Assembly: GCA_013297755.1 (NCBI GenBank)
Contig: JAAFIH010000017.1
Location: forward strand, 26,264 to 90,263
Reading direction: 5' to 3'
DNA length: 64,000 bases
Source of the DNA: Cytophagales bacterium
Lineage (GTDB): Bacteria > Bacteroidota > Bacteroidia > Cytophagales > UBA9547
How positions within the stretch are numbered: position 1 is the stretch's first letter; the number at the start of each line of letters is the position of its first letter. Positions 1-64,000 of the stretch are shown here, one piece after another. A program made the position numbers and the translations under genes. A model generated the notes under the pieces. It did no database searches. It saw nothing but the letters and a program-made list of their open reading frames with translations, and was not told where the DNA came from.

Positions 1-625
1 TTGTGGAGGATCACATGTGCCTGCTACTGGCAATATTGGGTTGCTCAAAATTGTATCAGAAAGCTCTGTTGCAGCAGGCGTGCGTAGGATTGAGGCTGTA
101 ACTGCAGCTGGTGCCGAAACCTTGATAGCCAAAGATTTACAGATGTATAATCAAGCAAAATCTGTGTTTAATAATACCAAAGATTTGTTAAAATCAATAG
201 AAGATTTGCAAGCTGAAAAAGCCTTGCTTCAAAAGAAATTAGAAGAATTTGAAAACAAGCAAATTGCAGAAATTATTACGCAACTTGCAACAAAAGTCTT
301 ATTTAAAAATGGTATCAATTTCATCGCTCAAAAACTGGATGTTTCGAGTGCAGAAGCTGTAAAAAACATTGCTTTTGGATTGAAAAATAAAGTTGAATAT
401 CTGTTTTGTGTACTCGTTGCCATTACAGACGAAAAACCACACATTGCAGTAATGATTTCTGAAAATTTGGTAAAAGAAAAAGCCCTAAATGCCTCAAACA
501 TCGTTCGAGACCTAGCCAAAGAAATACAAGGTGGTGGCGGTGGGCAGCCTTTCTTTGCAACTGCAGGTGGAAAAGATGTAAGTGGTTTGGAAAGGGTTTT
601 GGAGAAGGCGAAGGAAATAGTGTAG
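1..625 (+). CDS. alaS: alanine--tRNA ligase, C-terminal fragment (5' end lies outside the window)
   Basis: Frame is open from base 2. CGGSHVPATGNIGLLKIVSESSVAAGVRRIEAVT and the C-terminal GGGGGQPFFATAGGKD are typical of the AlaRS C-terminal region. Confidence 0.85.
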   Translation, partial: CGGSHVPATGNIGLLKIVSESSVAAGVRRIEAVTAAGAETLIAKDLQMYNQAKSVFNNTKDLLKSIEDLQAEKALLQKKLEEFENKQIAEIITQLATKVLFKNGINFIAQKLDVSSAEAVKNIAFGLKNKVEYLFCVLVAITDEKPHIAVMISENLVKEKALNASNIVRDLAKEIQGGGGGQPFFATAGGKDVSGLERVLEKAKEIV

Positions 626-652
626 ATTTATATATTAATTTGATTTGTAAAT

Positions 653-2056
653 ATGAAAGTTAGAAGCATAGAATTGGATGGTTACAATCAATTTAAGGGA
701 GTAAAAATTGATTTGACCTACCCCAAAGGACACGAAAAAGCTGGAAAACCATTACAAAAAGTTTGTTTTATTGGACAGAGTGGAACTGGAAAAACAAGCA
801 TTTTAAGGTTGATAAAGCGATTTACAACATTAGATAATCGTATTGGGAATAATTTAACAATTCCTGATTTTAAAAAGGATTCCGTAAAAATGGAATTACA
901 ATTATTTGATTTGGATTGGAAACTTACATCTAAGGAAAATACTTTATCTTTTGTGTACTGCACTGATAATAAATTAAATATTGAGACTAAACAATTTATA
1001 AATAAAAGAGATCACTTTAAAAATCAATTAAAGCCCTTTTTAATAAATTTTCCAGTAGAAACTATTTTTTTAAATCAAGTTTATACTAATGAAACAGAGA
1101 GAATGGCTAAGAAATTGTTGGGAATTATTAATGATGATTATTCAGAAGATTTAAACCCAAAACAGGTAATGGATTTTGGAATTGATGCAATAGATAAAAC
1201 TTTTGAATTATTGCTGAAAGAAATAGCTGAACATAGAGCTGAAGAAATAATTTTTAAAAATAAAATTTCTGAAGAAGCTCTCAAAGTAAATTCAAATTCT
1301 GAAGACATTGAAAAAGCGAATAATAAATACAGAGAATGGCTTAAAAAAAATCCTAATCCATTAGAGAAATTAGCAAATAATATTTTAAATGAAGTTTTAA
1401 AACCATTGGGATTAAAAGTAAAAACAGATTTAGATAAAAGTGCAGTTTTACATATCAATAATATTGAAATTCAAACCCTAGATGGTCAGGACATTCCTTA
1501 TAATTTTTGGAGTACAGGTACAAAGCATTTAATAAATTTGCTTATACCATTATATGAATTAAAACCTAATAATGCTATTGTTTTAATAGATGAACCTGAG
1601 CGTTCGATTTATCCAGATATGCAACGTATGATAGTAGATAAATGTGTGCGTTTAGGCACAGATTGTCAATATTTTTTTGCTACACATTCTCCTATTATAG
1701 CTTCTTCTTTTGATCCTTGGGAAATTGTAGAATTAAAATTTAATGAAGCAAATACACATATTTACCAAGAACAATATTACACTGGCGAACGCCATGTAGA
1801 TAATTACAAATTCAATCCCAAATATATGAGTTGGGATTCAATTTTAAACGAAGTGTTTGATATTGAAGGAGATGGAAATCCAGAAAGGCAAAGGAAAATT
1901 AATGAACTAGCAAAAGTTAATCAAAGAATAACAAAGAAAAAACTAAAAGAAAGTAAAGAAACACTTTTGAAAGATGTTGATTATTTGAAAGATGTTGAAG
2001 ACTTCAAAATTTTGGCTAATCAACTTAAATGGAATTTGGGAAGTGTTGAAATATGA
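653..2056 (+). CDS. AAA/ABC-type ATPase, Septu PtuA-like
   Basis: Walker A GQSGTGKTS, Walker B VLIDEPERSIYPD, ATHSP motif, with a long helical insert between the two halves (AAA15/AAA21 architecture). The stop overlaps the next start in ATGA. Confidence 0.6.
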   Translation: MKVRSIELDGYNQFKGVKIDLTYPKGHEKAGKPLQKVCFIGQSGTGKTSILRLIKRFTTLDNRIGNNLTIPDFKKDSVKMELQLFDLDWKLTSKENTLSFVYCTDNKLNIETKQFINKRDHFKNQLKPFLINFPVETIFLNQVYTNETERMAKKLLGIINDDYSEDLNPKQVMDFGIDAIDKTFELLLKEIAEHRAEEIIFKNKISEEALKVNSNSEDIEKANNKYREWLKKNPNPLEKLANNILNEVLKPLGLKVKTDLDKSAVLHINNIEIQTLDGQDIPYNFWSTGTKHLINLLIPLYELKPNNAIVLIDEPERSIYPDMQRMIVDKCVRLGTDCQYFFATHSPIIASSFDPWEIVELKFNEANTHIYQEQYYTGERHVDNYKFNPKYMSWDSILNEVFDIEGDGNPERQRKINELAKVNQRITKKKLKESKETLLKDVDYLKDVEDFKILANQLKWNLGSVEI

Positions 2057-2724
2057 GAAAAATTGATAAAACTCCTTTTTGGGCTACTGCATTTGCTAAT
2101 TACATCAAAGAATATAATAATAAATTTGGACACCATCCAGTTTACGACAGCAGTAAAAACGCTTATTATAATGACATTTACTACAATTTACTATTTTGTC
2201 AAAGAGGTTTATGTGCTTATACTGAAGATTTAATTGACGATACTATTTGGAAAGCAGTACCTCAAAATTGGGAAAAAGGTAAATATATTGGCAAAACACT
2301 AAAATTAGATGCTGATTTAGAACATTTTGACCCAAAACTGAAAGATAAACAAGGTTGGGATTTTGATAATTTATTTTTGGTTAAAATTTATAACAATAGA
2401 AAAATAAAATTAGGAAAAGATGTTCATCTTTTTTTCAAACCTGACTTACCAAATTATAATCCTAAAAAATACATGGAATACAATTTTCTTACTCATCAAT
2501 TTGTTCCTTTAAATGATTTGAGCGAAGATTTGTACACTAAAGTTGATTATATGATAGATACTTTGGGAATTAATGCTCATTCTGTAATTAGCAATCGAAG
2601 ACAATATTTGTTAGAAATTAAAATCACTTTGAAAAATGAGTTTGTAGCATTTGAAATATATCAAAATGAGCGATTGTATAAATTTTTTACAGCTTTTGAA
2701 ATGTCTAAATTTGATTTGATTTGA
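2053..2724 (+). CDS. HNH-like nuclease-family protein, PtuB / TIGR02646-like, degenerate zinc ligands
   Basis: CAYTE...(about 35 aa)...LEHFDPK...WDFDNLFLV...NNRK resembles the TIGR02646 pattern CxYCE...EHfxPk...W.NL...N..K. It is translationally coupled to the upstream ATPase by a 4-nt overlap. Confidence 0.45.
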   Translation: MRKIDKTPFWATAFANYIKEYNNKFGHHPVYDSSKNAYYNDIYYNLLFCQRGLCAYTEDLIDDTIWKAVPQNWEKGKYIGKTLKLDADLEHFDPKLKDKQGWDFDNLFLVKIYNNRKIKLGKDVHLFFKPDLPNYNPKKYMEYNFLTHQFVPLNDLSEDLYTKVDYMIDTLGINAHSVISNRRQYLLEIKITLKNEFVAFEIYQNERLYKFFTAFEMSKFDLI

Positions 2725-2825
2725 TTCAATCGTAAAAAAATAAAGTCTTTTAATTACAATTGACTAAAAAAATTTAATACAAGGATGTTAAAAGAATAAA
2801 TAATTTTATCTAAATTTATAAAAAA

Positions 2826-4619
2826 ATGGCTGATATTAGTTTTAGACCAGAAAGTAAAGTTCTAAATGAAATTTTTGGCAGAGATATTAAATATATCATT
2901 CCTGAATACCAAAGACCTTATTCTTGGGATTGTCTTGGGAAAAGCGATCAAAATAATCAGGTAAATGTAATGTGGGATGATTTGGTAAACTATTTTGAAA
3001 GTAACGACCAAAAATATCCATATTTTATTGGTTCAATGGTATTGATAGATAATAACAATTTTAGTTATGATGTGGTCGATGGGCAACAAAGACTAACTAC
3101 TCTGATGCTGCTTTTATCCTCAATAAAATGCTTATTTGATAAGCAAATTGTAATTTATGAGCAAAAAAACAACCCAGAATTTCTAAATACATTAAAAGCA
3201 GGATTAACGTCTATAAATGAGCTTTTATTTAATAACATAATAGAAGGAGTAATTACTTTGGAAAAGAAAGTAAAAATAGATAAACAATCGAGTGGTTATA
3301 ATTTTGATGAAGTTTTAAAAGATGCCATAGAATGTAAAGAATACAAAGAGGAAAGCTATAAAAATGCTAGTTCAGAACAAAAATCAGCAATTAAAAGATA
3401 CTTTAACAATAGAAATTTTTTAGAAAAAAAAGTTTCAGAAAAATTTACCACTCTTGGCGAATTCAACAAAACAGATTTTATTAATCTTAATAAGTTTATC
3501 CATTTTTTAAAAACTAAAGTATCTGTAGTAAGAATACTTACATCAGACATTACAATTGCTTACCATATTTTTGAAATTTTAAATAATCGTGGACTTCCAT
3601 TATCTAATAAAGATTTATTTAGGAATTTTTTAATAAAAAAATTCACCGAAATTGGAGATATTGAAGCAAATAAAAAATGGTTGGCTCTTGAGAATATATA
3701 TGATTTTAATGATGATTTTCTAGGAAGATGGGTAGAAAGTACGAATGCTAATCAGCAAAAATATTCTTCATATAATGATGTGATTGCTCTATATGATTCA
3801 AAATATCATGATTCAATATCTAAAAAGAAAATTGAAATTTTTTATGAGGATTTTAAAAATGCCTTGCCACTTTATGAAAAGATATTAAATGTAGATTTTA
3901 AAACAAGATTCTTTAAAACCAAAATTAACTTCTTTTTAGTTGCAGGTAATCAAAGATATAGCCTAAATCTTCTTCTATCACTTTTAAGAAATATTCAAGA
4001 AAATATTGAACAAAATGAAATTGCTAAAATCATTTTAGCTGAATACGATAAATACATAAATTATTGTTTAAGTTTTGGTAGATTTTCATCAAAACCTGTT
4101 TATAAATGTATTGATTTTATCAATAAGAAACAATGGGATAATGCAGTAAAAGAATTTTCCCAACATTATGATCAACAAGAAGTGTTAGAAGGCTTTGAAA
4201 ATGATTTTTATGGAAATAATGAAACTCCAAAACTTTTTCTTGCAAAATATCATTGGTATTCTACCTTTAAAGATGACGATGTAATTTCAGATTCAACTCT
4301 TTATTTTGATAAATGCACATTAGAGCATATTATTCCCCAATATCCAACAGAAGAGTCTCAGTGGAAAAAAGATTTTAAAAAGAAATTTAGAGAAGATTAT
4401 ACTTACAAGCTTGGAAACATGACATTAGTTACTTCAAAAATGAATTCAGCTGCAAAAAACTATGACTTTATCGAAAAGAAAAAAAAATATGCTTATTCAA
4501 ACCTTCCTATGACTATTGAACTTGCAAATTTACATGAAGAAATTTCTGAAAAATATATTTCAAATAGAAATAATAGTATCACTCAAATATTAATAAAAGA
4601 AATCTCTAATACTTATTAG
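2826..4619 (+). CDS. GmrSD-like type IV restriction enzyme (DUF262 + DUF1524)
   Basis: N-terminal IPEYQRPYSW and DGQQRLTT (DUF262 ParB-like NTPase motifs). C-terminal EHIIPQ ... LGNMTLVTSKMNSAAKN (DUF1524 His-Me finger motif). Confidence 0.75.
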   Translation: MADISFRPESKVLNEIFGRDIKYIIPEYQRPYSWDCLGKSDQNNQVNVMWDDLVNYFESNDQKYPYFIGSMVLIDNNNFSYDVVDGQQRLTTLMLLLSSIKCLFDKQIVIYEQKNNPEFLNTLKAGLTSINELLFNNIIEGVITLEKKVKIDKQSSGYNFDEVLKDAIECKEYKEESYKNASSEQKSAIKRYFNNRNFLEKKVSEKFTTLGEFNKTDFINLNKFIHFLKTKVSVVRILTSDITIAYHIFEILNNRGLPLSNKDLFRNFLIKKFTEIGDIEANKKWLALENIYDFNDDFLGRWVESTNANQQKYSSYNDVIALYDSKYHDSISKKKIEIFYEDFKNALPLYEKILNVDFKTRFFKTKINFFLVAGNQRYSLNLLLSLLRNIQENIEQNEIAKIILAEYDKYINYCLSFGRFSSKPVYKCIDFINKKQWDNAVKEFSQHYDQQEVLEGFENDFYGNNETPKLFLAKYHWYSTFKDDDVISDSTLYFDKCTLEHIIPQYPTEESQWKKDFKKKFREDYTYKLGNMTLVTSKMNSAAKNYDFIEKKKKYAYSNLPMTIELANLHEEISEKYISNRNNSITQILIKEISNTY

Positions 4620-4650
4620 CAATAAATTACTCCAACATCCATATTTCGCC

Positions 4651-4677
4651 TTTGTTGGTGTTTTTTCCACCAACAAA
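4651..4677 (+). terminator. hairpin downstream of the GmrSD-like gene
   Basis: TTTGTTGGTG-ttttttc-CACCAACAAA, a 10-bp perfect stem 32 nt after the stop codon. There is no clean T-tract after the stem. Confidence 0.3.
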
Positions 4678-4792
4678 TCACTAAATTTAAAGTGAAATAT
4701 TATCAAAAAGTTTATAATTATTTGTAGGATAAAAAAAAACATATTAGAATAAAATCTAAGGTTTTAATGTAGAAAATACTAAAATTTAAAGA

Positions 4793-5083
4793 ATGGGTTT
4801 AGGTGAAGATTCGCTATTTATTACAACTATTTTTCTATCAATAGCGATAGCAATTCTTTCTCTATTTTGGATTTTTCTTTTGAAAAAGAATTTTGGCAAA
4901 AAAATGTATAATGGTTTTTTAATTTTAATATTTTTTATGAGTGTTATTTCAATATTTAAATCTTTAAACATTATAAATAGTGCTTGGCCAGTAGCTTATC
5001 CTCAAATAATCTCTTTTATACAATTGATAATTTTATTTATTTTGAACATTTATCTAAAAAATAAAAGTAAAAGAATAGTCTAA
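4793..5083 (+). CDS. small integral membrane protein (3 predicted TM segments)
   Basis: ORF composed of hydrophobic segments. It lies 8 nt upstream of the next gene on the same strand. Confidence 0.4.
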   Translation: MGLGEDSLFITTIFLSIAIAILSLFWIFLLKKNFGKKMYNGFLILIFFMSVISIFKSLNIINSAWPVAYPQIISFIQLIILFILNIYLKNKSKRIV

Positions 5084-5091
5084 ATAATTAT

Positions 5092-5808
5092 ATGAACAAA
5101 AAACAACTTTGGCTTAAAATTGCAAATTATCACTTTGAACATTTAGTAGCTACACATCTTTGGGATGATATAATTTCAAAATTTGGTGGAGAAAACCCTT
5201 CTTCTAAAGCATTTGCTGATAAACTTTCTCGTAAATTAAATTGGAGCAAAAAGTTTGCTTCAAAAGCAATTTGGGAATATAAAAAGTTTGTTTATTTGGG
5301 TGTAATTAGCGATTTTAGCATTACCCCTTCAAAAATTATAGACCAAGTTTGGCATGAACATCTATTGTTTAGTGCAGGTTATCGGAAATTTTGTAAGGAT
5401 GTGATTGAATATGATTTTGATCATAATCCAGAATTAATTCCTTTCAATAGTCAAACAGAAACTTTTCATTCGCAATATTTTCATACAATTGAACTTTATA
5501 AAACCGAATTTGGTATAGCCCCACCAGCAGAAATTTGGGAGGAAACAAAATTTAAAGGAAATATTAAAAAGAAAGAAAATCAAAAAAATAACTCATTTGA
5601 TGCTGGTTTTTCAAATTATATTGGTACAAATCCACTTATTTCAATGTTTCCTGACTCAGATGTAAACAATTTAGAGTTTGGAAATGGAGAATTTGGAGGT
5701 GGTGGTGGAACAGGAAATTTTGAAATTTTCTCAAGCGACTCTGGTGATAGTTCTAGTTGTGGAAGCTCTTGCAGTTCAAGTTGCGGAAGTAGTTGTGGAG
5801 GAGATTAA
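5092..5808 (+). CDS. glycine-rich domain-containing protein (GRDP/DUF1399-like) with a Gly/Ser/Cys-rich tail
   Basis: DQVWHEHLLFSAGYRKFC core motif. The C-terminus is GGGGGTGNFEIFSSDSGDSSSCGSSCSSSCGSSCGGD. Confidence 0.55.
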   Translation: MNKKQLWLKIANYHFEHLVATHLWDDIISKFGGENPSSKAFADKLSRKLNWSKKFASKAIWEYKKFVYLGVISDFSITPSKIIDQVWHEHLLFSAGYRKFCKDVIEYDFDHNPELIPFNSQTETFHSQYFHTIELYKTEFGIAPPAEIWEETKFKGNIKKKENQKNNSFDAGFSNYIGTNPLISMFPDSDVNNLEFGNGEFGGGGGTGNFEIFSSDSGDSSSCGSSCSSSCGSSCGGD

Positions 5809-5851
5809 TTTCAAATCGTAATATTTTATCATTCTTATCTATTTATTTCTT

Positions 5852-6292
5852 ATGCTAAACCACCACGTCCGCCAAGCCACTGAAACCGACTTTAATGCCA
5901 TTCATGCCTTAATCATGGAGTTGGCAGCTTTTGTAAAAATGCCTGAAAAAGTAAGTATTACTCCCGAGCAAATGATACTTGATAAAGATATTTTTAAAGC
6001 CTTAGTTGTGGAGCATGAAAACGAAATTATTGGCTTTGCTTCTTACTATTACACCTATTTTTCTTGGACAGGCAAATCCATTTATATTGATGACATATAT
6101 GTTAAAGATACATTTAGAGGAAAAGGCATTGGCACTGATTTGATGCAACATATTTTTGAGATTGGCAGAAAAAATAATTGCAAAAAAGTACGTTGGCAAG
6201 TATCAAACTGGAATTCAAAAGCCATAGCATTTTACAAAATACTAGGTGCTGAAATCAATCAAGTAGAAGTAAATTGTGAATTGATGTTATAA
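5852..6292 (+). CDS. GNAT family N-acetyltransferase
   Basis: 146 aa. The acetyl-CoA binding motif region is FRGKGIGTDLMQHIF. Confidence 0.8.
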   Translation: MLNHHVRQATETDFNAIHALIMELAAFVKMPEKVSITPEQMILDKDIFKALVVEHENEIIGFASYYYTYFSWTGKSIYIDDIYVKDTFRGKGIGTDLMQHIFEIGRKNNCKKVRWQVSNWNSKAIAFYKILGAEINQVEVNCELML

Positions 6293-6489
6293 TTTTTGAA
6301 TTAAAAATTGAAATTATTATATCAATTTTATATATTTTTCATTATTTTGTTCAAAATAAATTTCAATGTTGAATGATTTAATCGCTTAAATTTAAAATAT
6401 TTTTGTATTTTTGACATCTTATTTTGTAAATAATCACACAATTAGGAATATTCCTTTGTTGAAAAGTAATACAAAAGATTATATATATA

Positions 6490-7749
6490 ATGGATTTAAA
6501 AGAACAAATATTACATTACAAAGCTCAAAATTCTGAAATTACCAAAGAAACATCTCTTGAGTTTCAAAAATTTGAAGACTTAGGTTTTCCTTCAACCCAA
6601 AACGAAGAATGGAAATATACATCTGTCAAAGAAATAGTATCAAAAAAATATGCTATTGCTCAAAAAACAACAAATAATCAGTTTGATTTATCACAAATAG
6701 CCATTTATTCGCCAAATGATTATTGTATTGTTTTTATCAATGGGCATTTTACACAAGATATTTCAAATATCAATCCAACACTTTTTGAAGTTTTTTCTTA
6801 CAAATCACCTGAATATTTAGACAAAAAAAACAAATTTGGACATTATCAATCCTACAATAAAGATGGTTTTGTGGCACTAAACGAGGCTTTTATCGAAAAT
6901 GGAATTTTTATTAAAATAAATAAAAATTCTGTCGTTGATAAACCTATTTATATATATTACATCAACGACTGCAAAGCCGAAAATACCCTCTCTTTGCCCC
7001 ATTTATCGATTTTAGTGGAAGAAAACGCTGAGGCTACTTTTATAGAGTTTTTTACTAAAACTGGAGAAAATATTTCTTTAACTAATATAATTACAGAAAT
7101 AACAACTGAAGAAAATACTACCACAAAATATTATAAAATATTACATGAAGGTTCTGATGCTAACCATATTGGCACAACCCAAATCAACCAAAATGGAAAA
7201 TCTGTAACAAATGCTACTACAATAGTTTTGAGTGGCAATATAGTAAGAAATAACTTAAATATTTCTTTAAATAAATCATATTCAGAAGCCAATTTATTTG
7301 GTTTAAGTTTGCTATCTCACACAAGTCATGTAGACAACCACACTGTAGTAGACCATGCAGTGCCACACTGCGAAAGTAGCGAATTATATAAAGCTATTTT
7401 AGACGAAAAATCAAGTTCTGTGTTTAACGGCAAAATATTTGTTCGCAAAGACGCTCAAAAAACTAACGCTTATCAATCGAGCAAAAACATACTTTTATCA
7501 AACGAAGCTACAGCATACTCAAAACCTCAGCTTGAAATATGGGCTGACGATGTCAAATGTTCGCATGGCCATGCTACTGGTCAACTCAACAAAGACCATG
7601 TTTTTTATTTGAAAGCTAGAGGAATTAGCGAAACTATGGCTATACGTATGCTCACGCAGGCTTATGCACAAGATATTTTGAATAATATTACTTTAGATAC
7701 ACTCAAAAATTATTGTGAATCTGAAATTGAAAAACGATTTAATGCTTAA
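6490..7749 (+). CDS. sufD: Fe-S cluster assembly protein SufD
   Basis: 419 aa. C-terminal beta-helix signature FNGKIFVRKDAQKTNAYQSSKNILLS...PQLEIWADDVKCSHGHATGQL...FYLKARGI. Confidence 0.85.
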   Translation: MDLKEQILHYKAQNSEITKETSLEFQKFEDLGFPSTQNEEWKYTSVKEIVSKKYAIAQKTTNNQFDLSQIAIYSPNDYCIVFINGHFTQDISNINPTLFEVFSYKSPEYLDKKNKFGHYQSYNKDGFVALNEAFIENGIFIKINKNSVVDKPIYIYYINDCKAENTLSLPHLSILVEENAEATFIEFFTKTGENISLTNIITEITTEENTTTKYYKILHEGSDANHIGTTQINQNGKSVTNATTIVLSGNIVRNNLNISLNKSYSEANLFGLSLLSHTSHVDNHTVVDHAVPHCESSELYKAILDEKSSSVFNGKIFVRKDAQKTNAYQSSKNILLSNEATAYSKPQLEIWADDVKCSHGHATGQLNKDHVFYLKARGISETMAIRMLTQAYAQDILNNITLDTLKNYCESEIEKRFNA

Positions 7750-7766
7750 TTTTAATAAAACTATAA

Positions 7767-8288
7767 ATGGAAATAATTACTGATTTAATCAAAATATTTT
7801 TACCTTCTATTACAGTCATGTATGGAATATTTTTGGTTGTAAAAGCATTTTTAAACAAAGAATATGAAAAAAAAATCTTAGAGTTGAAAATGGATAACAC
7901 CAAAATTGTTTTACCTATAAGAATGCAAGCCTACGAGAGAATATGCTTGTTTTTGGAGCGTATTTCGCTCAACAATTTGATTATAAGGGTAAACAATCCT
8001 GCTTTCAATTCTGCTCAACTGCAACAAGCCCTATTGGCTGAAATAAGAAATGAATACAACCATAATTTGTCGCAACAAGTGTATATGAGCGATGAATCTT
8101 GGTTGCAAGTACGCAAAGCCATGGAGGATATAGTAGGAATTATTAATTCGGCAGCCGAACAAACCCCCAATGATAGTAGAGGTATTGAATTAGCAAAAAA
8201 AATATTTGAAAATCTACTTTCGAGGACACAAGACCCTGTATATCAGGCTCTTACGTATGTAAAAAATGAAATAAGAATTGTATTTTAA
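7767..8288 (+). CDS. hypothetical protein with an N-terminal TM anchor
   Basis: ORF 17 nt downstream of sufD on the same strand, with an N-terminal hydrophobic helix. No family was recognised. Confidence 0.4.
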   Translation: MEIITDLIKIFLPSITVMYGIFLVVKAFLNKEYEKKILELKMDNTKIVLPIRMQAYERICLFLERISLNNLIIRVNNPAFNSAQLQQALLAEIRNEYNHNLSQQVYMSDESWLQVRKAMEDIVGIINSAAEQTPNDSRGIELAKKIFENLLSRTQDPVYQALTYVKNEIRIVF

Positions 8289-8404
8289 GTAGATTTGTTT
8301 CAAAATTTATAAAAAAATACAAAAAAAGTCTTAAATTATTTCGCATATTGAAGTATATACAACTATATTTGGTAAAAATATCTTTTTAAGCATATATAAG
8401 CATA

Positions 8405-9454
8405 ATGGTAAGCAACGAATTTTTGTTTTTTGGCACGTTTATAGTATTTGTAGTTACAATATTATTATTAGATTTAGGCGTATTTTCCAAAGAAAATAAA
8501 CCAGTTACATTCAAAGTTGCAGCCACCTGGAGTTGTGTATGGATAGCCATAGCACTTGCATTTTACGCCTTTTTAAGATACAACGGTGCCTTGATTCATG
8601 GTATAGAAACCCCCGAAAAATTAGCTTCAGTTGTTGAAAAATATGCTAGCCATGTCGTTTTAAATGGTGCTGATTTCGCCCAAAATATCATATTATTTCA
8701 AAACAACCAAGCATTGGAGTTTATCACTGGTTACTTGGTAGAATATGCACTTTCTGTAGATAATATTTTTGTTATTATGTTGATTTTTTCATCGTTTGGC
8801 GTGAGAGAAAAATACTACAAAAAAGTATTGTTTTGGGGTATTTTGGGAGCAATCATTATGCGTTTCGTATTCATTTTTTCAGGTTCTGCACTCATCAGCA
8901 GATTTGAGTGGATACTCTTAATTTTTGGGGGATTTTTGGTTTACACAGGTGCAAAAATATTTTTCTCTTCTGATGATGAAGAAAGTATGGATACCGAAAA
9001 AAATCCTATTGTAAAGTTTTGTACCAAATATTTCCCAGTTTTCCCTAAATATGTAGGAGACAATTTTTTTATCAAAAAAGCTGGTAAAACCATGCTAACC
9101 CCTCTGTTTGTGGTTTTATTGATTGTAGAATTTACAGATTTAGTTTTTGCCATGGATTCTGTGCCTGCAGTATTTGCTGTAACAAAAGATCCTTATATAG
9201 TATTTTTTTCCAATATATTTGCAATTTTAGGTCTTAGATCTATGTTTTTCTTTTTGGCCAATGTGCTTCCTTTGTTTCACCATCTCAAAACTGGATTGGC
9301 TTTTTTATTGATATTTATTGGAGGCAAAATGCTAGCCAAAGAATTATTGCATTTTGATATAGATATTAGCCATTCGTTGATAGCTATTGTAGTGATTTTG
9401 GGTGGAAGCATTGTAGCATCTTTGATTTTTCCAAAAAAAGAACACAAAGCTTAA
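8405..9454 (+). CDS. TerC family integral membrane protein
   Basis: Multi-pass membrane protein with LVEYALSVDNIFV and EFTDLVFAMDSVPAVFAVT, the duplicated TerC motifs. Confidence 0.85.
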   Translation: MVSNEFLFFGTFIVFVVTILLLDLGVFSKENKPVTFKVAATWSCVWIAIALAFYAFLRYNGALIHGIETPEKLASVVEKYASHVVLNGADFAQNIILFQNNQALEFITGYLVEYALSVDNIFVIMLIFSSFGVREKYYKKVLFWGILGAIIMRFVFIFSGSALISRFEWILLIFGGFLVYTGAKIFFSSDDEESMDTEKNPIVKFCTKYFPVFPKYVGDNFFIKKAGKTMLTPLFVVLLIVEFTDLVFAMDSVPAVFAVTKDPYIVFFSNIFAILGLRSMFFFLANVLPLFHHLKTGLAFLLIFIGGKMLAKELLHFDIDISHSLIAIVVILGGSIVASLIFPKKEHKA

Positions 9455-9542
9455 TTCCGTATCCCACTTGCATTTATCGCTATTTCCATATATTTTTTTA
9501 TGCAACAGGTTTAGTTAGTTTAAAAAATTAGGTTTTTTGAAA

Positions 9543-11036
9543 ATGAAATTTTTATCCTATTTAGTCAAACCTATTGCTATTTTTATTACCAAAAGGAATG
9601 AAAAATGGATTAATCAACCCGTTCGATTTCAACAAAAAATATTGCTTAATTTAGTAGAAAAAGCAAAAAATACAACTTTTGGCCAAGATCATCATTTTGA
9701 TAAAATCACAAATTATGATAGTTTCAAAAAAAATATACCAATCTCAGATTACGAAAATCTAAAGCCTTATATCGAAAGAGTAAAATCTGGCGAATCAGAT
9801 GTATTATGGCCAGGCAAGCCTTTGTATTTTGCCAAAACATCAGGCACTACATCAGGCACCAAATACATCCCAATCAGCAAAGAATCAATTTCATATCATA
9901 TAAATTCGGCCAGAGATGCCCTTTTTAGCTATGTAAATGAAAAAAAAGATGCTCGATTTTTCGACCATAAACTAATTTTTTTATCAGGCAGCCCTGAAAT
10001 CGAAACTATCAATGGAATTTATGTTGGTAGATTATCAGGTATATCCAATCACCACGTGCCTCAATGGTTACGAAAAAACCAAATGCCTACTTACAAAACT
10101 AATTGTATAGAAGACTGGGAACAAAAAGTTGATGCTATTGTAGAAGAAACATTACCAGAAAAAATGTCGCTCATTTCTGGTATTCCACCCTGGGTACAGA
10201 TGTATTTTGATAAATTAGAAACAAAAACTGGCAAAAAGATAAAAGATATATTCCCCAATTTTTCACTTTTTGTTTATGGGGGTGTCAATTTTGAGCCATA
10301 CAAGCAAAAACTTTTTGAAAGTATAGGAAAAAAGGTTGATAGTATAGAAACCTACCCAGCCTCAGAAGGATTTATTGCTTATCAAAATTCTCAAAACGAA
10401 AGAGGTTTATTATTACTTGTCAATAATGGTATTTTTTACGAATTTATAACTGTGGATAGTTATTTTTCGGATGCTCAGGTTCGTATTTGTATCGAAAATG
10501 TAGAAATAGGTGTAAATTATGCTTTAATTATAAATTCAAATGCTGGCTTGTGGGGATATTCTATTGGAGATACTATCAAATTTGTATCATTGTTTCCTCA
10601 CAAAATAGTCGTAACTGGTAGAATCAAGCATTTTATTTCAGCATTTGGCGAACATGTGATAGCCCAAGAGGTAGAAAAATCGATGGAATATGCTTGTATG
10701 CAACATCCTGAGGTAAGAATATCAGAGTTTACGGTAGCACCCCAAGTAGTAGATAAGCAAGGTGGTCTGCCCTACCATGAATGGTTCATTGCATTTTCTA
10801 CCCTTCCTAATAATATGGCTTCTTTTGCCAAGCATTTGAATACTAAATTATGTGAATTAAATACCTATTATGATGATTTGATTAAAGGAAATGTGTTACA
10901 ACAACTAAAAATTACGGTTGTTGAGCCAGATGCTTTTATAAATTATATGAAAACCATTGGCAAATTGGGCGGCCAAAACAAAGTACCTAGATTGAGCAAT
11001 GATAGAGAAATTGTAGAGAAACTGAAAAACAAATAG
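9543..11036 (+). CDS. GH3 auxin-responsive-promoter family protein (adenylate-forming)
   Basis: FAKTSGTTSGTKYIP P-loop-like motif and overall GH3 layout. The ATG at 9543 is preferred over the TTG at 9537. Confidence 0.8.
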   Translation: MKFLSYLVKPIAIFITKRNEKWINQPVRFQQKILLNLVEKAKNTTFGQDHHFDKITNYDSFKKNIPISDYENLKPYIERVKSGESDVLWPGKPLYFAKTSGTTSGTKYIPISKESISYHINSARDALFSYVNEKKDARFFDHKLIFLSGSPEIETINGIYVGRLSGISNHHVPQWLRKNQMPTYKTNCIEDWEQKVDAIVEETLPEKMSLISGIPPWVQMYFDKLETKTGKKIKDIFPNFSLFVYGGVNFEPYKQKLFESIGKKVDSIETYPASEGFIAYQNSQNERGLLLLVNNGIFYEFITVDSYFSDAQVRICIENVEIGVNYALIINSNAGLWGYSIGDTIKFVSLFPHKIVVTGRIKHFISAFGEHVIAQEVEKSMEYACMQHPEVRISEFTVAPQVVDKQGGLPYHEWFIAFSTLPNNMASFAKHLNTKLCELNTYYDDLIKGNVLQQLKITVVEPDAFINYMKTIGKLGGQNKVPRLSNDREIVEKLKNK

Positions 11037-11066
11037 TGCCTTCTAAGCCATTTAAAAGGCACTATT
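11035..11066. terminator. bidirectional hairpin between convergent genes
   Basis: AGTGCCTT-13 nt-AAGGCACT followed by TATTTTG. It lies between the GH3 stop (11036) and the BON-LysM stop (11074). Confidence 0.35.
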
Positions 11067-11073
11067 TTGTAAA

Positions 11074-11541
11074 TTATAAAACAGGTATTCTTAACACCTG
11101 ACCAGGATAAATCTTATCGACATGTTTCAACATAGGTTTGTTGGCCTCAAAAATAATTTCATATTTCATTGGGTCGCCATATACCACTTTTGAGATTTTT
11201 GAAAGCGTATCGCCACTAACTACAGTATGAAAAGTAGCCGATGGTTTTGGCACAGATACAATCATATTGTTATCTACACTTTCTACACCCTCTACATTAC
11301 CCACAGTGAGGGCAATTTTTTCGGCATGTTCTTGGTGTTCTACTTCTCCACCTAGCAATACAGTGCTGTCTTTGGTAACTTTGATATCCAATTTTTTGAA
11401 AGGAATGTTCATTTTTTGAACATGTTGAATCAAAGCTGTGGCTCTTACTTGAGCTTTTACTTCAGGTGTTGGTGCTTTTTTTTCTTCATCGCTGCCAAAT
11501 AATTTTTCACCAGCCGATTTTACAAAATCCATTAATCCCAT
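11074..11541 (-). CDS. BON + LysM domain protein (Kbp/YgaU-like)
   Basis: BON domain (KVTKDSTVLLGGEVEHQE...VEGVESVDN) followed by a C-terminal LysM (HTVVSGDTLSKISKVVYGD...IYPGQVLRIP). Confidence 0.8.
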   Translation of the reverse strand: MGLMDFVKSAGEKLFGSDEEKKAPTPEVKAQVRATALIQHVQKMNIPFKKLDIKVTKDSTVLLGGEVEHQEHAEKIALTVGNVEGVESVDNNMIVSVPKPSATFHTVVSGDTLSKISKVVYGDPMKYEIIFEANKPMLKHVDKIYPGQVLRIPVL

Positions 11542-11645
11542 ATATATAAGTGTTTATATTAAATTTTGCACAACTTAAAAATGAATTTTATAAAATGCAA
11601 ATTTATTAGCATCAACTTTTTACTTTTTTCGATTAATAATCATTA

Positions 11646-11740
11646 ATCAATGTCGATTACTTAATCATTTATTGTTGCCACTTCCATTGATCTTTCTCCA
11701 AAGGAGAAAGTAAGTAGGCCACTTAAGTAAACGACATTGA
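11646..11740. repeat. palindromic MITE/REP-like element, AATGTCG-TIR family, copy 1
   Basis: 18-bp terminal inverted repeats TCAATGTCGATTACTTAA / TTAAGTAAACGACATTGA (1 mismatch). They enclose an inner hairpin CTTTCTCC-aaa-GGAGAAAG. A second copy is at 44634-44730. Confidence 0.6.
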
Positions 11741-11765
11741 ATCAAGTATTTTTCAAAATCATTCT

Positions 11766-12527
11766 TCAAAAAATGATTTCTATGTTTTGGTCGTGATATG
11801 GTTTTATGAAATCTTTATTTATTTTGGTGTCAGTTATCAAATAGTTTAAAATACTAGCTGGCAAAAACTTAAAAAACGAGTTTTTTTCAATTTTTGAAGA
11901 ATCGCATAATAAAAAAACTTTATCAGCATTTAGAGCCATATTTTTTGTTATAGCTGATTCTCGTTCGTCATAAGAACTAATACCACCAGCTATGGAAACT
12001 CCGTCTGCACCAATAAAAGCTTTGGTTGCATGATATTCATTGATATTTTCAACTGATTTTTTGCCATAAGTAGCTTTTCTATTACTATCGACCTCGCCTC
12101 CAATGATGCTTATCTTGATATTTGGAAAATTTAAAAGCTCTAAAACAACTGGCAAAGAATTTGTTATTACTCGCAAATCTTTGAATCTGCCCAAAAGTTT
12201 TGATAAATGAAAAATAGTAGTGCCACAATCTATATATATAATATCACCATCTTGGATAAAATTAACAGCCTTTTCGCATATTTCTATTTTATTCAGCTTA
12301 TCATCGTTAAGTTTTAAATCAAAATTTGATAAAATAAGATCTAAATTATCAAGTTTTATGGCTCCACCATGCGTTCGCTGTAAAAGTCCTTTTTGATTCA
12401 GTTCGTTTAAATCTCTACGAATAGTCATCGTAGATACATCTAATTCTTTAGATAAAGCATCTACATCAACAATAGAAGTTTTTTGAACTATTTCAAGAAT
12501 CAATCTTTTTCTTTGTTCTTTTGGCAC
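11766..12527 (-). CDS. DeoR/GlpR family transcriptional regulator
   Basis: HTH region VSTMTIRRDLNEL plus a C-terminal sugar-phosphate sensor domain. The GTG at 12527 gives a normal 254-aa length; the maximal ORF extends to 12587. Confidence 0.8.
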   Translation of the reverse strand: MPKEQRKRLILEIVQKTSIVDVDALSKELDVSTMTIRRDLNELNQKGLLQRTHGGAIKLDNLDLILSNFDLKLNDDKLNKIEICEKAVNFIQDGDIIYIDCGTTIFHLSKLLGRFKDLRVITNSLPVVLELLNFPNIKISIIGGEVDSNRKATYGKKSVENINEYHATKAFIGADGVSIAGGISSYDERESAITKNMALNADKVFLLCDSSKIEKNSFFKFLPASILNYLITDTKINKDFIKPYHDQNIEIIF

Positions 12528-12690
12528 AACAATATTAATTAAGAGTTTATTAATTTGTATCAAAAATAGTAAATCAAACACAAACAAACAAATTTTTTCA
12601 TTTTTTTTACAAAATATTTTTTTAAATTGTTTATTATTGTTATTTTTGAAAAAAAATAATTAAAACGAACAATATTAAACATTTTAAAAT

Positions 12691-13503
12691 ATGAATGGTA
12701 AACAACTTAAAATTGAAAAATTATTTAGTAAAGGCGAAAATGCTGTTATTGTAGCTTTTGATCATGGATTATTTGATGGTCCAATTCCAGGTATGATAGA
12801 TTTGCCCAAAACTGCAGAAAATATCAATCCATGTGTAGATGGTGTACTTTTGAGTCCAGGAATGTTGCGTCATACACGCCATGCTTTTAACTATAAAGGT
12901 GCTCCTATGCCTATTGTTCGTATCAATTGGAGTACCATTTATTGTTTTCATTGGAATTACAATAGAGCTGTTACAGTAGCATTGCAACAAATAGAACAAG
13001 CAGTGTCTAATGGTGCCGAAATAGTGTTGATTTCTCTGACTATTGGTACTGGCGATGAGGTTGTGGATACACAAAATGTAGCAGTGTATACTGCTTTGAT
13101 GAACGAAGCCGAAAAATTAGGTATTCCAGTAATTGGAGAATTTTTTCCAGTTTCGTTTGGCAAACTTACACCACCACAAATGCACGAACAAGTATTATCA
13201 TCATGCCGTGTGATTACTGAAATTGGTGCTGATATGATTAAAACTTTTCATACCCACGATTTCAAAAAAGTAGTAGAAAGTAATCCTTTACCAATTTTTG
13301 GTTTAGGAGCAGAGAAAACGCCAACACAACTTGAAGCCCTAAAACTTGCTCAAAAAGAAGTTGAGGATGGTTGCAAAGGTGTAGTTTTTGGTAGAAATGC
13401 TATACAGGTAGCCAATCCAGCGGCTTTTCAAGCTGCTTTGTGCGAAGTTGTAAAAAAAGGAATGACTGCAACTGATGCTGTAAAAAAATTCAATCTAGTT
13501 TAA
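12691..13503 (+). CDS. class I aldolase, DhnA/FbaB/LsrF family
   Basis: AVIVAFDHGLFDGPIPG and GADMIKT (Schiff-base lysine context), 270 aa. Confidence 0.75.
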   Translation: MNGKQLKIEKLFSKGENAVIVAFDHGLFDGPIPGMIDLPKTAENINPCVDGVLLSPGMLRHTRHAFNYKGAPMPIVRINWSTIYCFHWNYNRAVTVALQQIEQAVSNGAEIVLISLTIGTGDEVVDTQNVAVYTALMNEAEKLGIPVIGEFFPVSFGKLTPPQMHEQVLSSCRVITEIGADMIKTFHTHDFKKVVESNPLPIFGLGAEKTPTQLEALKLAQKEVEDGCKGVVFGRNAIQVANPAAFQAALCEVVKKGMTATDAVKKFNLV

Positions 13504-13568
13504 CCCAATTTTTAATTTTAAATTAAAGTACTTGTACTATTTTGCAAGTACTTTTCTACGATTTTATT

Positions 13569-14357
13569 ATGAATTATTCAGCTATTCTATCTGATTTAAC
13601 GACTTTAGTAAAAGAAGTTGGGGCGTTTATGAAAAATGAACGATTAGATTTTAATTTCAAATCTGTCGAAATCAAAGGCTACAACAATATGGTTTCTTAT
13701 GTAGACAAAGAAGCTGAAAAAAAAATAATTTATAAATTACAACAACTTGTACCAGAAGCAGGATTTATTACTGAAGAAGATACTTTAAAAACCTCTTCTG
13801 ATAAAGCTATGAACTGGATAATTGATCCTTTGGATGGCACCACAAATTATTTGCATGGTAGCCCTATTTATGGAATCAATATAGCCCTTGCCAAAAAAGA
13901 AGATGTACTCATTGCAGTAACTTATCTTCCTCAATTGGACTTACTATATACTGCAACAAAAGGAAATGGAACTTATAAAAATGGCAATAAAATTACTTGT
14001 TCTGGAACAGAAAAATTAAAAGATTCGCTGATAATGCTTGGTTTTCCTTACGATCAAGGAGAGTATGAAAACAAATATGCTGCTATACTCAAAGAAATCA
14101 ATGCATCAACACATGGTTTTAGGCAAACTGGATGTGCAGCATTAGATATGGCATTGGTAGCAGAGGGAGCTGCAGATGCTTATATCGAATTTAATGTTTT
14201 TCCTTGGGATATAATACCAGGAATCTTACTCATAAAAGAAGCTGGTGGCACAATTTCAGATTTTAATGGTGGTAATAACTATTGGGAGGGTAAAGAAATA
14301 GTAGCAGCCACAAAAAACCATTCAGAGATTATAAATTTAATTCAAAAACATTGGTAA
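13569..14357 (+). CDS. inositol monophosphatase family protein
   Basis: WIIDPLDGTTNY and FPWDIIPG motifs. The ATG at 13569 is preferred over the upstream TTG at 13542. Confidence 0.85.
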   Translation: MNYSAILSDLTTLVKEVGAFMKNERLDFNFKSVEIKGYNNMVSYVDKEAEKKIIYKLQQLVPEAGFITEEDTLKTSSDKAMNWIIDPLDGTTNYLHGSPIYGINIALAKKEDVLIAVTYLPQLDLLYTATKGNGTYKNGNKITCSGTEKLKDSLIMLGFPYDQGEYENKYAAILKEINASTHGFRQTGCAALDMALVAEGAADAYIEFNVFPWDIIPGILLIKEAGGTISDFNGGNNYWEGKEIVAATKNHSEIINLIQKHW

Positions 14358-14366
14358 ATTACTAAA

Positions 14367-15548
14367 ATGAAAAACCCTGCACTTTGGCTCTTGGGCTTTA
14401 TATTTTTAATTGTAGGAGCTTTGTTTTGCATGAATGATGTAATTTTTCCCTATGTAAAAGATTATTATAAATTAAGTTATTTCCAAACTTCATTCATACA
14501 ATGGACTTTTTATTTAGTATATCTACCATTTCCTTTTTTTATATCCAATTTTGTAAATAAATTTGGATATAAAATTACTATTATACTTTCAATTTTAATT
14601 ACAATTATCGGAAGTATTGTATTTTATCCTTCATTTTTATTTTCATCTTATTCGCTTTTATTGTTATCAATTTTTGTAATTTCTTTAGGTATTACTATAT
14701 TAAATGTAGCTGCCAACCCATATTCAGTACTTTTGGGAACTCCCGAACAAAGTCAATTAAGAATAAATTTTGTGCAAGTTTTTGCAAGGATTGGCTATGC
14801 TATAACTCCTATTTTGGGCAATTTTTTGGTTAAGCCCACTGCTGATAATAATAATCCAACTATTTATTTACCCTATTTGGTTTTGTCGCTATTTTTTGGA
14901 ATAATTTTAATTTTATTTTTTATTATTAAAATGCCATCTTTTAAAACAGAAACTAATGAAAAAATGTCATTTAAAAGTATATTAGTATATTCAAAAAAAT
15001 ATCCTCATCTTATATTTGGTTCAGTTGCTATGTTTTTTTATGTAGGAGCTGAGGCCAGTACAGCCTCTTATTTTATAAGTTATTTTACTGATAAAGATTC
15101 AAAAATTACTATTGATATAGCTTCTCAGTATCTAACTTGGTATAATATTTTAGCAGGTTTTGGTGGTTTTGCAGGAATGTATGTTTTAAAATTAGTATCA
15201 GGAAGCCGATTAATTACTATTTTATCTTTCATTCTGATAATGATATATGGCTTGGTTGCCTTCCAAGTTTTACAATCTGAGTGGCTGATTATATCTTTAG
15301 GACTTTTTATTGCACCAATGTTTCCTACTATTTATGGATTATCTATAGAAAAACTGCATAATTTTACCATTCATGGTGCTGCTTTGGTTAGTATTGCTAT
15401 ATTTGGTGGAGCTGTTTTTCCGCCAATGCAAGGAATAATAGCCGACAACTATGGTGTGGCTTTTTCATATTTATTACCTATTATATGTTTTATTGTAGTA
15501 GGGCTTTATGGTATATGCTTTGAAAATCTATTAAATTCTAACAAATAA
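14367..15548 (+). CDS. MFS sugar transporter (FucP / glucose-galactose transporter-like)
   Basis: About 12 TM segments, 393 aa, with a layout typical of the FucP subfamily. Confidence 0.75.
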   Translation: MKNPALWLLGFIFLIVGALFCMNDVIFPYVKDYYKLSYFQTSFIQWTFYLVYLPFPFFISNFVNKFGYKITIILSILITIIGSIVFYPSFLFSSYSLLLLSIFVISLGITILNVAANPYSVLLGTPEQSQLRINFVQVFARIGYAITPILGNFLVKPTADNNNPTIYLPYLVLSLFFGIILILFFIIKMPSFKTETNEKMSFKSILVYSKKYPHLIFGSVAMFFYVGAEASTASYFISYFTDKDSKITIDIASQYLTWYNILAGFGGFAGMYVLKLVSGSRLITILSFILIMIYGLVAFQVLQSEWLIISLGLFIAPMFPTIYGLSIEKLHNFTIHGAALVSIAIFGGAVFPPMQGIIADNYGVAFSYLLPIICFIVVGLYGICFENLLNSNK

Positions 15549-15559
15549 ACTTAAAACAA

Positions 15560-17293
15560 ATGAAAACAAATTCTAAAAAATTGATTCTAAAAAGTATTGC
15601 AATAGTATTGGCTTTGTATAGTCAAGTAGCTGTAAGTCAGACTATAAAAGTAAAGGAAAAACTAGATAGTCTTTGTAACACAAAAATAAATTTTGATTCA
15701 AACAATAAATTATTGCCAAGATACTACCCCAATAATATAGGAAAGGCATATCATGAGGTTATAAAAATTACTGCAGAATTTATAAAAGATAAATCGCCTT
15801 TGGATAAGCAAACTGGTAAAGAATTATTATATACAACTTGCTGTTTTGAAGGCCCCCACATGAAAAAAGGCAACGAGATAGTTCAAGGAAAAGTAATTGG
15901 GGGTGTAGAAAAAGCAAATTTTGATAGAGTAGATTGGATGCACAACCCTGCTTGTGTATTTGCTGGCCTTACTCAAAGTCTAGCTTTGGACATGTATACT
16001 TATACTGGAGATATAGGATATATCGAAAAGGTAAGAAAAATGTTATTATATCAAATAAAATATGGTACAACACCTTCAAATTTTATTTGGAAAAATGTGC
16101 CTTATGCAAGTGCCGACCCCAAAGATACTATCTATCAAGGTTCGTTAATGTTGGAAAAAGAGGGCATGAGAGGAGATGGACTACATGGTATAGAGCCAGA
16201 CAAAATTGGAGAATTAGGGTACGCTTACATTAAATTTTATGAAATAACAGATGATAGCATTTTTTTAAACGCTGGGTTGAAATGTGCAGATGCGTTGGCC
16301 AAAAATGTCAATAAAGATGTATTGCCACAGCCCAGCTCGTTTGTGGCTACTCAAACAAAATTTTCGCCATGGCCATTCAGGTTAAATGCTAGAACTGGTA
16401 AAATATATGATTCTTATTGCTCACATGTGGTAGAACCAATAAGATTGTTTGACGAAATTATAAAAATCAAAGACAAAATTCAATTAGATACATCAAGAAT
16501 TAGAACATTTACACATACTAGAAAAATTGCACTTGATTGGCTTTATTCAAAAAATGGTCCAATGAAAACGTATGTGTGGTGCAATTATTTTGAAGACATA
16601 ATAAATGATGAAGAAAGAGCCAACAGAAATCAAGTAAGCCCAATGGAAACAGCAAGATATTTGTTAAACAATCCCAAAAATGCTTTAAACTTAGATATGG
16701 ATGTTTTGGCTTTGATATATTATGTTAAAAGTGCTTTTGGAGCAACAGAAACTGATGCTATAAAAGAACAAACTTGGTGCTATGAACCTATGGCAAGTCA
16801 TACTGCAAGATACGCCTCAGTGTGTGCTATGTACTATGAGCGTACCAAAATTGAATGGTTTAGAGAACAAGCATTAAGGCATTTTAACTATGCAACTTAT
16901 GTTGTAGAACAAAATGGAGCAGCTTGGGTTGGCCATACTTGGCCTGGCAGTTGGTGGAGCGATGGATACAGCGATTACATAAAACATTACTTTGATGGAA
17001 TGGCAGCTATTCCAGAATTTGCTCCAAATGATGCAGATCATGTTTTAAAATCAACTTCAGTTATTAAAAAAATAAATTATTCAACCTCAAATATATCAAT
17101 AAATACTTTTGATAATTCAGGAATTATTACTGCAACATTACTAAAAAAACCTAAATCAGTCCAAGTAAATGGCAAAATTTTATCTTTACAAAATACTTTA
17201 GACAAAGAAGGTTTCACATGGAAAGAAATGAATAAAAATGGATGTTTGAAAATTAACCACAACTCAGGAGATAAAATAGTAATCATTAAATAG
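15560..17293 (+). CDS. secreted hypothetical protein, possibly a glycoside-hydrolase-like helical barrel
   Basis: N-terminal signal peptide (IAIVLALYSQVAVSQ), 577 aa, last gene of the DeoR-adjacent cluster. No family was confidently recognised. Confidence 0.4.
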   Translation: MKTNSKKLILKSIAIVLALYSQVAVSQTIKVKEKLDSLCNTKINFDSNNKLLPRYYPNNIGKAYHEVIKITAEFIKDKSPLDKQTGKELLYTTCCFEGPHMKKGNEIVQGKVIGGVEKANFDRVDWMHNPACVFAGLTQSLALDMYTYTGDIGYIEKVRKMLLYQIKYGTTPSNFIWKNVPYASADPKDTIYQGSLMLEKEGMRGDGLHGIEPDKIGELGYAYIKFYEITDDSIFLNAGLKCADALAKNVNKDVLPQPSSFVATQTKFSPWPFRLNARTGKIYDSYCSHVVEPIRLFDEIIKIKDKIQLDTSRIRTFTHTRKIALDWLYSKNGPMKTYVWCNYFEDIINDEERANRNQVSPMETARYLLNNPKNALNLDMDVLALIYYVKSAFGATETDAIKEQTWCYEPMASHTARYASVCAMYYERTKIEWFREQALRHFNYATYVVEQNGAAWVGHTWPGSWWSDGYSDYIKHYFDGMAAIPEFAPNDADHVLKSTSVIKKINYSTSNISINTFDNSGIITATLLKKPKSVQVNGKILSLQNTLDKEGFTWKEMNKNGCLKINHNSGDKIVIIK

Positions 17294-17366
17294 CAAAAAT
17301 ATAATTTTATAAAAATTATATTTTTTTGTAAAATTATATTTTATTTGCATCAATAATACCAAAGTT

Positions 17367-17440
17367 CGGGAAGTAGCGTAGCCTGGTATCGCGCCAGCAT
17401 GGGGTGCTGGAGGTCGTGGGTTCGAATCCCGCCTTTCCGA
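17367..17440 (+). tRNA. tRNA-Pro (anticodon GGG)
   Basis: The cloverleaf can be drawn. Acceptor CGGGAAG/CTTTCCG, anticodon stem CCAGC/GCTGG with loop AUGGGGU (U33, GGG, G37), T arm GTGGG-TTCGAAT-CCCGC, discriminator A. CCA is not encoded. Confidence 0.85.
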
Positions 17441-17613
17441 CTATTTTTATTTTTTTTATTTTTTTAGAAATAAATATTTATTTCTTACATTTGAAAAATT
17501 AAATTTTTCTTAAAATCAAAAAAATATTCACTGTCTCTAAATTTCGTTTATTGACAACTTATGTTGATAATTAATATTTTATTAGAAGTTACACAATAAT
17601 AATACGCTATAAA

Positions 17614-20600
17614 ATGAAAAGAATCTTAGGTATTTTTCTAGTTTTTGTATCAATAATTACTTTTGGTATAGATTCGTCTACAAAAAGTAACGAAATTTAT
17701 TTAAAAATAAAAGAAAATACTGATATAGACTTAGAGGCCTATTTTTTTAAAAAAATTAAGAATCCAAATCCTAGTAAAGATAGCGATATTCAATCCATTT
17801 TTAAAATTTTTGATAATTACCAAGTAACAGAATCAAAAAAAGCATTTAAAATAAACAGCCCAACTTTCAATAGAACATATAGAATTACTTTTAGAGATTC
17901 AACACAAATAGATTTGTTCTTGACAGCATTGAATAATAATAAATGGATAGAATATGCCGAAAAAATACCCATTTACAAATCATTTTATACACCCAATGAT
18001 TTGCATCCTAATCAATGGTATTTGTCTAAAATAAATGCAACTCAGGCGTGGGATTTGAGTGTGGGAAGCCAAAAAGTTGTAATTGCAGTGGTTGATGATG
18101 CAGTAAGGCTTGATCATCAAGATATAGCACCCAATTTATGGGTAAATCCAAATGAAATAGCAGGAAACAGCATAGACGATGACGGAAATGGGTATGTAGA
18201 TGATATAAATGGATATGATGTGGCTGACAACGACAACAATCCATCAACGACAGATGAGGAAAAAACTCATGGCACTCATTGTGCAGGCATAGCAGGAGCC
18301 AAATCTAATAATGGGTTTGGCATAGCCTCAATATCAAGTAATTGCAAAATAATGGCTGTAAAATGTACAAGTGATTCAGATTTTGGACCAACTTTGCCTT
18401 ACGCAGATGTTGGACTAGCTTATGCTATAAATGCAAAGCCAAATGTAATCAGCCTTTCATGGGGTAGTTACAGTTATTCACAAACAATTCAGAATTTGAT
18501 AAACAATGCCTATAATGCAGGAATTATAGTTGTGGCAGCGGCAGGTAACGACAATTCTTCGATTTTGATGTATCCTGCATCTTATAACAATGTAATTTCG
18601 GTAGGTGCTACCAATAGCAGTGATATTAAAGCTAGTTTTTCTAATTTTGGCTCAAAAATAGATGTGATGGCTCCAGGCCAAAATATTTGGAGTTCTATGT
18701 CAAGTTCAACATCTGATTTTGATTATCTTAGTGGTACATCAATGGCCTGTCCCCTTGTGGCAGGGCTTTGTGGATTAATGAAAGCTACCGAACAAAATGC
18801 TTCAAATGTATTGATTGAAGCATGTTTAAAGAGTTCTGCTACAAATATTGATGTAATAAATCCAGGTTTTAGCAATAAACTTGGTTCTGGAAGAATAGAT
18901 GCATTAAAAGCACTTCAGTGCATTAGTGGAAAACCATTAGTAGATTTTATAACAACTACAACCTCAGCTTGTGTTGGACAACCAATTACTTTTTTAGATA
19001 AAAGCTTTGGTCAGAATATTACAAATTATAGTTGGACGTTTATTGGAGCAAATATTACTACTTCAACTTTGAAGAATCCTGTAATAATTTACTCAAATCC
19101 TGGCACTTATTCAGTAATTCTTGCAGTTACAAATCTAAAAGGTAATTCAACTTTAGTTAAAACAAACTATATTAACATTAAAAGACCATTAGCCCGAATT
19201 TCGGGTACAGAAACTATTGTAAGAGGACAGCAAACCCCTTTGATTATCAATTTTAATGGAAATCCACCTTATAGCTTCACTTTGAGCGATGGAACTACAA
19301 ATACCCCAATATCAAATATTTTTTCAAATCCCCATTTTCGATTTGTAGCTCCAAATTCTACAAGAAATTATACGATAAGCAATTTTTCAGATGCAAGTTG
19401 TGTGGGTTCTGCAACTGGGATAGCCATGATTACAGTATCAACAGTTGCAAGTCCACCACCTCCAATAACTACACCAGGTAATAATTGTGTGTCAAGCGAT
19501 GGCTTGGTAGCTTATTATCCTTTTGATGGAAATGCTAATGATATGAGTGGGAATGGGAATAATTCACCTTTTTTTAATTCAAGCTTTAATTCTATAGGTA
19601 GGTTAGGACTTCCAAATACAGCACTTTCTTTTACTGGCAGCAATTTACTAGCTATAAATAATACTTTAGGTAATTTTGGAACAGGAGATTTTGCTTTTTC
19701 ATTTTGGTTTAATTCAAAAGATGTCAACAAGGTAAATAGATTTTTTGCAAAAAGACAAAATGATGATTTTGATAACTATTTTTCAGTACAAGTTTCAAAT
19801 GGAAAATTATATATTGAAACTTCTGAAAATATTTTTAGGTATTATGTGATTGAAAGTTCAAGTATTATTCAAAATAATACTTGGTATCATGTTGTAGCAC
19901 AAAGAAAAAATAATGAATTATTTATATATCTCAATTCAAATCTTGCAAATAGCAACTTAATTAATGGTTCAAAACAAAGTATAAACATTAATAATAATTT
20001 TGATTTTTTAATAGGTAATGCAAGATTAACCAATGGAAGTCCTTTTAATCAAGGCTTGTTTGGTGGTATAGAAGATATTAGAATCTACAACCGTGCCCTA
20101 TCAGACTGCGAAATCAAAAAATTGTATGATTGTAATAGTACTTGTAGTGAACCTGTTTCTTGTGCAGCAACTAATGGTTTGGTTGCCTACTATCCATTTG
20201 ATGGAAATGCGAATGATGCTAGTGGGAATGGAAGGCATGGAACTTTGCCGTCTGGAAATTCAATAAGTTATGAAGCAGGAAAAGAATTACAAAGTGTTCG
20301 TTTTAATAATTCAAATCATATAACTGCATTTGATAAGAAAGATTATATAACCTTACCAAACCTATCTACAAACGATTTAACTTTTTCATTTTGGCATTTG
20401 TTTACTTCAACTGCTGGACAATCGTTTGGTTCTTGTCCTATTTATCAAATTGGTATAGAAAGCAACATAGGATTAAGTCTTGGAATTAGAAAAAATAATA
20501 TTTCAAATAAATTAGATGTTTTGATTACAAATTTTTATAATGTAGGAAATCCACTAAATCAATTTTATGAGTTAAGTTTAGGGTATATTCCTGACAATAC

Positions 20601-23600
20601 CAAATGGGTACATATTACTGTAACAAAATCTCAAAACACAATTTCAGGATTTATTAATGGAATAAAAAAGGCTTCAATAGAACTAAACAGGAATCTATCA
20701 TTTACAAATGAAATAAACCATATTGCTTATCAAGAATGGTATGGAGGTAGTTCTTCAACTTCTAGATTAAATGGAAATGTTGATGAATTTAGATTATACG
20801 ACCGTGCACTATCAGACTGTGAAATCAAAAAATTGTATGATTGCAATACTGTTTGTAGCCCACCAATTACCAATTGTGCTTCATCAAATGGCTTAGTTGC
20901 TTTTTACCCTTTTGATGGAAATGCAAATGATGCTAGTGGGAATGGAAATAATGGTACAACTAATACTGCTATATTAACTTCTGATCGTTTTGGTATTTTA
21001 AATAGTGCTTATGACTTTAATGGAATTGATAGTAAAATATACACAACAAATAATGTAAATGTTACAACAGCAATTTCCATATCAGCATGGATATATGTAA
21101 GAAACTTAAATAATATATTTACTATTGTTTCTGAAGACAACCCTAGTAGAGGTCCTTATAGCTTCTCTGTTAATCTGCTAAATAATCAATTTGATTACAG
21201 GTTCGGCTTTGCTAACAATGGTAGTTGGTCTGATTATATTTCCCATACCAAAAATTTAGATTACAATAGATGGATACATACTGTTATTACTGCAGGAAAT
21301 GGAAATTTAAGTATTTATTTAGATGGAGTAAAAGTTGAAACTAAAACTACTGTAGGATTAAATATGATTATGAATAGTGATTATATAAAAATCGGATATG
21401 AAAGGTATATTGATTCTTACTCTGATGGAAAAATTGATGATTTACGAATTTATAACAGAGTTTTATCAGATTGCGAAATCAAAAAATTGTATGATTGTAA
21501 TAGTACTTGTAGCTCAGGCTTGGTTGCTCATTACCCTTTTTGCGGAAATGCAAACGATGTAAGTGGGAATAATAATAATGGAAGCGTTTCAGGGGCTACT
21601 TTGACTACTGATAGGTTTGGAAATGAAAATAGTGCCTATAGTTTTAATGGTTTAAATAGCAAAATAACAATTTTAGATAGTCCTATTTTTAAATTTAAGC
21701 AAATTACTATCAATGCTTGGGTAGCACCAGAAAATAATAATGCCATGAGCATTATAGGAAAATCTCGATATTCAAATGCACAGAATGAACAATTTCAATT
21801 GTATATTAACTGGCAGAGTGCAGGAACTTTAGGTATAGCTGTTAAACCAAACCCTTGTAATATACCAGGTGTTTGGGAAAGAGGGTCTGGAATAGCTACG
21901 TTCAGTACAAATAATTGGCAAATGATAACGGGTGTGTATGATGGCTTTACCTTAAAAACTTACTTCAATGGTACTCTTGTTTCTAACACTATTACTACTT
22001 TAAGAGAATTGCAATACTGTGCGAGTGGCGATATCACTATTGGATCTTGGTGGAACAACTCTTTCAATTTCAAAGGCAAAATTGACGATTTAAGTATTTA
22101 CGATAGAGGGCTAACTCAAGCTGAAATCACAGCTTTATACAACGAACCAGCTCCTTGCACAACCCCATCTGGCTTAGTGGCACATTACCCTTTTTGCGGA
22201 AATGCAAACGATGTGAGTGGAAATAATTATAATGGCTCAGTTTTGGGAGCTACTTTAACTACTGATAGGTTTGGAAATGAAAATAGTGCTTATAGTTTTG
22301 ACGGAGTTAGTAAGTATATTACAATTCCAAAACAAAAAATCAAATCAATATCTTTTTGGTTTGATGTTACTGACCTTCAGATTACAGATAATCCAGTTCT
22401 AATGGCAAATTATGATAATATAAATTCTATTCCTGTTCCAAATACAAATTTAATGTTTGGGTTTCAATATTTTATTACTGGAAATGTTTTCTTAAACCCA
22501 GGCTATATTAGTGGACATGGTTTATATTTTTGGGGAGGTTGGAAAGATATTTTCATACCTCATCCCACTTTATCTACTGGGTGGCATCATGTTTCGTTAA
22601 GTATAAATAATAATCAAATTTATTTTATGATAGATGGTAACTTTTATGATGGTTATAAATTTGAAAATAGTACTTGGACAAATAAAATTTCCCAACCTTT
22701 CGTATTTAATGATTCATTTAATAATTTTTCGTTATCAAAATTCATACTGGGTGGATTAATTGACAATTCGTACTTTAAAGGAAAAATAGATGATTTAAAA
22801 TTCTTTGATTACAGCCTTACAACGAGTCAAATGATTGCTTTATACAACGAACCAGCTCCCTGTACAACCCCATCTGGCTTAGTGGCACATTACCCTTTTT
22901 GCGGAAATGCAAACGATGTGAGTGGAAATAATTATAATGGCTCAGTTTTGGGAGCTACTTTAACTACTGATAGGTTTGGAAATGAAAATAGTGCTTATAG
23001 TTTTGATGGAATTGGTGGTTTAGTGAAAGTTAGTAAAAATTATTTTAATTATTCTGATTTTAATCCTTTTAGCATATCAGTGTGGATATATCCAACTGAA
23101 AACACTTCGAAATGGATTTTATTAAAAAATGGCACTTTTGGGATTAAATGGAATGGAATAAACTCTCCAATTGAAGTTTATAATGGGAACAATCCTTATT
23201 TGAGTACAAATAATTCGAATTGGCAATTAAATACTTGGTATAACCTAATTTTGACAGACAATGGTAATGGTATTTTTACTTGCTTTTTAAATGGTACTTT
23301 CGATAAATCAGAATCTAATTCTCCTGGAAGAGTTCCAAACTACATTTTTGAAGTTGGTGGAACTACAGATTCATTTCTAAATAGTTTCTTTAAAGGAAAA
23401 TTAGACGACATCAAAATCTTCAACAAAGCCCTAACTCAAGCTGAAATCACCGCTTTATTTAATGAACCTGCCTACTGCCCAACAAAAACATGTCCGCCAC
23501 TTTCCATCTCTGGTACAAGCTCATTTTGTAAATCTGCTGCAAACAATATACGCACTTATTCAGTAAATCCTATCGCAGGTGGAAGTTATTTTTGGTTTTT

Positions 23601-24702
23601 ATCAGGAAATTATATTGGCTCTGGAAGTAGAATAAACGTAAATTTACAAGAAATTGGAAATTATACCATTACAGCCATTGCTTCTGATACTTGCCAAAAA
23701 ACTGCTTCAAAAGTCATTTCTGTGAATTGTTGCAGTGCACCCTCTAATGTTGAAGCAAATTTTGATGTTTCTAATACTATTTGTGGAAATAAACTATTCA
23801 ACATAACTAATAATTCTACAGGTAATAAATTTGATTGGTATTTTGGAGATTTTGCAGTTCCTAAAACTTTTTCAGGTTATAATCCACCCCAAGTTTTTTA
23901 TCAAAACTCTTCATTAGAATTTATTAAACTTGTTGTTAGCAATAATTGTGGTTTAGTCGATAGTTTTTCAAGAGAAATTCTTATCCTTCAAACTCCAGTG
24001 GCCATAGCAGGCAACGACATAAGTATTTGCGGTATGAATGATAATTTTGTAGGAACTACAAATATTTGGGAATATAATTATAAATGGACTCCAGAAAATG
24101 CCGTTGAAAATCCATTTATTGCAAATCCAAAATTGACAAAAAATTATGTTGGCAAAATTTATTTGCAAGTTAGTTCACTAAACTCTCCAAATTGTATAGC
24201 TATTGATTCGCTAAATGTAATAAAATTAGATTCAACTTTTACTACAAATTTGCCTAAAATAATCAACTCTATTTGTGAAGATGTAGTTTTAAATCCACAA
24301 TCAAGTCTTATTTCCAATCGCTATTTGTGGAATACTGGTAGTACTTTGCCAGGTATAAAAGCTGTTAATTCTGGTTTATATTTTGTGAAAACATACAATA
24401 AATGTGAAGAGAAATTAGATTCAGTGCAGGTTAATATTCAAAGACCTATCGAAAAAATACCTAATATTATTACCCCTAATGGAGATACTTTTAATGATTT
24501 CTTAGAATTTTTTGGCTGCTATTACGAACAAACGCCATTTTCGATTCAGATTTTTAGTAGATATGGTATTAAAGTATATCAATCTGATAACTATAAAAAT
24601 AATTGGAATGGAGAAGGATTGCCAGATGGTATTTATTATTATTCAACTGAAAATCTCAAAACTAAAGAAATTAAAAAGAGCTGGATTCAAATTTTAAGGT
24701 AA
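17614..24702 (+). CDS. giant secreted S8 subtilisin-like peptidase with PKD and multiple LamG/ConA-like lectin domains and a T9SS type B sorting domain
   Basis: Catalytic triad contexts VVDDAV, HGTHCAG, SGTSMACP. At least six repeats begin LVA(Y/H)YPF(D/C)GNANDxSGN and end DD(L/I)RIYNRALS. The C-terminus IPNIITPNGDTFNDFL is the gliding-motility/T9SS type B CTD motif. Confidence 0.85.
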   Translation: MKRILGIFLVFVSIITFGIDSSTKSNEIYLKIKENTDIDLEAYFFKKIKNPNPSKDSDIQSIFKIFDNYQVTESKKAFKINSPTFNRTYRITFRDSTQIDLFLTALNNNKWIEYAEKIPIYKSFYTPNDLHPNQWYLSKINATQAWDLSVGSQKVVIAVVDDAVRLDHQDIAPNLWVNPNEIAGNSIDDDGNGYVDDINGYDVADNDNNPSTTDEEKTHGTHCAGIAGAKSNNGFGIASISSNCKIMAVKCTSDSDFGPTLPYADVGLAYAINAKPNVISLSWGSYSYSQTIQNLINNAYNAGIIVVAAAGNDNSSILMYPASYNNVISVGATNSSDIKASFSNFGSKIDVMAPGQNIWSSMSSSTSDFDYLSGTSMACPLVAGLCGLMKATEQNASNVLIEACLKSSATNIDVINPGFSNKLGSGRIDALKALQCISGKPLVDFITTTTSACVGQPITFLDKSFGQNITNYSWTFIGANITTSTLKNPVIIYSNPGTYSVILAVTNLKGNSTLVKTNYINIKRPLARISGTETIVRGQQTPLIINFNGNPPYSFTLSDGTTNTPISNIFSNPHFRFVAPNSTRNYTISNFSDASCVGSATGIAMITVSTVASPPPPITTPGNNCVSSDGLVAYYPFDGNANDMSGNGNNSPFFNSSFNSIGRLGLPNTALSFTGSNLLAINNTLGNFGTGDFAFSFWFNSKDVNKVNRFFAKRQNDDFDNYFSVQVSNGKLYIETSENIFRYYVIESSSIIQNNTWYHVVAQRKNNELFIYLNSNLANSNLINGSKQSININNNFDFLIGNARLTNGSPFNQGLFGGIEDIRIYNRALSDCEIKKLYDCNSTCSEPVSCAATNGLVAYYPFDGNANDASGNGRHGTLPSGNSISYEAGKELQSVRFNNSNHITAFDKKDYITLPNLSTNDLTFSFWHLFTSTAGQSFGSCPIYQIGIESNIGLSLGIRKNNISNKLDVLITNFYNVGNPLNQFYELSLGYIPDNTKWVHITVTKSQNTISGFINGIKKASIELNRNLSFTNEINHIAYQEWYGGSSSTSRLNGNVDEFRLYDRALSDCEIKKLYDCNTVCSPPITNCASSNGLVAFYPFDGNANDASGNGNNGTTNTAILTSDRFGILNSAYDFNGIDSKIYTTNNVNVTTAISISAWIYVRNLNNIFTIVSEDNPSRGPYSFSVNLLNNQFDYRFGFANNGSWSDYISHTKNLDYNRWIHTVITAGNGNLSIYLDGVKVETKTTVGLNMIMNSDYIKIGYERYIDSYSDGKIDDLRIYNRVLSDCEIKKLYDCNSTCSSGLVAHYPFCGNANDVSGNNNNGSVSGATLTTDRFGNENSAYSFNGLNSKITILDSPIFKFKQITINAWVAPENNNAMSIIGKSRYSNAQNEQFQLYINWQSAGTLGIAVKPNPCNIPGVWERGSGIATFSTNNWQMITGVYDGFTLKTYFNGTLVSNTITTLRELQYCASGDITIGSWWNNSFNFKGKIDDLSIYDRGLTQAEITALYNEPAPCTTPSGLVAHYPFCGNANDVSGNNYNGSVLGATLTTDRFGNENSAYSFDGVSKYITIPKQKIKSISFWFDVTDLQITDNPVLMANYDNINSIPVPNTNLMFGFQYFITGNVFLNPGYISGHGLYFWGGWKDIFIPHPTLSTGWHHVSLSINNNQIYFMIDGNFYDGYKFENSTWTNKISQPFVFNDSFNNFSLSKFILGGLIDNSYFKGKIDDLKFFDYSLTTSQMIALYNEPAPCTTPSGLVAHYPFCGNANDVSGNNYNGSVLGATLTTDRFGNENSAYSFDGIGGLVKVSKNYFNYSDFNPFSISVWIYPTENTSKWILLKNGTFGIKWNGINSPIEVYNGNNPYLSTNNSNWQLNTWYNLILTDNGNGIFTCFLNGTFDKSESNSPGRVPNYIFEVGGTTDSFLNSFFKGKLDDIKIFNKALTQAEITALFNEPAYCPTKTCPPLSISGTSSFCKSAANNIRTYSVNPIAGGSYFWFLSGNYIGSGSRINVNLQEIGNYTITAIASDTCQKTASKVISVNCCSAPSNVEANFDVSNTICGNKLFNITNNSTGNKFDWYFGDFAVPKTFSGYNPPQVFYQNSSLEFIKLVVSNNCGLVDSFSREILILQTPVAIAGNDISICGMNDNFVGTTNIWEYNYKWTPENAVENPFIANPKLTKNYVGKIYLQVSSLNSPNCIAIDSLNVIKLDSTFTTNLPKIINSICEDVVLNPQSSLISNRYLWNTGSTLPGIKAVNSGLYFVKTYNKCEEKLDSVQVNIQRPIEKIPNIITPNGDTFNDFLEFFGCYYEQTPFSIQIFSRYGIKVYQSDNYKNNWNGEGLPDGIYYYSTENLKTKEIKKSWIQILR

Positions 24703-24772
24703 GAAAGTAACAATCGATTCACACACTTTTTTTATGTATTTTTTTTGAATATTTTAATAAATTCTGAAATAA

Positions 24773-25108
24773 TTACATATATCCAAGTTCCAACTTTGCC
24801 GTTTCCGACATCATATCTTGGCTCCAAGGTGGGTCAAAGGTTATTTCTACATTTACCTCATTGAATATACCTAGTTCTACGATTTTTGTTTTAGCCTCGT
24901 TGGGCAACTCTTGGGCCGAAGGACAAGCGGGTGATGTCAGTGTCATACTCACATAACAATTATTGACAGGATAAATATTGACTTCATATATCAACCCTAA
25001 TTCAAAAATATTAACTGGAATTTCGGGATCATAAACCGTTTGCAATGCTTCTACGGCTTTATCTCGTTTTTGATCGTCTGTGAGTGCGAGGCTTATTGAT
25101 TCTTCCAC
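24773..25108 (-). CDS. DUF59 / SufT-like Fe-S assembly protein
   Basis: DPEIPVNIFELGLIY ... TLTSPACP motif, 111 aa. Confidence 0.8.
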   Translation of the reverse strand: MEESISLALTDDQKRDKAVEALQTVYDPEIPVNIFELGLIYEVNIYPVNNCYVSMTLTSPACPSAQELPNEAKTKIVELGIFNEVNVEITFDPPWSQDMMSETAKLELGYM

Positions 25109-25159
25109 TTTATTGATTTTTAGTAATAGTTTTTAATTTACTCTAATGTTTAAAATAAC

Positions 25160-25873
25160 TTACTTAGTGTTTTCTACATCACTTTGTTTTAATAACATTT
25201 CGTGGTGAGGCGGACATTTAATTTTGTAAAAAGTATAAGAAATATTGACTCCAAAATAGTGCATCCAATCGTTATTGGCCAAATCAGCACTTCGTACATG
25301 AGGTTTAACTTTTACTGGATTTGAGCCATCAATACCATCTAATTTATCAGTATACAATACACTACACTCGTATTTTGCTCCAATATTCCAATTTTTGTTC
25401 AACATATATTTTACTCCAAACCCAAAAGGTATGGTAGGATAAGCTGGCAATTTGGGTGGATTTACAAAATCTGATTGCATTGAAAATATAGCTACACCTA
25501 CACCTGCAGTAAGATATGGCGAAAATCTTACTTTTCTTTTAAGATCTCTAAAATCCAAAAAATTATATTCTACATTGGCAGTAATCTGAAAAACATTTGT
25601 CTTAAATCCATAGTTTCTTACTTTTGAAATTACATCTGAATTATAAGTATCGTTGCCAGAAATCATCAAATATTTAGCATCTCCTCTTACAACCCATACA
25701 TGGTTGAAATTGTATCTACAAAAGACATCGGCCCCAATGCGAGAATTTAATATATTAAAGTTGGATACATCGTTTCTGCTATTGGTGGTGGCCAATCCTC
25801 CTCCAATTTCCCAATGCTGACACAAAGCCATAAAATGAATAAGTAATAATATTTTTAGAATATATTTTTTCAT
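25160..25873 (-). CDS. outer-membrane beta-barrel protein (DUF6089-like)
   Basis: Signal peptide, alternating beta-strand pattern, and an aromatic C-terminal strand (NISYTFYKI). Confidence 0.5.
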   Translation of the reverse strand: MKKYILKILLLIHFMALCQHWEIGGGLATTNSRNDVSNFNILNSRIGADVFCRYNFNHVWVVRGDAKYLMISGNDTYNSDVISKVRNYGFKTNVFQITANVEYNFLDFRDLKRKVRFSPYLTAGVGVAIFSMQSDFVNPPKLPAYPTIPFGFGVKYMLNKNWNIGAKYECSVLYTDKLDGIDGSNPVKVKPHVRSADLANNDWMHYFGVNISYTFYKIKCPPHHEMLLKQSDVENTK

Positions 25874-25908
25874 ATTGTTTTAAACGAATCCTAATACATT
25901 AAATTGTA

Positions 25909-26844
25909 CTAATTGAAGATTATTTTTTTAATTTTATTAATCAAAGCAGCATTTATTTTTTCGTAAGATTCTACCGTCCAACCTGCAATGTGTGGCGTTA
26001 GTAATACTTTTTTGTTGGTTACTAATCGATTGAAAAGTTCTGGTTGGGTAGTTTTAAAATTATCAATTTTTTCGTTTTCGAGCACATCAAGGGCAGCACC
26101 TATTACTTTTCCTTCGTCTATTTTGTTGAGCAAATGAGCTAAATTTACCACAGGCCCTCGTGAGGTATTGATAAGCCAAATTTTCTTTTTAAATTTTTCT
26201 AAATAACTAGCATTTACCAAATGTTGGGTATGATATGTAAGAGGTATATGAAGACTAAGAATATCAGTTTGTTGATAAATTTCATCCATAGTTGTTTCGT
26301 TGGCATAGGCATCGCCATAAAAAGCATGGTTGATATCAAAAGCTAAAATCTTACAATCAAAAGCAGCCAGTCTTTTGGCTAGTGCTTTGCCAGTGTGTCC
26401 ATAACCAATAATTGAAACAGTTTTGCCACCAATTTCATATCCACGATTGGCCTCACGTTTCCAGATACCTTGTCTTATTTCTGCATCTGCGGTGTGCATT
26501 TTGTTCAATAATGCCAACATCATACCAATGGTGTGTTCGGCTACTGCATCTCTGTTGCCTTCTGGGGCATTGAGCAAAATAATGTTTCTTTTTTTTACTT
26601 CTTCTTCTACTATTTGATCAAGGCCTGCACCTGCACGAGCTATAAATTTTAGTTTTGTGGCTTTATCTAAAATTTCTTTTCCCACAAATATCTTACTTCT
26701 TACTACCAAACCTACATAGTCTGCAATACACAAAAGTACTTCACTTTCAGTAATATTTGGCTTGTAATCTACATCAAAACCTATATCAATTAAGCTAGGT
26801 ATGATGCTATGGTGCATATCATCTATAATCAGAACCTTGTCCAT
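25909..26844 (-). CDS. D-isomer-specific 2-hydroxyacid dehydrogenase family protein
   Basis: NAD-binding GYGHTGKALAKRL, with catalytic region LINTSRGPVV ... LTPHIAGWT. Confidence 0.85.
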   Translation of the reverse strand: MDKVLIIDDMHHSIIPSLIDIGFDVDYKPNITESEVLLCIADYVGLVVRSKIFVGKEILDKATKLKFIARAGAGLDQIVEEEVKKRNIILLNAPEGNRDAVAEHTIGMMLALLNKMHTADAEIRQGIWKREANRGYEIGGKTVSIIGYGHTGKALAKRLAAFDCKILAFDINHAFYGDAYANETTMDEIYQQTDILSLHIPLTYHTQHLVNASYLEKFKKKIWLINTSRGPVVNLAHLLNKIDEGKVIGAALDVLENEKIDNFKTTQPELFNRLVTNKKVLLTPHIAGWTVESYEKINAALINKIKKIIFN

Positions 26845-26850
26845 TAAAAA

Positions 26851-27312
26851 TTATTTACTTTTATTATTTCTGAATTTATCTAATATTTTGTTGGTCTGTT
26901 CAACTTCTTTTTCTGTGAGTACATGTATACTTTGTTGGTATTCAGCTAGCGGTACATCAATTTGCGAAAGCAACTCTAGTCCTGTTTGATTAATTGAAAT
27001 GTCTATCAATCTTTTATCTTGTGAAGATACATTTCTATTTACTAATTTCTTACCAACCAACTTATCAAGTATTCTCGAACAATTCGATGATTTTTCTATC
27101 ATTCGTTCGGCAATCAATGAAAGTGAGCAAGTGTTAGGATACTGCCCACGCAATATTCTAAGTACATTATATTGTTCGTTGGTGAGATTATATTTTCTAA
27201 ACAATCGCCCATGATTTACGTGCAACCAGCTGCTAGTAAACATAATATTGATGATTAACTTTTCAATATTTGTTGTAAATTTTTTTAATACGATTTCATC
27301 TTCTAAATTCAT
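26851..27312 (-). CDS. MarR family transcriptional regulator
   Basis: Winged-HTH core LTNEQYNVLRIL ... SSNCSRILDKLVGKKLVNR ... DKRLIDISI. Confidence 0.8.
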   Translation of the reverse strand: MNLEDEIVLKKFTTNIEKLIINIMFTSSWLHVNHGRLFRKYNLTNEQYNVLRILRGQYPNTCSLSLIAERMIEKSSNCSRILDKLVGKKLVNRNVSSQDKRLIDISINQTGLELLSQIDVPLAEYQQSIHVLTEKEVEQTNKILDKFRNNKSK

Positions 27313-27332
27313 ATTTATTACTTATATATATA

Positions 27333-27977
27333 TTACCAATCTTTAGTTTTTATAACAGGAGCATCTTGTAAACTATCTTTGATTTGAGGTTTCACTACTT
27401 GAATTTTATATTTTTTCATTTCTAATTTTAAATTGGCTTCTTGGGCTTCTATTTTCTTTTTTAGGTTATATCTGTGGTTTTCCCAAGCACCTTGATGCCC
27501 CCCAAATCGTTCGTTTTCTAAACCTTTGTAGCGACCAGATATGGGGTAATATTTAAAATCTTTTTTATCTTGTTGATATTCTAAAAACACAAAATCTGTA
27601 AATGTATATCTGTATTTTTTTTCTTTTACATCAATCGAAACTTTGTAAGAAATTTTGCCATGAGGGTATTTAGAAACCATAGATTCTATATAGACCATAT
27701 AGCTTACAGATGCTTCGATAGTGCCATAGAGGTATTGTTCGTCAGTGATTTTGTCGCCTTTTTCGTTTAAAATACTCTTGAGCCACACTTTAGCATTTTG
27801 CCAAAGAGTATCTCTCGCTGGTAGCGAATCTGATGCTACAATACCCAAAAATATGATTTTTCCGTTTTCGTCTTTTTTAAATGTTGTTTCAGATTCATAT
27901 TTCTTTTTTTTGAATGTGTACCATTGAGCATGTGTAGTCAATCCCAAAAATAGTAATAATATTAAAATTTTATTCAT
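27333..27977 (-). CDS. secreted hypothetical protein
   Basis: Signal peptide MNKILILLLFLGLTTHAQ. No family was confidently recognised. Confidence 0.4.
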   Translation of the reverse strand: MNKILILLLFLGLTTHAQWYTFKKKKYESETTFKKDENGKIIFLGIVASDSLPARDTLWQNAKVWLKSILNEKGDKITDEQYLYGTIEASVSYMVYIESMVSKYPHGKISYKVSIDVKEKKYRYTFTDFVFLEYQQDKKDFKYYPISGRYKGLENERFGGHQGAWENHRYNLKKKIEAQEANLKLEMKKYKIQVVKPQIKDSLQDAPVIKTKDW

Positions 27978-28335
27978 TAAATTGCATTAATATTTCGTAA
28001 AAATACAAATAATCTGTCATAGATTTATTAAAAAACAAGAATTTATTAAGAAATTTACTTTTAAAATTAATAAATTGAAAATAAAAATCTAAAAAAGTTT
28101 TAATACATTATTTCATTAAAAATTAGGCTTCAAAATTATAAAATAAGCTCATTTTTTAACTATTAATCCAATAAAATAACGCTTTTAATTAAATTGTAGT
28201 TTAATTAAAAAGTATTTTTTTTGTATAATTTCAAAAATTATTTTTCATCAAAATATCCCAATAAGACATTTTCATTGTGCAATGTAGTTGTTGTGTATTA
28301 AATTTGTAACATGTTTAACCTTAATTAATTAATTT

Positions 28336-30789
28336 ATGTTCAATTCAACTACGTTTCTCAAGCTGAGAAATAAATTATGTTCAATCACGGCATCTGCAGC
28401 CCTTTTTGCTTTTAGTGCAAATGCAGAAGACAATAACCCTACGCTCTGTGGCGGTATTTTAGCTACCATACCAGGTGGTATGGGTATAGTAACTACTGCT
28501 GGACCTGCAAGTGGTGTATATGAGGGAGGAATAATGCCTATGGCAACGCTTACATTTACATCTTCGTTTATGCCAGACCCAATGAACCCTTCTAGTCCCT
28601 CTTTTAAGGTTGTAATTGATGGAGTTTTACAAAATAATGCACAACCATCCGGCACTAATATTTTTGTAATATCTCAAAATGCTAGCTTGGTTGGCACAAA
28701 AACCTACTCTGTAGTTATTGCACAACAAGAGCAAACAGAACAAACTTGGTGCTACAAAACTGCTACTGGTATTTCTATTATTATAACTCAAGCTGCTTGT
28801 CAGTCTATTACATCTGTATCTTTTTCGGCAGATAAAAATGCAGTTACTTTGGTTGGAGATGATATGAACAAAATGCAATATAATGAACAAATTATACCAA
28901 CTATTGTCGGAGGTAATTTTTTAGAAGCAATGCCTATTACCGATGGTTTAGAAGGGGCATTTCAGCCTTTTGATATAGCATTTAGTAGACTAAACTATGG
29001 TGCTTCTTTTCAAGATGGTTCTACAACTAAAACTTATGCTTACAAATTTAGAAACTCTTGTAGCACTGTAACTTCTAATGTCTTGAGTTTGACAGTAACC
29101 ACTGTGGCAAGTTTGCCATGCGACCCTATCAATTTTGTAGGATCAAATGCACCAACAACTATACCAGGTTTGTTGCAAGGAAATCAATTACAAGCAAATT
29201 TGAATGTAAACACAACTTTTAGTGGTAATAATTTGCAATATGCTTGGAGCTTAAACGGACAACCCGTAATGCAACCTATGGCTTCTGCTGATTTTAATAT
29301 ATCCTCAGAACTAACGATTGGAACTAATAACTATACAGTTACGGTTTCGGCAGGTGGTGTTTGTAGTGCTTCTGTAACACCAGTGGTACAATCATTTTCA
29401 GTAAATGTAATTACAGTTACTGCTTTGCCATGTCAAGCTGCTCCAACTATTTTTGAATTTGGATTTGATATTGGTGGCGGAAATAGAGTAAATTCTACAA
29501 CTATTACTCAATGTGGCAATGGTGGCATATCACACAATGTAGGTGTGGGAAGCGAAGGTCCAAACGATGTAAATGGCTTACGATTTATATATTATAAAGA
29601 CCAGATAGAAATTGGTAGAAATTATAGTAATTATTTCAACATTTCAACATCTACAGCAGGCACAAGTATATATACCATGCAAGCAATTAATAATTGTGGT
29701 ACTACCACATCGCCTTTAAACTTAAACACATCTATTACTATTCAAGGTAATTTAACATCATGTGGAAATAATAATGGTGGTGGAAACGGTGGTGGCAATG
29801 GTACTGGTTCTGGTGTAAATTGTTCAAAACCTACTGTAACTGGTATTGGTCAAACTTCGTTGAATGTTACAATCTTTGGCACAGCCATGTACACGGTATC
29901 TGCAACGACAGAAACAGGTAGTATCACTGGTTATGTTTGGTATAAAGCCTTGCCAGGAGTTGTACCACCGCTTACAAACTCAAGTCAAGTTACTACAATT
30001 TTTGGTAGAACCAATACACTCAATATTATGTATGCCACAGCAGATGATGCAGGTTACTATGCTGTATCTGCCATAAACTCATGTGGACGAGATAGTGCTC
30101 CTCATTTCTTTGATATTTCTGTAAATACAGTAGTAGCTCCAGGTTTTGTGCCATCTTTGCCAGCAGTGGCTACCAAAGATTTGGGTGGAGATTTTTCAAT
30201 ACCATTTACTACGCCAGGTTTTGTAGTACCTATTGACGATTCTGGTGATTTTGATTTGGTTTGGGAAAATGTAGTAGGCGTAAATACCGCCAATGGCGAT
30301 ACATATTGTGTACTATTATCAGTAACACCAGATTTTGCTAAAACTTATGAAATTTGTGGACTTACTGCTCCTGGTGTATCAATGACAACAGCTCAATTAA
30401 ACAGTATTGCTGGTATATTGAAACCAAATCTTAGAGAAGAAGCCACTGCAACTACCCAAGAATATTACTATAAAGTAGCACCAGTGGTAAATAATTATAA
30501 AGCGGCTTATTCAGCACCTGCCAAAAAAGCATATCAAAGTGCAAGTTTACAAAGTGTAACTGGCTTGGCATTGGCTCAATCTGATAAAAATTCGGATGTG
30601 GTAGTTTATCCAAATCCTAACAATGGTAGTTTTATGGTAGTAGCTTCTGGTAATGTAGTAATATATAATGTACTAGGCTCAAAAGTTCAATCTTTTGTAG
30701 CCTCTGGTGCTACACAAGTATCTGGCTTGGCACAAGGCATATATATTCTATCTACTGAAACCAAAAAAGTAAAAATAGTTGTTGAATAA
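28336..30789 (+). CDS. secreted Ig-like repeat protein with a T9SS type A C-terminal sorting domain
   Basis: Signal peptide, repeated Cys-bounded Ig-like modules, a Gly/Asn run (NNNGGGNGGGNGTGSG), and C-terminus VVVYPNPNNGSFMV...GIYILSTETKKVKIVVE. Confidence 0.7.
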   Translation: MFNSTTFLKLRNKLCSITASAALFAFSANAEDNNPTLCGGILATIPGGMGIVTTAGPASGVYEGGIMPMATLTFTSSFMPDPMNPSSPSFKVVIDGVLQNNAQPSGTNIFVISQNASLVGTKTYSVVIAQQEQTEQTWCYKTATGISIIITQAACQSITSVSFSADKNAVTLVGDDMNKMQYNEQIIPTIVGGNFLEAMPITDGLEGAFQPFDIAFSRLNYGASFQDGSTTKTYAYKFRNSCSTVTSNVLSLTVTTVASLPCDPINFVGSNAPTTIPGLLQGNQLQANLNVNTTFSGNNLQYAWSLNGQPVMQPMASADFNISSELTIGTNNYTVTVSAGGVCSASVTPVVQSFSVNVITVTALPCQAAPTIFEFGFDIGGGNRVNSTTITQCGNGGISHNVGVGSEGPNDVNGLRFIYYKDQIEIGRNYSNYFNISTSTAGTSIYTMQAINNCGTTTSPLNLNTSITIQGNLTSCGNNNGGGNGGGNGTGSGVNCSKPTVTGIGQTSLNVTIFGTAMYTVSATTETGSITGYVWYKALPGVVPPLTNSSQVTTIFGRTNTLNIMYATADDAGYYAVSAINSCGRDSAPHFFDISVNTVVAPGFVPSLPAVATKDLGGDFSIPFTTPGFVVPIDDSGDFDLVWENVVGVNTANGDTYCVLLSVTPDFAKTYEICGLTAPGVSMTTAQLNSIAGILKPNLREEATATTQEYYYKVAPVVNNYKAAYSAPAKKAYQSASLQSVTGLALAQSDKNSDVVVYPNPNNGSFMVVASGNVVIYNVLGSKVQSFVASGATQVSGLAQGIYILSTETKKVKIVVE

Positions 30790-30799
30790 TGGTAAATGA

Positions 30800-30865
30800 T
30801 TAATTGTTAATTGTTAATTGTTAATTGTTAATGGTTAATTGTTAATTGTTAATGGTTAATTGTTA
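30800..30865. repeat. heptanucleotide tandem array (TTAATTG)x9
   Basis: Read directly: nine consecutive TTAATTG/TTAATGG units starting 11 nt after the stop codon. Confidence 0.9.
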
Positions 30866-30871
30866 AAAAAA

Positions 30872-30897
30872 AGCCTCAAGAAATTGAGGCTTTTTTT
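30872..30897 (+). terminator. Rho-independent terminator
   Basis: AGCCTCAA-gaaa-TTGAGGCT followed by T7. Confidence 0.75.
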
Positions 30898-30943
30898 ATC
30901 AATAATATGCTAGATTCATAATTTATAACTCATAATTTATAAC

Positions 30944-31430
30944 TACTATCTACCAACTACCAACTCCAAACTACCAACTACCAACTCCAAACTACTAACT
31001 ACCAACTACCAACTACCAACTATCAACTATCAACTATCAACTACTAACTACCAACTCCCAACTACTAACTCCAAACTCCCAACCACCAACTCCCAACCAC
31101 CAACTCCCAACTACCAACTACCAACTACCAACTACCAACTACCAACTACCAACTACCAACTACCAACTACCAACTACCAACTACCAACCACAAACCACTA
31201 ACTACCAACTACTAACTCCCAACTACCAACTACAAACTACCAACTCCCAACTCCCAACTACCAACTCCAAACTACCAACTACAAACTACCAACTCCCAAC
31301 TACAAACTACCAACTCCTAACTCCTAACTCCCAACTACCAACTACAAACTACCAACTACCAACCACAAACTACTAACTACCAACTCCCAACTCCCAACTC
31401 CCAACTACCAACCACCAACTATTTTCAAGA
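30944..31430. repeat. heptanucleotide tandem array, about 70 units, consensus CT(A/C)CCAA
   Basis: Uninterrupted 7-nt periodicity (CTACCAA, CTCCCAA, CTCCAAA, CTATCAA, CTACTAA, CCACCAA) over about 490 nt, in a single orientation. It is preceded by 2 x TCATAATTTATAAC. Confidence 0.9.
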
Positions 31431-31514
31431 TATTGAAATTTTAGTTTGGTTTATTTAGTACTAAAATACTATTTTTGTAACACATAATTTTTCTAAAAAA
31501 ACCTATTTAATAAT

Positions 31515-32417
31515 ATGAAAAATCAAACACTAGAAGTTGTAATGGATGGCTTAATGCGTAGATACATTGAGCGAGTGCCTGATGTAAAAAAAATAACTTC
31601 AGCAATGGTAGCCCATAACATCATCAAGAGTCTAGATGATATAGAGAACGATCATGTTGCCTTTAGAACTCTAGGGATAGACCATTTGGGCATACAGTCT
31701 TTTGAAAAGATGTTTTTAAAATTAGGGTATTCCAAAAAAGATTATTTTAATTTTGAAGGAAAAAAATTGAATGCCTACTGGTATGCTCCACCAACTGACA
31801 AATTTCCAAGAATATTTTTGAGTGAATTAAGAGTTGATACCTTATCTGAAAAATCACAAAAAATAATAAAAAAATATACCCAAAATATCACATCTGATCC
31901 TGTAGATAATTTGAATTTAGACAATGGTTTTGAAATAGATAATTTTCTTCACTCGCCTTTATGGAATCTACCCTCTTGGCAAGATTATCAAGATTTGCAA
32001 ACTGAATCTGAATATGCTGCTTGGGTTATTTATAATAGATATTACTTAAATCATTATACAATAAGTGTACATAACTTACCTGATGGATATAATGATATAT
32101 ACGACTTTAATATATTTTTGGAAAATCTTGGTATAAAACTCAATAACTCTGGTAGCGTTGTTAAAGTAAGTCCTGATGGTAATTTATTACAAAGCTCAAC
32201 TGTTGCAGAAATGATTAGGGCAAAATTTTCTGAAGGTACAGAACATGAAATATCTGGCAGTTATGTTGAATTTGCAGAACGTAAGATATTGCCTCAATAT
32301 AAAAACTTAGCTAAATCTGAAATTAAAAGAATACACAGAAGAGAAGGCTTTGAAACAAATAATGCAGATAAAATATTTGAAAGCACATTTTCAACTCAAA
32401 CGAATAGAAAATCTTAG
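31515..32417 (+). CDS. DUF1338 / HglS-like 2-oxoadipate dioxygenase-decarboxylase family protein
   Basis: N-terminal MDGLMRRYIERVPDV ... NDHVAFRTLG and C-terminal SYVEFAER, typical of DUF1338. Confidence 0.65.
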   Translation: MKNQTLEVVMDGLMRRYIERVPDVKKITSAMVAHNIIKSLDDIENDHVAFRTLGIDHLGIQSFEKMFLKLGYSKKDYFNFEGKKLNAYWYAPPTDKFPRIFLSELRVDTLSEKSQKIIKKYTQNITSDPVDNLNLDNGFEIDNFLHSPLWNLPSWQDYQDLQTESEYAAWVIYNRYYLNHYTISVHNLPDGYNDIYDFNIFLENLGIKLNNSGSVVKVSPDGNLLQSSTVAEMIRAKFSEGTEHEISGSYVEFAERKILPQYKNLAKSEIKRIHRREGFETNNADKIFESTFSTQTNRKS

Positions 32418-32676
32418 AAAGGAAACATTTTTGAATTAAAATAAATCTGGGTATTGAAATTTTAAATTTTATTATCAAAATGATAAAAATTTAATGTTTC
32501 AATACCATCTTTTTAAATATTATCAACATTTTTAGATTTAATTTATAAAAATTGCTAAATACTTTAATAATATTTATGTAACAATGTTTATAAGACCAGA
32601 AATGAGGCTTCAACCAAATTAAAGTTTTAACAATTTCACGTTTTTTTTAGAAAAGACGTTACTTTTTACTAAAAAA

Positions 32677-33372
32677 TCATAAAAATACCCTCAATCCAAA
32701 CACAATATTATGATAAATCATATTGTATTTGTTAAACCCATAAGTATCCTCTCGTTGCAAAATAGGAGCATTTTTGACAAAAGAGTAAGTAAATTTGTAC
32801 TCAGCATACAATCCCCAGCCTTCTCTAATCTTAAATTCTAACCCTGCACCCACATGAAAACCATATACTGGCACAAAGAAAATATCAGTTTTTGTGTTTC
32901 TATAAGTTACAGTATCAGTATAAATGGCTGTAGAGCTGGCAGATTTACTTTTTTGCAAAGCATGTGGACCATCCTTAAACTCCGACTGGCTCACTGTGAT
33001 AAATGAATAATTGACACCACCCATCAAATAAGGCGATAAAAACGATTCTATATTATTGAAATTATACTTAACATTAGCTCCAATAGTGGCTATATTGATA
33101 TTATAGTTGGGTTTTCGGGTATTCCCAATTTCAAAACTACCACCAAAGCAAAGATGATCGGTTAGTTGCCTGTATGCACTCACACCAAGTACTTGTCCAG
33201 GAGCAAATCCAGCATAAAAACGGTCTGGCTTGGCAGTTGAAGGGTCTATTTGCAAATCTTGTGGATAAAGCCTTGTACCTACATATACTTGTACATAATC
33301 AATCAATTGAGCTTGAGCAACAAAAGTAAAAAAGAGTAAGATAAATAAATATGTAATTTGTTTTTTCATCAA
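32677..33372 (-). CDS. outer-membrane beta-barrel (porin-family) protein
   Basis: Signal peptide ending AQAQ, amphipathic beta strands, and C-terminal FGLRVFL. Confidence 0.5.
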   Translation of the reverse strand: MMKKQITYLFILLFFTFVAQAQLIDYVQVYVGTRLYPQDLQIDPSTAKPDRFYAGFAPGQVLGVSAYRQLTDHLCFGGSFEIGNTRKPNYNINIATIGANVKYNFNNIESFLSPYLMGGVNYSFITVSQSEFKDGPHALQKSKSASSTAIYTDTVTYRNTKTDIFFVPVYGFHVGAGLEFKIREGWGLYAEYKFTYSFVKNAPILQREDTYGFNKYNMIYHNIVFGLRVFL

Positions 33373-33375
33373 TGT

Positions 33376-34368
33376 TTAGTTTTTACATACATTCAACATT
33401 TCAGTAACGCAACCAGTGGCATTTACTTTTATGCGACCTGCCCATCTGCAATTATTATCAGCACTTATGGCATCGTAGCTATAAACTCCATTTCCTTTTG
33501 GGAATTTTATGCCTGCATAGTCTGGGTTTCCATTAAAATCTATGCTGTCGCAGGTAACCCCATTAGGATTAGCTAAATAAGGTGAGTTTATTTGAGCCAC
33601 ATCTTCTAATTCGCCAGCAGCTGAAACAAATCTTATCGTTATGGGATATAATTCTAGTCTTTGGTCTATGCTGTAAAATCCTAAATTTCCAGTTTGACAA
33701 GGTGGGAGTTGCACTGTTACATTTTTACCACCGACCACATTTACAATTCCATACCAATCACATTCTTGCGATTTTGCTCGCCATGTCTGACGGCCTTTTT
33801 TGGCTACACTCGACACTACATCGCTGGTCGAAAGCACAGTTAGCGAATCAGATGTAATATAAAAATCTACAGGAAAACTTGGTTGAATTGTAGTAGCTAT
33901 AAAAGATACTAAGCCATCGGCAGGGATTAATTTAATTGTAACTTTATTGACAGATCCTTTTTTGAAACGATCTACTAGCTCAAAATTGAGTTTGTCGTTG
34001 TCATACAATAATGTTTTTCCTACAAAAACACTTGTATCTTTATAAAATGCAGCTATCCATATATCGCTATTGGGGGGTAAATCATTAAAAGTTAATCTAC
34101 CAGATGCGTCTGTATTTAGTTTTTGAATAGCATTGATTGGTTTTCGATTTTTTATACTTGCTGTATAATTTTCTAATTTGTCAAATACAGCCACTGTGGC
34201 ATTGGCTAAAGGTGCATTTTTGCCATCAAATTCAGTAACCACAGTTACTATCATTTCTGTATCAAATTCTTGTTTCAAAACCTCAGTTTTGCAACCTTGA
34301 ATTAGAATGATAAAACATAAAAAATAAAAATAAGTAATTTTAATATATTTTTTGTTTGAAATATACAT
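33376..34368 (-). CDS. putative lipoprotein, function unknown
   Basis: Lipobox-like LIQGC after a hydrophobic leader. It lies 3 nt upstream of the beta-barrel gene, so it is probably co-transcribed. Confidence 0.4.
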   Translation of the reverse strand: MYISNKKYIKITYFYFLCFIILIQGCKTEVLKQEFDTEMIVTVVTEFDGKNAPLANATVAVFDKLENYTASIKNRKPINAIQKLNTDASGRLTFNDLPPNSDIWIAAFYKDTSVFVGKTLLYDNDKLNFELVDRFKKGSVNKVTIKLIPADGLVSFIATTIQPSFPVDFYITSDSLTVLSTSDVVSSVAKKGRQTWRAKSQECDWYGIVNVVGGKNVTVQLPPCQTGNLGFYSIDQRLELYPITIRFVSAAGELEDVAQINSPYLANPNGVTCDSIDFNGNPDYAGIKFPKGNGVYSYDAISADNNCRWAGRIKVNATGCVTEMLNVCKN

Positions 34369-34550
34369 ATTCTTAACTAATAAATGACCTAATTTGTCTA
34401 TTCAATTATTACACAATAATAAACATTTTTTGTAAAGATATAAATAAAAAAATTATTTAAGTAATATTTTATCAACAAAAGTACTTTTTTGATGTTTTTC
34501 AAATGTTATAATTCAAAATTAATGTAGATAATTTATTTATAAAAGAAGGT

Positions 34551-35156
34551 TTATTTTTGCAATACAATTTTTTGGGTAATCTCTATTTCCTTTTTTGGGG
34601 TCGAAATAGTTACAAAATACATGCCATTTTTAAACTCAAAAAGTGATAGATTGGTGTCTTCTGTTGTTATTTGTTTCAATATTTTGCCATTGGTGTCAGT
34701 AATTAATATGTTTTTTGTTCCTTCTAGTATAAAATTTATTTTATCATTTGTTGGGTTTGGATATAAAACAATGTCATTTTTTTTACTAATCATTTGTTGT
34801 TCTATCAAAGTGCTTTTTACAACTATATTGGCGTATTTTAATCCTGTTTTTGTAGTGAGATGTACATAATATTGGCCATTTTCAAGTTCAGAACCTGAAT
34901 TTAAAATAGAATAATGCCCTAAAGGGAGATATTTATTATCGAAATAAGTTTTTACTACATGACCAAATTTATTATAAATTTTTAGGTTTATAGTATCAGC
35001 TATACTCACAGAAAAGTATATATATGACTTTTCAGACATCATATTTGAATTTACTTGATAATTGACAATAGATTGTGATGAAGCAAAAAAGAATGTTTGA
35101 AAAAAAAGTGTTATGCAAATTTTGGTATAAAGAAAATTTAAAATCTTTGTTTTCAT
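34551..35156 (-). CDS. T9SS type A sorting-domain-containing protein
   Basis: Signal peptide and C-terminal IVLYPNPTNDKINF ... GMYFVTISTPKKEIEITQKIVLQK. Confidence 0.6.
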   Translation of the reverse strand: MKTKILNFLYTKICITLFFQTFFFASSQSIVNYQVNSNMMSEKSYIYFSVSIADTINLKIYNKFGHVVKTYFDNKYLPLGHYSILNSGSELENGQYYVHLTTKTGLKYANIVVKSTLIEQQMISKKNDIVLYPNPTNDKINFILEGTKNILITDTNGKILKQITTEDTNLSLFEFKNGMYFVTISTPKKEIEITQKIVLQK

Positions 35157-35233
35157 GGACTAAATTGGGTAAAGGTATTACAAAACAAAAATAAGAATAA
35201 AAATGAAAATGAAAATGAAAATGAAAAGTAATA

Positions 35234-35845
35234 TTATTTCCAATCCAAACTATTAAGCATATATATAATATCTTTTTTGATATAAGATATAACTGGAGCT
35301 AGCGAATCGTTTTTTGTTGAAGTACGAAAATACAGGGCTCCTCTCAAAAAATGATTGGTAGTATCTGTGATATAAAATTGAAATTGGCTTGGCACATCGC
35401 CTTCTAGCTCAAAAATGGTGGCTGTTTTGCCTGAGGGAGTTTTTATCAAGGTTTCGTCTATGGCATAAGCTTTTATTTGATGCTTTGAGGTCAGCTTGTA
35501 CGAATCATTAACTAATTCATTTAAAAAATTTTTATTTTTAAAATCAATTTTATTACCTTTCAAGTCTTTGTAAGTAAGTTGTATAACTGCTCTATGTTGT
35601 GGATAAACAATATCTATCCAGTGGGCTTCTGCCGTTTTTGATGTATGTTGTTTTGCGACTGCATAAGAAGAATAATTAAACGTATAAGGATGTTTTTCCT
35701 TTAACACTTGATATTTGGGTAAAGGCAAATCTATGCGATGAAATCCTTTTGGTTTGGGCAAATAAGTAGTTTCGCAAGCCACTAGAAAACTAAATAAAGA
35801 AATAAATATGATTTTTTTTAACAATTTTTTGAATTTATTTAACAA
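35234..35845 (-). CDS. gldD: gliding motility lipoprotein GldD-like
   Basis: Lipoprotein leader LVAC followed by TYLPKPKGFHRIDLP, which matches my recollection of the conserved GldD N-terminus. About 200 aa. Confidence 0.6.
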   Translation of the reverse strand: MLNKFKKLLKKIIFISLFSFLVACETTYLPKPKGFHRIDLPLPKYQVLKEKHPYTFNYSSYAVAKQHTSKTAEAHWIDIVYPQHRAVIQLTYKDLKGNKIDFKNKNFLNELVNDSYKLTSKHQIKAYAIDETLIKTPSGKTATIFELEGDVPSQFQFYITDTTNHFLRGALYFRTSTKNDSLAPVISYIKKDIIYMLNSLDWK

Positions 35846-35866
35846 AAGTCGTAAAATTTAAGAATT

Positions 35867-36700
35867 TTGCATGATAAATTTTTAAAAAAAAATACTTTGA
35901 ATATTTTAGATACAATTATAGCTCGCAAAAAATCAGAAATTTTAGAAGCAAAAAACAGTATTTCTTACCATAAATTAGAAAAATCCATTCTTTTTGATTC
36001 TAAAAATATTAGTTTAAAAGATAAATTTATTACTAATAATTCTTTTGGAATTATTGCAGAGCATAAGCGAAAATCTCCTTCCAAAGGCATCATAAATGAT
36101 TCATTTTCGGTTGAATATGTTACCCAAGGCTATCAAAATGCAGGTGCTTATGCTTTGAGTATTCTTACAGACACAGATTTTTTTGGAGGCAGCCCACAAG
36201 ATTTATTACTTGCTCGCAAGGCGACTCAAATTCCAATTTTGAGAAAAGATTTTATCATTGACGAATATCAAATATTAGAAGCCAAAGCCTGGGGTGCTGA
36301 TGTAATTTTGCTCATTGCAGCCAACCTAGAACCCAAAGTGCTAGCACATCTAGCCAAATTTGCAGCTTCATTATCACTTGAAGTACTCATGGAAGTACAC
36401 GATAAAAGTGAATTGTTGCATAACTTGCATCCAAATATTGATTTCATTGGTGTAAACAATCGTAATCTAAAAACATTTGACGTGTCTATTGATACTTCAC
36501 TTCAATTGGCCGATATTATTCCAAATGATTTTATAAAAATTGCCGAAAGTGGACTTACTTCTGCTACCGAAATTTCAATTTTGCAAAAAGCAGGATTCAA
36601 AGGTTTTTTAATAGGAGAAAGTTTTATGAAAACTGATAATCCAGGTTTGGCGTGTAAAAAATTGATTGATGAAATTGATGTACTTAGTAATAAAAAATAA
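35867..36700 (+). CDS. trpC: indole-3-glycerol phosphate synthase
   Basis: IIAEHKRKSPSKGII, ILRKDFIIDEYQI and GVNNRNL motifs. The start codon is uncertain (TTG at 35867). Confidence 0.85.
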   Translation: MHDKFLKKNTLNILDTIIARKKSEILEAKNSISYHKLEKSILFDSKNISLKDKFITNNSFGIIAEHKRKSPSKGIINDSFSVEYVTQGYQNAGAYALSILTDTDFFGGSPQDLLLARKATQIPILRKDFIIDEYQILEAKAWGADVILLIAANLEPKVLAHLAKFAASLSLEVLMEVHDKSELLHNLHPNIDFIGVNNRNLKTFDVSIDTSLQLADIIPNDFIKIAESGLTSATEISILQKAGFKGFLIGESFMKTDNPGLACKKLIDEIDVLSNKK

Positions 36701-36767
36701 AAAAATCCTACTTTAAATCACTTTTGAGGTAACATTAAAATAGGATTTTTTAAATTTATAAAATGTA

Positions 36768-39386
36768 TTATTCCGCCACTGGAGATTCTGGCCCAGAAGT
36801 ATTATCATCCATTTCTAGAGAATCATTATCAGTTGCTAGACCATCTTCTGCAAGTGATTCGTCTTCAACACCTTCCATTTTTTCAATTTTTGCAATAGAA
36901 GATATCTCATCAGTATCGCTCAATTTTATTAATCTAACCCCTTGACTAACTCTGCCAATTACTCTCAAATTGGCCACAGACATACGAATAGTAATACCAG
37001 ATTTATTGATTATCATCAAATCATCGTTGTCGTTTACATCCATTAAAGCAACCAGTTTGCCTGTTTTTTCGGTTACATTGAGTGTTTTTACGCCTTTTCC
37101 ACCACGATTGGTTACTCTATAAATATCTTCTCCATCTTCTGGATCTACAAGATTTGTACGTTTGCCATAGCCTTTTTCTGATACCACAAGTAGGGTTGCA
37201 GATTTGGGGTCTGGTAAAGTTACCAAACCTACTACTTTGTCGTCTGGCATGTCTTCATCTAAGGTTACACCATTAACGCCAATCGAATTTCGGCCTACAG
37301 CCCTTACTTTGCTTTCATGGAAACGAATAGCTCTACCAGAACGCAATGCCAATATAACTTCGCAGTTGCCATTTGTAAGTTTTACATCCAATAATCTATC
37401 GCCCTCTTGTATATTAATGGCATTTATACCATTTTGTCGTGGTCTGGAGTATTCCTCTAACAATGTTTTTTTGATAGTACCTTGTTCGGTAGCCATTATC
37501 AAGTAATTGTTGTTGATAAAATCTTCATCTTTAAGATTATTGATATTTATTACTGCTCTTACGTTGTCATCGGCCTCAATATTTATCAAATTTTGGATAG
37601 CACGCCCTTTGGTAGCTTTGGCTCCTTCTGGTATTTCGTAGACTTTCATCCAAAATAGGCGACCTTTGTCAGTAAAAATAAATAAATAGCTGTGAGTGTT
37701 GGCCACAAATAGATGTTCTGTAAAATCAGATTCTTTAGATTTGGCACCTCTTGAGCCTGTTCCTCCCCTATTTTGGGTTTTAAATTCTATTAATTGAGTT
37801 CGTTTTATATAACCTTCGTGAGATATTGTAATGACTACTTGCTCGTCTTCTATCAAATCTTCAACAGAAATATCATCTGCAGCATATACAATACTTGTTC
37901 TTCGGGCATCTCCAAAACGCTCTTTAATTTGTATCAATTCTGCTTTTACAATATCCATTCTGCGACTTTCTTTATCCAAAATATCAATCAAATCTGCTAT
38001 TATAGCCATTAATTCATGGTATTCTTTTTCGATTTTTTCTATTTCAAGACCAGTCAATCTACGTAATTGCAAATCCAAAATAGCTCTTGATTGTATATCC
38101 GAAAGTTCAAATCGCTCCATCAAATTGACTCTTGCTACTTCAGGCTCTCTGGCATCTTTTATGATTTTTATTACTTCATCTATAGCATTTTCTCCTTTAT
38201 CGTTTTTGCCAAGAATTTTCATATAACCTTCCAAAAGATGGGCTCTTTTTTGGGCTTCTGCTAATTCAAATTTTGTTCTACGAGTAATAATTTCGTGTCT
38301 ATGTTCTACAAAATACTTTATCAATTCTTTGAGTGATAAAGTCATAGGGCGACCATGTACTAAACCTACGTTATTGACTGAAAATGAGGTTTGTAGCTGC
38401 GTGTACTTAAACAAATTGTTTAATACCACATTTGGTATAGTATCTCTTCTCAAATCAATCACAACACGATAGCCCTCTTTGTCAGATTCGTCTCTTACGC
38501 CTGTAATACCATCTATTATTTTTTCATTGACAAGTTCAGCAATTTTCTTAATCAGTTCTGCTTTATTTACTTGATAAGGAATACTTGTGATAATGATTTG
38601 ATCTTTGCCATTGGTGTTTTCAATTCTGGCATCAGATCGCATAACAATACGTCCACGACCAGTTTCATACATATTACGCATACCGCTATATCCATATATT
38701 TGAGCACCAGTGGGGAAATCTGGTGCTTTGATATATTTCATCAATTCAGTAGTATCTATTTCTCTATTATCAATATAGGCCAAAGTTCCATCAATAACTT
38801 CAGTAAGATTATGAGGTGCCATATTTGTTGCCATTCCCACAGCTATACCAGATGCTCCATTGACAAGCAAATTAGGAAAGCCACCTGGCAAAACGGTAGG
38901 CTCTTCTAACGAATCGTCAAAGTTGGGTTGCCAATTTACGGTATCTTTATTCAAATCTTTGAGCAGCTCTTCGGCTATTCTTGTCAATCGAATTTCGGTA
39001 TAACGCATGGCAGCAGGTGGGTCTCCATCTACAGAGCCAAAATTACCCTGACCATCTATCAATGGATATCTCAAACTCCAATGTTGAGCCATACGCACAA
39101 TGGCATCGTACACAGAACTATCGCCATGAGGGTGGTACTTACCCAAAACCTCACCCACCAAACGAGCAGATTTTTTGTAGGGTTTATTAAAATTTAAGCC
39201 CAATTCATCAGCAGCATACAAAATTCTGCGATGCACTGGCTTGAGACCATCTCTCACATCAGGCAAAGCACGAGATACTATCACAGACATAGAATAATCT
39301 ATATATGCTGTACGCATTTCGTCTTCTATACTGATTGGAATTATATTTTCGGTTGGTAAATCTAAATTATCAGGAATTTCTGCCAC
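36768..39386 (-). CDS. gyrA: DNA gyrase subunit A
   Basis: [12 protein letters not shown], the [16 protein letters not shown] region, the catalytic AAMRYTE tyrosine, C-terminal beta-pinwheel repeats and an acidic tail. Confidence 0.95.
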
Positions 39387-39667
39387 TTATTTATAAAATT
39401 TTAAATTATTTTTTTCTTTTGATAAATTATAAAAACCTACTTTTTAATATTAAATACATCAACTTATCCCTACACATAGGCAAGCATAGCAACTGATTGT
39501 AGATTAATAAATTTATGCTCAAATATACATCTATTTTTTGATAATTTTATACACATAACCATTTTTGATTTAATATTTTAAATGTTATTTCAATTTAGTT
39601 AAATCCATAATAAATGATTACTTTAGAAATTTTTAAATATAAAAAAAATGCGTTTTACAAAAAAAAA

Positions 39668-40288
39668 TTAGTAATTTTTTAAAAAATCATGTACTTTTTT
39701 GTTTATTATTTTTTGTTGTATCCATTGATTTATTTTATAACTCAAAATAGCTGAGCCAGCACCTAAAGCAGCTCCTGCTACCACATCGCTTGGATAATGC
39801 ACACCCAAGTGCATACGTGAATAGCCCACTGTACCAGCCCAAACAAATGAAGGTACTATAAAATACCATTTTTTGTAATGTATGCTTATAGATGTGGCCA
39901 GAGCAAAAGACGTGCTTGTATGGCCTGACACAAAACTATATCCACCACCAGAAGTTAGTTTTTCGATTTCTGGATGTTCAGTAAATGGTCTTGGTCTATG
40001 CACACTCCATTTGATAATATGCGTAAACCCAGTATTTATCAACAAACCAAGTGCCATCTCTGCACCTTTGAGTTTTGTAAAATTATTTTTTTGTATAAAT
40101 CCTGCTGCTATTATACCTAAAGGAAAAAGTACAGACATTGGAGCAGCCGAGTGAGTAATCATTTTCATAGAATTATCAAAATCAGGATTTCTATCTACAT
40201 TGATAGCTCGCAATATATCTATATCTACGTTTTGAGAGAAAGTATTAATAGTAAGAAAAAAAAATAAACTAAAGAAGTATTTAGACAT
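39668..40288 (-). CDS. PAP2 family phosphatase
   Basis: KxxxxxxRP (KWSVHRPRP), SGH (SFVSGHTS) and SRxxxxxHxxxD (SRMHLGVHYPSD) motifs. Confidence 0.8.
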   Translation of the reverse strand: MSKYFFSLFFFLTINTFSQNVDIDILRAINVDRNPDFDNSMKMITHSAAPMSVLFPLGIIAAGFIQKNNFTKLKGAEMALGLLINTGFTHIIKWSVHRPRPFTEHPEIEKLTSGGGYSFVSGHTSTSFALATSISIHYKKWYFIVPSFVWAGTVGYSRMHLGVHYPSDVVAGAALGAGSAILSYKINQWIQQKIINKKVHDFLKNY

Positions 40289-40315
40289 TAAAAAAAAAGT
40301 AGTGTAAATAAAAAA

Positions 40316-40332
40316 AGCCTCAAAAAGAGGCT
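40316..40332 (-). terminator. Rho-independent terminator of the rpmB-rpmG-DUF4295 operon
   Basis: On the minus strand, AGCCTC-ttttt-GAGGCT followed by TTTTTTT, 24 nt after the DUF4295 stop. Confidence 0.6.
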
Positions 40333-40355
40333 TTAAAATATAAAATTTTGAAGAA

Positions 40356-40511
40356 TTAATTTTTAGAACTTAAAAACGATTGAACCTCATCAGAAGGCAT
40401 CATATCTTCTTTAAATGTATAACCACCATTTTCATTTTTTACGGCACGAACTACTTTAGCCCATTGTTTACCGCCTTCTTTTTTTAATGTTGCAACAACT
40501 TTCTTAGCCAT
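40356..40511 (-). CDS. DUF4295-like small protein (not in the supplied ORF track)
   Basis: Hand translation gives MAKKVVATLKKEGGKQWAKVVRAVKNENGGYTFKEDMMPSDEVQSFLSSKN, 51 aa. It lies immediately downstream of rpmG, as is usual in Bacteroidota. Confidence 0.65.
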   Translation of the reverse strand: MAKKVVATLKKEGGKQWAKVVRAVKNENGGYTFKEDMMPSDEVQSFLSSKN

Positions 40512-40519
40512 TTCTACTA

Positions 40520-40702
40520 TTATTTAATTTCTTTATGAACTGTTACTTTTTTCAAAATAGAATTATATTTTCTAAGCTCTATACGCTCAGTTGTATTTTT
40601 TCTGTTTTTGGTTGTGATGTATCTTGATGTACCTCTTTGGCCACTGTTTTTGTGCTCAGTACATTCTAGTATTACTTGTATTCTATTACCTTTTTTAGCC
40701 AT
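40520..40702 (-). CDS. rpmG: 50S ribosomal protein L33
   Basis: [17 protein letters not shown]...[10 protein letters not shown]...ELRKYN, 60 aa. Confidence 0.9.
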
Positions 40703-40733
40703 TATAGTATTTTATTTTTTTGCTTTTTGATAA

Positions 40734-40973
40734 TTAAGCAGTTAATTTACCTTTCATAAAAGCATCTTTCAATACAGCTGAAAGACCATTTTTGTTGATT
40801 GTACGAATAGCAGATGTTGCTACTTTCAATTCTACCCATCTGTTTTCTTCTTCAAGAAAAAACTTTTTAGTTTGCAAATTTGGGTAAAATTTTCTTTTTG
40901 TTCTATTGTTAGAGTGAGATACATTATTACCTACTCGAGTTCGCTTGCCTGTGATTTGACAAATGTTTGCCAT
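40734..40973 (-). CDS. rpmB: 50S ribosomal protein L28
   Basis: MANICQITGKRTRVGNNVSHSNNRTKRKFYPNLQ, 79 aa. Confidence 0.9.
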   Translation of the reverse strand: MANICQITGKRTRVGNNVSHSNNRTKRKFYPNLQTKKFFLEEENRWVELKVATSAIRTINKNGLSAVLKDAFMKGKLTA

Positions 40974-41130
40974 GACTTTATAATTCAGTTTTATTAAAAG
41001 GATTGCAAAAATAGTAATTTTATTTTGTTCAACAAAAAATATATAACTTTTTTTAAATTAATTTTCAACATTATCATAATTATAGGCAAATACAATATTT
41101 TTGGGAATTATTTAATTTATATATATTTGA

Positions 41131-42351
41131 TCAATTATTTACAATTTTATCGGCTACCACCTTGGCAGTACTCCAAGCTGCCTGAAAATTAAAACCACCT
41201 GTTACTCCATCAATATTTAATATTTCGCCTGCAAAATATATGTTGGGTTGTGATTTAAGATTTAAACTTTGTATGTTCAATTGCTCAAATGTGATTCCAC
41301 CACAGGTTACAAACTCTTCTTTAAAGGTAGTTTTGCCATTTAATGCTAAGGTGTTTTTTGTAAGAAGTTGTGCCATTTTTTGAATATTTTTTTTCCCACA
41401 TTCGGCCCACGATCGCTGTTGGCTTATTTCAGATTGCATACAAATAGTTTCCCAAAGTCGTTTTGGTACATCAAACAATGGGTTGGCTTGTATATTTTTT
41501 TTGCTATTTTTAAGTTGAAATTTCAATAAATCTTCTATACATTGGTCGCAAGTGTGTATGCCCAAAAAATTGATTTCAACGGAAAAAACATAATTTTGGG
41601 CTGCCAAAAACTCGGCAGCCCAAGCCGAAAGTTTAATAATTGCAGGGCCACTAAGCCCCCAATGGGTAAACAATAATGCTCCAGTTTGTGTGAAATCTGA
41701 CTCAAGGATAGAAATTTTAGCATTTGGCATTGAAACTCCTGATAAATGCTTATAAATCAGGCTTTTGTCATTGAAAGTAAATAATGAAGGTACAGGTGGT
41801 TGTATATCAATTCCTAAACTTTTGAGCCAATCATAGCTGCTCTCGTTAGGATGCCCTCCAGTGGCAATTACTACTTTATTAGCTTCAAATAATTGGTTTT
41901 CGGATTCTAATGTAATTTTATTTTTTTGATTTGAAATTTTTTTTACGCCTGTTTTTGTTTTAATCTCTATATTATAGGAGTGTGCTAAACCCAAAAAACA
42001 ATCAATAATTGTTTGAGATGTATTAGAAATAGGAAACATGCGTCCATCTGGCTCTGTTTTTAGTTTTACGCCATATTTTTCAAACCATAAAATAGTATCT
42101 TTAACGCTAAAGTAAGAAAAAATTGATTCTAATTGATTGTATCCTCGTGGATAATTTAAAATTAATTGATTTGTAAGGGTGCAATTATGTGTAACATTGC
42201 AACGTCCACCACCAGAAATTTTTACTTTTGATAATAACTTATCGCTTTTTTCTAAGATGATTATTTTGGCTTGGGGTTGTTTTTCTTTAATTGAAATGGC
42301 ACAAAAAAAACCTGCTGCTCCACCTCCTACAATGGCTATATCATAGCTCAC
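41131..42351 (-). CDS. NAD(P)/FAD-dependent oxidoreductase, HI0933/BaiN family
   Basis: VGGGAAGFF dinucleotide fold, ISGGGRCNVTH signature and C-terminal GEILNIDGVTGGFNFQAAW. Confidence 0.85.
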   Translation of the reverse strand: MSYDIAIVGGGAAGFFCAISIKEKQPQAKIIILEKSDKLLSKVKISGGGRCNVTHNCTLTNQLILNYPRGYNQLESIFSYFSVKDTILWFEKYGVKLKTEPDGRMFPISNTSQTIIDCFLGLAHSYNIEIKTKTGVKKISNQKNKITLESENQLFEANKVVIATGGHPNESSYDWLKSLGIDIQPPVPSLFTFNDKSLIYKHLSGVSMPNAKISILESDFTQTGALLFTHWGLSGPAIIKLSAWAAEFLAAQNYVFSVEINFLGIHTCDQCIEDLLKFQLKNSKKNIQANPLFDVPKRLWETICMQSEISQQRSWAECGKKNIQKMAQLLTKNTLALNGKTTFKEEFVTCGGITFEQLNIQSLNLKSQPNIYFAGEILNIDGVTGGFNFQAAWSTAKVVADKIVNN

Positions 42352-42563
42352 TTTGCTTTTTTGTTAGTAATTTTTTGGTATTTTTCATAAACTTTTTCTC
42401 CTGGCTTTTCGTTTCGTTTAAGATAAGCAAACCAAAGAAAGAAACCTGTACAAAACATAATTATCCAATAGCTATTTGCAAAACCATTGGTCATAATTTG
42501 ATGTAATCCTATGATGAGTAATGCTACTGAAAGTGCAAAAATAAGGGTAGGAAACAATTTCAT
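42348..42563 (-). CDS. small membrane protein (2 TM)
   Basis: Hydrophobic 71-aa ORF whose stop overlaps the downstream start by 4 nt. Confidence 0.4.
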   Translation of the reverse strand: MKLFPTLIFALSVALLIIGLHQIMTNGFANSYWIIMFCTGFFLWFAYLKRNEKPGEKVYEKYQKITNKKAK

Positions 42564-42653
42564 TTGACAAAAATAATATTAAAAAGAACTAACCTCAATT
42601 TAGTAGTATACTAAAATATTGATTAGTTCTTTTGATTTAATATTGAATAAAAC

Positions 42654-43664
42654 TTAAACTTCGGCTGTTTTGGCAGTTTCTACATTGTAAACTGACATAT
42701 CGTTTAGTTTAACTTTGCCTCTGTCTGCACGTGCAGTACGAGAAAAAACCGACATATTTTTATCAAACAAAAACCTAAATAATAGTTGGGTGTAGGATGT
42801 GTGATAATGTAATGTTTCGTAATACTCGTCTGCTACTTTTTTGAGGGTAGGTAGTTTGTTCCATGGCACAGATGGAAAATCATGGTGTTCGTTGTGGTAA
42901 CCTACATTAAGATTTACAAAATTGGCTACTCCATAATAACTTTTGGTTTCTTGGTCTCCATGAGTAAGGTAATGTTCTTGAATCCAACGAGCACCCATGG
43001 GATGAAGACCAATAGAAAAAAAGAAACTAGCAGTCATAAAAATAAATCCTTTGGCACCAAAAAGATAAATAACACCAGCCACAAAACTAAATTGTACTAC
43101 CCAATTGACAACTGTCCAGAAATCGAATATTTTGATTTCGCCAGTAAGTCTCAATGGTCTAAATAGCTGAAAAACAGGATAAAAAAGCAACCAAAGTGCT
43201 TTACCAAAAGTAGAATTATTGATTAATTTGGCTTCCCAGTGATATGGCATATCAGCATCAAGCTCTTCTACACCTTGAAAAGAATGGTGTTTGAGATGAT
43301 ATTTTTGGAACGAAACTGAACTTGGAAATATTAAGGCCAAATTAGCAATGATACCAGCAATGGTATTGGCTCGTTTGTCTTTAAAAATCAAATTGTGGGC
43401 ACATTCGTGGATACAGATAAATAGCGTATGACAAGCAAAGGCTCCAATAAGGTAAGCAGCCACAAAACCCAACCACCAAGGTTGGTCTTTGAGATACCAA
43501 GCAAGAGCAATTTGGATACCAACCGCTAAGAAAACTACAAAAATGGTGTATGGATTACGACCAATCAATTCTCTAACTTCTGGGTATTTTCTTATAATTT
43601 CTCTTGTGCGAACTCTGTGAGGTTCAGCTTCATCAGACCAATTAAATGTATTAAATTCTGCCAT
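42654..43664 (-). CDS. fatty acid desaturase, sphingolipid delta-4 (DEGS1)-like
   Basis: N-terminal FNWSDEAEPHRVRTREIIRKYPEV (Lipid_DES-like) and three His boxes: HECAHN, HLKHH, HNEHHDF. Confidence 0.75.
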   Translation of the reverse strand: MAEFNTFNWSDEAEPHRVRTREIIRKYPEVRELIGRNPYTIFVVFLAVGIQIALAWYLKDQPWWLGFVAAYLIGAFACHTLFICIHECAHNLIFKDKRANTIAGIIANLALIFPSSVSFQKYHLKHHSFQGVEELDADMPYHWEAKLINNSTFGKALWLLFYPVFQLFRPLRLTGEIKIFDFWTVVNWVVQFSFVAGVIYLFGAKGFIFMTASFFFSIGLHPMGARWIQEHYLTHGDQETKSYYGVANFVNLNVGYHNEHHDFPSVPWNKLPTLKKVADEYYETLHYHTSYTQLLFRFLFDKNMSVFSRTARADRGKVKLNDMSVYNVETAKTAEV

Positions 43665-43862
43665 TTTCGTGTTATTCTAATTAATTATTTTTACAAAATT
43701 AACTTATTAATATAATGTATAAAAACATTGTTGCATAAATTATTAAAAAAAATAAAAATTTGAGGAGTTTGTGGTTTAAATGATCATTGAAATAGGGCAA
43801 ATAGTTACTAAAAAAGAATGAATAAATGTTAATAATATGTATTTTTTTGCAAGTCAATAATT

Positions 43863-44408
43863 TTAAATCTTGAATACAAATAATAAATGCACTGAAATCT
43901 GGCTAGAAATTGTTTCAGAAATAGCAGGACCTATTTTAATATATAAGTTTGATATACGCTCAAAATCATAATCAAACTTATTTTTTGTACAATTTACTAC
44001 TTCAAAAGAATAAAAATCTGGAAAAACTGTATCATTTATGGTTTTATTGTTTTCTATAAATTCTATATTGAAGGGGTTATTTAATAATTTATCATTTTTG
44101 GTGGAACATTTAATTTTATGAATATTGTACTTATAATATTTATATTTTATGTTCATTTCTATTTCATTCAAAAAGTTATCTGGTTTTTCTATAATAATAC
44201 CTTTACCTTTAGAAGAAACTATACCTTCTAAATCTGCAACACCATCATAAGGGGTTTTAATGTTACCTTTTTTATTAATTAATGGACAAATTAATGCTTT
44301 ACTGTCACTGTTTGTTATTTCGAACTTAATTATAAATTTATTTTGTTCTATTGGTTTATGAAATTTTATTTCATTGCAATTATATTGTATTTCGTTTGGG
44401 TATTTCAT
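43863..44408 (-). CDS. hypothetical protein
   Basis: ORF only. The ATG at 44408 (MKYPNE) is preferred over the extended ORF. AT-rich, with no recognised family. Confidence 0.3.
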   Translation of the reverse strand: MKYPNEIQYNCNEIKFHKPIEQNKFIIKFEITNSDSKALICPLINKKGNIKTPYDGVADLEGIVSSKGKGIIIEKPDNFLNEIEMNIKYKYYKYNIHKIKCSTKNDKLLNNPFNIEFIENNKTINDTVFPDFYSFEVVNCTKNKFDYDFERISNLYIKIGPAISETISSQISVHLLFVFKI

Positions 44409-44633
44409 TTTTTTATTGGGTTTTTTAAGTACAAAGTTATACAATAAAATTTGATTACACAAATAAAATAAAGTCATAAATTGATTTAATTTCGTCTCCT
44501 AGTTTTGTGTTATACAATAATCTTTAATTGTTGGTTGTATTTGTGCAAAAACCAATTTTCAGAATGGAAATAAAATGGATGGAGAACTAAACTCTAAATT
44601 TTAAAATAGTAATATCATTTTTACAAGTTATAA

Positions 44634-44730
44634 TCGAATGTCGTTTAATTATGCAATTTTTATTGGTTTAATCAGAACATCTTTCTCCTTTAGAAAAAGA
44701 TGATCTGATTCTAAATTAAACGACATTGAA
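44634..44730. repeat. palindromic MITE/REP-like element, AATGTCG-TIR family, copy 2
   Basis: TIRs CGAATGTCGTTTAATT / AATTAAACGACATTGAA, with inner hairpin AATCAGAACATCTTT...AAAGATGATCTGATT. The right end abuts the uxaA-like stop codon at 44731. Confidence 0.6.
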
Positions 44731-46428
44731 CTACAAACTCACTCCCCTTTTCCAAGGAATAAAATCATCTTGTCCTAAAATTTGGGCTTTAGTTGTGATT
44801 TCGCCAGAAGCAACTTTTAACACAAAATCTAAAATCTCTTCTCCCATTTGTGGAATTGATTTTTCGCCAGTAATTACGGTTCCTGTATTAATATCAATAA
44901 TGTCGGGCATACGTTCTGCTAAGGCATTGTTGGTACTAATTTTTACAACTGGACAAACTGGATTTCCTGTAGGTGTTCCTAAACCTGTTGTAAAACAAAT
45001 GACATTAGTTCCTGATGCTGTTTTTCCTGTAGTTGCTTCCACATCATTGCCAGGTGTACACACTAAATTTAAACCAGGTTTAGTGCTTTTTTCTGTATAA
45101 TCTAGCACATCTGTAACTGGCGAAAGTCCCCCTTTTCTGGCTGCTCCACATGATTTTATGGCATCTGTTATCAAACCATCTTTGATATTTCCTGGTGATG
45201 GGTTCATATAAAATCCACTTCCCACAGCTTCAGCTTGTGCAGAATAGGCTCTCATCAATGAAATAAATTTATTTGCCACGTCATTATTGATGGCTCTATC
45301 CACCATTTCTTGTTCTACACCATTAAGTTCTGGAAATTCTGCCATCATCACAGTTCCTCCACAAGCTACTAATAAATCAGCTGCATAACCAAGAGCTGGA
45401 TTGGCTGAAATGCCTGAAAATCCATCACTTCCGCCACATTTTACACCCATTTTTATGTAAGAAATAGAGGCAGGTTTGCGTTCAATTTTGTTTGCTTCAA
45501 TGAGTTGAATAAATGTTTGTTTGATAGCCTCAGAAACTACATTTTCTTCTGTACCGCCTTTTTGCTGACTAAATGTTAGAATGGGTTTATCAAATTTAGG
45601 ATTTCTATCTAAAATATCTTTTTTCAGGGCATCAGCTTGCAAATGTTCGCATCCAAGATTCATAATGGTAACTCCACAAACATTAGGATGATCGGTATAG
45701 GCAGCTAGAAGTTTGCTTAAAATAGCAGAATCTTGACGTGTGCCTCCACATCCACCTTGGTGAGTGAGGAATTTGATGCCATCGAGGTTTTTGAAAAGTC
45801 GAGAATTGGTTGTTTGGAGTTCGGAGTTAGAAGGAGGTAGGAAATTGATTTTTTCAATTTCTTCTTTTTTGATAAAAGCATTTACTAACTCTTTTGTGAA
45901 TACTTTGTATTTATCAGGTTGGGCATAGCCTAGTTCTTGGTAAAAGGCTTCTTTAATGATTTCAAGATTTCTGTTTTCGCAGAATACAGTTGGAATAAAC
46001 AACCAATAGTTAGCAGTTCCCACACTTCCATCTGAGCGATGATAACCTAAAAAAGTTCTGTTTTTGAATTTTGAAGCATCTGGAGCTGTCCATTGGTAAG
46101 GTTTTTTCTTTTCTATAGAATAATCTTCAGAGGCGTGTTTGAGATTTTCTGTATGAATCAATCCACCTTTTTTGATGAATTGTGTTGCTTTTCCCACCAC
46201 AACACCATACATTTTCATAGCTTCACCAATGTCAAAATCCTTGGTTACAAATTTGTGTTTAGCAGGAACATCATCTTGAAGAATATAAACATTTCCTTCA
46301 AAATTAATTTCGGCTCCTTTTTTTAAATCTTGTAAAGCTACAATTACGTTATCAACTGGGTGAACTTTTAATACTGCCCCCAACACCGAAGGGGAGCTAT
46401 TTAATGTACTAGAATTTGAAATATTCAT
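44731..46428 (-). CDS. UxaA/altronate-dehydratase family protein; candidate L-fuconate dehydratase by context
   Basis: SAF-like N-terminal domain (HPVDNVIVALQDLKKG) and UxaA C-terminal domain (HQGGCGGTRQD, VKCGGSDGFSG). It sits in the fucose cluster. Confidence 0.8.
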   Translation of the reverse strand: MNISNSSTLNSSPSVLGAVLKVHPVDNVIVALQDLKKGAEINFEGNVYILQDDVPAKHKFVTKDFDIGEAMKMYGVVVGKATQFIKKGGLIHTENLKHASEDYSIEKKKPYQWTAPDASKFKNRTFLGYHRSDGSVGTANYWLFIPTVFCENRNLEIIKEAFYQELGYAQPDKYKVFTKELVNAFIKKEEIEKINFLPPSNSELQTTNSRLFKNLDGIKFLTHQGGCGGTRQDSAILSKLLAAYTDHPNVCGVTIMNLGCEHLQADALKKDILDRNPKFDKPILTFSQQKGGTEENVVSEAIKQTFIQLIEANKIERKPASISYIKMGVKCGGSDGFSGISANPALGYAADLLVACGGTVMMAEFPELNGVEQEMVDRAINNDVANKFISLMRAYSAQAEAVGSGFYMNPSPGNIKDGLITDAIKSCGAARKGGLSPVTDVLDYTEKSTKPGLNLVCTPGNDVEATTGKTASGTNVICFTTGLGTPTGNPVCPVVKISTNNALAERMPDIIDINTGTVITGEKSIPQMGEEILDFVLKVASGEITTKAQILGQDDFIPWKRGVSL

Positions 46429-46471
46429 TTTTTAATTAAGTTTTTAAAGGAGTCGGAAAATGCAATTTCCA

Positions 46472-46681
46472 TTATAGAAAACAATTAAGAGATTTGATAT
46501 CAGAAGAAAAAGTTAAAGTACCATTTCTTTCTTGTTTTGATGAAATTTTATAGTTTTTGTAAATATCTTCTTTTTTAGCTTCAATGATATTGTGTTCTAA
46601 AAGTTGTTTTATTTCTAGCGTTTCTTCAACTGTCAATTTATAAGTAGCATCAACTACTTTATCAAATATCATACTTTTCAT
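46472..46681 (-). CDS. hypothetical small protein
   Basis: 69-aa ORF only. Confidence 0.25.
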   Translation of the reverse strand: MKSMIFDKVVDATYKLTVEETLEIKQLLEHNIIEAKKEDIYKNYKISSKQERNGTLTFSSDIKSLNCFL

Positions 46682-46706
46682 TTCTTTAAATTATTATGTT
46701 ACTAAA

Positions 46707-47129
46707 TTAGATAAAACTGCAATTATAAAAAATTTTAAACGGACATTCTTTTGCAAGTTCGTCATAACCTTTGTCGTTGTGTACTAAAGTTATGTTAGAA
46801 TTTATGGCATAAGTAGCAATTAGGCAATCATTGGGTTTACGAATTGTAATTCCTTTTTTACGAAGATGAAAATACATTTGAGCAGCGAGAACAGACATTT
46901 CGTAAGGATTAGCTTCAATCCTTTTTATATCGTCAATTATACTTTTTAAATGAGTGAATTTTCTAGCATCTGATACCCCTTGTAATATTTCTTGAACAAT
47001 TGGTGGACAAATAAAATTATTGTAAGAAGAAAAAATCTTATCTTTTAATAGTTCCGTTCTTACTTCATTCACTCCTTTGATATAATTAATCCAGATACTT
47101 ATATCAAACATTACTTTCCCATTTGTCAT
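46707..47129 (-). CDS. vapC: type II toxin VapC (PIN domain)
   Basis: MFDISIWINYIKG (first acidic residue), IVQEILQG, and NDCLIATYAI...LVHNDKGY. The start is possibly the internal ATG at 47111, which overlaps the vapB stop. Confidence 0.75.
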   Translation of the reverse strand: MTNGKVMFDISIWINYIKGVNEVRTELLKDKIFSSYNNFICPPIVQEILQGVSDARKFTHLKSIIDDIKRIEANPYEMSVLAAQMYFHLRKKGITIRKPNDCLIATYAINSNITLVHNDKGYDELAKECPFKIFYNCSFI

Positions 47130-47316
47130 AAGTTCTCATTTCATCTAAATTGCCAACCCAAGAATTTTCACCACGCATTTTTTCAAACTCGATTAGTTTT
47201 AAAAGTCTTAAATGTGTGTCTAAGGCAATATCTACTGCTTCTTTTTTAGTTTTGAATTTGCCCATTTGCATTAACAATTCCATTTTTTGATCATCTATTT
47301 CAATATTTGTCCTCAT
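47104..47316 (-). CDS. vapB: type II antitoxin VapB (DUF2191-like)
   Basis: MRTNIEIDDQKMELLMQ...KKEAVDIAL N-terminus, 70 aa, overlapping the PIN gene. Confidence 0.7.
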   Translation of the reverse strand: MRTNIEIDDQKMELLMQMGKFKTKKEAVDIALDTHLRLLKLIEFEKMRGENSWVGNLDEMRTYDKWESNV

Positions 47317-47362
47317 AAAATTTGAAATTTATACACAAAAATAATAAAAATTATACACAAAG

Positions 47363-47409
47363 AATTCATAATTCATAATTCATAATTCATAATTCATAAT
47401 TCATAATTT
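47363..47409. repeat. heptanucleotide tandem array (AATTCAT)x6-7
   Basis: Read directly. It occupies the gap between the SDR stop (47410) and the vapB start. Confidence 0.85.
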
Positions 47410-48189
47410 CTATAGTGCCCTATCCAAATGCGTATAGCCGCCATCTACATATAGAATTTGCCCAGTTGTGTGTGCCGAAACTTCTGAGGCAAGAAATAAA
47501 ACTGTGTTTGCGATTTCTTCTGCAGTTGTAAAGCGATTTTCAAGTGGAATTTTTGATGTTATTTTCTTTAATTTTTCTTCTGGATTGGCAAAAGTTTTTA
47601 TCCATCTATCGTAAAGAGGTGTATAAACCTCAGCAGGAATAACCGAGTTTACTCTAATTCCAAATGGCAAAAGTTCTACTGCCCATTCTCTTGTTAAAGC
47701 ATTTTGAGCTCCTTTGCTAGCAGCATAACCAGATGTGCCACCCTGCCCAGTTACCGCAGTTTTAGACCCAATATTAATGATATTTCCTTTGGTTTTCTTC
47801 AAATAAGGCAGTGCAAAATGAGCCAAATTATAGTAATGAAACAGGTTTTTGTGCATGGATTCGATAAACTTTTCTGGCGAACCATGTTCTAATCCAACGC
47901 CATCGTTTACACCAGCATTATTAATCAAAACATCGATTTGTCCATAAATAGAAATGGTTTTTTCAATCGCATTTTTACAATCCAAAACATCAGAAAGTTC
48001 TGTTTTAATAAATTGAAATTCAGCTTTGAGATTTTTTAGCTTTTGCTCAATTTCTATTCCAGCAATATCCGAGCGACCCAAAATCACTACTTTTGCACCT
48101 TCAGAAACAGCCCCAAGCGTTATTGCCTCGCCAATACCAGCTCCTCCGCCTGTAACGATGATAACTTTGTTTTTTAATTTTAAATCCAT
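47410..48189 (-). CDS. SDR family oxidoreductase; candidate L-fucose dehydrogenase by context
   Basis: TGGGAGIGEA Rossmann motif, NNAG, and the YxxxK context YAASKGA. Confidence 0.75.
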   Translation of the reverse strand: MDLKLKNKVIIVTGGGAGIGEAITLGAVSEGAKVVILGRSDIAGIEIEQKLKNLKAEFQFIKTELSDVLDCKNAIEKTISIYGQIDVLINNAGVNDGVGLEHGSPEKFIESMHKNLFHYYNLAHFALPYLKKTKGNIINIGSKTAVTGQGGTSGYAASKGAQNALTREWAVELLPFGIRVNSVIPAEVYTPLYDRWIKTFANPEEKLKKITSKIPLENRFTTAEEIANTVLFLASEVSAHTTGQILYVDGGYTHLDRAL

Positions 48190-48196
48190 TTTTTTA

Positions 48197-48284
48197 ATGT
48201 GTTATGTGTAATGTGTAATGCGTAATGTGTAATGTGTAATGTGTAATGCGTAATGGTAATGCGTAATGTTTAATAGGTAATGCT
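48197..48284. repeat. heptanucleotide tandem array (GTGTAAT/GCGTAAT), about 12 units
   Basis: Read directly. It lies immediately upstream of the SDR start; the sense strand reads ATTACAC repeats. Confidence 0.85.
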
Positions 48285-48320
48285 TTTGTTTTATTGAGAG
48301 CAAGCCAAGCCATTTTGGGG

Positions 48321-49892
48321 CTAGATATTATAAAATTTTATTGCATTTTTTGCCATGATTTTTTCTTGTTCGTTGATACTTAAATCAGAAATATAGTTTG
48401 ATACAATTCCTAAAACTTGTTGATAATCAGCGGCTAGTAAACACACAGGCCAATCGGAGCCATAAATCAATCTATCAGTTCCAAACGTGTTGAAAACGGT
48501 ATCTAATACTTGTCTAAAATCAGATTCTTTCCAACTTTGCCAATGGGCTTCGGTTACCATGCCTGAAACTTTGCAAAATACATTGGGCAAATGTTTAAAT
48601 GCCTGCATATCATTTTTCCATTCACTAAAATCTTGGTTACGAATATCAGGTTTAGCCAAATGGTCAATCACAAATTTTTGATTTGGAAATTCTTGAACCA
48701 GTTCCAATGCCTCTTCCAATTGATGTGGTTTTAGTAATAAATCGTAAGTATAATTTTGGTTTTTAAGCTTTGAAATAAAATATCTAAACTTATCATCAGA
48801 CATAAATCCGTTTGGCTTTGCTTGGATGATATGTCGGAAACCTTTTAATAGTTCGTAGTTGGGAGTTTGTAGTTGGGAGTTCGTAGTTGGGAGTTCGTGG
48901 TTGGGAGTTCGTAGTTGGGAGTTCGTAGTTGGGAGTTCGTGGTTGGGAGTTCGTAGTTGGGAGTTCGTAGTTGGGAGTTGGGAGTTCGTAGTTAGGAGTT
49001 CGGAGTTAGGAGTTGGGAGTTCGTAGTTGGGAGTTCGTAGTTGGGAGTTAGGAGTTAGGAGTTGGGAGTTCGTAGTTAGGAGTTGGGAGTTCGTGGTTCG
49101 TGGTTCGGAGTTATTTTTCTCCGAACTAAAACCTTTCTCCGAACTACGAACTACGAACTCCGAACTATTACCTTTCTCCGAACTACGAACTCTGAACTCC
49201 GAACTATTTCCTTTCTCCGAACTACGAACTCCGAACTCCGAACTATTTCCTTTCTCCGAACTAAAACCTAAATCTGCCCAGCCCACAACACCTTTTATAA
49301 AATCATGTTTTGAAGCCAAATCTAATAAAAACTCTGTTTCTTGCCATGTTTCGGCAGCTTGAACGGCAATAATTCCGTAGTTTGTAGTTGGGAGTTCGTA
49401 GATGGGAGTTCGTAGTTCGTAGTTGGGAGTTCGTAGTTCGTAGTTGGGAGTTCGTGGTTCGTAGTTGGGAGTTCGTGGTTGGGAGTTTTTTTTCTCCGAA
49501 CTCCGAACTCCGAACTCCGAACTATTTTTTTTCTCCGAACTACGAACTAAGTTCTCCAAACTATTACCTTTCTCCGAACTACGAACTACAAACTCCGAAC
49601 TAAAACCTTTCTCCGAACTCCGAACTCCGAACTCCGAACTATTATTTTTCTCCAAACTATTACCTTTCCCCGAACTACGAACTACGAACTCCGAACTATT
49701 ACCTTTCCCCGAACTACGAACTACGAACTCCGAACTATTACCTTTCCCCGAACTAAAATCATCAGGAAGAAATGATTTTTTAATCACTTCCATTCCATCA
49801 CCAATCCAATCAAATTCTGGATTATTTGCATCGTAATTCCAAAAATGCACATGAGAATCTATAAAGTTCACGGTTGGTTGTTGGTTGTTCAT
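48321..49892 (-). CDS. amidohydrolase-2 family protein (L-fucono-1,5-lactonase-like) carrying two in-frame repeat insertions
   Basis: Conserved blocks FIDSHVHFW, GIIAVQAAE, GVVGWADL, KGFRHI, FVIDHLAKP and LIYGSDWPV. They are interrupted by about 126 and about 139 codons of low-complexity sequence. Total is 523 aa against my recollection of roughly 280-290 aa for this family. Confidence 0.75.
   Translation of the reverse strand: MNNQQPTVNFIDSHVHFWNYDANNPEFDWIGDGMEVIKKSFLPDDFSSGKGNSSEFVVRSSGKGNSSEFVVRSSGKGNSLEKNNSSEFGVRSSEKGFSSEFVVRSSEKGNSLENLVRSSEKKNSSEFGVRSSEKKNSQPRTPNYEPRTPNYELRTPNYELRTPIYELPTTNYGIIAVQAAETWQETEFLLDLASKHDFIKGVVGWADLGFSSEKGNSSEFGVRSSEKGNSSEFRVRSSEKGNSSEFVVRSSEKGFSSEKNNSEPRTTNSQLLTTNSQLLTPNSQLRTPNYELPTPNSELLTTNSQLPTTNSQLRTPNHELPTTNSQLRTPNHELPTTNSQLQTPNYELLKGFRHIIQAKPNGFMSDDKFRYFISKLKNQNYTYDLLLKPHQLEEALELVQEFPNQKFVIDHLAKPDIRNQDFSEWKNDMQAFKHLPNVFCKVSGMVTEAHWQSWKESDFRQVLDTVFNTFGTDRLIYGSDWPVCLLAADYQQVLGIVSNYISDLSINEQEKIMAKNAIKFYNI
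48847..49262. repeat. inverted-arm heptamer element inside the lactonase CDS (insertion 2)
   Basis: Plus strand: about 263 nt of TTGGGAG/TTCGTAG units, then the apex TTCGGAG-ttattttt-CTCCGAA, then about 145 nt of CTCCGAA/CTACGAA units with CTATTTCCTTT spacers. Confidence 0.85.
49377..49755. repeat. inverted-arm heptamer element inside the lactonase CDS (insertion 1)
   Basis: About 110 nt of TTGGGAG/TTCGTAG units, then the apex GGGAG-T8-CTCC, then about 262 nt of the complementary CTCCGAA/CTACGAA units in 39-nt higher-order repeats. Confidence 0.85.
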
Positions 49893-49898
49893 AGAGAA

Positions 49899-50255
49899 TT
49901 AAGATTTTATTGATTTTTTTAGTCCACTTATCATTTTGATTATTTCTTCTAATTTTTGGTATTGATTATTAAAGTCTACCTCTAAAATTATATTTCTTTT
50001 TTTTCCAAGATGCAAACAACTAACACATTCTATTGCTGACCTCATGGCTATTGAAAGAAATCTAGCAAATTCAGGTTTTGTCTGACCAGTTGAACCTTCT
50101 GCAATATTTAATACAATAGAATCAGCAGCTCGTTGAAATTGGCTTGATAAAACATACTTTTCTTCGGAAGGGAATTTTTTTATCAAAATATTAACTTCTA
50201 AAGAATAATCTAAAGCCTTTTGCCAAACTTGTAAGTTTTCAAAATTAAATGCCAT
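49899..50255 (-). CDS. four-helix-bundle protein (23S rRNA intervening-sequence protein family, TIGR02436-like)
   Basis: FENLQVWQKALDY...FPSEEKYVLSSQFQRAADSIVLNIAEGS...EFARFLSIAMRSAIE, 118 aa. Confidence 0.8.
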   Translation of the reverse strand: MAFNFENLQVWQKALDYSLEVNILIKKFPSEEKYVLSSQFQRAADSIVLNIAEGSTGQTKPEFARFLSIAMRSAIECVSCLHLGKKRNIILEVDFNNQYQKLEEIIKMISGLKKSIKS

Positions 50256-50256
50256 G

Positions 50257-50437
50257 GTTTTTGGTTTTTAGTTTTTAGTTGGGAGTTCGTAGAATTTAGT
50301 TGGGAGTTCGTAGAATTTAGTTCGTAGTTCGTAGAATTTAGTTTGTAGTTCGTAGAATTTAGTTCGTAGTTCGTAGTTGGGAGTTGGTTGTTCATAGAAT
50401 TGAGTTTTTAGTTGGTGGATTTTAGTTTTGGAGTTTA
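50257..50437. repeat. heptamer array, G-rich orientation (left arm of a large intergenic inverted repeat)
   Basis: 21-nt higher-order unit AGTTGGGAGTTCGTAGAATTT x4 plus TTTTTAG/TTGGGAG units. It is the reverse complement of the array at 50663-50874. Confidence 0.85.
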
Positions 50438-50662
50438 TTTTGAAATTATTAGTCTATCGATTAAATTATTTTTTTTGGGATAAATAGTTACTAAGTGATG
50501 TTACGCTGATTTTTTTTTAAATCATTGTCAGTCTTATTTTTTCAAGCATTCATAGGTTATTAACAATATTAAAATTTCAATAAAATTATAGTTTTGCGTA
50601 ACATCAATTACTAAATATAACTTATTAACTGGATTCGACATAAAATTTAATAAATAATAAAC

Positions 50663-50874
50663 TAATTACAACAAACTACAAACAACGAACAATCGATTCC
50701 CAACTCCCAACCACTAACTCCCAACTATGAACTAAATTCTACGAACTACCAACTACGAACTACGAACTAAATTCTACGAACTCCTAACTACAAACAACGA
50801 ACTAAATTCTACGAACTCCCAACTCCTAACAACGAACTCCCAACTCCCAACTACGAACTCCCAACTACCAACTG
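50663..50874. repeat. heptamer array, C-rich orientation (right arm)
   Basis: It contains AACTAAATTCTACGAAC x3, the exact complement of the left-arm unit, plus CTCCCAA/CTACGAA units. It runs into the last codons of the FAH-family gene. Confidence 0.85.
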
Positions 50875-51807
50875 TCTTTGCTCTCCCAACCCATCTATTC
50901 CCAACTCTACTATATCACCTGCTTTTAGGTATTGTGGTGGATTGAATCCTAATCCTACTCCTGCTGGAGTTCCAGTAGAAATTACATCTCCAGGCAATAA
51001 AGTCATAAATTGACTGATGTAGCTTACCACAAATGGCACATTGAAAATAAAATCATTGGTATTGCTATCTTGCTTCATTTCTCCATTTACTTTGAGCCAA
51101 AGTCTAAGATTGTGCACATCTTTTACTTCATCTTTGGTGGCTAAAAATGGACCAAGAGGAGCAAAAGTATCGCAGCCCTTTCCTTTATCCCACTGTCCGC
51201 CACGCTCAAGCTGAAAAGCTCTTTCACTATAATCATTATGCACACAATAGCCGGCAACATAGTTTAATGCCTCATTTTCAGACACATAAGTGGCTTTTTT
51301 GCCAATTACAATAGCAAGTTCTACTTCCCAATCGGTTTTTTCAGAGGTTTTTGGAATTATAATATTTCCGTTGGGGTCGTTCAAGGCAGTGGTAGATTTA
51401 AAGAACAAAATAGGCTCTTTAGGAATAGGCGAATTGGTTTCGTGGGCATGAAGTCTATAATTCAATCCTACACAAACTATTTTAGATGGACGAGCTACGC
51501 AAGAAGCCAGTTTGGGAGTTGGGGCTTGGGAGTTCGTAGTTGGGAGTTCGTAGTTCGTAGTTGGGAGTTGGTAGTTCGTAGTTGGGAGTTGGGAGTTCGT
51601 AGTTGGGGCTTGGGAGTTCGTAGTTGGGAGTTCGTAGTTCGTAGTTGGGAGTTTGTCCAATTCTAAGGTTTTTAGTTTTTCAAGCCCACCATATGCAAAG
51701 AAATCTTCATTAAAATCTGAAAAGATGCTGCTTACATCATAGATTTTATCATTGGCTAATAAGCCTGGTTTTACTTGATTGTTTTGGTAAAATCGTACTA
51801 GTTTCAT
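50851..51807 (-). CDS. fumarylacetoacetate hydrolase (FAH) family protein; candidate 2,4-diketo-3-deoxy-L-fuconate hydrolase, with an in-frame heptamer insertion
   Basis: PSKIVCVGLNYRLHAHE, WEVELAIVIGK, QWDKGKGCDTFAPLGP and TLLPGDVISTGTPAGVG. A 46-aa LPTTNYE/LPTTNSQ tract lies between the N-terminal lobe and the catalytic domain. Confidence 0.8.
   Translation of the reverse strand: MKLVRFYQNNQVKPGLLANDKIYDVSSIFSDFNEDFFAYGGLEKLKTLELDKLPTTNYELPTTNSQAPTTNSQLPTTNYQLPTTNYELPTTNSQAPTPKLASCVARPSKIVCVGLNYRLHAHETNSPIPKEPILFFKSTTALNDPNGNIIIPKTSEKTDWEVELAIVIGKKATYVSENEALNYVAGYCVHNDYSERAFQLERGGQWDKGKGCDTFAPLGPFLATKDEVKDVHNLRLWLKVNGEMKQDSNTNDFIFNVPFVVSYISQFMTLLPGDVISTGTPAGVGLGFNPPQYLKAGDIVELGIDGLGEQRQLVVGSS
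51514..51651. repeat. heptamer array inside the FAH CDS (single orientation, 138 nt)
   Basis: TTGGGAG/TTCGTAG/TTGGGGC units on the plus strand. The coding strand reads the stop-free CTCCCAA/CTACGAA version as (LPTTN[YS][EQ])n. Confidence 0.85.
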
Positions 51808-51818
51808 AATTTTATATT

Positions 51819-51912
51819 AGCCCCCCAACCCCCGAAGGGGGAGTTTAAATAGATTTAAGCACTGGGGATTAAGTGCTTCCCCGAAGTATTCCCCCTTCGG
51901 GGGGTGGGGGCT
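51819..51912. repeat. GC-rich palindromic element (CCCCCGAAGGGGG family) filling an intergenic gap
   Basis: AGCCCCCCAACCCCCGAAGGGGGA ... TCCCCCTTCGGGGGGTGGGGGCT terminal inverted repeats, with inner hairpin AAGCACT-ggggatt-AAGTGCTT. It ends exactly at the SDR stop codon (51913). Confidence 0.8.
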
Positions 51913-52668
51913 TTACATCTTCAACCCCACAAACCCTCCATCAATAGCGTAATCTGATCCTGTGATAAAAGAAGCATCGTCTGAGCATAAATAATATGCC
52001 AATTTGGCTATTTCTTCGGGTGTACCCATTCTGCCTATGGGTTGCGATTTACTCAATTTTTCAAACATTTCGGCTTCTTTGCCAGGATAATTTTTGGCAA
52101 TAAATCCATCTACAAACGGTGTATGTACTCTGCCTGGCGAAATGCAATTGCAGCGAATGCCATGTTCGACATAATCACGTGCAACAGAAAGTGTGATGCC
52201 CACCACAGCTCCTTTGCTCATGCTGTATGCAAAGCGGTCGGGAATACCAATGCTCGAAGCCACAGATGCCATATTTAAAATCACTCCTGATTTTTGGGCT
52301 TTCATTTTTGGAATTACTGCCGAAAGACAATTATAAACTCCTTTTACATTTACATTATAAATTTTATCAAAATCGGTTTCAGAGCAGTTTTCTAGATTTC
52401 CAACATGAGCTATGCCTGCATTATTAACCAAAATATCAATATGTGATAATGTGTTAAGGTGCTCATGTGTTAAAGTATGATTTGAAATATCTAATTTGTG
52501 AAAATGTGCTTTTCCGCCTTGATTTTCTATGATTGATTTGGTTTCAGTTCCACCTTTATCATCCATATCTAAAATTACTACTTCTGCTCCTTTTTGAGCA
52601 AAAAGTATGGAAATTGCTTTTCCTATTCCTGAGCCTCCGCCTGTGATGATGGCTGTTTTGTTTTGCAT
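51913..52668 (-). CDS. SDR family oxidoreductase; candidate 2-keto-3-deoxy-L-fuconate dehydrogenase by context
   Basis: TGGGSGIGKA, NNAG and YSMSKGA motifs, 251 aa. Confidence 0.75.
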   Translation of the reverse strand: MQNKTAIITGGGSGIGKAISILFAQKGAEVVILDMDDKGGTETKSIIENQGGKAHFHKLDISNHTLTHEHLNTLSHIDILVNNAGIAHVGNLENCSETDFDKIYNVNVKGVYNCLSAVIPKMKAQKSGVILNMASVASSIGIPDRFAYSMSKGAVVGITLSVARDYVEHGIRCNCISPGRVHTPFVDGFIAKNYPGKEAEMFEKLSKSQPIGRMGTPEEIAKLAYYLCSDDASFITGSDYAIDGGFVGLKM

Positions 52669-52686
52669 AATTTATAAATATATTTC

Positions 52687-54129
52687 TTACTTAAAATACC
52701 CTTCCAATTTTATTGTAGTTGCATATTCATTTTCATATTTTGTTGGCAAGTCAAGTGCAATTCCTTCATAGGTTTGCGACCATTTAAGAGGAATATTTTT
52801 TTGACTCAAAACACTAACTTTACAAGTATTGTTAGCTTTTAAACCTTTGATTATCAGTTTTGAAACCGAAATTGGGTCTAGCAAAACAGCATACAAATCA
52901 TTGCCCTTACGTGTAAATCTTATGCGAGCTTGCGTGTTGCTCTCTCCTTCTGCTTGTGTGTGTGAGGATGTTCCAAAAATAGCTTCTCCGTTTATACTTA
53001 GCCATTTTCCAAGTTTTTGTAATCTTGAAGCCTGTAAATCAGGGATATTTCCTTCGGCATCTGGACCAACATTTAAGAGCAAATTTCCATTTTTGCTCAC
53101 TATGTCCACAAACATATCTATTAATTTATCAGCCGAAATGTGATGCACATCTGTTTCTATGGCATTGTATCCAAACGAGTTTCCTAAGCCTCTGCAAGTT
53201 TCCCATTTATAGTCGGTTTTGTCTTTTAAAACTTGATATTCAGGGGTTGTGAAGCCATATATTTTTTTATTTTTAGCATTCCAGCGGTCGTTTATAATGC
53301 CTTCGGGAACTTTATAATAATAATATGCCAACATACCTACAAAATCGCCTTTGTCTGGAAAATTTATATCGTTCCACAAAATATCTGGTTTGAATTTATC
53401 AATCAACTCATTGAAATGTGCAGTTGCATAATTTCCATACGCATAAGTTTGGGGTATAGACATAAATAAATTGGGCCAAATATCATTGATAGGAACTTTA
53501 TAAAAAGTCCAATCTAATCCACCAGAATAATACACTCCAAAGCGAATATTTTTTTTGCGAACGGCTGCTGATAATTCTCCCACAATATTTCTTTCGGCTG
53601 ATAAAGCATGCTTAGTAGGCGAATAATTTGGATATGGAACTGCAGAATTCCACAACAAAAATCCATCGTGATGTTTGGTGGTGATGACCACATATTTAGC
53701 TCCCACTTGCTCAAACAAACTTGCCCAAGTATCAGGATTCCATTTTTTAGACTTTTCATTAAAAAGTGGAATAAAATCATAGTAATTGAAATTAGCACCA
53801 TATTTTTCAATATGATACTTCTGAGTAGGAGATTGATTAAACTGCATGGTGTTCAAATACCATTCTGCATAAGGATTTTTTTTATAAAATTCTTCCCAGT
53901 TATTAACATTTCCAGGGTCGAGCTCTGGAGGTGCATAAGCAGGAACAGAATACAATCCCCAATGTATAAATATGCCCAATTTAGCATCATTAAACCATGT
54001 AGGTTGTTGTCTTTTTGCTAAAGAATCTTCATTTGGCAAATATATTTTTGAAGATTGAACTTGTGCATAAACATCCAATTTAATTAAAAAATATAAAAAA
54101 AATAAACTTACTAATTTAACTTTTGTCAT
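52687..54129 (-). CDS. alpha-L-fucosidase (GH29), secreted
   Basis: WFNDAKLGIFIHWGLYSVPA, YVVITTKHHDGFLLW and GNLLLNVGPDAEG motifs, with a signal peptide. Confidence 0.85.
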   Translation of the reverse strand: MTKVKLVSLFFLYFLIKLDVYAQVQSSKIYLPNEDSLAKRQQPTWFNDAKLGIFIHWGLYSVPAYAPPELDPGNVNNWEEFYKKNPYAEWYLNTMQFNQSPTQKYHIEKYGANFNYYDFIPLFNEKSKKWNPDTWASLFEQVGAKYVVITTKHHDGFLLWNSAVPYPNYSPTKHALSAERNIVGELSAAVRKKNIRFGVYYSGGLDWTFYKVPINDIWPNLFMSIPQTYAYGNYATAHFNELIDKFKPDILWNDINFPDKGDFVGMLAYYYYKVPEGIINDRWNAKNKKIYGFTTPEYQVLKDKTDYKWETCRGLGNSFGYNAIETDVHHISADKLIDMFVDIVSKNGNLLLNVGPDAEGNIPDLQASRLQKLGKWLSINGEAIFGTSSHTQAEGESNTQARIRFTRKGNDLYAVLLDPISVSKLIIKGLKANNTCKVSVLSQKNIPLKWSQTYEGIALDLPTKYENEYATTIKLEGYFK

Positions 54130-54133
54130 TTTA

Positions 54134-54463
54134 CTATAATTGAAATATTTTATCCATTAACATCCATTTTTCTCCATTTTTTGCTAATGGTAAAGGTTGT
54201 TGAAATTTCCACATCAACTCTTCCCATTCTTTTTGGCGAGGCAACTCTGCTAGTTTTTTCATTTGAACCTCAAAATCAAAATCATCGGGAGTTTCCATAA
54301 TCATAAACATTCGATTTTCAATCCTGTAAATCTGCATATCCAAAATACCCACTTCCCGTATGCCATCCAAAATTTCAGACCATACGTTTTGATGATATTC
54401 TTCGTATTTTTTAATCAAAGTTGCATCATTCTTTAAATCTAAAGCAAGGCAAAATCGTTTCAT
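54134..54463 (-). CDS. L-rhamnose mutarotase family protein (probable L-fucose mutarotase here)
   Basis: MKRFCLALDLKND...YEEYHQNVWSEI...GILDMQIY, 109 aa, RhaM fold signature. Confidence 0.8.
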   Translation of the reverse strand: MKRFCLALDLKNDATLIKKYEEYHQNVWSEILDGIREVGILDMQIYRIENRMFMIMETPDDFDFEVQMKKLAELPRQKEWEELMWKFQQPLPLAKNGEKWMLMDKIFQL

Positions 54464-54467
54464 AATA

Positions 54468-54630
54468 GTTTTTTAGTTTTTAGTTGGGAGTTCGTAGTTG
54501 GGAGTTGGGAGTTGGGAGTTCGTAGTTGGGAGTTCGTGGTTGGGAGTTCGTAGTTGGGAGTTCGTAGTTGGGAGTTAGTAGTTAGTAGTTGGGAGTTCGT
54601 GGTTTTTAGTTCGTGGTTTTTAGTTTGAAG
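54468..54630. repeat. heptamer array TTGGGAG/TTCGTAG (G-rich on plus strand)
   Basis: Read directly. It fills the gap between the ABM-domain gene and the mutarotase gene; the sense (minus) strand reads CTCCCAACTACGAA up to the mutarotase ATG. Confidence 0.9.
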
Positions 54631-54651
54631 TTCCATTTCATAAACACTATG

Positions 54652-54966
54652 TTAGCTATTGTTTTTATTTTCCGATTCAAATATCGTTTCGTAATGTTCA
54701 ACTGTCGGAAACGGGTCGTAATAATGATGCAAAATCTTTTTCCATTCCAAATATTCTGCTGATAGTCTAAATCCAATTGTATGGTCTTCCAAATTTTCCC
54801 AGTCCACAAGCAAAATGTATTTATTTTTCTGTTCCAAACATTTTCGCAATGAGTGTCTCAAATACCCTTTAATAGAACTAATATATTGTCCTGCTATCAA
54901 AAAATCTTTTTCAAAGTTATCTTCTTGTCCACTTTTTACATTCAATATAGCAACTTCTAAAATCAT
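54652..54966 (-). CDS. antibiotic-biosynthesis-monooxygenase (ABM) domain protein
   Basis: 104-aa ferredoxin-like fold pattern (ILEVAILNVKSG...FE..F ... LLVDWENLEDHT.GFR). Confidence 0.65.
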   Translation of the reverse strand: MILEVAILNVKSGQEDNFEKDFLIAGQYISSIKGYLRHSLRKCLEQKNKYILLVDWENLEDHTIGFRLSAEYLEWKKILHHYYDPFPTVEHYETIFESENKNNS

Positions 54967-55155
54967 ATTTCTTCAACTTTTGATTGTCTTTTTGTTCTAT
55001 TGAAGTAAATCAACCCTACTTTTTTTGAAGTTTTATTTACATTTTGTAAAATAAAAGCTAACATTGTTTTTAGTTTTTAGTTAGTTTGTAGTTAGAGACA
55101 TTAAGTTTATTTTTAAAGTTATAATTATATGTATACTTATTTTAATTTTAAATCA

Positions 55156-55307
55156 ACAACCTACTCCCAACACCCAACTACGAACACCCAACTACAAACT
55201 ACGAACTACGAACTCCCAACTACAAACTACGAACTCCAAACCACGAACTCCCAACTACAAACCACGAACACCCAACTACAAACTACGAACTACGAACTAC
55301 TAACTCC
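55156..55307. repeat. heptamer array CTCCCAA/CTACGAA/CACCCAA (C-rich on plus strand)
   Basis: Read directly. It abuts the stop codon of the second fucosidase (55308). A short opposite-orientation array (55066-55096) lies about 60 nt away. Confidence 0.9.
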
Positions 55308-56672
55308 CTACTTCAATTCTATCTCAAAAACCGTATTTATTTTATCGGGCATTGGAAAAGTTTGATAACAAGGTCTATCAACATTTATGTAAACATTTTT
55401 GCCTGTATTATCTCCCCACCAAGTGGTTTCGTACCTGATTTCTGAGCCATCTTGTAAAAGATTCACTCGTTTTACTTTATCTGAATAATCTTTTAAAACA
55501 ATTCCTCCAATGGCAGGATACATTCTGTGAGCGAATAGAGATTTCCCATTAGAAGTAAATATTCCCCAATCATAACGAGGCATAGTACTAGCACCACAGC
55601 CAAATATGCTTTTTCCATTTTTTTGCATCCAATTTCCAACTTCTGCTAAAATATCAGTTGATTGTTTCGGGATTCTACCCAAAGCATCTGGACCAACATT
55701 GAGTAATAAATTACCATTTTTGCTCACACAGTTTACAAGTGTATGAATCACCAAAGGAGCTGATTTCCAATTGTTATCATATCTATTATAGCCCCAAGAG
55801 TTGTTTAAGGTTAAACAAGATTCCCAAGGGAGTGGTCTTCCTAGTTTGTCAGTGATGGCTTTTTCTGGAATAGTTTGTTCTGGTGTGTCAAAATCCCCAA
55901 ATGAATTTTCTTCCATGCCTGTGGTGCCGTCTCCACCCAATCTATTATTTAAAATAATGCTTGGTTGGAGTGTACGCACCATTTCTACTAATTCTTTAGC
56001 TTTCCATTTTTCGCCTTTCATTTCATCATAGCTAAAATCAAACCACATGATGTCTATTTTGCCATAGTTGGTACAAAGTTCTTTTACCTGACCGTGCATA
56101 AATTTGATGTAATTGTCCCAATTGATTTTTTCATCTTTATACTTTTCATTTCCACGCATTGGATGATGGGTATCTTTAAATTTGGGGTAATCAGGATGAT
56201 GCCAATCAATTACTGAAAAGTATAAGCCTACTTTTAAACCCTCTGCACGTAAGGCTTCCACGTATTCTTTGATAATATCACGTTTAAAAGGTGTATTGGT
56301 AATTTTATAATCTGTTTGTTTGGTATCCCAAAGAGCAAAACCTTCGTGGTGTTTGGCTGTGAGTACTACATATTTCATGCCTGCTTGTTTGGCAGTGCGA
56401 GCCCATTCTTTGGCATCAAATAAGTAAGGATTAAAGTTTTTAAAATACGCTTCGTCATAGACTTCGTTAGTTATTTTTTCAACACTTTTGACCCATTCGC
56501 CTCTTGAAGGTATGGAATATAAACCAAAATGGACAAACATACCAAAACGTGCATCACGATGCCATTCTGTGCGTTTGATTTTTGATTCATAACTATTGTC
56601 GTTGGCAGCTGGATTTTGTGCAAAACAAAATATTTGAAAAATCAATAATAATGCTGTATATACCTTTTTCAT
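55308..56672 (-). CDS. alpha-L-fucosidase (GH29), secreted
   Basis: WHRDARFGMFVHFGLYSIPS, YVVLTAKHHEGFALW and GNLLLNVGPDALG motifs, with a signal peptide. Confidence 0.85.
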   Translation of the reverse strand: MKKVYTALLLIFQIFCFAQNPAANDNSYESKIKRTEWHRDARFGMFVHFGLYSIPSRGEWVKSVEKITNEVYDEAYFKNFNPYLFDAKEWARTAKQAGMKYVVLTAKHHEGFALWDTKQTDYKITNTPFKRDIIKEYVEALRAEGLKVGLYFSVIDWHHPDYPKFKDTHHPMRGNEKYKDEKINWDNYIKFMHGQVKELCTNYGKIDIMWFDFSYDEMKGEKWKAKELVEMVRTLQPSIILNNRLGGDGTTGMEENSFGDFDTPEQTIPEKAITDKLGRPLPWESCLTLNNSWGYNRYDNNWKSAPLVIHTLVNCVSKNGNLLLNVGPDALGRIPKQSTDILAEVGNWMQKNGKSIFGCGASTMPRYDWGIFTSNGKSLFAHRMYPAIGGIVLKDYSDKVKRVNLLQDGSEIRYETTWWGDNTGKNVYINVDRPCYQTFPMPDKINTVFEIELK

Positions 56673-56770
56673 TTAATTTTTTTTTCAAAAGTAGTCGAAT
56701 CAAATCTTGGAAACAAACAATTATTTATAAAAAAAATGAAAAAAAAGATAAAAAATATCGTGCAAACGTA

Positions 56771-56784
56771 TGCAATCGTTTGCA
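56771..56784. promoter_or_regulatory. LacI/GalR-type operator candidate
   Basis: TGCAATCGTTTGCA fits the TGnAAnCGnTTnCA consensus (12/14 palindromic). A second overlapping box TGCAAACGTATGCA is at 56761-56774. Both lie between the divergent fucosidase and lacI-family genes. Confidence 0.5.
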
Positions 56785-56818
56785 CAAAAATCATTAGTTT
56801 TGTTTTTTTTTGAATAAA

Positions 56819-57823
56819 ATGACAACAACTTTAAAAGATATTGCCAAACAACTAAAAACCTCTGTTTCTACGGTTTCGAGAGCACTTCAAAATCATCCAA
56901 GAATTAGTGCCGAAAAAACAAAAAAAATTCAAGATTTAGCCAGAGAATTGGATTATCAACCCAACAGTTTTGCTATCAATTTGAAAAAGAAAACGAGTAA
57001 AACACTTGGTGTGATAGTGCCAGAACTGTCGCTGCATTTTTTTTCAGAGATTTTATCAGGAATGGATGAAACTGCACATCGAAATGGGTATCAATTACTT
57101 ATTTGCCAATCAGGCGAAAAGGTTGAAAGAGAAAAAGAACAAATCCAAAATCTTTATAAAGCAAATGTAGATGGAATTTTGGTAGCTGTTTCAAAAGAAA
57201 CTTCAAATTTTGGAAATTTCGATTTATTACGAAAAAAAGGTTTTCCAGTTGTCTTATTCTCAAGAACCCACCCCAATTTTCCAAGTGTACATTCAGATGA
57301 TATTAATGGAGGCTTTTTGGCTACCAAACATTTGATTCAGCAAGGTTGCAAAACCATAGCTCATATCGCTGGTCCATGGCATTTGTATGCCACTAAAGAT
57401 AGACAAAACGGTTATTTAAAAGCATTAGAAACATATCATTTACCTATAAATCAATCTTTAATAATCCATTCAGATTTGGAAAAAGAAAGCAATATAGAGG
57501 CTGTGCATCAATTATTAAATAGAGAACAGAATTTTGATGCCATTTTTTGTTTCAACGATTATGTTGCTTATGATATAATACAAGTATTAAAAGAAAAACA
57601 AATAATTACAGGAAAAGATGTTTTGATAGTTGGCTTTGGAAATCAACCTATTTCGACCCAAATGGAGCCAAAACTAACAAGCGTAGACCAACAACCCTAC
57701 CAAATTGGAATAAAATCTATAGAAATGATTTTGAACAGTATTAACTCAAAAATCGAAACATCTATAAAACAAACTGAAATATTAGAAACTATGTTAATAG
57801 TAAGAAACAGTACTTATCATTAA
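56819..57823 (+). CDS. LacI family transcriptional regulator
   Basis: N-terminal HTH TLKDIAKQLKTSVSTVSRALQN plus a periplasmic-binding-like sensor domain. The ATG at 56819 is preferred over the TTG at 56810. Confidence 0.85.
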   Translation: MTTTLKDIAKQLKTSVSTVSRALQNHPRISAEKTKKIQDLARELDYQPNSFAINLKKKTSKTLGVIVPELSLHFFSEILSGMDETAHRNGYQLLICQSGEKVEREKEQIQNLYKANVDGILVAVSKETSNFGNFDLLRKKGFPVVLFSRTHPNFPSVHSDDINGGFLATKHLIQQGCKTIAHIAGPWHLYATKDRQNGYLKALETYHLPINQSLIIHSDLEKESNIEAVHQLLNREQNFDAIFCFNDYVAYDIIQVLKEKQIITGKDVLIVGFGNQPISTQMEPKLTSVDQQPYQIGIKSIEMILNSINSKIETSIKQTEILETMLIVRNSTYH

Positions 57824-57940
57824 AAAAATATTTAAAATATTTTATAAAAAATTACTTTTTTTGAAGTCGCAGCCTTGTTTTCTATTTTGGCTTTTTTTTA
57901 GTGATGGCATCCAGAAAAAAAGGATGCCATCGTTTCTTCC

Positions 57941-58170
57941 AGAAGTTCCACTTTTTTGAAAAGTGGAACTTCTACATTTACAAAGATACCATCGCTCCAA
58001 ACAAAGGTATCTTTATCATAAAATTTATGCGTAAGCAAAAGCCCCCTTCGGGGTTCTGTGCATCGAACAGAAGTACTTTCAGGGGGCTTTCTATCAAAAG
58101 CCCCTTTCGGGATTCTGTCCATCGAACAGAAGTACTTTCATGGGGCTTTCCCTGAAGTACCACTTTTTAA
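57941..58170. repeat. mosaic of nested hairpin modules (composite repeat, copy 1)
   Basis: Modules in order: AGAAGTTCCAC-ttttttgaaaa-GTGGAACTTCT; AAGATACC...GGTATCTT; two copies of AAAGCCCCCT..TTCTGT-gcatcga-ACAGAA..AGGGGGCTTT; a degenerate GAAGTACCAC hairpin. The same module order recurs at 63262-63500. Confidence 0.8.
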
Positions 58171-58276
58171 AAAAGTGTAACTTTTAAACCCTGTTACAGC
58201 TCAAAATAGTAAAAAATTCACAAAAAGTTTTTTTAGCTAATGTAAATAATTAATTTTGTATAACAAATTCAAAAAA

Positions 58277-58660
58277 ATGGCACAAAGTATCACACTTGAA
58301 ACTTATATATCTTTAGAAAAAGAATTTGGAAAAGCTATTGCAGAAAAAGTAACTACTTTATTGGATTTTTCATTTGCCCAAGCAGAAAAAAAAGTAGAAG
58401 AAGTTGCTACTCAAAAGAAGTTAGAAATCAAAGATGAACTAAGCAAAGAATTGGCTTCAAAAGCTGATATTGCTATTATTAAAGCCGAAATATCAGTTGT
58501 AAGGCAAGAAATTGAAGTTGTAAGGTCTGAAATAGCAATTCTAGAATCTAAACTAGAAAAGAAAATAACTATATACTTTTTAATTCTACTTGCTACTATG
58601 ATTATCCTCAACAAAGATTCGCTTACCTTAATTGCCCAACTATTGGGACTCGTAAAATAA
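58277..58660 (+). CDS. coiled-coil protein with a C-terminal TM anchor (DUF1640-like)
   Basis: Heptad-rich KADIAIIKAEISVVRQEIEVVRSEIAILESKLEKK followed by the hydrophobic segment ITIYFLILLATMIIL. The ATG at 58277 is preferred. Confidence 0.45.
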   Translation: MAQSITLETYISLEKEFGKAIAEKVTTLLDFSFAQAEKKVEEVATQKKLEIKDELSKELASKADIAIIKAEISVVRQEIEVVRSEIAILESKLEKKITIYFLILLATMIILNKDSLTLIAQLLGLVK

Positions 58661-58697
58661 TTTAAAACCATCAATCAAACATTTTAAACATCAACTT

Positions 58698-61600
58698 ATG
58701 AAAAATTCAATATTCAGCCCCCAAACCCCCGAAGGGGGCTTTCTGAGACTACAAACTTCAAACATTGTACTCCAATTCAAAAATCTTGCGCCAGCCTCAA
58801 ATACAAAAAAAGTCCTTTTTAAAGCCCCCTTCGGGGGTTTGGGGGCTGTTCTTTTCACATTCCTCCTCCTTACCCACCTCACCTTTGCTCAACGCACCTT
58901 TGCCCCACAAGTTACCTACGCCACAGGTACTAATCCATACAGCGTAGCGATAGGCGACCTTACTGGCGATGGCAGAGCAGATTTGGCAGTGGCGAATAGT
59001 AATATCAACACCATAAGTGTATATACCAACACAGGCAGCGGCAGCTTTGCCCCACAGGTAACCTACAACACAGGTTCTAATCCATACAGCGTATTTATAG
59101 GCGACCTTACAGGCGATGGCAAAGCCGATTTGGCAGTAGCGAATTATATTAGCAATACCGTAAGTGTATATACCAACACAGGCAGCGGCAGCTTTGCCCC
59201 ACAAGTAACCTACGCCACAGGTTCTCGTCCTTGTAGCGTAGCGATAGTTGACCTTACAGGCGATGGCAAAGCCGATTTGGCAGTAGCGAATCGTAGTAGC
59301 AATACCGTAAGTGTATATACCAACACAGGCAGCGGCACCTTTGCCCCCCAAGTTACCTACGCCACAGGTACTAGTCCATACAGCGTAGCCATAGGCGACC
59401 TTACAGGCGATGGCAGACCCGATTTGGTAGTAGCGAATAGTAATAGCAATACCGTAAGTGTATATACCAACACAGGCAGCGGCAGCTTTGCAGCCCAAGT
59501 AACCTACGCCACAGGGTCTGGTCCATTCAGCGTAGCGATAGGCGACCTTACAGGCGATGGCAAAGCCGATTTGGCAGTAGCGAATAATGGTAGCAATACC
59601 GTAAGTGTATATACCAACACTGGCAGCGGCAGCTTTGCAGCCCAAGTAACCTACGCCACAGGTCTTGGTCCAATCAGCGTAGCTATAGGCGACCTTACAG
59701 GCGATGGCAGAGCCGATTTAGCAGTAGCGAATCAGAGTAGCAATACCGTAAGTGTACTCACCAACACAGGCAGCGGCACCTTTGCCCCCCAAGTTACCTA
59801 CGCCACAGGTACTACTCCATGGAGCGTAGCCATAGGCGACCTTACAGGCGATGGCAAAGCAGATTTGGCAGTAGCGAATTATAATAGCAATACCGTAAGT
59901 GTACTCATCGCACAAGAGGTGCAGTTTATCAATGGGTTTTTAGTTTCAAATAAGGTATATGGCAGTACTTTTGCTTTTAATGCAACAGCTACAAGTGGCT
60001 TGCCGGTGAGCTACAGCAGTTCAAATCCTAGTATTTTAAGTCTTGTGGGCAATGCTGCTACAGCTACAGGTGTAGGAGTAGTTACAGTTACAGCTTTTCA
60101 AAATGGCAATGCTACTTTTGCAGGAGTTACACTTACGGGTGTGCTTACCATTACCAAAGCCAACCTTACTGTTCAAGGCAATAATAATACTAGGGTATAT
60201 GGAACTGCTAACCCTGCTTTTACAAGTTCGGTTACAGGTTTGGTATTGGGCAGCACAGTAAATGTAACCTACAGCACCACAGCCACACCTAGTAGCAATG
60301 TGGGCAATTATCCTATAAACATAAGTGTTACAGGCATAGCCTTGGCAAATTATAACCTCACTACTTTGGCAGGGGTTTTAACCATAACAGCAAAACCTGC
60401 CACCGTTTCGGGCAATAATTTTAGTAGAGAATATAGTGCTTCTAACCCCATATTTACAGGCAGTGTTTTAGGTTTGGTAAATAATGATGCAATTACATAT
60501 AGTGGTTCTACATCCGCAACAAGCCTTTCGGGAATTGGCGTTTATGCAATAATTGCAACCGCTGTTGGTACAAACATTCTCAATTATCAATTCTCCATTC
60601 TCAATTCAAACCTCTCCATTACCGCAAAATCAGCCACCGTTTCGGGCAATAATTTTAATAGAGTTTATGGTTCAACCAATCCTATATTTACAGGTACCGT
60701 TTTAGGTTTGGTAAATGGCGATGTACTTAATTATAGTGGTTCTACTACAGCCACAAGTCTTTCTGGAGTTGGCGTTTATGCAATTCTTGCAACTTTTGTG
60801 GGAAATAATGTGTCAAATAATTATAAACTCTCCATTCTCAATTCTCAATTAACTATTACTGCTTTGGCTTTTGTGAGTACAGCACCTAGCCCTATTGTTT
60901 TTAATAGTACAGTTTATGATGGTCAGCCAAAAGTGCCTTCTGTGGTTGGTTTGCCTAGCACTTCGGGAGTAAACTATACCTACAATGGCAGTAGCACAGC
61001 TCCCACCAATGCAGGAAGTTATACAGTTGTGGGTATAATCACAGACCCAAATTACACAGGTACAGTTACAAGTGTAATCATAATATCTCCATCAGATATT
61101 AGCAATCAACTTTCGGTAGCTGGGCTTAGCAATAGTATGTATAATGGTTCGCCCAAAACTACAAGCATTACAGGTTTGCCTTTAGGAGTTGCCAGTAGCG
61201 TTACCTACAATGGTAGCCCAACTGCACCTACAAACGCAGGTACATATACAGTTATAGGAATTGTAAATGATAATAATTATATAGGTACAGTTACAAGTGT
61301 TATCGTAATTTCTCCATCAGACATTAGCAACCAACTTTCGGTAGCTGGGCTTAGCAATAGTGTATATAATGGTTCGCCCAAAACTACAAGCATTACAGGT
61401 TTGCCTTCAGGAGTTGCCAGTAGCGTTACCTACAATGGTAGCCCAACTGCACCTACAAACGCAGGTACATATACAGTTATAGGAATTGTAAATGATAATA
61501 ATTATATAGGTACAGTTACAAGTGTTATCCTAATTTCTCCATCAGACATTAGCAACCAACTTTCGGTAGCTGGGCTTAGCAATAGTATGTATAATGGTTC

Positions 61601-62747
61601 GCCAAAAGCTACAAGTATTACAGGTTTGCCTTCAGGAGTTGCCAGTAGCGTTACCTACAATGGTAGCCCAACTGCACCTACAAACGCAGGTACTTACACA
61701 GTTATAGGAATTGTAAATGATAATAATTATATAGGTACAGTTACAAGTGTTATCCTAATTTCTCCATCAGACATTAGCAACCAACTTTCGGTAGCTGGGC
61801 TTAGCAATAGTGTATATAATGGTTCGCCAAAAGCTACAAGCATTACAGGTTTGCCTTCAGGAGTTGCCAGTAGCGTTACCTACAATGGTAGCCCAACTGC
61901 ACCTACAAACGCAGGTACATATACAGTTATAGGAATTGTAAATGATAATAATTATGTAGGCACAACCACAAGCACAATGGTAATTTTACCAGTTTCGGCA
62001 ACCATAGTTGGCAACAATGTAAACAGAGTATATGGCTTAGCTAATCCCATATTTACAGGTACAATATTAGGTTTGGTAAATAGCGATGTTATAAATTATG
62101 AAGGTTCTACATCAGCCACAAGCCTTTCGGGAATTGGGGTTTATGCAATCATAGCCACAGCCACAGGAACAAACGTGGGTAATTATCAATTCTCCATTTT
62201 CAATGCTCAATTAACAGTAACACCAGCAAATGCAACAGCAAGTGTATCTGGCATAGTGTCGGATGGAAATATTGTTAACGCCACTGTGCCAACAAGTATT
62301 ACCATTTCGGGTTCAGGTTTCGAGCCAGGAGCAAGTGTTACTGTCAATGGAGTGGTTTTGTCAAACTTAATAGTAATTAACGGCTCAACAATTATAGCTA
62401 CTTTGCCAGCTGGCTCAGCCACAAGTAGCAATGTGAGTGCAATAGTTCAAAACCCAAACCAAAATCCAAGTGCCTCAACTGCTATAGTTGTAGTAAACGC
62501 CAATCCAACTTCTACTAGCCTACCAGTCTACCAATCTACCAACCTTACAGTTTTCCCCAATCCAAGTAAAGGTAGTTTTACAATTTCGGCATCTATGCCA
62601 CTAGGCAAAATAATGATTTACACCCTCGATGGAAAATTGGTGCAAACCAAAACTACCAATGAAAACAAACTATTTGTTTCGGGTATTTCAACAGGAACAT
62701 ATATTGTATATGTGGATAAATCGAGTGTAAAAGTAGTGGTTGAATAG
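58698..62747 (+). CDS. FG-GAP/VCBS beta-propeller + MBG + Ig-like repeat protein with a T9SS type A sorting domain
   Basis: Seven 49-aa FAPQVTYATG..P.SVAIGDLTGDGKADLAVAN..SNTVSVYTNTGSGS repeats. MBG-like (R)VYG..NPIFTG..LGLVNGD modules. Four near-identical 75-aa Ig-like modules. C-terminus LTVFPNPSKGSFTI...GTYIVYVDKSSVKVVVE. Confidence 0.8.
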   Translation: MKNSIFSPQTPEGGFLRLQTSNIVLQFKNLAPASNTKKVLFKAPFGGLGAVLFTFLLLTHLTFAQRTFAPQVTYATGTNPYSVAIGDLTGDGRADLAVANSNINTISVYTNTGSGSFAPQVTYNTGSNPYSVFIGDLTGDGKADLAVANYISNTVSVYTNTGSGSFAPQVTYATGSRPCSVAIVDLTGDGKADLAVANRSSNTVSVYTNTGSGTFAPQVTYATGTSPYSVAIGDLTGDGRPDLVVANSNSNTVSVYTNTGSGSFAAQVTYATGSGPFSVAIGDLTGDGKADLAVANNGSNTVSVYTNTGSGSFAAQVTYATGLGPISVAIGDLTGDGRADLAVANQSSNTVSVLTNTGSGTFAPQVTYATGTTPWSVAIGDLTGDGKADLAVANYNSNTVSVLIAQEVQFINGFLVSNKVYGSTFAFNATATSGLPVSYSSSNPSILSLVGNAATATGVGVVTVTAFQNGNATFAGVTLTGVLTITKANLTVQGNNNTRVYGTANPAFTSSVTGLVLGSTVNVTYSTTATPSSNVGNYPINISVTGIALANYNLTTLAGVLTITAKPATVSGNNFSREYSASNPIFTGSVLGLVNNDAITYSGSTSATSLSGIGVYAIIATAVGTNILNYQFSILNSNLSITAKSATVSGNNFNRVYGSTNPIFTGTVLGLVNGDVLNYSGSTTATSLSGVGVYAILATFVGNNVSNNYKLSILNSQLTITALAFVSTAPSPIVFNSTVYDGQPKVPSVVGLPSTSGVNYTYNGSSTAPTNAGSYTVVGIITDPNYTGTVTSVIIISPSDISNQLSVAGLSNSMYNGSPKTTSITGLPLGVASSVTYNGSPTAPTNAGTYTVIGIVNDNNYIGTVTSVIVISPSDISNQLSVAGLSNSVYNGSPKTTSITGLPSGVASSVTYNGSPTAPTNAGTYTVIGIVNDNNYIGTVTSVILISPSDISNQLSVAGLSNSMYNGSPKATSITGLPSGVASSVTYNGSPTAPTNAGTYTVIGIVNDNNYIGTVTSVILISPSDISNQLSVAGLSNSVYNGSPKATSITGLPSGVASSVTYNGSPTAPTNAGTYTVIGIVNDNNYVGTTTSTMVILPVSATIVGNNVNRVYGLANPIFTGTILGLVNSDVINYEGSTSATSLSGIGVYAIIATATGTNVGNYQFSIFNAQLTVTPANATASVSGIVSDGNIVNATVPTSITISGSGFEPGASVTVNGVVLSNLIVINGSTIIATLPAGSATSSNVSAIVQNPNQNPSASTAIVVVNANPTSTSLPVYQSTNLTVFPNPSKGSFTISASMPLGKIMIYTLDGKLVQTKTTNENKLFVSGISTGTYIVYVDKSSVKVVVE
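58716..58847. repeat. GC-rich palindromic element (CCCCCGAAGGGGG family) inserted in-frame in the signal-peptide coding region
   Basis: AGCCCCCAAACCCCCGAAGGGGGCTTT ... AAAGCCCCCTTCGGGGGTTTGGGGGCT, 27-bp perfect terminal inverted repeats. It is exactly 132 nt, which is 44 codons. Confidence 0.8.
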
Positions 62748-62760
62748 GTAACAAAGGATG

Positions 62761-63248
62761 CGAACGCAGACAGGGTTTTGAACCCTGTCTGCGTTTGATT
62801 TTTTAAAGATTCTGTCGCTTGGAGCGATGATTTCTTTTTTTAAACTACAAACCTATAAGGTTTTAAAAACCTTATAGGTTTGCGAACGCAGACAGGGTTT
62901 TGAACCCTGTCTGCGTTTGATTTTTTAAAGATTCTATCGCTTGGAGCGATGATTTCTTTTTTTTAACTACAAACCTATAAGGTTTTAAAAACCTTATAGG
63001 TTTGCGAACGCAGACAGGGTTTTGAACCCTGTCTGCGTTTGATTTTTTAAAGATTCTATCGCTTGGAGCGATGATTTCTTTTTTTTAACTACAAACCTAT
63101 AAGGTTTTAAAAACCTTATAGGTTTGCGAACGCAGACAGGGTTTTGAACCCTGTCTGCGTTTGATTTTTTAAAGATTCTATCGCTTGGAGCGATGATTTC
63201 TTTTTTTTAACTACAAACCTATAAGGTTTTAAAAACCTTATAGGTTTA
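62761..63248. repeat. 4 x 122-bp near-identical tandem repeat, each unit built of three hairpins
   Basis: Units start at 62761, 62883, 63005 and 63127. Hairpins are AACGCAGACAGGGT-loop-ACCCTGTCTGCGTT (+TGATTTTTT), ATCGCT-tgg-AGCGAT, and the perfect palindrome AAACCTATAAGGTTTT/AAAACCTTATAGGTTT. Confidence 0.9.
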
Positions 63249-63261
63249 TTTACCGATTTTT

Positions 63262-63500
63262 TAAAAAGTGAAACTTCTACGTTTACAAATATACCATCGC
63301 TCCAAACAAAGGTATCTTTATCATAAAATTCATGAGTTAGCAAAAGCCCCCTTCGGGGGTTTGGGGGCTTACTATCAAAAGCCCTCTTCGGGGTTCTGTG
63401 CATCGAACAGAAGTACTTTCAGGGGTTCTGTGCATCGAACAGAAGTACTTTCAGGGGGCTTTCCCTGAAGTTCCACTTTTTTGAAAAGTGGAACTTCTAC
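63262..63500. repeat. mosaic of nested hairpin modules (composite repeat, copy 2)
   Basis: Same module order as 57941-58170, in direct orientation, ending with GAAGTTCCAC-ttttttgaaaa-GTGGAACTTC. Confidence 0.8.
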
Positions 63501-63729
63501 CAACCCCTACGTGCTTTGCTCCTACAAGATACCAAAGCTATGTGTTTGAACACAACTTTTGGCGAATACTTACAATTTTTCAAAATCAAAAAAAATAACA
63601 AAAAGCGTGTTTTCACGGTCTATTTACAATATTTTATTACTAATCTAAAAAAAAAACATTTGATTATCATTTTTTTGATTACTTTAGTGATTATTTTAGA
63701 ATATAACTACATATATTATTACATTTAAA

Positions 63730-64000
63730 ATGAAAAAACTATTACTCATAAGTTGTATTTTTGTAACAAGTTTGGGGTTTGGGCGAACAATTACTGGCGT
63801 GGGCAATTTAAGTGAACCAAATTATGGTTTAGTAGGGTTACCTAGTTGTGGTAATTTACAAGGTAGTATTTTTACAATAACAGGGTTTGAATTGGATCCT
63901 ATTATTTTAATTGGTAATGTAGAGATTAATTTAAAAACATTTGTTGGATATTCTCAATTTGAAATTCCAAATATTACATCAGCTGGTGCAAACAATAGTT
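63730..64000 (+). CDS. secreted protein, N-terminal fragment (runs off the window; not in the supplied ORF track)
   Basis: The ATG at 63730 opens a frame with no stop to base 64000: MKKLLLISCIFVTSLGFGRTITG..., a typical signal peptide. Confidence 0.5.
   Translation, partial: MKKLLLISCIFVTSLGFGRTITGVGNLSEPNYGLVGLPSCGNLQGSIFTITGFELDPIILIGNVEINLKTFVGYSQFEIPNITSAGANNS

Follow-up and report, generated by a model that had tools for sequence, protein, structure and literature searches.

A four-helix-bundle gene of the 23S rRNA intervening-sequence protein family between heptamer arrays in an L-fucose operon: a probable resident cassette, later expanded, duplicated and invaded by a MITE

Proteins of the PF05635/TIGR02436 family are numerous and widespread, and we know of no function for them outside diversity-generating retroelements. 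To our knowledge, the tandem heptamer arrays of bacterial genomes (cyanobacterial STRR, GGGAATC of Xanthomonas, TAACTGA) have likewise gone unexplained for decades. In the intervening sequence (IVS) of the Coxiella burnetii 23S rRNA the start of the S23p gene is preceded by three tandem copies of GACAGAT, and RNase III cleaves the stem of the element in vitro (PMC4990558); a heptamer-armed cassette of the PF05635 family was found in print for the Coxiella IVS only. The arrays of GGGAATC in Xanthomonas, where about 70 pairs are convergent, and of GGGGA(C/T)T in Nostoc (PMC4692102), as well as those of TAACTGA in Beggiatoaceae, Cyanobacteria, and Bacteroidetes (PMC4679880), have a strict 7-nt period and are mostly intergenic, as are the arrays described here. 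They also resemble the latter in lying often just upstream of start codons, in frequently forming inverted pairs, and in keeping their position in related genomes; the published arrays, however, consist of one unit per genome, whereas here locus-specific units bracket a defined gene family. A term search of PMC4692102 and PMC4679880 returned no mention of the four-helix-bundle family.

The window analysed, a stretch of 64,000 nt from a Cytophagales bacterium, contains an intact gene of this family in an L-fucose operon, between the gene of an FAA-hydrolase (FAH) and that of an Amidohydro_2 lactonase (Table 1). The first-pass annotation described it as a 118-aa four-helix-bundle gene of the IVS-protein family ending 6 nt before the lactonase start, and both points hold. 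The protein matches PF05635 over its full length (profile positions 1-106 of 106, E = 3.9e-34, 117.5 bits with a cut-off of 33.8) as well as TIGR02436 (E = 5e-32, 110.3 bits, cut-off 24), and the gap between its stop codon and the lactonase ATG (49892) comprises positions 49893-49898. Its relatives of solved structure, recognized by sequence, are 2gsc (XCC0516; E = 4e-11) and 2rld (E = 7e-6), with five chains each. The Bacteroidota -7 promoter motif TAnnTTTG, the sole motif scanned, is absent from the minus strand of the FAH-ORF interval (50256-50874), which fits co-transcription of the bundle gene with FAH; on the same single-motif scan, a promoter belonging to the bundle gene itself was dropped from consideration.

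Table 1. Features at the FAH-lactonase junction (positions in the window; where no strand is given the cell is empty)
Feature	Positions	Strand	Remarks
Direct repeat, right copy	49865..49925	-	Real bundle-gene 3' end, 6-nt spacer, lactonase start, C-strand heptamer remnant of 3-4 units
Four-helix-bundle gene	49899..50255	-	118 aa, intact; PF05635 / TIGR02436 (23S rRNA intervening-sequence protein family)
Arm 2	50256..50430	-	175 nt; in mRNA sense a C-rich, G-poor heptamer array; G-rich on the plus strand
Direct repeat, left copy	50368..50428	-	About 60 nt; degenerate bundle-gene 3' end, spacer, lactonase ATG (50395-50393), first heptamers
AT-rich core (hairpin loop)	50431..50659		229 nt; about 95 nt unique, the remainder MITE
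MITE-like element	50480..50617		138 nt; copies found by blastn; terminal inverted repeats TAAnTAACTGATGTTACGC...
Arm 1	50660..50874	-	215 nt; in mRNA sense a 5' G-rich, C-poor heptamer array; C-rich on the plus strand

The lengths first estimated for the two arms and the core (about 180, 210, and 225 nt, respectively) are close to those measured. Arm 1 is built of AGTTGGG and AGTTCGT units, with AGAATTT, arranged in higher-order units of 21 and 35 nt (TRF periods 21 and 35), and the FAH gene takes its final codons and its termination codon (50851-50874) from the outer end of this arm, while arm 2 stops 23 nt short of the bundle-gene ATG. That the arms share a higher-order unit in opposite orientation had been recognized from the letters, and they are indeed complementary, the best inverted pair covering 152 nt at 72% and a stretch of 104 nt reaching 79%. 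The RNA from 50880 to 50256 has a folding energy of -229.3 kcal/mol, compared with -117.7 ± 6.0 for shuffled sequences (z = -18.7), and in the minimum free energy (MFE) fold arms 1 and 2 are paired, over about 150 bp, in agreement with the long stem foreseen for the operon transcript. In the MFE fold of a 1041-nt RNA only the units at the outer edge of arm 1 (50884-50858) have a predicted partner beyond the ORF, namely the array remnant at 49863-49895. The hairpin has period 7 and G-first chirality, and the long stem is not formed around the ORF, both long arms being located upstream of the bundle gene. The array directly 5' of this ORF is a C-strand array, which places the locus among 8 exceptions in the 58 loci discussed below, the 3' arm after the ORF is cut down to 3-4 units, and the immediate flanks of the gene rank 585th among 3043 genes for complementarity. 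Selection on pairing of the sense RNA might have left an excess of G.U over A.C among the stem mismatches in sense orientation; none was seen (127 vs 175, in a test made noisy by ambiguity of the array register), and this counts against such selection. An assembly artefact was ruled out, as contigs from three independent DNA runs tile positions 49700-51000 with zero differences.

The core had been credited with an inverted repeat of its own, of about 23 bp. The repeat is present (50484-50506 vs 50596-50618, 87% complementary), but it represents the ends of the MITE-like element and thus belongs to an insertion unrelated to the arms. At least seven copies of this element, 76-91% identical, are present elsewhere, at C30:16758-16890 (91%), at C67:118097-118234 (85%), and on contigs C13, C5, C6, C16, and C28, and its end sequence is also found at four contig ends. 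In its size of 138 nt, its terminal inverted repeats of about 20 bp, its number of at least 8 copies, and the sharing of its ends with a longer element at contig ends it resembles known MITEs; the likeness covers the core only, the MITE lying outside the cassette, and no target-site duplication could be defined. Outside the 60-nt repeat of Table 1, the core does not significantly resemble the ORF or the spacer of its ortholog, and its derivation from a second bundle ORF or from the ortholog's spacer was consequently rejected. The idea that the core encodes a small RNA was dropped as well, the Rfam search having given zero matches at E <= 1.

The two copies of the direct repeat bracket arm 2 and the ORF. 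Their local alignment score is 47, compared with 21.4 ± 3.3 for shuffles (maximum 36; z about 7.8). An ORF at 50210-50395 begins with MNNQLPTTNYEL, the lactonase counterpart of which is MNNQQPTVNF, and the heptamer remnant in the right copy, AACAACC AACAACC AACCGTG, is a residual counterpart of the ortholog's 3' arm, which has 8 units. As nothing else in the loop resembles an ORF copy or the spacer of the ortholog, it is this 60-nt repeat that would carry a history of duplication followed by deletion.

The orthologous locus, L120, comprises the same succession of genes with the same FAH-lactonase junction, encoding an FAH of 283 aa, a bundle protein of 118 aa with 78% identity, and a lactonase of 295 aa. 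Its layout is compact, with about 11 G-strand heptamers, a 35-nt spacer, the ORF, and then 8 C-strand heptamers, so the ORF is enclosed, and here too the FAH gene terminates within the heptamer array. The alignment of the two loci is collinear, except that the FAH-ORF interval is longer by about 515 nt in the window. The giant hairpin is not the original setting of the gene, the ortholog having its ORF between short arms; since L120 carries the gene in plain form at the same junction, the hairpin is a secondary elaboration. The shared position indicates that the cassette was already at the FAH-lactonase junction in the common ancestor with L120. No empty site was found among the relatives of the same genus or family: they do not have this gene order (in G011 a fucosidase separates FAH from the lactonase, in G002 other genes do), and in L120, the sole syntenic relative, the junction is occupied. 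The compact ortholog and the expanded, duplicated, MITE-invaded copy form a natural before-and-after pair, in which the cassette would have come first at the junction and its unit would later have invaded the neighbouring coding sequences.

The canonical form of the cassette is seen in four to six other copies of the same genome. Period-7 arrays are present within 250 nt on both sides of five of the seven PF05635 genes, the sixth being flanked by octamer arrays and the seventh by 2 units only. Across the genome, two-sided period-7 arrays accompany 15 of 3080 ORFs, three of them PF05635 and about 12 others. The link between this gene family and the repeats that was proposed in the first-pass annotation is therefore supported by genome-wide co-localisation (5/7 family genes two-sided vs about 12 of 3080 other ORFs). 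In flank complementarity, canonical copies rank 4th and 7th among 3043 genes. A one-to-one assignment of array families to bundle genes was rejected, and heptamer hairpins without a bundle gene are common in the genome, hence arms can exist without the gene in cis.

The pattern extends to other bacteria, as judged from 116 loci of about 10 phyla; a set of 80 loci gathered with a narrow alignment is biased towards one subfamily. Period 7 was found in 97 of the 121 arrays adjacent to these genes, with a density of 1.9 per kb vs 0.16 per kb further out. Of the 56 loci with arrays on both sides, 41 have a downstream unit that is the reverse complement of the unit upstream (3.3% expected by chance), and in 31 out of 79 loci the flanks are more complementary than the 99th percentile of cross-locus comparisons. 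The chirality is also preserved, with G outnumbering C in the upstream arrays of 50 loci out of 58 and C outnumbering G in the downstream arrays of 76 out of 85. The array units are C-depleted and have no motif in common; the impression that an AGTTCAx unit is common to the nearest homologs was abandoned, as their TRF consensus units differ at 2-4 positions. Members occupying the same junction differ in unit, while the complementarity of their two arms persists. Some junctions, namely fadB-fadA, fadA-acyl-CoA dehydrogenase, sucB-lpd, and mraY-murD, are occupied across whole classes of Bacteroidota. On a protein tree of 120 columns, too poorly resolved to separate vertical descent from repeated insertion at shared junctions, the junction labels required 17 changes vs 22.1 after shuffling, and group A did not cluster.

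Taken together, these data make it probable that a resident PF05635 cassette of IVS-like build at the FAH-lactonase junction was later expanded, duplicated, and invaded by a MITE, and that its stem is a substrate of RNase III. Such a cassette would consist of the bundle ORF flanked by arrays of locus-specific heptamers, G-strand on its 5' side and C-strand on its 3' side, the ancestral arms overlapping the upstream gene's stop and the downstream gene's start. In the lineage of the window the arrays would have been lengthened by unit slippage; the junction of the ORF 3' end and the lactonase start, together with the C-strand array, would have been copied upstream of the ORF, giving the 60-nt repeat, with the extra copy growing into arm 2; and the 138-nt MITE would have been inserted in the loop. 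In the operon transcript arm 1 may pair with arm 2, and its outer units with the short 3' remnant. By analogy with the Coxiella IVS, the function is most likely that of a stem processed by RNase III, an enzyme encoded in the same genome (G000:C69:108901-109281), for which the long duplex would be a substrate. Cleavage would split the FAH message from that of the bundle gene and lactonase and would set the structure around both start codons. A role at the transcript level would fit the composition of the arms, the 5' one being C-poor and the 3' one G-poor on both strands: with about three bases per arm, a single arm cannot fold on itself. We speculate further that a C-rich arm, attractive to Rho, would never be exposed without its partner.

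Mobility offers another, in our opinion unlikely, explanation, according to which the arms together with the ORF are a cassette capable of transposition or homing, the arrays being terminal repeats, the bundle protein a nucleic-acid-binding mobility factor, and the 60-nt repeat a trace left by insertion or by a circular intermediate. Mobility of IVS elements is a long-standing proposal (PMC4990558), and among cassettes at different junctions the proportion of unit matches (with at most 1 mismatch) climbs with protein identity, from 4-7% below 50% through 19% at 50-60% to 48% (15 of 31) at 60% or more, although this correlation leans largely on one subfamily. A single subfamily with GAGATTT arms is present at three different junctions, the nearest relatives of the protein studied here are found at other junctions, including the inside of a split metH, and proteins of the same junction cluster weakly on the tree. 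The cassettes, however, are accompanied by no transposase, integrase, or nuclease and show no regular target duplication, the seven copies in the genome have neither common arms nor nearly identical sequences, and the junction is occupied in the sole syntenic relative found. The class-wide occupancy of junctions in Bacteroidota fits long residence and repeated insertion equally.

Rather doubtful is a reading in which the bundle protein, as a pentamer, would bind tandem heptamers at about one unit per protomer, each paralog recognizing its own unit, so that the flanking arrays would serve autoregulation and the dispersed ones would constitute a regulon or be propagated. Avd, a member of the family, was reportedly described by Alayyoubi et al. 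in 2013 as a nucleic-acid-binding pentamer. The seven genes of the genome each have their own unit, arrays of the same unit families occur at many unlinked loci, 5 of roughly 8 major array families include a pair flanking a bundle gene, arrays of a cassette's unit concentrate within a few kb around it, and unit similarity follows protein identity. Against specific recognition, homologs that share a junction at 40-60% identity mostly differ in unit (match rate 16-25%), the units have no conserved motif beyond their C-depletion, the largest array families, AATAATC (33 arrays) and AACTTAT (20), flank no bundle gene, and five different families in five draws would, by our estimate, be obtained by chance with a probability of about 0.15. 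Very improbable is the view that the arms are functionless heptamer microsatellites which the genome grows by replication slippage in most intergenic gaps, the bundle gene being in one of them by chance. The excess of heptamers in bacteria has been ascribed to slippage of the polymerase (a point discussed in PMC4692102), period 7 prevails among the genome's tandem repeats (206 TRF rows vs 19 for period 6), the 195 arrays form 126 clusters, mostly without a bundle gene, and arrays lie in several other gaps of the operon and even within coding regions, but the enrichment around the family far exceeds chance in this genome and recurs in phyla with genomes otherwise not rich in such arrays, and slippage alone does not yield the reverse-complement arms of fixed chirality seen in 41 of 56 two-sided loci.

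If the stems of the resident cassettes are RNase III sites, the cassettes would be a general device, or a parasite, cutting operon transcripts at cistron junctions. A broader and quite tentative proposal would unite the observations in one genetic system, present across bacteria, in which the bundle pentamer reads its own 7-nt arrays or assists in propagating them, the gene with two inverted arrays is the autonomous form, the 23S rRNA IVSs are copies that landed in rRNA, and hairpins and arrays without the gene are offspring spreading to neighbouring junctions, here into the coding regions of FAH and the lactonase. If true, it would account for the surplus of heptanucleotide repeats long noticed in the genomes of bacteria.

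Among the known systems, Avd, the accessory protein of diversity-generating retroelements (DGRs), is also a small four-helix-bundle protein of the same Pfam family or clan, and precomputed Pfam annotation lists PF22296 (bAvd), faintly, for several close homologs of the protein studied here; beside this gene, however, a DGR reverse transcriptase is absent, and so are template and variable repeats. It is also worth noting that an RVT_1 gene was noticed elsewhere in the genome (C67:11320-12858). The IVSs of Coxiella and Leptospira are located in helix 25 or 45 of the 23S rRNA, whereas this copy lies between protein-coding cistrons, in a region with no rRNA or other Rfam match. The arms of the IVS are about 28 bp long, and those described here 175-215 nt; the IVS stem encloses the ORF, while the main stem here stands beside it and holds a MITE in its loop. 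The two are alike in their protein, of the PF05635/S23p family, in the heptamers before the ORF, in being part of a host transcript and lacking an obvious promoter of their own (for the IVS, in Coxiella), and in complementary ends that form, or in the present case could form, a long stem. The testable rules that emerge are a G-strand arm that comes first on either strand, arms written in three letters, units that drift while the arms remain complementary, and joint inheritance of unit and protein; in many phyla genes of this family lie between inverted heptamer arrays specific to each locus, and this is the same build as that of the Coxiella IVS, the one case studied by experiment.

The 118-aa four-helix-bundle ORF matches PF05635 along its full length (E = 3.9e-34) as well as TIGR02436, the family known from 23S rRNA intervening sequences (IVS); by sequence, its closest solved structures are 2gsc (XCC0516) and 2rld, both five-chain depositions. 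Upstream of it lie two heptamer arrays, arm 1 (G-rich in the sense orientation) and arm 2 (sense C-rich, nearer the ORF), with higher-order units of 21 and 35 nt; the longest inverted repeat between them measures 152 nt (72% complementarity), and complementarity reaches 79% over 104 nt. The gap RNA folds at -229 kcal/mol, compared with -118 +/- 6 for shuffles (z = -18.7), and positions 49700-51000 are tiled by contigs from three biofilm-metagenome DNA runs with zero differences. The gene, arms, core and spacing described in the first-pass annotation are therefore fully confirmed.

Features of the window locus and of related copies and loci (C, contigs of the window genome, C9 being the window; L, homologous loci)
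Feature	Position or loci	Strand	Detail
FAA-hydrolase (FAH) gene	51807->50851	minus	
Gap, FAH to bundle ORF			619 nt
Bundle ORF (118 aa)	50255->49899	minus	PF05635 + TIGR02436
Spacer, bundle ORF to lactonase			6 bases
Amidohydro_2 lactonase gene	49892->48321	minus	
G-rich heptamer array (arm 2)	50256-50430		as read on + strand
AT-rich core	50431-50659		
C-rich array (arm 1)	50660-50874		as read on + strand
MITE copies	window 50480-50617; C30:16758-16890; C67:118097-118234; C13:67531-67697; C5:92818-92937; C6:76047-76147; C16:65979-66055; C28:3483-3584		
PF05635 copy	C9 (window)		AGTTCGT/AGTTGGG
PF05635 copy	C42		AGTTATG arrays opposite CATAACT arrays
PF05635 copy	C25		GGTTAAT opposite ATTAACA
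PF05635 copy	C56		TAATGYG arrays
PF05635 copy	C70b		AATTGAG arrays
PF05635 copy	C6		octamer
PF05635 copy	C70a		two units only
Pre-thiolase junction	L001, L041, L045, L050, L056, L061, L064, L071, L075, L098, L102, L109		
Post-thiolase junction	L043, L048, L053, L059, L062, L068, L076, L081, L082, L084, L091		
Split-metH homologs	L122-L126		Ekhidna and relatives; gene 3001-3354 or 1501-1854

The heptamer-armed layout around this family is general. It was followed in 116 oriented loci: 30 from 30 relatives, 6 from the window genome and 80 from a one-genome-per-species scan covering Bacteroidota, Ignavibacteriae, Fibrobacter, Clostridia, Acidobacteriota, Gemmatimonadetes, Planctomycetes, Verrucomicrobiota, Chloroflexi, Betaproteobacteria, Desulfosarcina and a CPR bacterium; because of the search pattern, [VI]S[IV][PAS]SN[IF][AV]EG, the sample is skewed to one subfamily. 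Complementarity between upstream and downstream flanks exceeds the cross-locus 99th percentile at 31 of 79 loci, and a flank score of at least 12 is reached by 60 of 79 in the complementary orientation versus 17 of 79 in the direct one. Among the 121 arrays adjoining bundle ORFs, period 7 is seen in 97 and period 8 in 15, at a density of 1.9 per kb next to the ORFs versus 0.16 per kb farther off. At 41 of 56 two-sided loci the upstream unit recurs downstream as its reverse complement (at most one mismatch), against 3.3% expected by cross-locus chance. The arms are also chiral, G exceeding C in the upstream arrays of 50 of 58 loci and C exceeding G in the downstream arrays of 76 of 85; as an inverted repeat reads G-first on both strands, this chirality is independent of ORF direction. 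The G-strand units contain just 8% C and share no common motif.

Within the window genome (4.24 Mb, 32% GC) the co-localisation with heptamer repeats, proposed as a check in the first-pass annotation, is positive: a period-7 array lies within 250 nt on both sides of five of the seven PF05635 genes, versus 15 of 3080 ORFs, three of the 15 being PF05635 genes. Seven is the commonest tandem-repeat period genome-wide, with 195 arrays occupying 0.45% of the sequence, and the short unit, as read in the flanks, differs at each of the seven genes. Ranked by flank-versus-flank complementarity among 3043 genes, canonical copies stand 4th and 7th and the window copy 585th, since its long arms do not flank the bundle ORF.

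Heptamer arrays also occur elsewhere in this genome. The most numerous families, AATAATC (33 arrays) and AACTTAT (20 arrays), adjoin no PF05635 gene, and GC-rich AGTTGGG/AGTTCGT arrays are found at about 10 unlinked loci although the genome has 32% GC, a distribution for which independent origins would hardly account. A 104-aa ABM-domain ORF (54652-54966, minus strand; PF03992, E = 5e-9), 4 kb from the bundle gene, is enclosed by G-first inverted AGTTGGG/AGTTCGT arrays (54481-55305; complementarity score 74), so a gene of another family resides in the same kind of hairpin. A 512-aa reverse-transcriptase-like ORF (C67:11320-12858; RVT_1, E = 1e-12) has direct period-7 arrays on both sides, of which one (C67:12993-13594) extends over 600 nt. 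Inside the fucose operon of the window, at 46707-47316 and 47363-47408, a perfect (AATTCAT)x6.6 array adjoins two adjacent small ORFs of 140 and 70 aa, presumably, by their appearance, a VapBC-type toxin-antitoxin pair.

The anatomy of the window locus is best read against its relatives. A search of a 5.8-billion-protein collection gave closest bundle-protein homologs of 78-80% identity, one of which, P0003, lies on an 81-kb contig in the order FAH (283 aa), bundle gene (118 aa), lactonase (295 aa), with gaps of 81 nt before and 24 nt after the bundle ORF. Its 5' array of about 11 G-strand heptamers (AGTTAGT TCATAGT GAGTAGT TCATAGT TCGTAGT ...) contains the FAH stop codon and is separated from the ORF by a 35-nt spacer; its 3' array of 8 C-strand heptamers (ACTACCA TCTATCA ACTACCA ACTATGA ACCACGA ...) contains the lactonase start codon. 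Global alignment with the window is collinear (FAH 86%, bundle ORF 75-86%, lactonase start 77-82%), the window being longer by about 515 bases in the stretch from FAH to the bundle ORF. The ortholog's FAH and lactonase genes lack the window's long in-frame arrays, with just 2-3-unit seeds at two lactonase sites. The cassette, that is the ORF between inverted arrays, thus occupied the FAH|lactonase junction first; the giant hairpin and the extra arm are later additions, as is the spread of units into neighbouring genes.

The window junction is partly duplicated. A direct repeat of about 60 nt (49865-49925 and 50368-50428; alignment score 47 versus 21.4 +/- 3.3 for shuffles) runs from the final 27 nt of the bundle ORF through the spacer and the lactonase ATG into the first heptamers. 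The left copy forms the start of arm 2 and has kept the ATG (ORF 50210-50395, MNNQLPTTNYEL...); the 503 nt between the copies include 112 nt of arm 2 and most of the bundle ORF. The inner 23-bp inverted repeat of the core marks the boundaries of a 138-nt element with further copies on seven other contigs (76-91% identity), a family of about 135 nt with the ends TAAnTAACTGATGTTACGC. The core element is a MITE inserted in the hairpin loop, separate from the cassette; the copy at C67:118097 likewise lies between inverted heptamer arrays, such loops thus holding two of the eight copies. The end sequence also terminates four contigs (C3, C61, C23, C38), as the ends of repeated insertion sequences usually do; there is thus probably a full-length insertion sequence that has the same ends.

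Several junctions, in groups spanning several Bacteroidota classes, are shared by loci with both neighbours in common: ...TGKPLRN gene|thiolase (12 loci), thiolase|acyl-CoA dehydrogenase (11), sucB|lpd (5) and mraY|murD (4). The two thiolase junctions are adjacent, in an apparent fatty-acid beta-oxidation operon, and are occupied in several Bacteroidota classes and one Fodinibius. Units differ inside one junction group (GAGATTT, TGTATAA, CTAGATG, GAGTATT and others) while the arms of each locus remain complementary; pairing is thus conserved and sequence is not. Descent and repeated insertion may both be compatible with the short protein tree. Between loci at different junctions, units match in 4-7% of cases below 50% protein identity, 19% at 50-60% and 48% at 60% or more, a trend coming largely from one GAGATTT subfamily seen at three junctions; this indicates that arms and ORF can move, or co-evolve, as a set. 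Next in similarity to the window protein come relatives from Ekhidna (68-70% identical), which reside inside a split metH gene (cobalamin-dependent methionine synthase). The break separates the S-methyltransferase domain from the pterin/B12 domains; stop and start codons overlap, and the heptamer arms are coding sequence, forming the ends of the two half-genes.

As for the mechanism, the Coxiella IVS, which encodes the same protein family, carries GACAGAT three times in tandem ahead of the start codon; its ends form a 28-bp stem, which RNase III cuts in the middle in vitro (PMC4990558). An RNase III gene is present in the window genome, and no Bacteroidota-type -7 promoter motif was found on the coding strand between FAH and the bundle ORF. 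In a predicted fold of 1041 nt, arms 1 and 2 form a duplex of about 150 bp, the outermost units of arm 1 pair with what is left of the array at the lactonase start, and 23 A-rich bases 5' of the bundle-gene ATG are unpaired. An operon-internal stem processed by RNase III is therefore rated most likely: the operon transcript would fold arm 1 on arm 2, and RNase III would process the stem. The three-letter arms and G-first chirality fit a transcript-level constraint; speculatively, chirality avoids exposing a C-rich, Rho-attracting arm. Alternatively, the arrays may have a DNA-level role or be bound by a bundle pentamer. The stem mismatches at 85 armed loci count against an RNA-level reading: in the sense orientation G.U shows no excess over A.C, and A.C is the commoner of the two (175 versus 127; p = 0.007 when pooled, p = 0.17 in a sign test by locus), possibly an array-register artefact.

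Full-text searches on the family's names returned no description of the cassette, and in a term search the papers on bacterial heptamer arrays (PMC4692102, PMC4679880) do not mention the bundle family. The window locus, the value of which lies in its rearranged anatomy, compact ortholog, MITE and evidence for a cassette preceding local unit spread, is one more member of the armed-cassette architecture and not the first of its kind; in the searchable literature, the link between family and heptamers has been described for the Coxiella IVS only (PMC4990558).

Follow-up and report, generated by a model that had tools for sequence, protein, structure and literature searches.

How did a tandem array of seven-nucleotide units, a unit not divisible by three, come to lie in frame inside the gene of a conserved catabolic enzyme? 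The question is raised by an FAH-family hydrolase gene in the 64-kb stretch of DNA analysed here (the window), which stems from a low-GC (32%), Cytophagales-like genome. We consider it likely (probability of roughly 0.7) that a short heptamer array already lay in the interdomain linker in the ancestor of a Cytophagales-like clade, and that in this one lineage it expanded in frame to give the tract. What is demonstrated below is the anatomy of the tract, the short arrays of the orthologues with their common junction, the disorder predicted for the linker and the way in which the repeat family is distributed.

The hydrolase and its interdomain linker

The gene is intact and is organized as follows:

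50851..51807, minus strand: FAH-family hydrolase gene, 318 aa (orthologues 279-285 aa)
51652..51807, minus strand: codes for residues 1-52, the small N-terminal domain, ahead of the array (AlphaFold2 pLDDT 87-93 over residues 1-60)
51514..51653, minus strand: intragenic heptamer array of 20 units (AACTCCC, AACTACG, AAGCCCC and AACTACC)
50851..51513, minus strand: end of the linker and catalytic FAA_hydrolase domain, residues 99-318 (Pfam, PDB match, orthologue alignment)

The match to Pfam PF01557 spans domain positions 1-213 of 214 (E=1.4e-70), PDB entry 8gsr is matched with E=3e-73, and a Foldseek search with the predicted model recovers the FAH fold, again with 8gsr (TM 0.85). The 86 columns that are invariant among 18 aligned orthologues are all kept, including E161, E163, D192 and K208, which we take to be the metal-binding residues. 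Among the neighbouring genes are an Amidohydro_2 lactonase, two short-chain dehydrogenases, two alpha-L-fucosidases, a rhaM-type mutarotase and a GD_AH-type dehydratase. As judged from its sequence, the protein is probably a 2,4-diketo-3-deoxy-L-fuconate/rhamnonate hydrolase, and its family and pathway suggest that it works in catabolism inside the cell, not at the surface.

In the AlphaFold2 model of the 318-residue protein, pLDDT falls below 50 at residues 63-95, and residues 58-99 are without secondary structure. The tract is thus predicted to form a disordered loop that joins the small N-terminal domain to the catalytic domain. The first-pass annotation of this DNA had placed it between the N-terminal lobe and a conserved segment; this is borne out by Pfam, the 8gsr match and AlphaFold2, which put it at the boundary between that lobe and the PF01557 catalytic domain.

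Anatomy of the intragenic tract

On the minus (coding) strand, positions 51514-51651 read as CTCCCAA (eight times), CTACGAA (eight times), GCCCCAA (twice) and CTACCAA (once), plus one partial unit; extension by two bases, to 51653, yields 20 phased units of the AACTNCN type, arranged head-to-tail. That a heptamer tract lies in frame within the FAH-family gene, as had been proposed, is borne out by these phased units, which correspond to codons 53-98 of an uninterrupted ORF. The encoded peptide (residues 53-98, 46 codons) reads LPTTNYE LPTTNSQ APTTNSQ LPTTNYQ LPTTNYE LPTTNSQ APTP, preceded by ...LKTLELDK and followed by KLASCVARPSKIVCVGLNY. The earlier figure of 46 codons is correct as a length, but only about 35 of these are extra relative to the orthologues, the other ~11 taking the position of a normal-length linker. 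The coding strand had also been described as free of stops in all frames; indeed, the counts over the tract are 0/0/0 on that strand and 0/3/6 on the opposite one, although this means that one frame of the opposite strand is likewise open.

Superimposed on the heptamer is a longer period. TRF calls the tract (51517-51653) with period 21, 6.5 copies and 89% matches, and the autocorrelation reaches 0.88, 0.86, 0.88 and 0.96 at lags of 21, 42, 63 and 84 nt, versus 0.76 at 7 nt. Units 1-7 recur exactly as units 13-19, which represents an 84-nt in-frame duplication. The longest exact internal repeats are found at in-frame offsets (53 nt at 84, 22 nt at 21 and 20 nt at 63), whereas the exact repeats at the out-of-frame offsets of 14, 35 and 49 nt are shorter (16-18 nt). 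The tract is a mosaic of the four unit types, with no run of identical units longer than two. It is a pure tandem array in a single orientation, in which we found neither terminal inverted repeats, nor a recognisable target duplication, nor internal unique sequence. Being tandem repeat and nothing else, it gives no reason to consider an intein or an intron.

Short arrays in the linkers of orthologues

Most close orthologues (70-86% identity) have, at the same junction, a heptamer array that is short and partly decayed and encodes K-LPT(T/L/I)NYEP... In the proteins P0003 (KLPTTDYEPST), P0005 (SQLPTLDSQLPTLD), P0007 (KLPTINYEPRTIN), P0008 (LPTLNYEPST) and P0009 (LSTINYQSST) the linker lies exactly at the site of the tract. 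The DNA was readable for four of these five, and displays short phased heptamer arrays with the common 5' junction AAA CTN CCA ACT. The units in three of the orthologous loci are:

L205: AACTACC AACTATC AACTACG AACCACG AACTATA
L002: AACTACC AACTACC GACTACG AGCCATC AACTCTC
L203: ACTCCC AACTCTC GACTCCC AACTCCC AACACTC

Loci L207 and L400 contain decayed versions of the array at the same junction. The copy number thus differs between related genomes, from about 4-6 units in L002, L203, L205 and L207 to 20 in the window as assembled, and the reading frame is kept in all of the short arrays. The tract had previously been said to interrupt the gene, as something foreign would. This description has to be abandoned: short arrays with the same 5' junction already sit there in the orthologues, and P0003, P0005, P0007, P0008 and P0009 possess native linkers of similar sequence, a finding that the first-pass annotation had itself named as counter-evidence. 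Since the short arrays and the 5' junction are shared, we conclude that the tract arose by expansion in situ of an ancestral array. The exception is L001, the closest orthologue by identity (79-86%), in which the linker is not composed of heptamers (LPFLENPTNHQSVTSSVR); the history of the linker therefore includes replacement or decay besides expansion.

The more distant orthologues (46-62% identity) have a linker of normal length without a large insert. Among 80 GTDB-representative orthologues (47-62% identity), the 33 linkers that could be extracted displayed no period-7 signal and were of an ordinary type (...P.V....RLGS). None of 160 orthologue matches from genomes and metagenomes exceeded ~870 nt. 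A metagenome scan for close relatives gave a best full-length match of 62% identity and two partial matches at 67-71%, all of them lacking the insert. The 90% cluster of the hydrolase has a single member, and the protein is known from one 97.8-kb NCBI contig, with no second copy; a second allele of the species was not found in the protein, genome and metagenome collections searched.

A repeat family dispersed over the window

The tract is one member of a simple-repeat family, (AACTNCN)n, that extends over the genome. The window contains at least 10 arrays of this family, mostly intergenic and at gene boundaries. They also occupy the intergenic spacers of the 6.5-kb fucose-utilisation stretch, and one array of 469 nt lies 17 kb away. 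The arrays outside genes, or at their ends, include:

50698..50876, no strand assigned: inverted heptamer array; the sense strand of the hydrolase gene reads TTGGGAG/TTCGTAG, encoding the last residues LVVGSS
50256..50427, minus strand: heptamer array, C-rich on the sense strand, abutting the ATG of the downstream 23S_rRNA_IVP-family gene
54472..54632, minus strand: intergenic array of the (AACTNCN)n family between the mutarotase and ABM-domain genes
55163..55308, plus strand: intergenic array of the (AACTNCN)n family, directly next to a fucosidase gene at its 3' end
30955..31423, plus strand: longest family array of the window, intergenic, 67 units, mostly AACTACC

The first of these provides the TAG stop codon of the hydrolase gene (50851-50853). 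Four matches to a 28-nt, four-unit pattern of the family are present in the window, versus none in 100 shuffles. An exact 28-mer of the array had no match in the GTDB representative genomes, a set that does not contain the genome of the window. The unit variants are genome-specific and are common to linker and non-linker arrays: 63% of the linker 7-mers of the window, and 56% of those of L203, recur in other arrays of the same genome, versus 0-32% in other genomes. Some of the intergenic arrays share the 21-nt superperiod, as judged by autocorrelation, which weakens this superperiod as stand-alone proof of coding or frame selection.

A search with the 46-residue tract peptide, which missed the query protein itself and so tells little about other enzymes, returned 16 weak matches, all to ORFs of 45-77 aa that are mostly annotated as hypothetical, in cyanobacteria, Leucothrix, Bacteroidales and Flavobacteriaceae, besides two matches annotated as Salmonella. 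Short ORFs of this sort illustrate the spurious calls that such tracts can seed. We also considered that the arrays travel with the gene of the 23S_rRNA_IVP (four-helix-bundle) family. This idea was rejected, as IVP genes were present at 1 of 120 heptamer-array loci and at 1 of 80 control loci; four genomes have an orthologue of it residing between their FAH and lactonase genes. A comparison around gyrA with the closest GTDB relatives, meant to establish presence or absence of the 469-nt array, revealed no synteny beyond gyrA itself.

The inserts of the lactonase

The lactonase ORF (48321-49892, 523 codons) has two inserts:

49371..49757, minus strand: insert 1, approximately residues 46-174; reversed 39-nt (13-codon) higher-order units, then forward heptamers
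48849..49268, minus strand: insert 2, approximately residues 209-348; the same reversed-then-forward architecture

The same peptide periodicity had been reported for this protein, and heptamer-encoded peptides such as PRTPNYE and LPTTNSQ are indeed present in the ORF. The reversed, TAG-containing orientation appears only in the form of the 39-nt unit, the periodicity of which holds the TAGs out of frame. The two lactonase loops in which the repeat has expanded contain short arrays in relatives, and all three intragenic arrays of the window preserve the reading frame. It is true that two enzymes of one pathway carry the repeat, as had been pointed out, but this is not specific to the pathway: arrays equally fill the spacers and the site 17 kb away. 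No Rfam family was matched, the lactonase inserts yielding only sub-threshold, hairpin-like chance matches.

Alternative explanations

In SSR contingency loci, such as the tetranucleotide tracts of Haemophilus, a tandem repeat inside an ORF has a unit that is not divisible by three. The first-pass annotation had suggested that the repeats could make both enzymes hypervariable in length, much like such a locus. On this reading, slipped-strand mispairing in steps of 7 nt could toggle the hydrolase and the lactonase and render fucose catabolism phase-variable. The unit length, the out-of-frame repeats of the tract and the presence of arrays in both pathway genes agree with this idea, and in the stop-free orientation a frameshift would not end translation inside the array. 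Nevertheless, we find such switching improbable. Unlike a homogeneous, slippage-prone tract, the array is heterogeneous; its longest homologies, at 84, 21 and 63 nt, favour in-frame changes; the gene is a housekeeping one for sugar-acid catabolism, and its product, presumably intracellular, is not a surface or restriction-modification protein. In addition, arrays of the same family fill non-coding spacers throughout the locus, and the orthologous linker arrays, short and decayed as they are, are always in frame. No support for contingency-locus behaviour came from the collections searched: they contained no out-of-frame allele, though no second allele of the species either. An error of the assembly, with the repeat collapsed, expanded or rearranged by short-read metagenome assembly, is very unlikely. 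The hydrolase sequence does come from a single NCBI contig of a metagenome-type assembly, its nearest relatives are MAGs, and the lactonase inserts (~390-420 nt) probably exceed a typical short read. However, the FAH tract measures just 140 nt between unique sequences, long ORFs of 318 and 523 codons survive all three intragenic arrays although the reversed segments have stops in other frames, and arrays at the same sites are found in the independent assemblies of relatives. Insertion in frame of a recent mobile element into an uninterrupted gene would fit the dispersal of one sequence family over many sites and two genes, and palindromic elements are inserted in frame in genes of Rickettsia. 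Like these elements, the tract is repeated DNA that would be translated into an extra surface segment of a conserved protein; unlike them (they are discrete, mobile and of fixed length), it is a tandem array growing in place. It has none of the hallmarks of a MITE-like or RPE-like element, the orthologues offer no empty site but a short array with the same junction, and the extra length comprises 15 complete units, so that such an insertion is extremely unlikely.

A different possibility starts from the 77% complementarity, over 135 nt, of the intragenic tract to the stop-codon array. The two could be a functional pair, either through a long-range RNA duplex that encloses the coding region of the catalytic domain and affects mRNA stability or translation, or as inverted repeats for inversion of the catalytic-domain segment. 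The minimum-free-energy fold pairs both arrays (-332 kcal/mol, versus -251 +/- 8.6 for shuffles, z = -9.4), and the combination of a linker array with a complementary stop-codon array recurs, with genome-specific units, in L203, L002 and L207. On the other hand, complementarity is a necessary property of any two oppositely oriented arrays from one family, and the co-variation of units is accounted for by the genome-wide sharing of unit variants. The pairing is lacking in L001, L205 and L400, and none of the relatives compared has the catalytic-domain segment in inverted arrangement. An RNA duplex of this kind is expected to be broken up by translating ribosomes. No Rfam family was matched. A canonical G-quadruplex motif (four or more G3 tracts, loops of 1-7 nt) is absent from the whole window, which led us to reject a G-quadruplex reading; such motifs, two of them in the tract, arise only if the limit on loop length is relaxed to 12 nt. 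A functional pair is therefore improbable in our view; the predicted fold leaves room for a structural role, but we treat the complementarity as incidental. A more elaborate scheme, in which the family evolves in concert throughout the genome and rewrites linkers and loops at fixed orthologous sites, while paired inverted arrays (linker and stop codon; the two arms of each lactonase insert) govern, via RNA duplexes or recombination, how the catalytic-domain segment of fucose-pathway genes is expressed or oriented, seems to us equally unlikely.

Comparison with known heptamer repeats

The tract is essentially a known kind of bacterial simple-repeat behaviour, and no new mechanism needs to be invoked. 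Rehm et al. 2015 (PMC4692102) described G-rich heptamers in Xanthomonas (GGGAATC) and Nostoc (GGGGA(C/T)T), with the sense strand being C-rich upstream of starts and inside ORFs, and G-rich at the stop codon. Our arrays obey this rule of strand and position at the stop codon of the FAH gene, upstream of the start of the IVP gene and in the FAH tract, whereas the lactonase, with reversed 39-nt units inside its ORF, partly departs from it. Further likenesses are tandem units of 7 nt that include a G3 tract (GGGAGTT in our case), the large number of arrays in each genome and their differing copy numbers, their clustering within ~50 nt of ORF ends, the avoidance of the coding strand by the G-rich strand within ORFs, and the existence of tandemly inverted arrays. 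We detected AACTCCT/AACTCCC arrays in genomes of Nostoc, Rivularia, Calothrix and Cyanomargarita. The cyanobacterial STRR heptamers are presumably the counterpart of the G-rich repeats known from Xanthomonas and Nostoc. The present case differs in its low-GC, Cytophagales-like host and in the mosaic nature of the arrays; half of the units (CTACGAA) have no G-tract, hence the absence of a canonical G4 motif.

The TAACTGA direct repeats of Beggiatoaceae, Cyanobacteria and some Bacteroidetes (MacGregor 2015, PMC4679880) occur inside ORFs only in the stop-free orientation and at the 'periphery' of proteins, where they are tolerated. Presence in Bacteroidetes, and arrays directly upstream of starts or overlapping stop codons, are features that both families share. 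Besides the sequence of the unit, the differences are that the stop-free orientation is here open in three frames, that the tract resides internally, in a linker between domains, and not at an end of the protein, and that arrays at orthologous sites can be followed across a clade. The survey of Mrazek et al. 2007, in so far as it is summarized in PMC4679880, names heptanucleotides as the commonest class of LSSRs, proposes expansion by slippage, and finds that LSSRs in coding regions mostly have units divisible by three. Compared with the coding LSSRs of that summary, our 7-nt unit fits its coding region by way of the 21-nt superperiod.

Origin and meaning of the tract

We propose that the common ancestor of the clade had a short array of about five units in the linker, which would have grown to 20 units in the genome of the window. 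The growth most likely took place by replication slippage or by unequal recombination between units, with a gain of ~15 units (105 nt, 35 aa), the 84-nt in-frame duplication being the latest visible event. Arrays of the family gather at the borders of genes and, where they are oriented so as to lack stops, also within parts of proteins that can accommodate insertions. Selection may have acted as a filter only, requiring a length that is a multiple of three and free of stop codons. The tract is probably translated, so that LPTTNYELPTTNSQ peptides would be part of a disordered spacer rich in Pro, Thr and Asn, the effect of which on the enzyme may be small and near-neutral.

If either frame switching or a functional pairing were true, fucose catabolism would be under unusual stochastic or structural control. 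In the expansion that we favour, the locus is a clean natural example of a non-triplet simple repeat housed in a conserved enzyme, for which three conditions would be enabling: an orientation without stops, a location in a disordered linker, and growth by frame-preserving steps. The case implies that part of a protein's sequence (LPTTNYE in one genome, SQLPTLD in another) can follow the repeat family of the genome rather than selection at the protein level, and that such tracts lengthen proteins, break short-read assemblies and produce spurious ORF calls.

Anatomy of the heptamer tract

The tract lies in a fucose-utilisation gene cluster (fucosidases, a mutarotase, short-chain dehydrogenases, the FAH hydrolase, an Amidohydro_2 lactonase and a dehydratase), in which the AACTNCN-family arrays are concentrated at 48.8-55.3 kb. 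Most such arrays in the window are intergenic and abut gene ends; internal arrays occur in two genes only, the FAH hydrolase (one) and the lactonase (two).

Genes and heptamer arrays (window positions)
30955-31423 (469 nt; also delimited as 30941-31421, 481 nt): near-pure array, about 67 units, mostly AACTACC, in a Por_Secre_tail/HGLS-family spacer
46707-47129: PIN-domain toxin gene, defence-type, in the fucose cluster
48321-49892, minus: lactonase, 523 aa (278-295 aa in orthologues)
48849-49268, minus: lactonase insert 2, heptamer arrays, about 140 residues
49371-49757, minus: lactonase insert 1, heptamer arrays, about 129 residues
49899-50255, minus: 23S_rRNA_IVP (four-helix-bundle) gene
50256-50427: heptamer array reaching the ATG of the 23S_rRNA_IVP-family gene
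50698-50876: opposite-orientation array, including the last six FAH residues (LVVGSS) and the TAG stop (50851-50876)
50851-51807, minus: FAH-family hydrolase, full-length ORF of 318 aa (PF01557, E=1.4e-70)
51514-51653, minus: the tract, tandem 7-nt units

Units 1-10 of the tract, on the minus strand, are AA-CTCCCAA CTACGAA CTACGAA CTCCCAA CTACGAA CTCCCAA GCCCCAA CTACGAA CTCCCAA CTCCCAA, and the remainder CTACGAA CTACCAA CTCCCAA CTACGAA CTACGAA CTCCCAA CTACGAA CTCCCAA GCCCCAA CTCCC. An independent TRF call gave a period of 21, with 6.5 copies and 89% matches. Residues 53-98 are tract-encoded (LPTTNYE LPTTNSQ APTTNSQ LPTTNYQ LPTTNYE LPTTNSQ APTP); the coding strand holds no stop codon in any of the three frames, the opposite strand 0, 3 and 6. 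The first-pass annotation had described an in-frame heptamer tract, stop-free in all frames of the coding strand, and similar peptides in the lactonase. ORF, translation and stop counts agree on the former, two internal arrays (PRTPNYE/LPTTNSQ) bear out the latter, and the tract observation is real, beyond chance.

The best solved relative of the ORF is 8gsr, an L-2,4-diketo-3-deoxyrhamnonate hydrolase (E=3e-73). In an AlphaFold2 model built on an 18-sequence alignment, both domains superpose on 8gsr (TM 0.85). The N-terminal domain is confident (pLDDT 87-93) and the catalytic domain uneven (about 60-66 at residues 100-160, mostly 83-92 beyond, with low-confidence loops at residues 196-217 and 281-286), and 86/86 columns invariant across the 18 orthologues are intact. 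Residues 63-95 have a pLDDT <50 and residues 58-99 are without secondary structure. The tract is thus predicted to form a disordered Pro/Thr/Asn/Ser/Gln-rich spacer in the interdomain linker, a site that we expect to tolerate added length.

The linker in orthologous proteins

FAH orthologues usually measure 279-285 aa; in the alignment, about 35 additional residues of the window protein follow the N-terminal domain and precede the conserved ...CVARPSK segment. This site is occupied in the closest orthologues (70-86% identity) as well. Where the DNA is readable, their linkers are short phased heptamer arrays with a common start junction, AAA CTN CCA ACT.

Linkers at the tract site in orthologous proteins (P) and related-genome loci (L)
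P0003: KLPTTDYEPST
P0005: SQLPTLDSQLPTLD
P0007: KLPTINYEPRTIN
P0008: LPTLNYEPST
P0009: LSTINYQSST
L205 DNA: AACTACC AACTATC AACTACG AACCACG AACTATA
L002 DNA: AACTACC AACTACC GACTACG AGCCATC AACTCTC
L203 DNA: ACTCCC AACTCTC GACTCCC AACTCCC AACACTC

Decayed arrays are found in L207 and in L400; the latter is the FAH locus in a Cytophagales MAG, and the GyrA of that MAG shares 93% identity with the window's. L001, the closest by identity, has another linker, of 22 residues and without heptamer periodicity. The 33 linkers extractable from 80 GTDB-representative orthologues (47-62% identity) are ordinary and lack a period-7 signal, and all 160 orthologue matches from genomes and metagenomes stay within about 870 nt. 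Short arrays with the same junction in close orthologues, together with ordinary linkers in distant ones, indicate a single origin of the array, which took the place of the normal linker in the common ancestor of a few related genomes; its later history was one of decay, replacement or, in the window lineage, growth by 15 units (105 nt). The first-pass annotation, right in part of its interpretation, had also described the tract as interrupting the gene. That part falls, since homologues hold a native linker of similar sequence, an observation which that annotation had itself named as refuting; the tract is an in-place expansion and not inserted foreign DNA.

The lactonase inserts

In each lactonase insert, a reversed block of 39-nt (13-codon) units (SSEFVVRSSEKGN...) precedes forward heptamers (PRTPNYE/LPTTNSQ...). 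This arrangement makes the two halves of an insert complementary to each other, so that very long hairpins could arise. The 39-nt higher-order unit comprises four heptamers and an 11-nt spacer; the TAG-containing orientation occurs on the lactonase sense strand always as this unit, whose periodicity puts the TAGs out of frame. Short heptamer arrays are present in the corresponding two loops of L207, L203, L001 and L205, with other units in L205 (AACATTC) and L001 (CATTCTA), and site 2 of L207 is a miniature inverted version (GTTCGTAGT...ACTACGAAC).

Other features of the window

Reversed arrays at or just past the FAH stop codon also occur in L002, L207 and L203, and the FAH 3' end of L400 holds a decayed equivalent (LVVASL, TTAGTAG TTGCAAG TTTATAG). 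The 23S_rRNA_IVP gene, flanked by heptamer arrays, separates the FAH gene from the lactonase gene in the window, in L203 (10988-11341) and in L207 (1540-1896). In L002 (3650-3976), whose called genes include no lactonase, it directly follows the FAH gene on the downstream side, and L001, L205 and L400 lack it. Genes of this kind showed no general association with heptamer arrays (1/120 array loci vs 1/80 control loci). A VapB/PIN pair occupies the place in L205 that corresponds to the PIN-domain toxin gene.

Unrelated AT-rich heptamers, AATTCAT x6.6 (47363-47408) and TAATGTG x12.7 (48195-48282), flank a short-chain dehydrogenase gene (47410-48189), and a different array, TTAATTG x9.6 (30800-30866), precedes the 469-481-nt array. 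A second repeat family consists of GC-rich hairpins (CCCCCGAAGGGGG / CCCCCTTCGGGGG), conspicuous in 32% GC sequence. One copy forms an inverted repeat of about 90 nt within the spacer that separates the dehydrogenase gene from the FAH start codon; others are 59-nt and 32-nt tandem duplicates.

Further repeats and genes
653-4619: AAA_15/AAA_21 (AbiEii-like) ATPase and GmrSD-family restriction endonuclease, defence-type, at the left end
51820-51912, 58036-58150, 58726-58837, 63347-63457: GC-rich hairpin copies
58698-62747, plus: 1349-aa ORF, local GC about 40-43%, above the remainder of the window
58894-59903 and 61050-61964: tandem repeats inside this ORF (147 nt x6.9; 225 nt x4.1)
62759-63247: 122-nt unit x4.0, 99% identity, downstream of this ORF, with unit hairpins CAGACAGGGTTTTGAACCCTGTCTG

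GyrA (36768-39386, minus) is 93% identical to that of Cytophagales MAG PH2015_03D_30_9 and 83% to that of Bacteroidetes MAG PH2015_06S_32_163. These identities assign the window to a low-GC lineage that is Cytophagales-like and uncultured; synteny with these two MAGs was not found beyond gyrA.

Growth of the tract and alternative explanations

Autocorrelation of the tract has maxima at 21, 42, 63 and 84 nt (0.88, 0.86, 0.88 and 0.96), against 0.76 at 7 nt. Units 13-19 are an exact copy of units 1-7 (53-nt exact repeat, offset 84), which means that 28 codons have recently been duplicated in frame; the longest out-of-frame exact repeats measure 18 nt (offsets 35 and 49), 16 nt (14) and 11 nt (7). 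Slippage or unequal exchange would be the natural mechanism of growth. Since some intergenic arrays share the 21-nt superperiod, this periodicity alone is no proof of frame selection. The reading frame is kept in all intragenic arrays of the window and five relatives, and the 39-nt units of the lactonase are stronger evidence that translation shapes such arrays.

Such a tract might act as a contingency locus, as its 7-nt unit would shift the frame, but it is a mosaic of unit types whose best internal homologies are in frame, and the FAH hydrolase works in sugar-acid catabolism, presumably inside the cell. A structural role in pairing with the array at the stop codon draws on 77% complementarity over 135 nt, on an unconstrained RNA fold that pairs the two (z = -9.4) and on similar complementarity in L203, L002 and L207. 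However, any two arrays of one family are bound to be complementary when their orientations are opposite, such complementarity is missing from L001, L205 and L400, and an inverted isoform was seen in none of the relatives. Insertion of a mobile element is disfavoured by the junction shared with relatives and the absence of defined ends. The tract, 140 nt long and within an ORF of 318 codons that it leaves intact, is unlikely to be an assembly artefact; the precise copy number is provisional, in the lactonase above all. In the most probable account (roughly 0.7), an ancestral array of heptanucleotides, sited in a permissive linker, has undergone filtered, essentially neutral expansion and is translated into a disordered spacer.

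Relation to known heptamer families

A search of the GTDB representative genomes with the degenerate pattern (AACTNCN)5 + AACT yielded at least 120 loci. Among the matches listed, most are from Nostocales, with AACTCCT/AACTCCC, and several from Bacteroidota, e.g. AACTACT/AACTACC/AACTACG mosaics in a Bacteroidales MAG and in Parabacteroides. The G-rich heptamers of Xanthomonas and Nostoc are concentrated <=50 bp from ORF ends, the G-rich strand being the sense strand at stops and the antisense strand before starts, and it avoids the coding strand within ORFs (Rehm et al. 2015, PMC4692102). TAACTGA heptamers, known from Beggiatoaceae, Cyanobacteria and Bacteroidetes, occur inside ORFs in the stop-free orientation only, where the protein tolerates them (MacGregor 2015, PMC4679880). 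The window arrays follow the position and orientation rules of both, with a partial departure in the lactonase, where reversed 39-nt units are internal to the gene.

Unit variants are genome-specific and common to the arrays within one genome. In L203, GACTCCC/GACTCTC is used at three places, the FAH linker, the sequence past the FAH stop codon and the lactonase loop; 56% of its linker 7-mers recur in other arrays of its own genome vs 0-28% in other genomes, and 63% of the window's recur in its own. Such sharing bears the signature of concerted evolution in a satellite-like family.

The tract adds an example to a kind of bacterial repeat that is already known. Modestly new are orthologous intragenic arrays that can be traced through a clade, the homogenisation of their sequences genome by genome, and their growth to 46-140 residues inside two conserved enzymes.

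Follow-up and report, generated by a model that had tools for sequence, protein, structure and literature searches.

How does a gene for a secreted protein stay readable when a long perfect palindrome stands between its start codon and the hydrophobic core of its signal peptide, and where would such a palindrome have come from? Both questions are raised by a host gene (58698..62747, + strand) in the 64-kb window, by which we mean the whole stretch of DNA that was analysed. According to the ORF list and Pfam, this gene encodes a 1349-aa FG-GAP (seven copies)/MBG repeat protein that has a T9SS sorting domain at its C-terminus, and the product is identical (100% over 1349 aa) to P0001 of the protein collection. 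The sorting domain, Por_Secre_tail (PF18962, E=1.4e-10), covers aa 1285-1344 (62550..62729, + strand) and is the reason for regarding the protein as a T9SS cargo that requires a Sec leader; an earlier note on this DNA had likewise taken the host to be a large T9SS cargo. A 127-aa MJ0349-like gene lies upstream (58277..58660, + strand), its stop 38 nt ahead of the host ATG. The window organism is a T9SS-bearing member of the Bacteroidota that is present in SRA runs SRR9948923/26/31. Our analysis suggests that the palindrome is probably a short, nuclease-less copy of an element family, situated in the Sec leader of this cargo protein and read through from the ATG at 58698.

A perfect palindrome follows codon 6 of the host gene

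The start ATG and codons 2-6 (MKNSIF; 58698..58715, + strand) are followed by a palindrome-armed element of 132 nt, or 44 codons (58716..58847, + strand), whose translation in the gene frame is SPQTPEGGFLRLQTSNIVLQFKNLAPASNTKKVLFKAPFGGLGA. The left arm (CAGCCCCCAAACCCCCGAAGGGGGCTTT; 58715..58742, + strand) encodes the peptide SPQTPEGGF and is stop-free in every frame, and the right arm (AAAGCCCCCTTCGGGGGTTTGGGGGCTG; 58821..58848, + strand), which encodes KAPFGGLGA, is its perfect reverse complement. An in-frame element of this length after codon 6 is what the earlier note had described, with the correction that the perfect arms are one base longer than it stated: they measure 28 nt each, are 100% complementary and have 78 nt between them. 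These 78 nt form an AT-rich spacer (58743..58820, + strand) that is open solely in the gene frame and in the register-matched antisense frame, with a P(open) of 0.20. The flanks of the element read ATATTC and GTTCTT. Folded as RNA, the element forms a 28-bp stem (MFE -68.4 kcal/mol, z -8.9) that begins 17 nt past the A of the ATG at 58698. A scan for intrinsic terminators returned one weak consensus match, in the right arm, and the hairpin lies inside the ORF, 18 nt after the start. Rfam searches of the whole window at the gathering threshold, and of positions 58500-59000 in E-value mode, gave only sub-threshold matches to microRNA precursors, which reflect the long hairpin.

The arm is not confined to this position, as the window holds 4 copies of the 27-mer where shuffles predict 0 by chance. 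A second full family element of 94 nt (51819..51912, unstranded), with the variant arms AGCCCCCCAACCCCCGAAGGGGGAG / ...CCCCCTTCGGGGGGTGGGGGCT, fills the gap between two minus-strand genes, and a lone arm identical to those of the 58.7-kb element (63343..63369, - strand) is located downstream of the host gene, within a composite repeat cluster. Another repeat family, which is unrelated and composed of heptamers, is also translated in this window, in the lactonase and FAH genes that the earlier note had cited.

The Logan contig L122, which derives from another sequencing run (SRR9948923), reproduces, apart from 1 SNP, the upstream gene, the ATG with MKNSIF, the left arm and ~60 nt of spacer sequence. 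It therefore confirms the left junction of the element, while support for the right junction comes from the window assembly alone. Inside the spacer L122 departs from the window, and what follows are other modules and a leader that differs from that of the host gene. The spacer module CTTGCGCCAGCCTCAAATACAAAAAAAGTCC (58785..58815, + strand) recurs twice in this variant contig with a different GC hairpin after each copy, and the variant insert as a whole (about 204-231 nt) is in frame with the same ATG (P(open) 0.019).

The element belongs to a family spread through the Bacteroidota

We defined the family by two inverted arms that match AGCCCC(C/A)AACCCCCGAAGGGGG and its reverse complement and stand 20-300 nt apart. 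The arm motif is present in >119 loci, nearly all of them from Bacteroidota, and is matched with 0 mismatches by the arms of the 58.7-kb element. Family arms are GC-rich and ~25-28 nt long, with the consensus (A)AGCCCC(C/A)AACCCCCGAAGGGGG..., and each is able to form alternative hairpins. They occur in three forms, namely as lone arms, as arm-spacer-arm and as arm-DUF559-arm. Our count gave 68 lone arms and 58 paired elements, the latter 59-321 nt in length and with spacers that bear no relation to one another. Six-frame translation indicates that the arms are stop-free in all six frames and that their peptides are rich in Pro and Gly. At least 60 codons deep in ORFs, and in both orientations, lie 58 of the 130 arm occurrences (~45%), and 20 of the 58 paired elements are read through. 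Arms are read through in frame in MetH, IleRS, LeuRS and other ORFs of many Bacteroidota, and both filled and empty states exist at fixed orthologue sites in MetH (two sites), IleRS and LeuRS; at LeuRS site 1 the long, short and empty states are all present. The proposal that an inserted repeat family colonises coding sequence in frame is borne out by these cases.

The elements have no target-site duplication. A direct repeat of at least 3 nt flanks at most 2 of 43 elements at any boundary offset, the same as in controls, and a repeat of at least 4 nt flanks none. The TTC/TTC pair at 58713-15 and 58849-51 was considered as such a duplication and rejected, being no feature of the family. Phages were also considered as a vehicle and rejected, as arms were found in only 6 IMG/VR contigs. 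The earlier note had suggested a search for empty sites among orthologues or strains of the host gene itself, and this search came back negative: no full-length orthologue is found among 6350 homologues, the contig index has no record of the exact host product, and the right flank of the element has 0 matches in the metagenome scan and hence no empty-site allele there. The 44-aa insert peptide gave no candidates in a word-index search, the index being poorly suited to such a query. Because neither an empty allele nor an orthologue was found, we infer insertion at the exact host site from the behaviour of the family. Openly accessible literature was searched for in-frame DUF559 insertions, for palindromic in-frame elements of Bacteroidetes and for the arm motif and its peptides, and it contained no description of the family. 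Thus, this Bacteroidota-wide element family is apparently undescribed so far.

Full-length members carry a DUF559 nuclease gene

The full-length form of the family is ~440-480 nt in length and consists of an arm, an ORF for DUF559 (a Vsr-like PD-(D/E)XK nuclease) and a second arm. Of the 12 DUF559 segments in the loci, 11 have a left arm on one side and a right arm on the other, in fixed orientation. Closely related cassettes occupy two different sites in MetH, as well as IleRS, LeuRS and intergenic gaps, with no common target among the insertion sites, and free-standing DUF559 genes are arm-flanked too. For example, the MetH insert is located between the two B12 domains and matches DUF559 in Pfam with E=1e-38, and the right arm of the DUF559 cassette in the IleRS gene of locus L084 is the exact 28-mer of the window. 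In the long forms the DUF559 ORF is complete and stays in frame with the host gene. Pfam matches of the inserts are to DUF559/MTES_1575 only, with no Hint or splicing domain, and PDB matches of the DUF559 insert include 3hrl (8e-20) and the mobile-intron endonuclease 3r3p (1.3e-3).

By tblastn the 64-kb window has no DUF559 gene, and the 44-aa window insert contains no domain and no nuclease ORF. A derivation of the short elements from the DUF559 ORF by internal deletion was examined with an HMM of DUF559 cores, which was run against six-frame translations of the spacers. It was rejected, as the spacers score no better than shuffles (the window element scores 0.6 bits), and a by-eye likeness of LRLQTSNIVLQFKN to the DUF559 C-terminus was discarded for the same reason. 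Because the spacers have no DUF559 remnant, the link between short and long forms is drawn only from their arms and from their occupancy of the same sites. DUF559 cassettes may use the short arm pairs as landing pads, or the pairs may be relics of such cassettes.

The leader and its start codon

Excision of 58716-58847 leaves MKNSIFVLFTFLLLTHLTFAQ, with the leader MKNSIFVLFTFLLLTHLTFA|Q. Leaders were assessed with a hydrophobicity heuristic, and a leader-length baseline taken from homologues was too heterogeneous for use. By this heuristic the hydrophobic core and c-region (VLFTFLLLTHLTFA; 58848..58889, + strand) lead to a predicted signal peptidase I site after A64, with Q65 (58890-58892) at +1. 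The core VLFTFLLLTHL is followed by T-F-A|Q and therefore offers a hydrophobic stretch, small residues at -3 and -1 and Q at +1, the last of which is the Q-rule for signal peptidase I sites in Bacteroidetes (PMC5837995). As far as the heuristic goes, the earlier note was thus right that a canonical leader is restored when the 44 codons are deleted; it is of the Bacteroidetes type and ends in A|Q. The element lengthens the leader from 21 to 65 residues, the usual form having ~18-30 residues and a short charged n-region. K37, K38 and K42 of the insert still lie ahead of the hydrophobic core, and MKNSIF presumably formed the n-region of the signal peptide originally.

The ATG at 58698 is most likely still the start of translation, and read-through of the element would then give peptides such as NSIFSPQTPEGGFLR. 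No ATG or GTG occurs between the element and the hydrophobic core, and the sole in-frame start-like codon is a TTG in the right arm (58839..58841, + strand), to which the earlier note had pointed; this rival start would yield MGAVLFTFLLLTHLTFAQ. The element might then be 5' UTR, with translation beginning at the TTG (MGAVLFTFLLLTHLTFA|Q) and the ATG-MKNSIF frame being either a short upstream reading frame or a mere leftover, open by coincidence. We consider this unlikely, but it is a real rival, since in L009/L071 (NuoL-like) and L055 (a TAT protein) translation must begin within the element. Downstream of the element the NuoL-like ORF lacks an ATG, and an N-terminus of normal length would result from the same GGT TTG GGG GCT; L122 has GTG GTG in a G-rich tail directly before its HFKK n-region. 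Most family members near N-termini are situated in the 5' UTR, 2-5 codons upstream of a clear ATG, and the chance of a single window copy being both in frame and open is ~0.07. However, the TTG is buried in the 28-bp GC-rich stem (mean pairing probability 0.73) and has G or C at -3, -6, -12 and -13, whereas Bacteroidetes favour unstructured, A-rich initiation regions and have been reported to require an unstructured one (PMC6847099). The initiation region of the ATG at 58698 is unstructured (mean pairing probability 0.38 over -20..+20) and has an A at -12. Furthermore, the leader made from the TTG would have no charged n-region, while K and hydrophobic residues after the ATG complete a textbook leader once the element is deleted. 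The frame is also open through the L122 variant insert (P ~0.02).

Comparison with known palindromic and mobile sequences

REP and REPIN sequences share with the family short hairpin units that are single or form inverted doublets with a spacer, a high copy number and the absence of a target-site duplication. It is nonetheless quite unlikely, in our estimate, that the short elements are REPIN/REP-like or IS200/IS605-like sequences moved by a Y1/HUH transposase, with DUF559 a mere passenger or neighbour. Such an origin would suit the hairpin arms, the spacers without a DUF559 remnant and the window without a DUF559 gene. The arms, however, begin (A)AGCCCC and have none of the GTAG/CGTC heads that define REP superfamilies (PMC3733652), they are not extragenic (again 58/130 occurrences inside ORFs), and they combine phylum-wide spread with near identity. 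The association is with a PD-(D/E)XK nuclease instead of a Y1 transposase, and the bracketing of 11/12 DUF559 segments is precise, in fixed orientation and seen both in frame and in free-standing genes. An unsystematic look beside the arms noticed no Y1 transposase.

DDE-type MITEs are similar in being small, in having terminal inverted repeats and in having a non-coding short form, but they differ in that the family makes no target-site duplication, varies in internal sequence among copies and showed no parent form with a transposase, only DUF559 being seen between its arms. The MITE-like label of "perfect-TIR element" given in the earlier note is therefore correct as to the inverted repeats, but not as to the implied mode of movement, as there is no target-site duplication and the full-length form carries a DUF559 nuclease, not a transposase. 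Rickettsia palindromic elements (RPEs) are also small palindromic repeats of ~100-150 nt that are present in both non-coding and coding DNA and are translated in frame as an extra peptide. The Bacteroidota family has a full-length form with a DUF559 nuclease gene, whereas we know of no enzyme tied to RPEs. In the Bacteroidota, conservation is limited to the GC-rich arms of ~25-28 nt, and the proportion within ORFs is higher (58/130 arm occurrences, as against 85/728 RPEs in R. felis; PMC1166351). RPEs are from another phylum and their sequence is taken as unrelated, and no RPE membership is claimed.

The Vsr/DUF559 clade includes the homing endonuclease I-Bth0305I (PMC3424549, PMC3239194), and like Vsr-like (EDxHD) homing elements the long forms of the family carry such a nuclease in conserved genes, with presence and absence at the same orthologue site. 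In contrast to homing elements and inteins, they have no intein (Hint) or intron features and occupy many unrelated sites, intergenic ones included. Additionally, nuclease-less short forms are abundant, the window copy among them. Like the in-frame insertion ShiLan, the long forms are free of stop codons in the host frame, but the nuclease of ShiLan is out of frame (PMC11855218), whereas DUF559 is in the host frame and bracketed by palindromic arms. Lastly, coding palindromes in the mitochondria of Nematomorpha are long perfect inverted repeats in coding sequence with both arms translated (PMC6649704), but they are organellar and gene-internal and do not constitute a dispersed family with a nuclease-bearing form.

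Consequences for the host gene

Copies that land in genes persist if the frame is kept and are then part of the host ORF. Under the preferred reading, in which the element is translated from the ATG at 58698, the copy would lie after codon 6, between the n-region and the hydrophobic core of a Sec signal peptide, and would give rise to a 65-residue leader whose last 29 residues are KKVLFKAPFGGLGAVLFTFLLLTHLTFA|Q. Because these 29 residues keep a charged n-region, an h-region and the A|Q site, export and removal of the whole leader would still be feasible. Extended Sec leaders such as the autotransporter ESPR, which have 50-60 residues with an N-terminal extension before the n-h-c unit, are still exported. 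Unlike the ESPR, which is a conserved functional protein motif, the extension in the host leader would be a translated mobile palindrome. The 28-bp stem probably lowers or modulates translation of the host gene.

It is improbable that a recent insertion has inactivated export or expression of a non-essential surface protein whose open frame has yet to decay. The 100% identity of the arms suggests a recent event, the host is a singleton, repeat-rich accessory gene, and neither a leader of 65 residues nor a hairpin of -68 kcal/mol at +18 is usual. Against this, the 1349-codon ORF is intact and includes its T9SS domain, the insert keeps positive charges beside the h-region, and family members are tolerated within essential enzymes.

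We regard it as similarly improbable that, through faulty assembly or as a structural variant in the population, the repeat has fused the 5' end and the body of two different secreted-protein genes at this junction. L122 does match the window up to the spacer and then runs into its other modules and leader, and the left arm plus 5 nt amounts to 33 nt, above the usual k=31. However, SNPs already set L122 apart from the window 40 nt ahead of the point where the two diverge fully, for which reason L122 is considered a distinct sequence and not a graph switch of the same copy. Furthermore, the leader formed across the join is coherent, and the source record gives a length of 97.8 kb for the window contig. 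Since L122 diverges in the spacer and reaches a different leader, the ancestry of MKNSIF is in doubt: it may not be the ancestral N-terminus of the host gene, or one assembly may be chimeric. Either way the element is in frame ahead of the leader core in both versions.

Splicing of the element or ribosomal bypassing, of the kind known from T4 gene 60 and from the mitochondrial 'byp' GC clusters, would produce the leader MKNSIFVLFTF... and is hardly credible: although pairing of the arms places the flanking codons next to each other at the foot of the 28-bp stem and bypassed mobile GC-rich inserts are known (bioRxiv 10.1101/2022.08.31.505936), no matching take-off and landing codons are evident, Rfam gave no intron-like family, and read-through is to be expected because in-gene elements consistently stay in frame and stop-free, with the long forms keeping their DUF559 ORF in the host frame.

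Significance of the family

We tentatively propose, as a reading that could well prove mistaken, that the family constitutes an undescribed selfish class in which a DUF559 cassette with coding-neutral palindromic arms spreads by break-and-repair into gaps and ORFs, the window element being its nuclease-less form. Mobility would be provided in trans by the arm-associated DUF559 nuclease, the weakest step of the proposal, and break-and-repair copying is preferred to DDE transposition because there is no target-site duplication. Such a class would invade essential genes and signal peptides, with no intron or intein for its removal, and stop-free arms that encode Pro/Gly linkers would make insertion tolerable to the host protein.

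If this is true, there is a phylum-wide mobile element that, unlike introns and inteins, does not remove itself, and whose ends are translatable in every frame as flexible linkers. The large DUF559 family would thereby gain a concrete role. The elements would also account for odd Pro/Gly-rich insertions and N-terminal extensions in MetH, IleRS, LeuRS, CarB-like and E2-like enzymes, and would be a source of mis-called start codons in the annotation of Bacteroidota. For the host gene described here, the prediction is that the T9SS cargo has a leader of 65 residues and that a strong hairpin closely follows its start codon. Loci of this kind would also serve as natural experiments on the amount of added sequence that is tolerated by a Sec leader or by an essential enzyme.

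Sequence and context of the leader element

The host gene, an open reading frame of 1349 codons (58698..62747, plus strand), starts at an ATG (58698) whose codons 2-6 encode KNSIF. The element begins at 58716 with AGCCCCCAAACCCCCGAAGGGGGCTTT and finishes at 58847 with the reverse complement of AGCCCCCAAACCCCCGAAGGGGGCTTT, and the frame stays open through all 132 nt (44 codons), which confirms the sequence and coordinates of the in-frame element described in the earlier note. The inverted repeat is perfect as had been stated, while its reported length was one base short, the arms being 28 nt long (58715-58742 and 58821-58848) and separated by 78 nt. Four arm matches are present in the window as compared to none expected from a shuffled window, with these comprising the left and right arms of the 132-nt element, a variant copy (51819) and a lone arm (63343-63369). 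Pfam analysis of the host protein detected seven FG-GAP repeats, MBG domains and a C-terminal Por_Secre_tail domain, the last of which makes the product a T9SS cargo, dependent on Sec for its first step across the inner membrane.

Start codon and leader

Inspection of in-frame start codons revealed no ATG or GTG between the element and the hydrophobic core, with TTG 58839, located within the right arm, the sole start-like codon in this interval, as the earlier note had asserted for ATG and for this TTG. A less likely rival explanation is that translation starts within the element at TTG 58839. Family members near gene starts lend it some support, as most of them precede a clear ATG by 2-5 codons and so lie in the 5' UTR (for example at loci L003, L004, L020, L021, L044, L050 and L078). 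Additionally, no ATG follows the element in a NuoL-like ORF (L009 and L071) or in a TAT-signal protein gene (L055), so that the start must be inside the element, and an in-arm GGT TTG GGG GCT, as in the window, would give L009 and L071 a normal NuoL-length N-terminus. Against a TTG start in the window, RNA folding predicts a 28-bp GC-rich stem (minimum free energy -68.4 kcal/mol, z = -8.9) that starts 17 nt past the A of ATG 58698 and buries TTG 58839. Mean pairing probability from -20 to +20 is 0.73 around the TTG, which has G or C at -3, -6, -12 and -13, and 0.38 around the ATG (0.30 with the element deleted), which has an A at -12. Since initiation in Bacteroidetes depends on an unstructured region of ~-20 to +20 and on adenines at key positions instead of a Shine-Dalgarno sequence (PMC6847099), these features favour ATG 58698 over TTG 58839 as the start.

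The leader predicted from the ATG has 65 residues, the last 29 of which are KKVLFKAPFGGLGAVLFTFLLLTHLTFA ahead of Q. By heuristic assessment its positive charges adjoin the hydrophobic core and it ends at A|Q, as expected from the Bacteroidetes Q-rule (PMC5837995), whereas a leader from the TTG would be without a charged n-region. On these heuristic grounds, the element would be read from ATG 58698 as part of a 65-residue leader.

A second assembly of the locus

The organism is also present in Logan assemblies of SRR9948923, SRR9948926 and SRR9948931. A contig from SRR9948923 (L122) matches the window, with one SNP, over the upstream gene, ATG-MKNSIF, the left arm and ~60 nt of the spacer, and diverges beyond this point. 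In this variant of the locus (contig positions 693-923), the part past the divergence has two 78-nt units, each composed of a spacer module (CTTGCG.CAGCC.CAAA.AC...TCC) and then a GC hairpin that differs between the units, followed by a different textbook leader. The frame from the shared ATG is open for 117 codons (MKNSIF-SPQTPEGGF...HFKKISIFNSAFSIIFLLAIIFSPNTTLYA, then QYSGGTGT). By chance, a given frame would be open across the 204 nt past the left arm only 1.9% of the time, which speaks for maintained read-through of elements embedded in leaders. The contig indicates either that the element is the breakpoint of a rearrangement or structural polymorphism, or a mis-assembly (a de Bruijn chimera via the 33-nt shared arm). 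Given this breakpoint, the FG-GAP gene may ancestrally have had an N-terminus other than MKNSIF, and the right junction of the element as assembled in the window is provisional.

The arm family in Bacteroidota

When a genome collection was scanned once with CCCCMAACCCCCGAAGGGGG, a slightly degenerate form of the arm core, at least 119 loci matched. Among the matches listed these are nearly all from Bacteroidota, including Flavobacterium, Leeuwenhoekiella, Cytophagales, Chitinophagales, Saprospiraceae, Prevotellaceae, Paludibacter and Chryseobacterium. Also among the matches listed, 58 of 130 exact arm occurrences have an inverted partner within 400 nt and 68 are lone arms; the paired elements span 59-321 nt with mutually unrelated spacers. 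Element termini are conserved as (A)AGC...GCT(T). There is no target-site duplication, as a flanking direct repeat of at least 3 nt occurs in at most 2 of 43 well-defined elements, the same as in controls. An Rfam search returned no family matching the arm element, and only 6 of 2.9 million IMG/VR viral contigs (L132-L137) contain the exact arm core. Because its arms are shared, including the exact 28-mer in an IleRS cassette (L084), the 132-nt element is filed as a putative short, nuclease-less member of this family.

In L009, L071 and L004 (NuoL-like) and in L055 (TAT-signal), a family element lies precisely at the 5' end of the gene. In L009, L071 and L055 the element supplies both the start codon and an N-terminal extension, the only possible starts being inside it.

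A nuclease-bearing form and its insertion sites

Twelve DUF559 segments were found in 11 loci and, among the matches listed, 11 of the 12 are bracketed by arms, the left one upstream and the right one downstream, forming cassettes of 437-483 nt from AGC to GCT. Pfam identifies the inserts as DUF559 (E=1e-38 and 1e-36), and in L041 the domain separates the B12-binding_2 domain of MetH from its B12-binding domain. Comparison with solved structures matched 3hrl (E=8e-20) and 3r3p (E=1e-3), the latter a "mobile intron protein", the nuclease domain of homing endonuclease I-Bth0305I; a survey of PD-(D/E)XK enzymes places Vsr, DUF559 and I-Bth0305I in one clade (PMC3424549). Free-standing DUF559 genes of Prevotella and Bacteroidales are also arm-flanked and wedged amid same-strand housekeeping genes. 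Loci L126-L128 (RF3 / DUF559 / Sua5) are strain variants of one intergenic cassette, with a canonical left arm upstream of DUF559 in L126 and tandem right-arm units (GTCATCACCCCAACCGGATGGCCGCCCC.TTCGGGGGTCGGGGGGCT) flanking the gene on both sides in L127 and L128.

Alignments provided filled and empty calls for sites in three genes. MetH site B is filled in L041, L038, L105, L106 and L072 and empty in L025, L047 and L092, while site A is filled in L025, L047, L072 and L092 and empty in L038 and L105. The Flavobacterium MetH gene of L072 carries arm-DUF559-arm cassettes at both sites (192-575 and 1446-1814), each in the MetH frame. The IleRS site is filled in L084 and empty in L103; the L084 cassette has as its right arm the exact 28-mer of the window, which likewise encodes KAPFGGLGA. 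LeuRS site 1 is filled by the DUF559 form in L042 and by a 62-nt arm-arm form in L068, and is empty in L096. Short-element spacers contain no DUF559 remnant and the 64-kb window no DUF559 gene; what would tie the short forms to the long ones is their arms and their occupancy of the same site.

A lone arm encoding KPPSGVWG occupies an identical position in LeuRS-like ORFs of three genomes (L042, L053 and L096) and is exact in all three although the flanking DNA has diverged, pointing to strong constraint at the DNA level or else to repeated conversion. For this lone arm, an empty site to serve as reference was not found.

Other repeats and genes in the window

A second complete family element of 94 nt with variant arms (51819-51912) takes up practically all of the space separating two minus-strand genes, an SDR gene whose stop is at 51913 and an FAH-family hydrolase gene whose start is at 51807; the element ends 11 nt ahead of the hydrolase start codon. 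The lone arm at 63343-63369 (minus strand), identical to the arms at 58.7 kb, is in a composite cluster (63250-63500) that holds two copies (63390-63457) of a different hairpin repeat, ..GGGGTTCTGTGCATCGAACAGAAGTACTTTCA.., a family also present at 58036-58150. Directly past the stop of the FG-GAP gene are four 99% identical copies of a 122-nt tandem unit (62759-63247), each containing a pair of separate palindromes, AACGCAGACAGGGTTTTGAACCCTGTCTGCGTT and CAAACCTATAAGGTTTTAAAAACCTTATAGGTTTG.

Repeats built on heptamers (AGTTCGT/AGTTGGG; periods 7, 14, 21 and 39) form arrays in both orientations at 48850-49755, 50274-50873, 51512-51653, 54481-54597 and 55163-55305. They are translated in-frame inside a lactonase-like ORF (48321-49892), in which the match to the enzyme is limited to residues 346-522, and as ELPTTNS/QLPTTNY in the FAH ORF (50851-51807). 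These heptamers form a family that is unrelated to the palindrome-armed elements and likewise colonises coding sequence. At the window start (653-4619) is a probable anti-phage defence cluster, in which a PtuA-like AAA ATPase gene (weak NCBIfam match) is followed by a small ORF and then by a nuclease gene of GmrSD type.

Relation to known elements and tolerance within coding sequence

Several known classes do not match: a DDE-type MITE, as the family is without target-site duplication; REP/REPIN, as the elements are not extragenic and no GTAG/CGTC head is present on their arms; an intein, as there is no Hint domain; and a classical homing element, as many unrelated sites are used. The closest functional match is the Rickettsia palindromic elements, palindromic repeats that also invade coding regions in frame, with 85 of 728 copies in R. 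felis located within ORFs (PMC1166351). The DUF559-bearing form recalls the ShiLan element, an in-frame, non-splicing homing insertion (PMC11855218), as well as Vsr-like homing endonucleases (PMC2677866, PMC3239194). In the searchable literature, which takes in only a minority of subscription journals, neither the motif nor the arm peptides nor in-frame DUF559 cassettes were found to be described.

Among the matches listed, 58 arm occurrences are at least 60 codons deep within long open frames, in both orientations, with translations such as SPxTPEGG, APQPPKGE, PPSGVGG, SPFGGWG and LPLRGLGG, and 20 of 58 paired elements are read straight through. Flanking peptides indicate that the hosts of in-gene elements are housekeeping enzymes, with Pfam confirmation for one, MetH. 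Six-frame translation revealed that the arms, whose peptides are rich in Pro and Gly, have no stop codon in any frame. Across the full 132 nt of the window copy, the open frames are limited to the gene frame and its register-matched antisense frame. For a shuffled 78-nt spacer, the probability that a given frame is open is 20%; combined with the 1-in-3 likelihood that the length is a multiple of three, this gives a chance of ~0.07 that this single copy is both in frame and open. The interpretation in the earlier note is partly supported, namely as regards an inserted, coding-compatible mobile repeat within a signal-peptide region, and its claim that a second repeat family colonises coding sequence holds, with the range of this family widened to a phylum.
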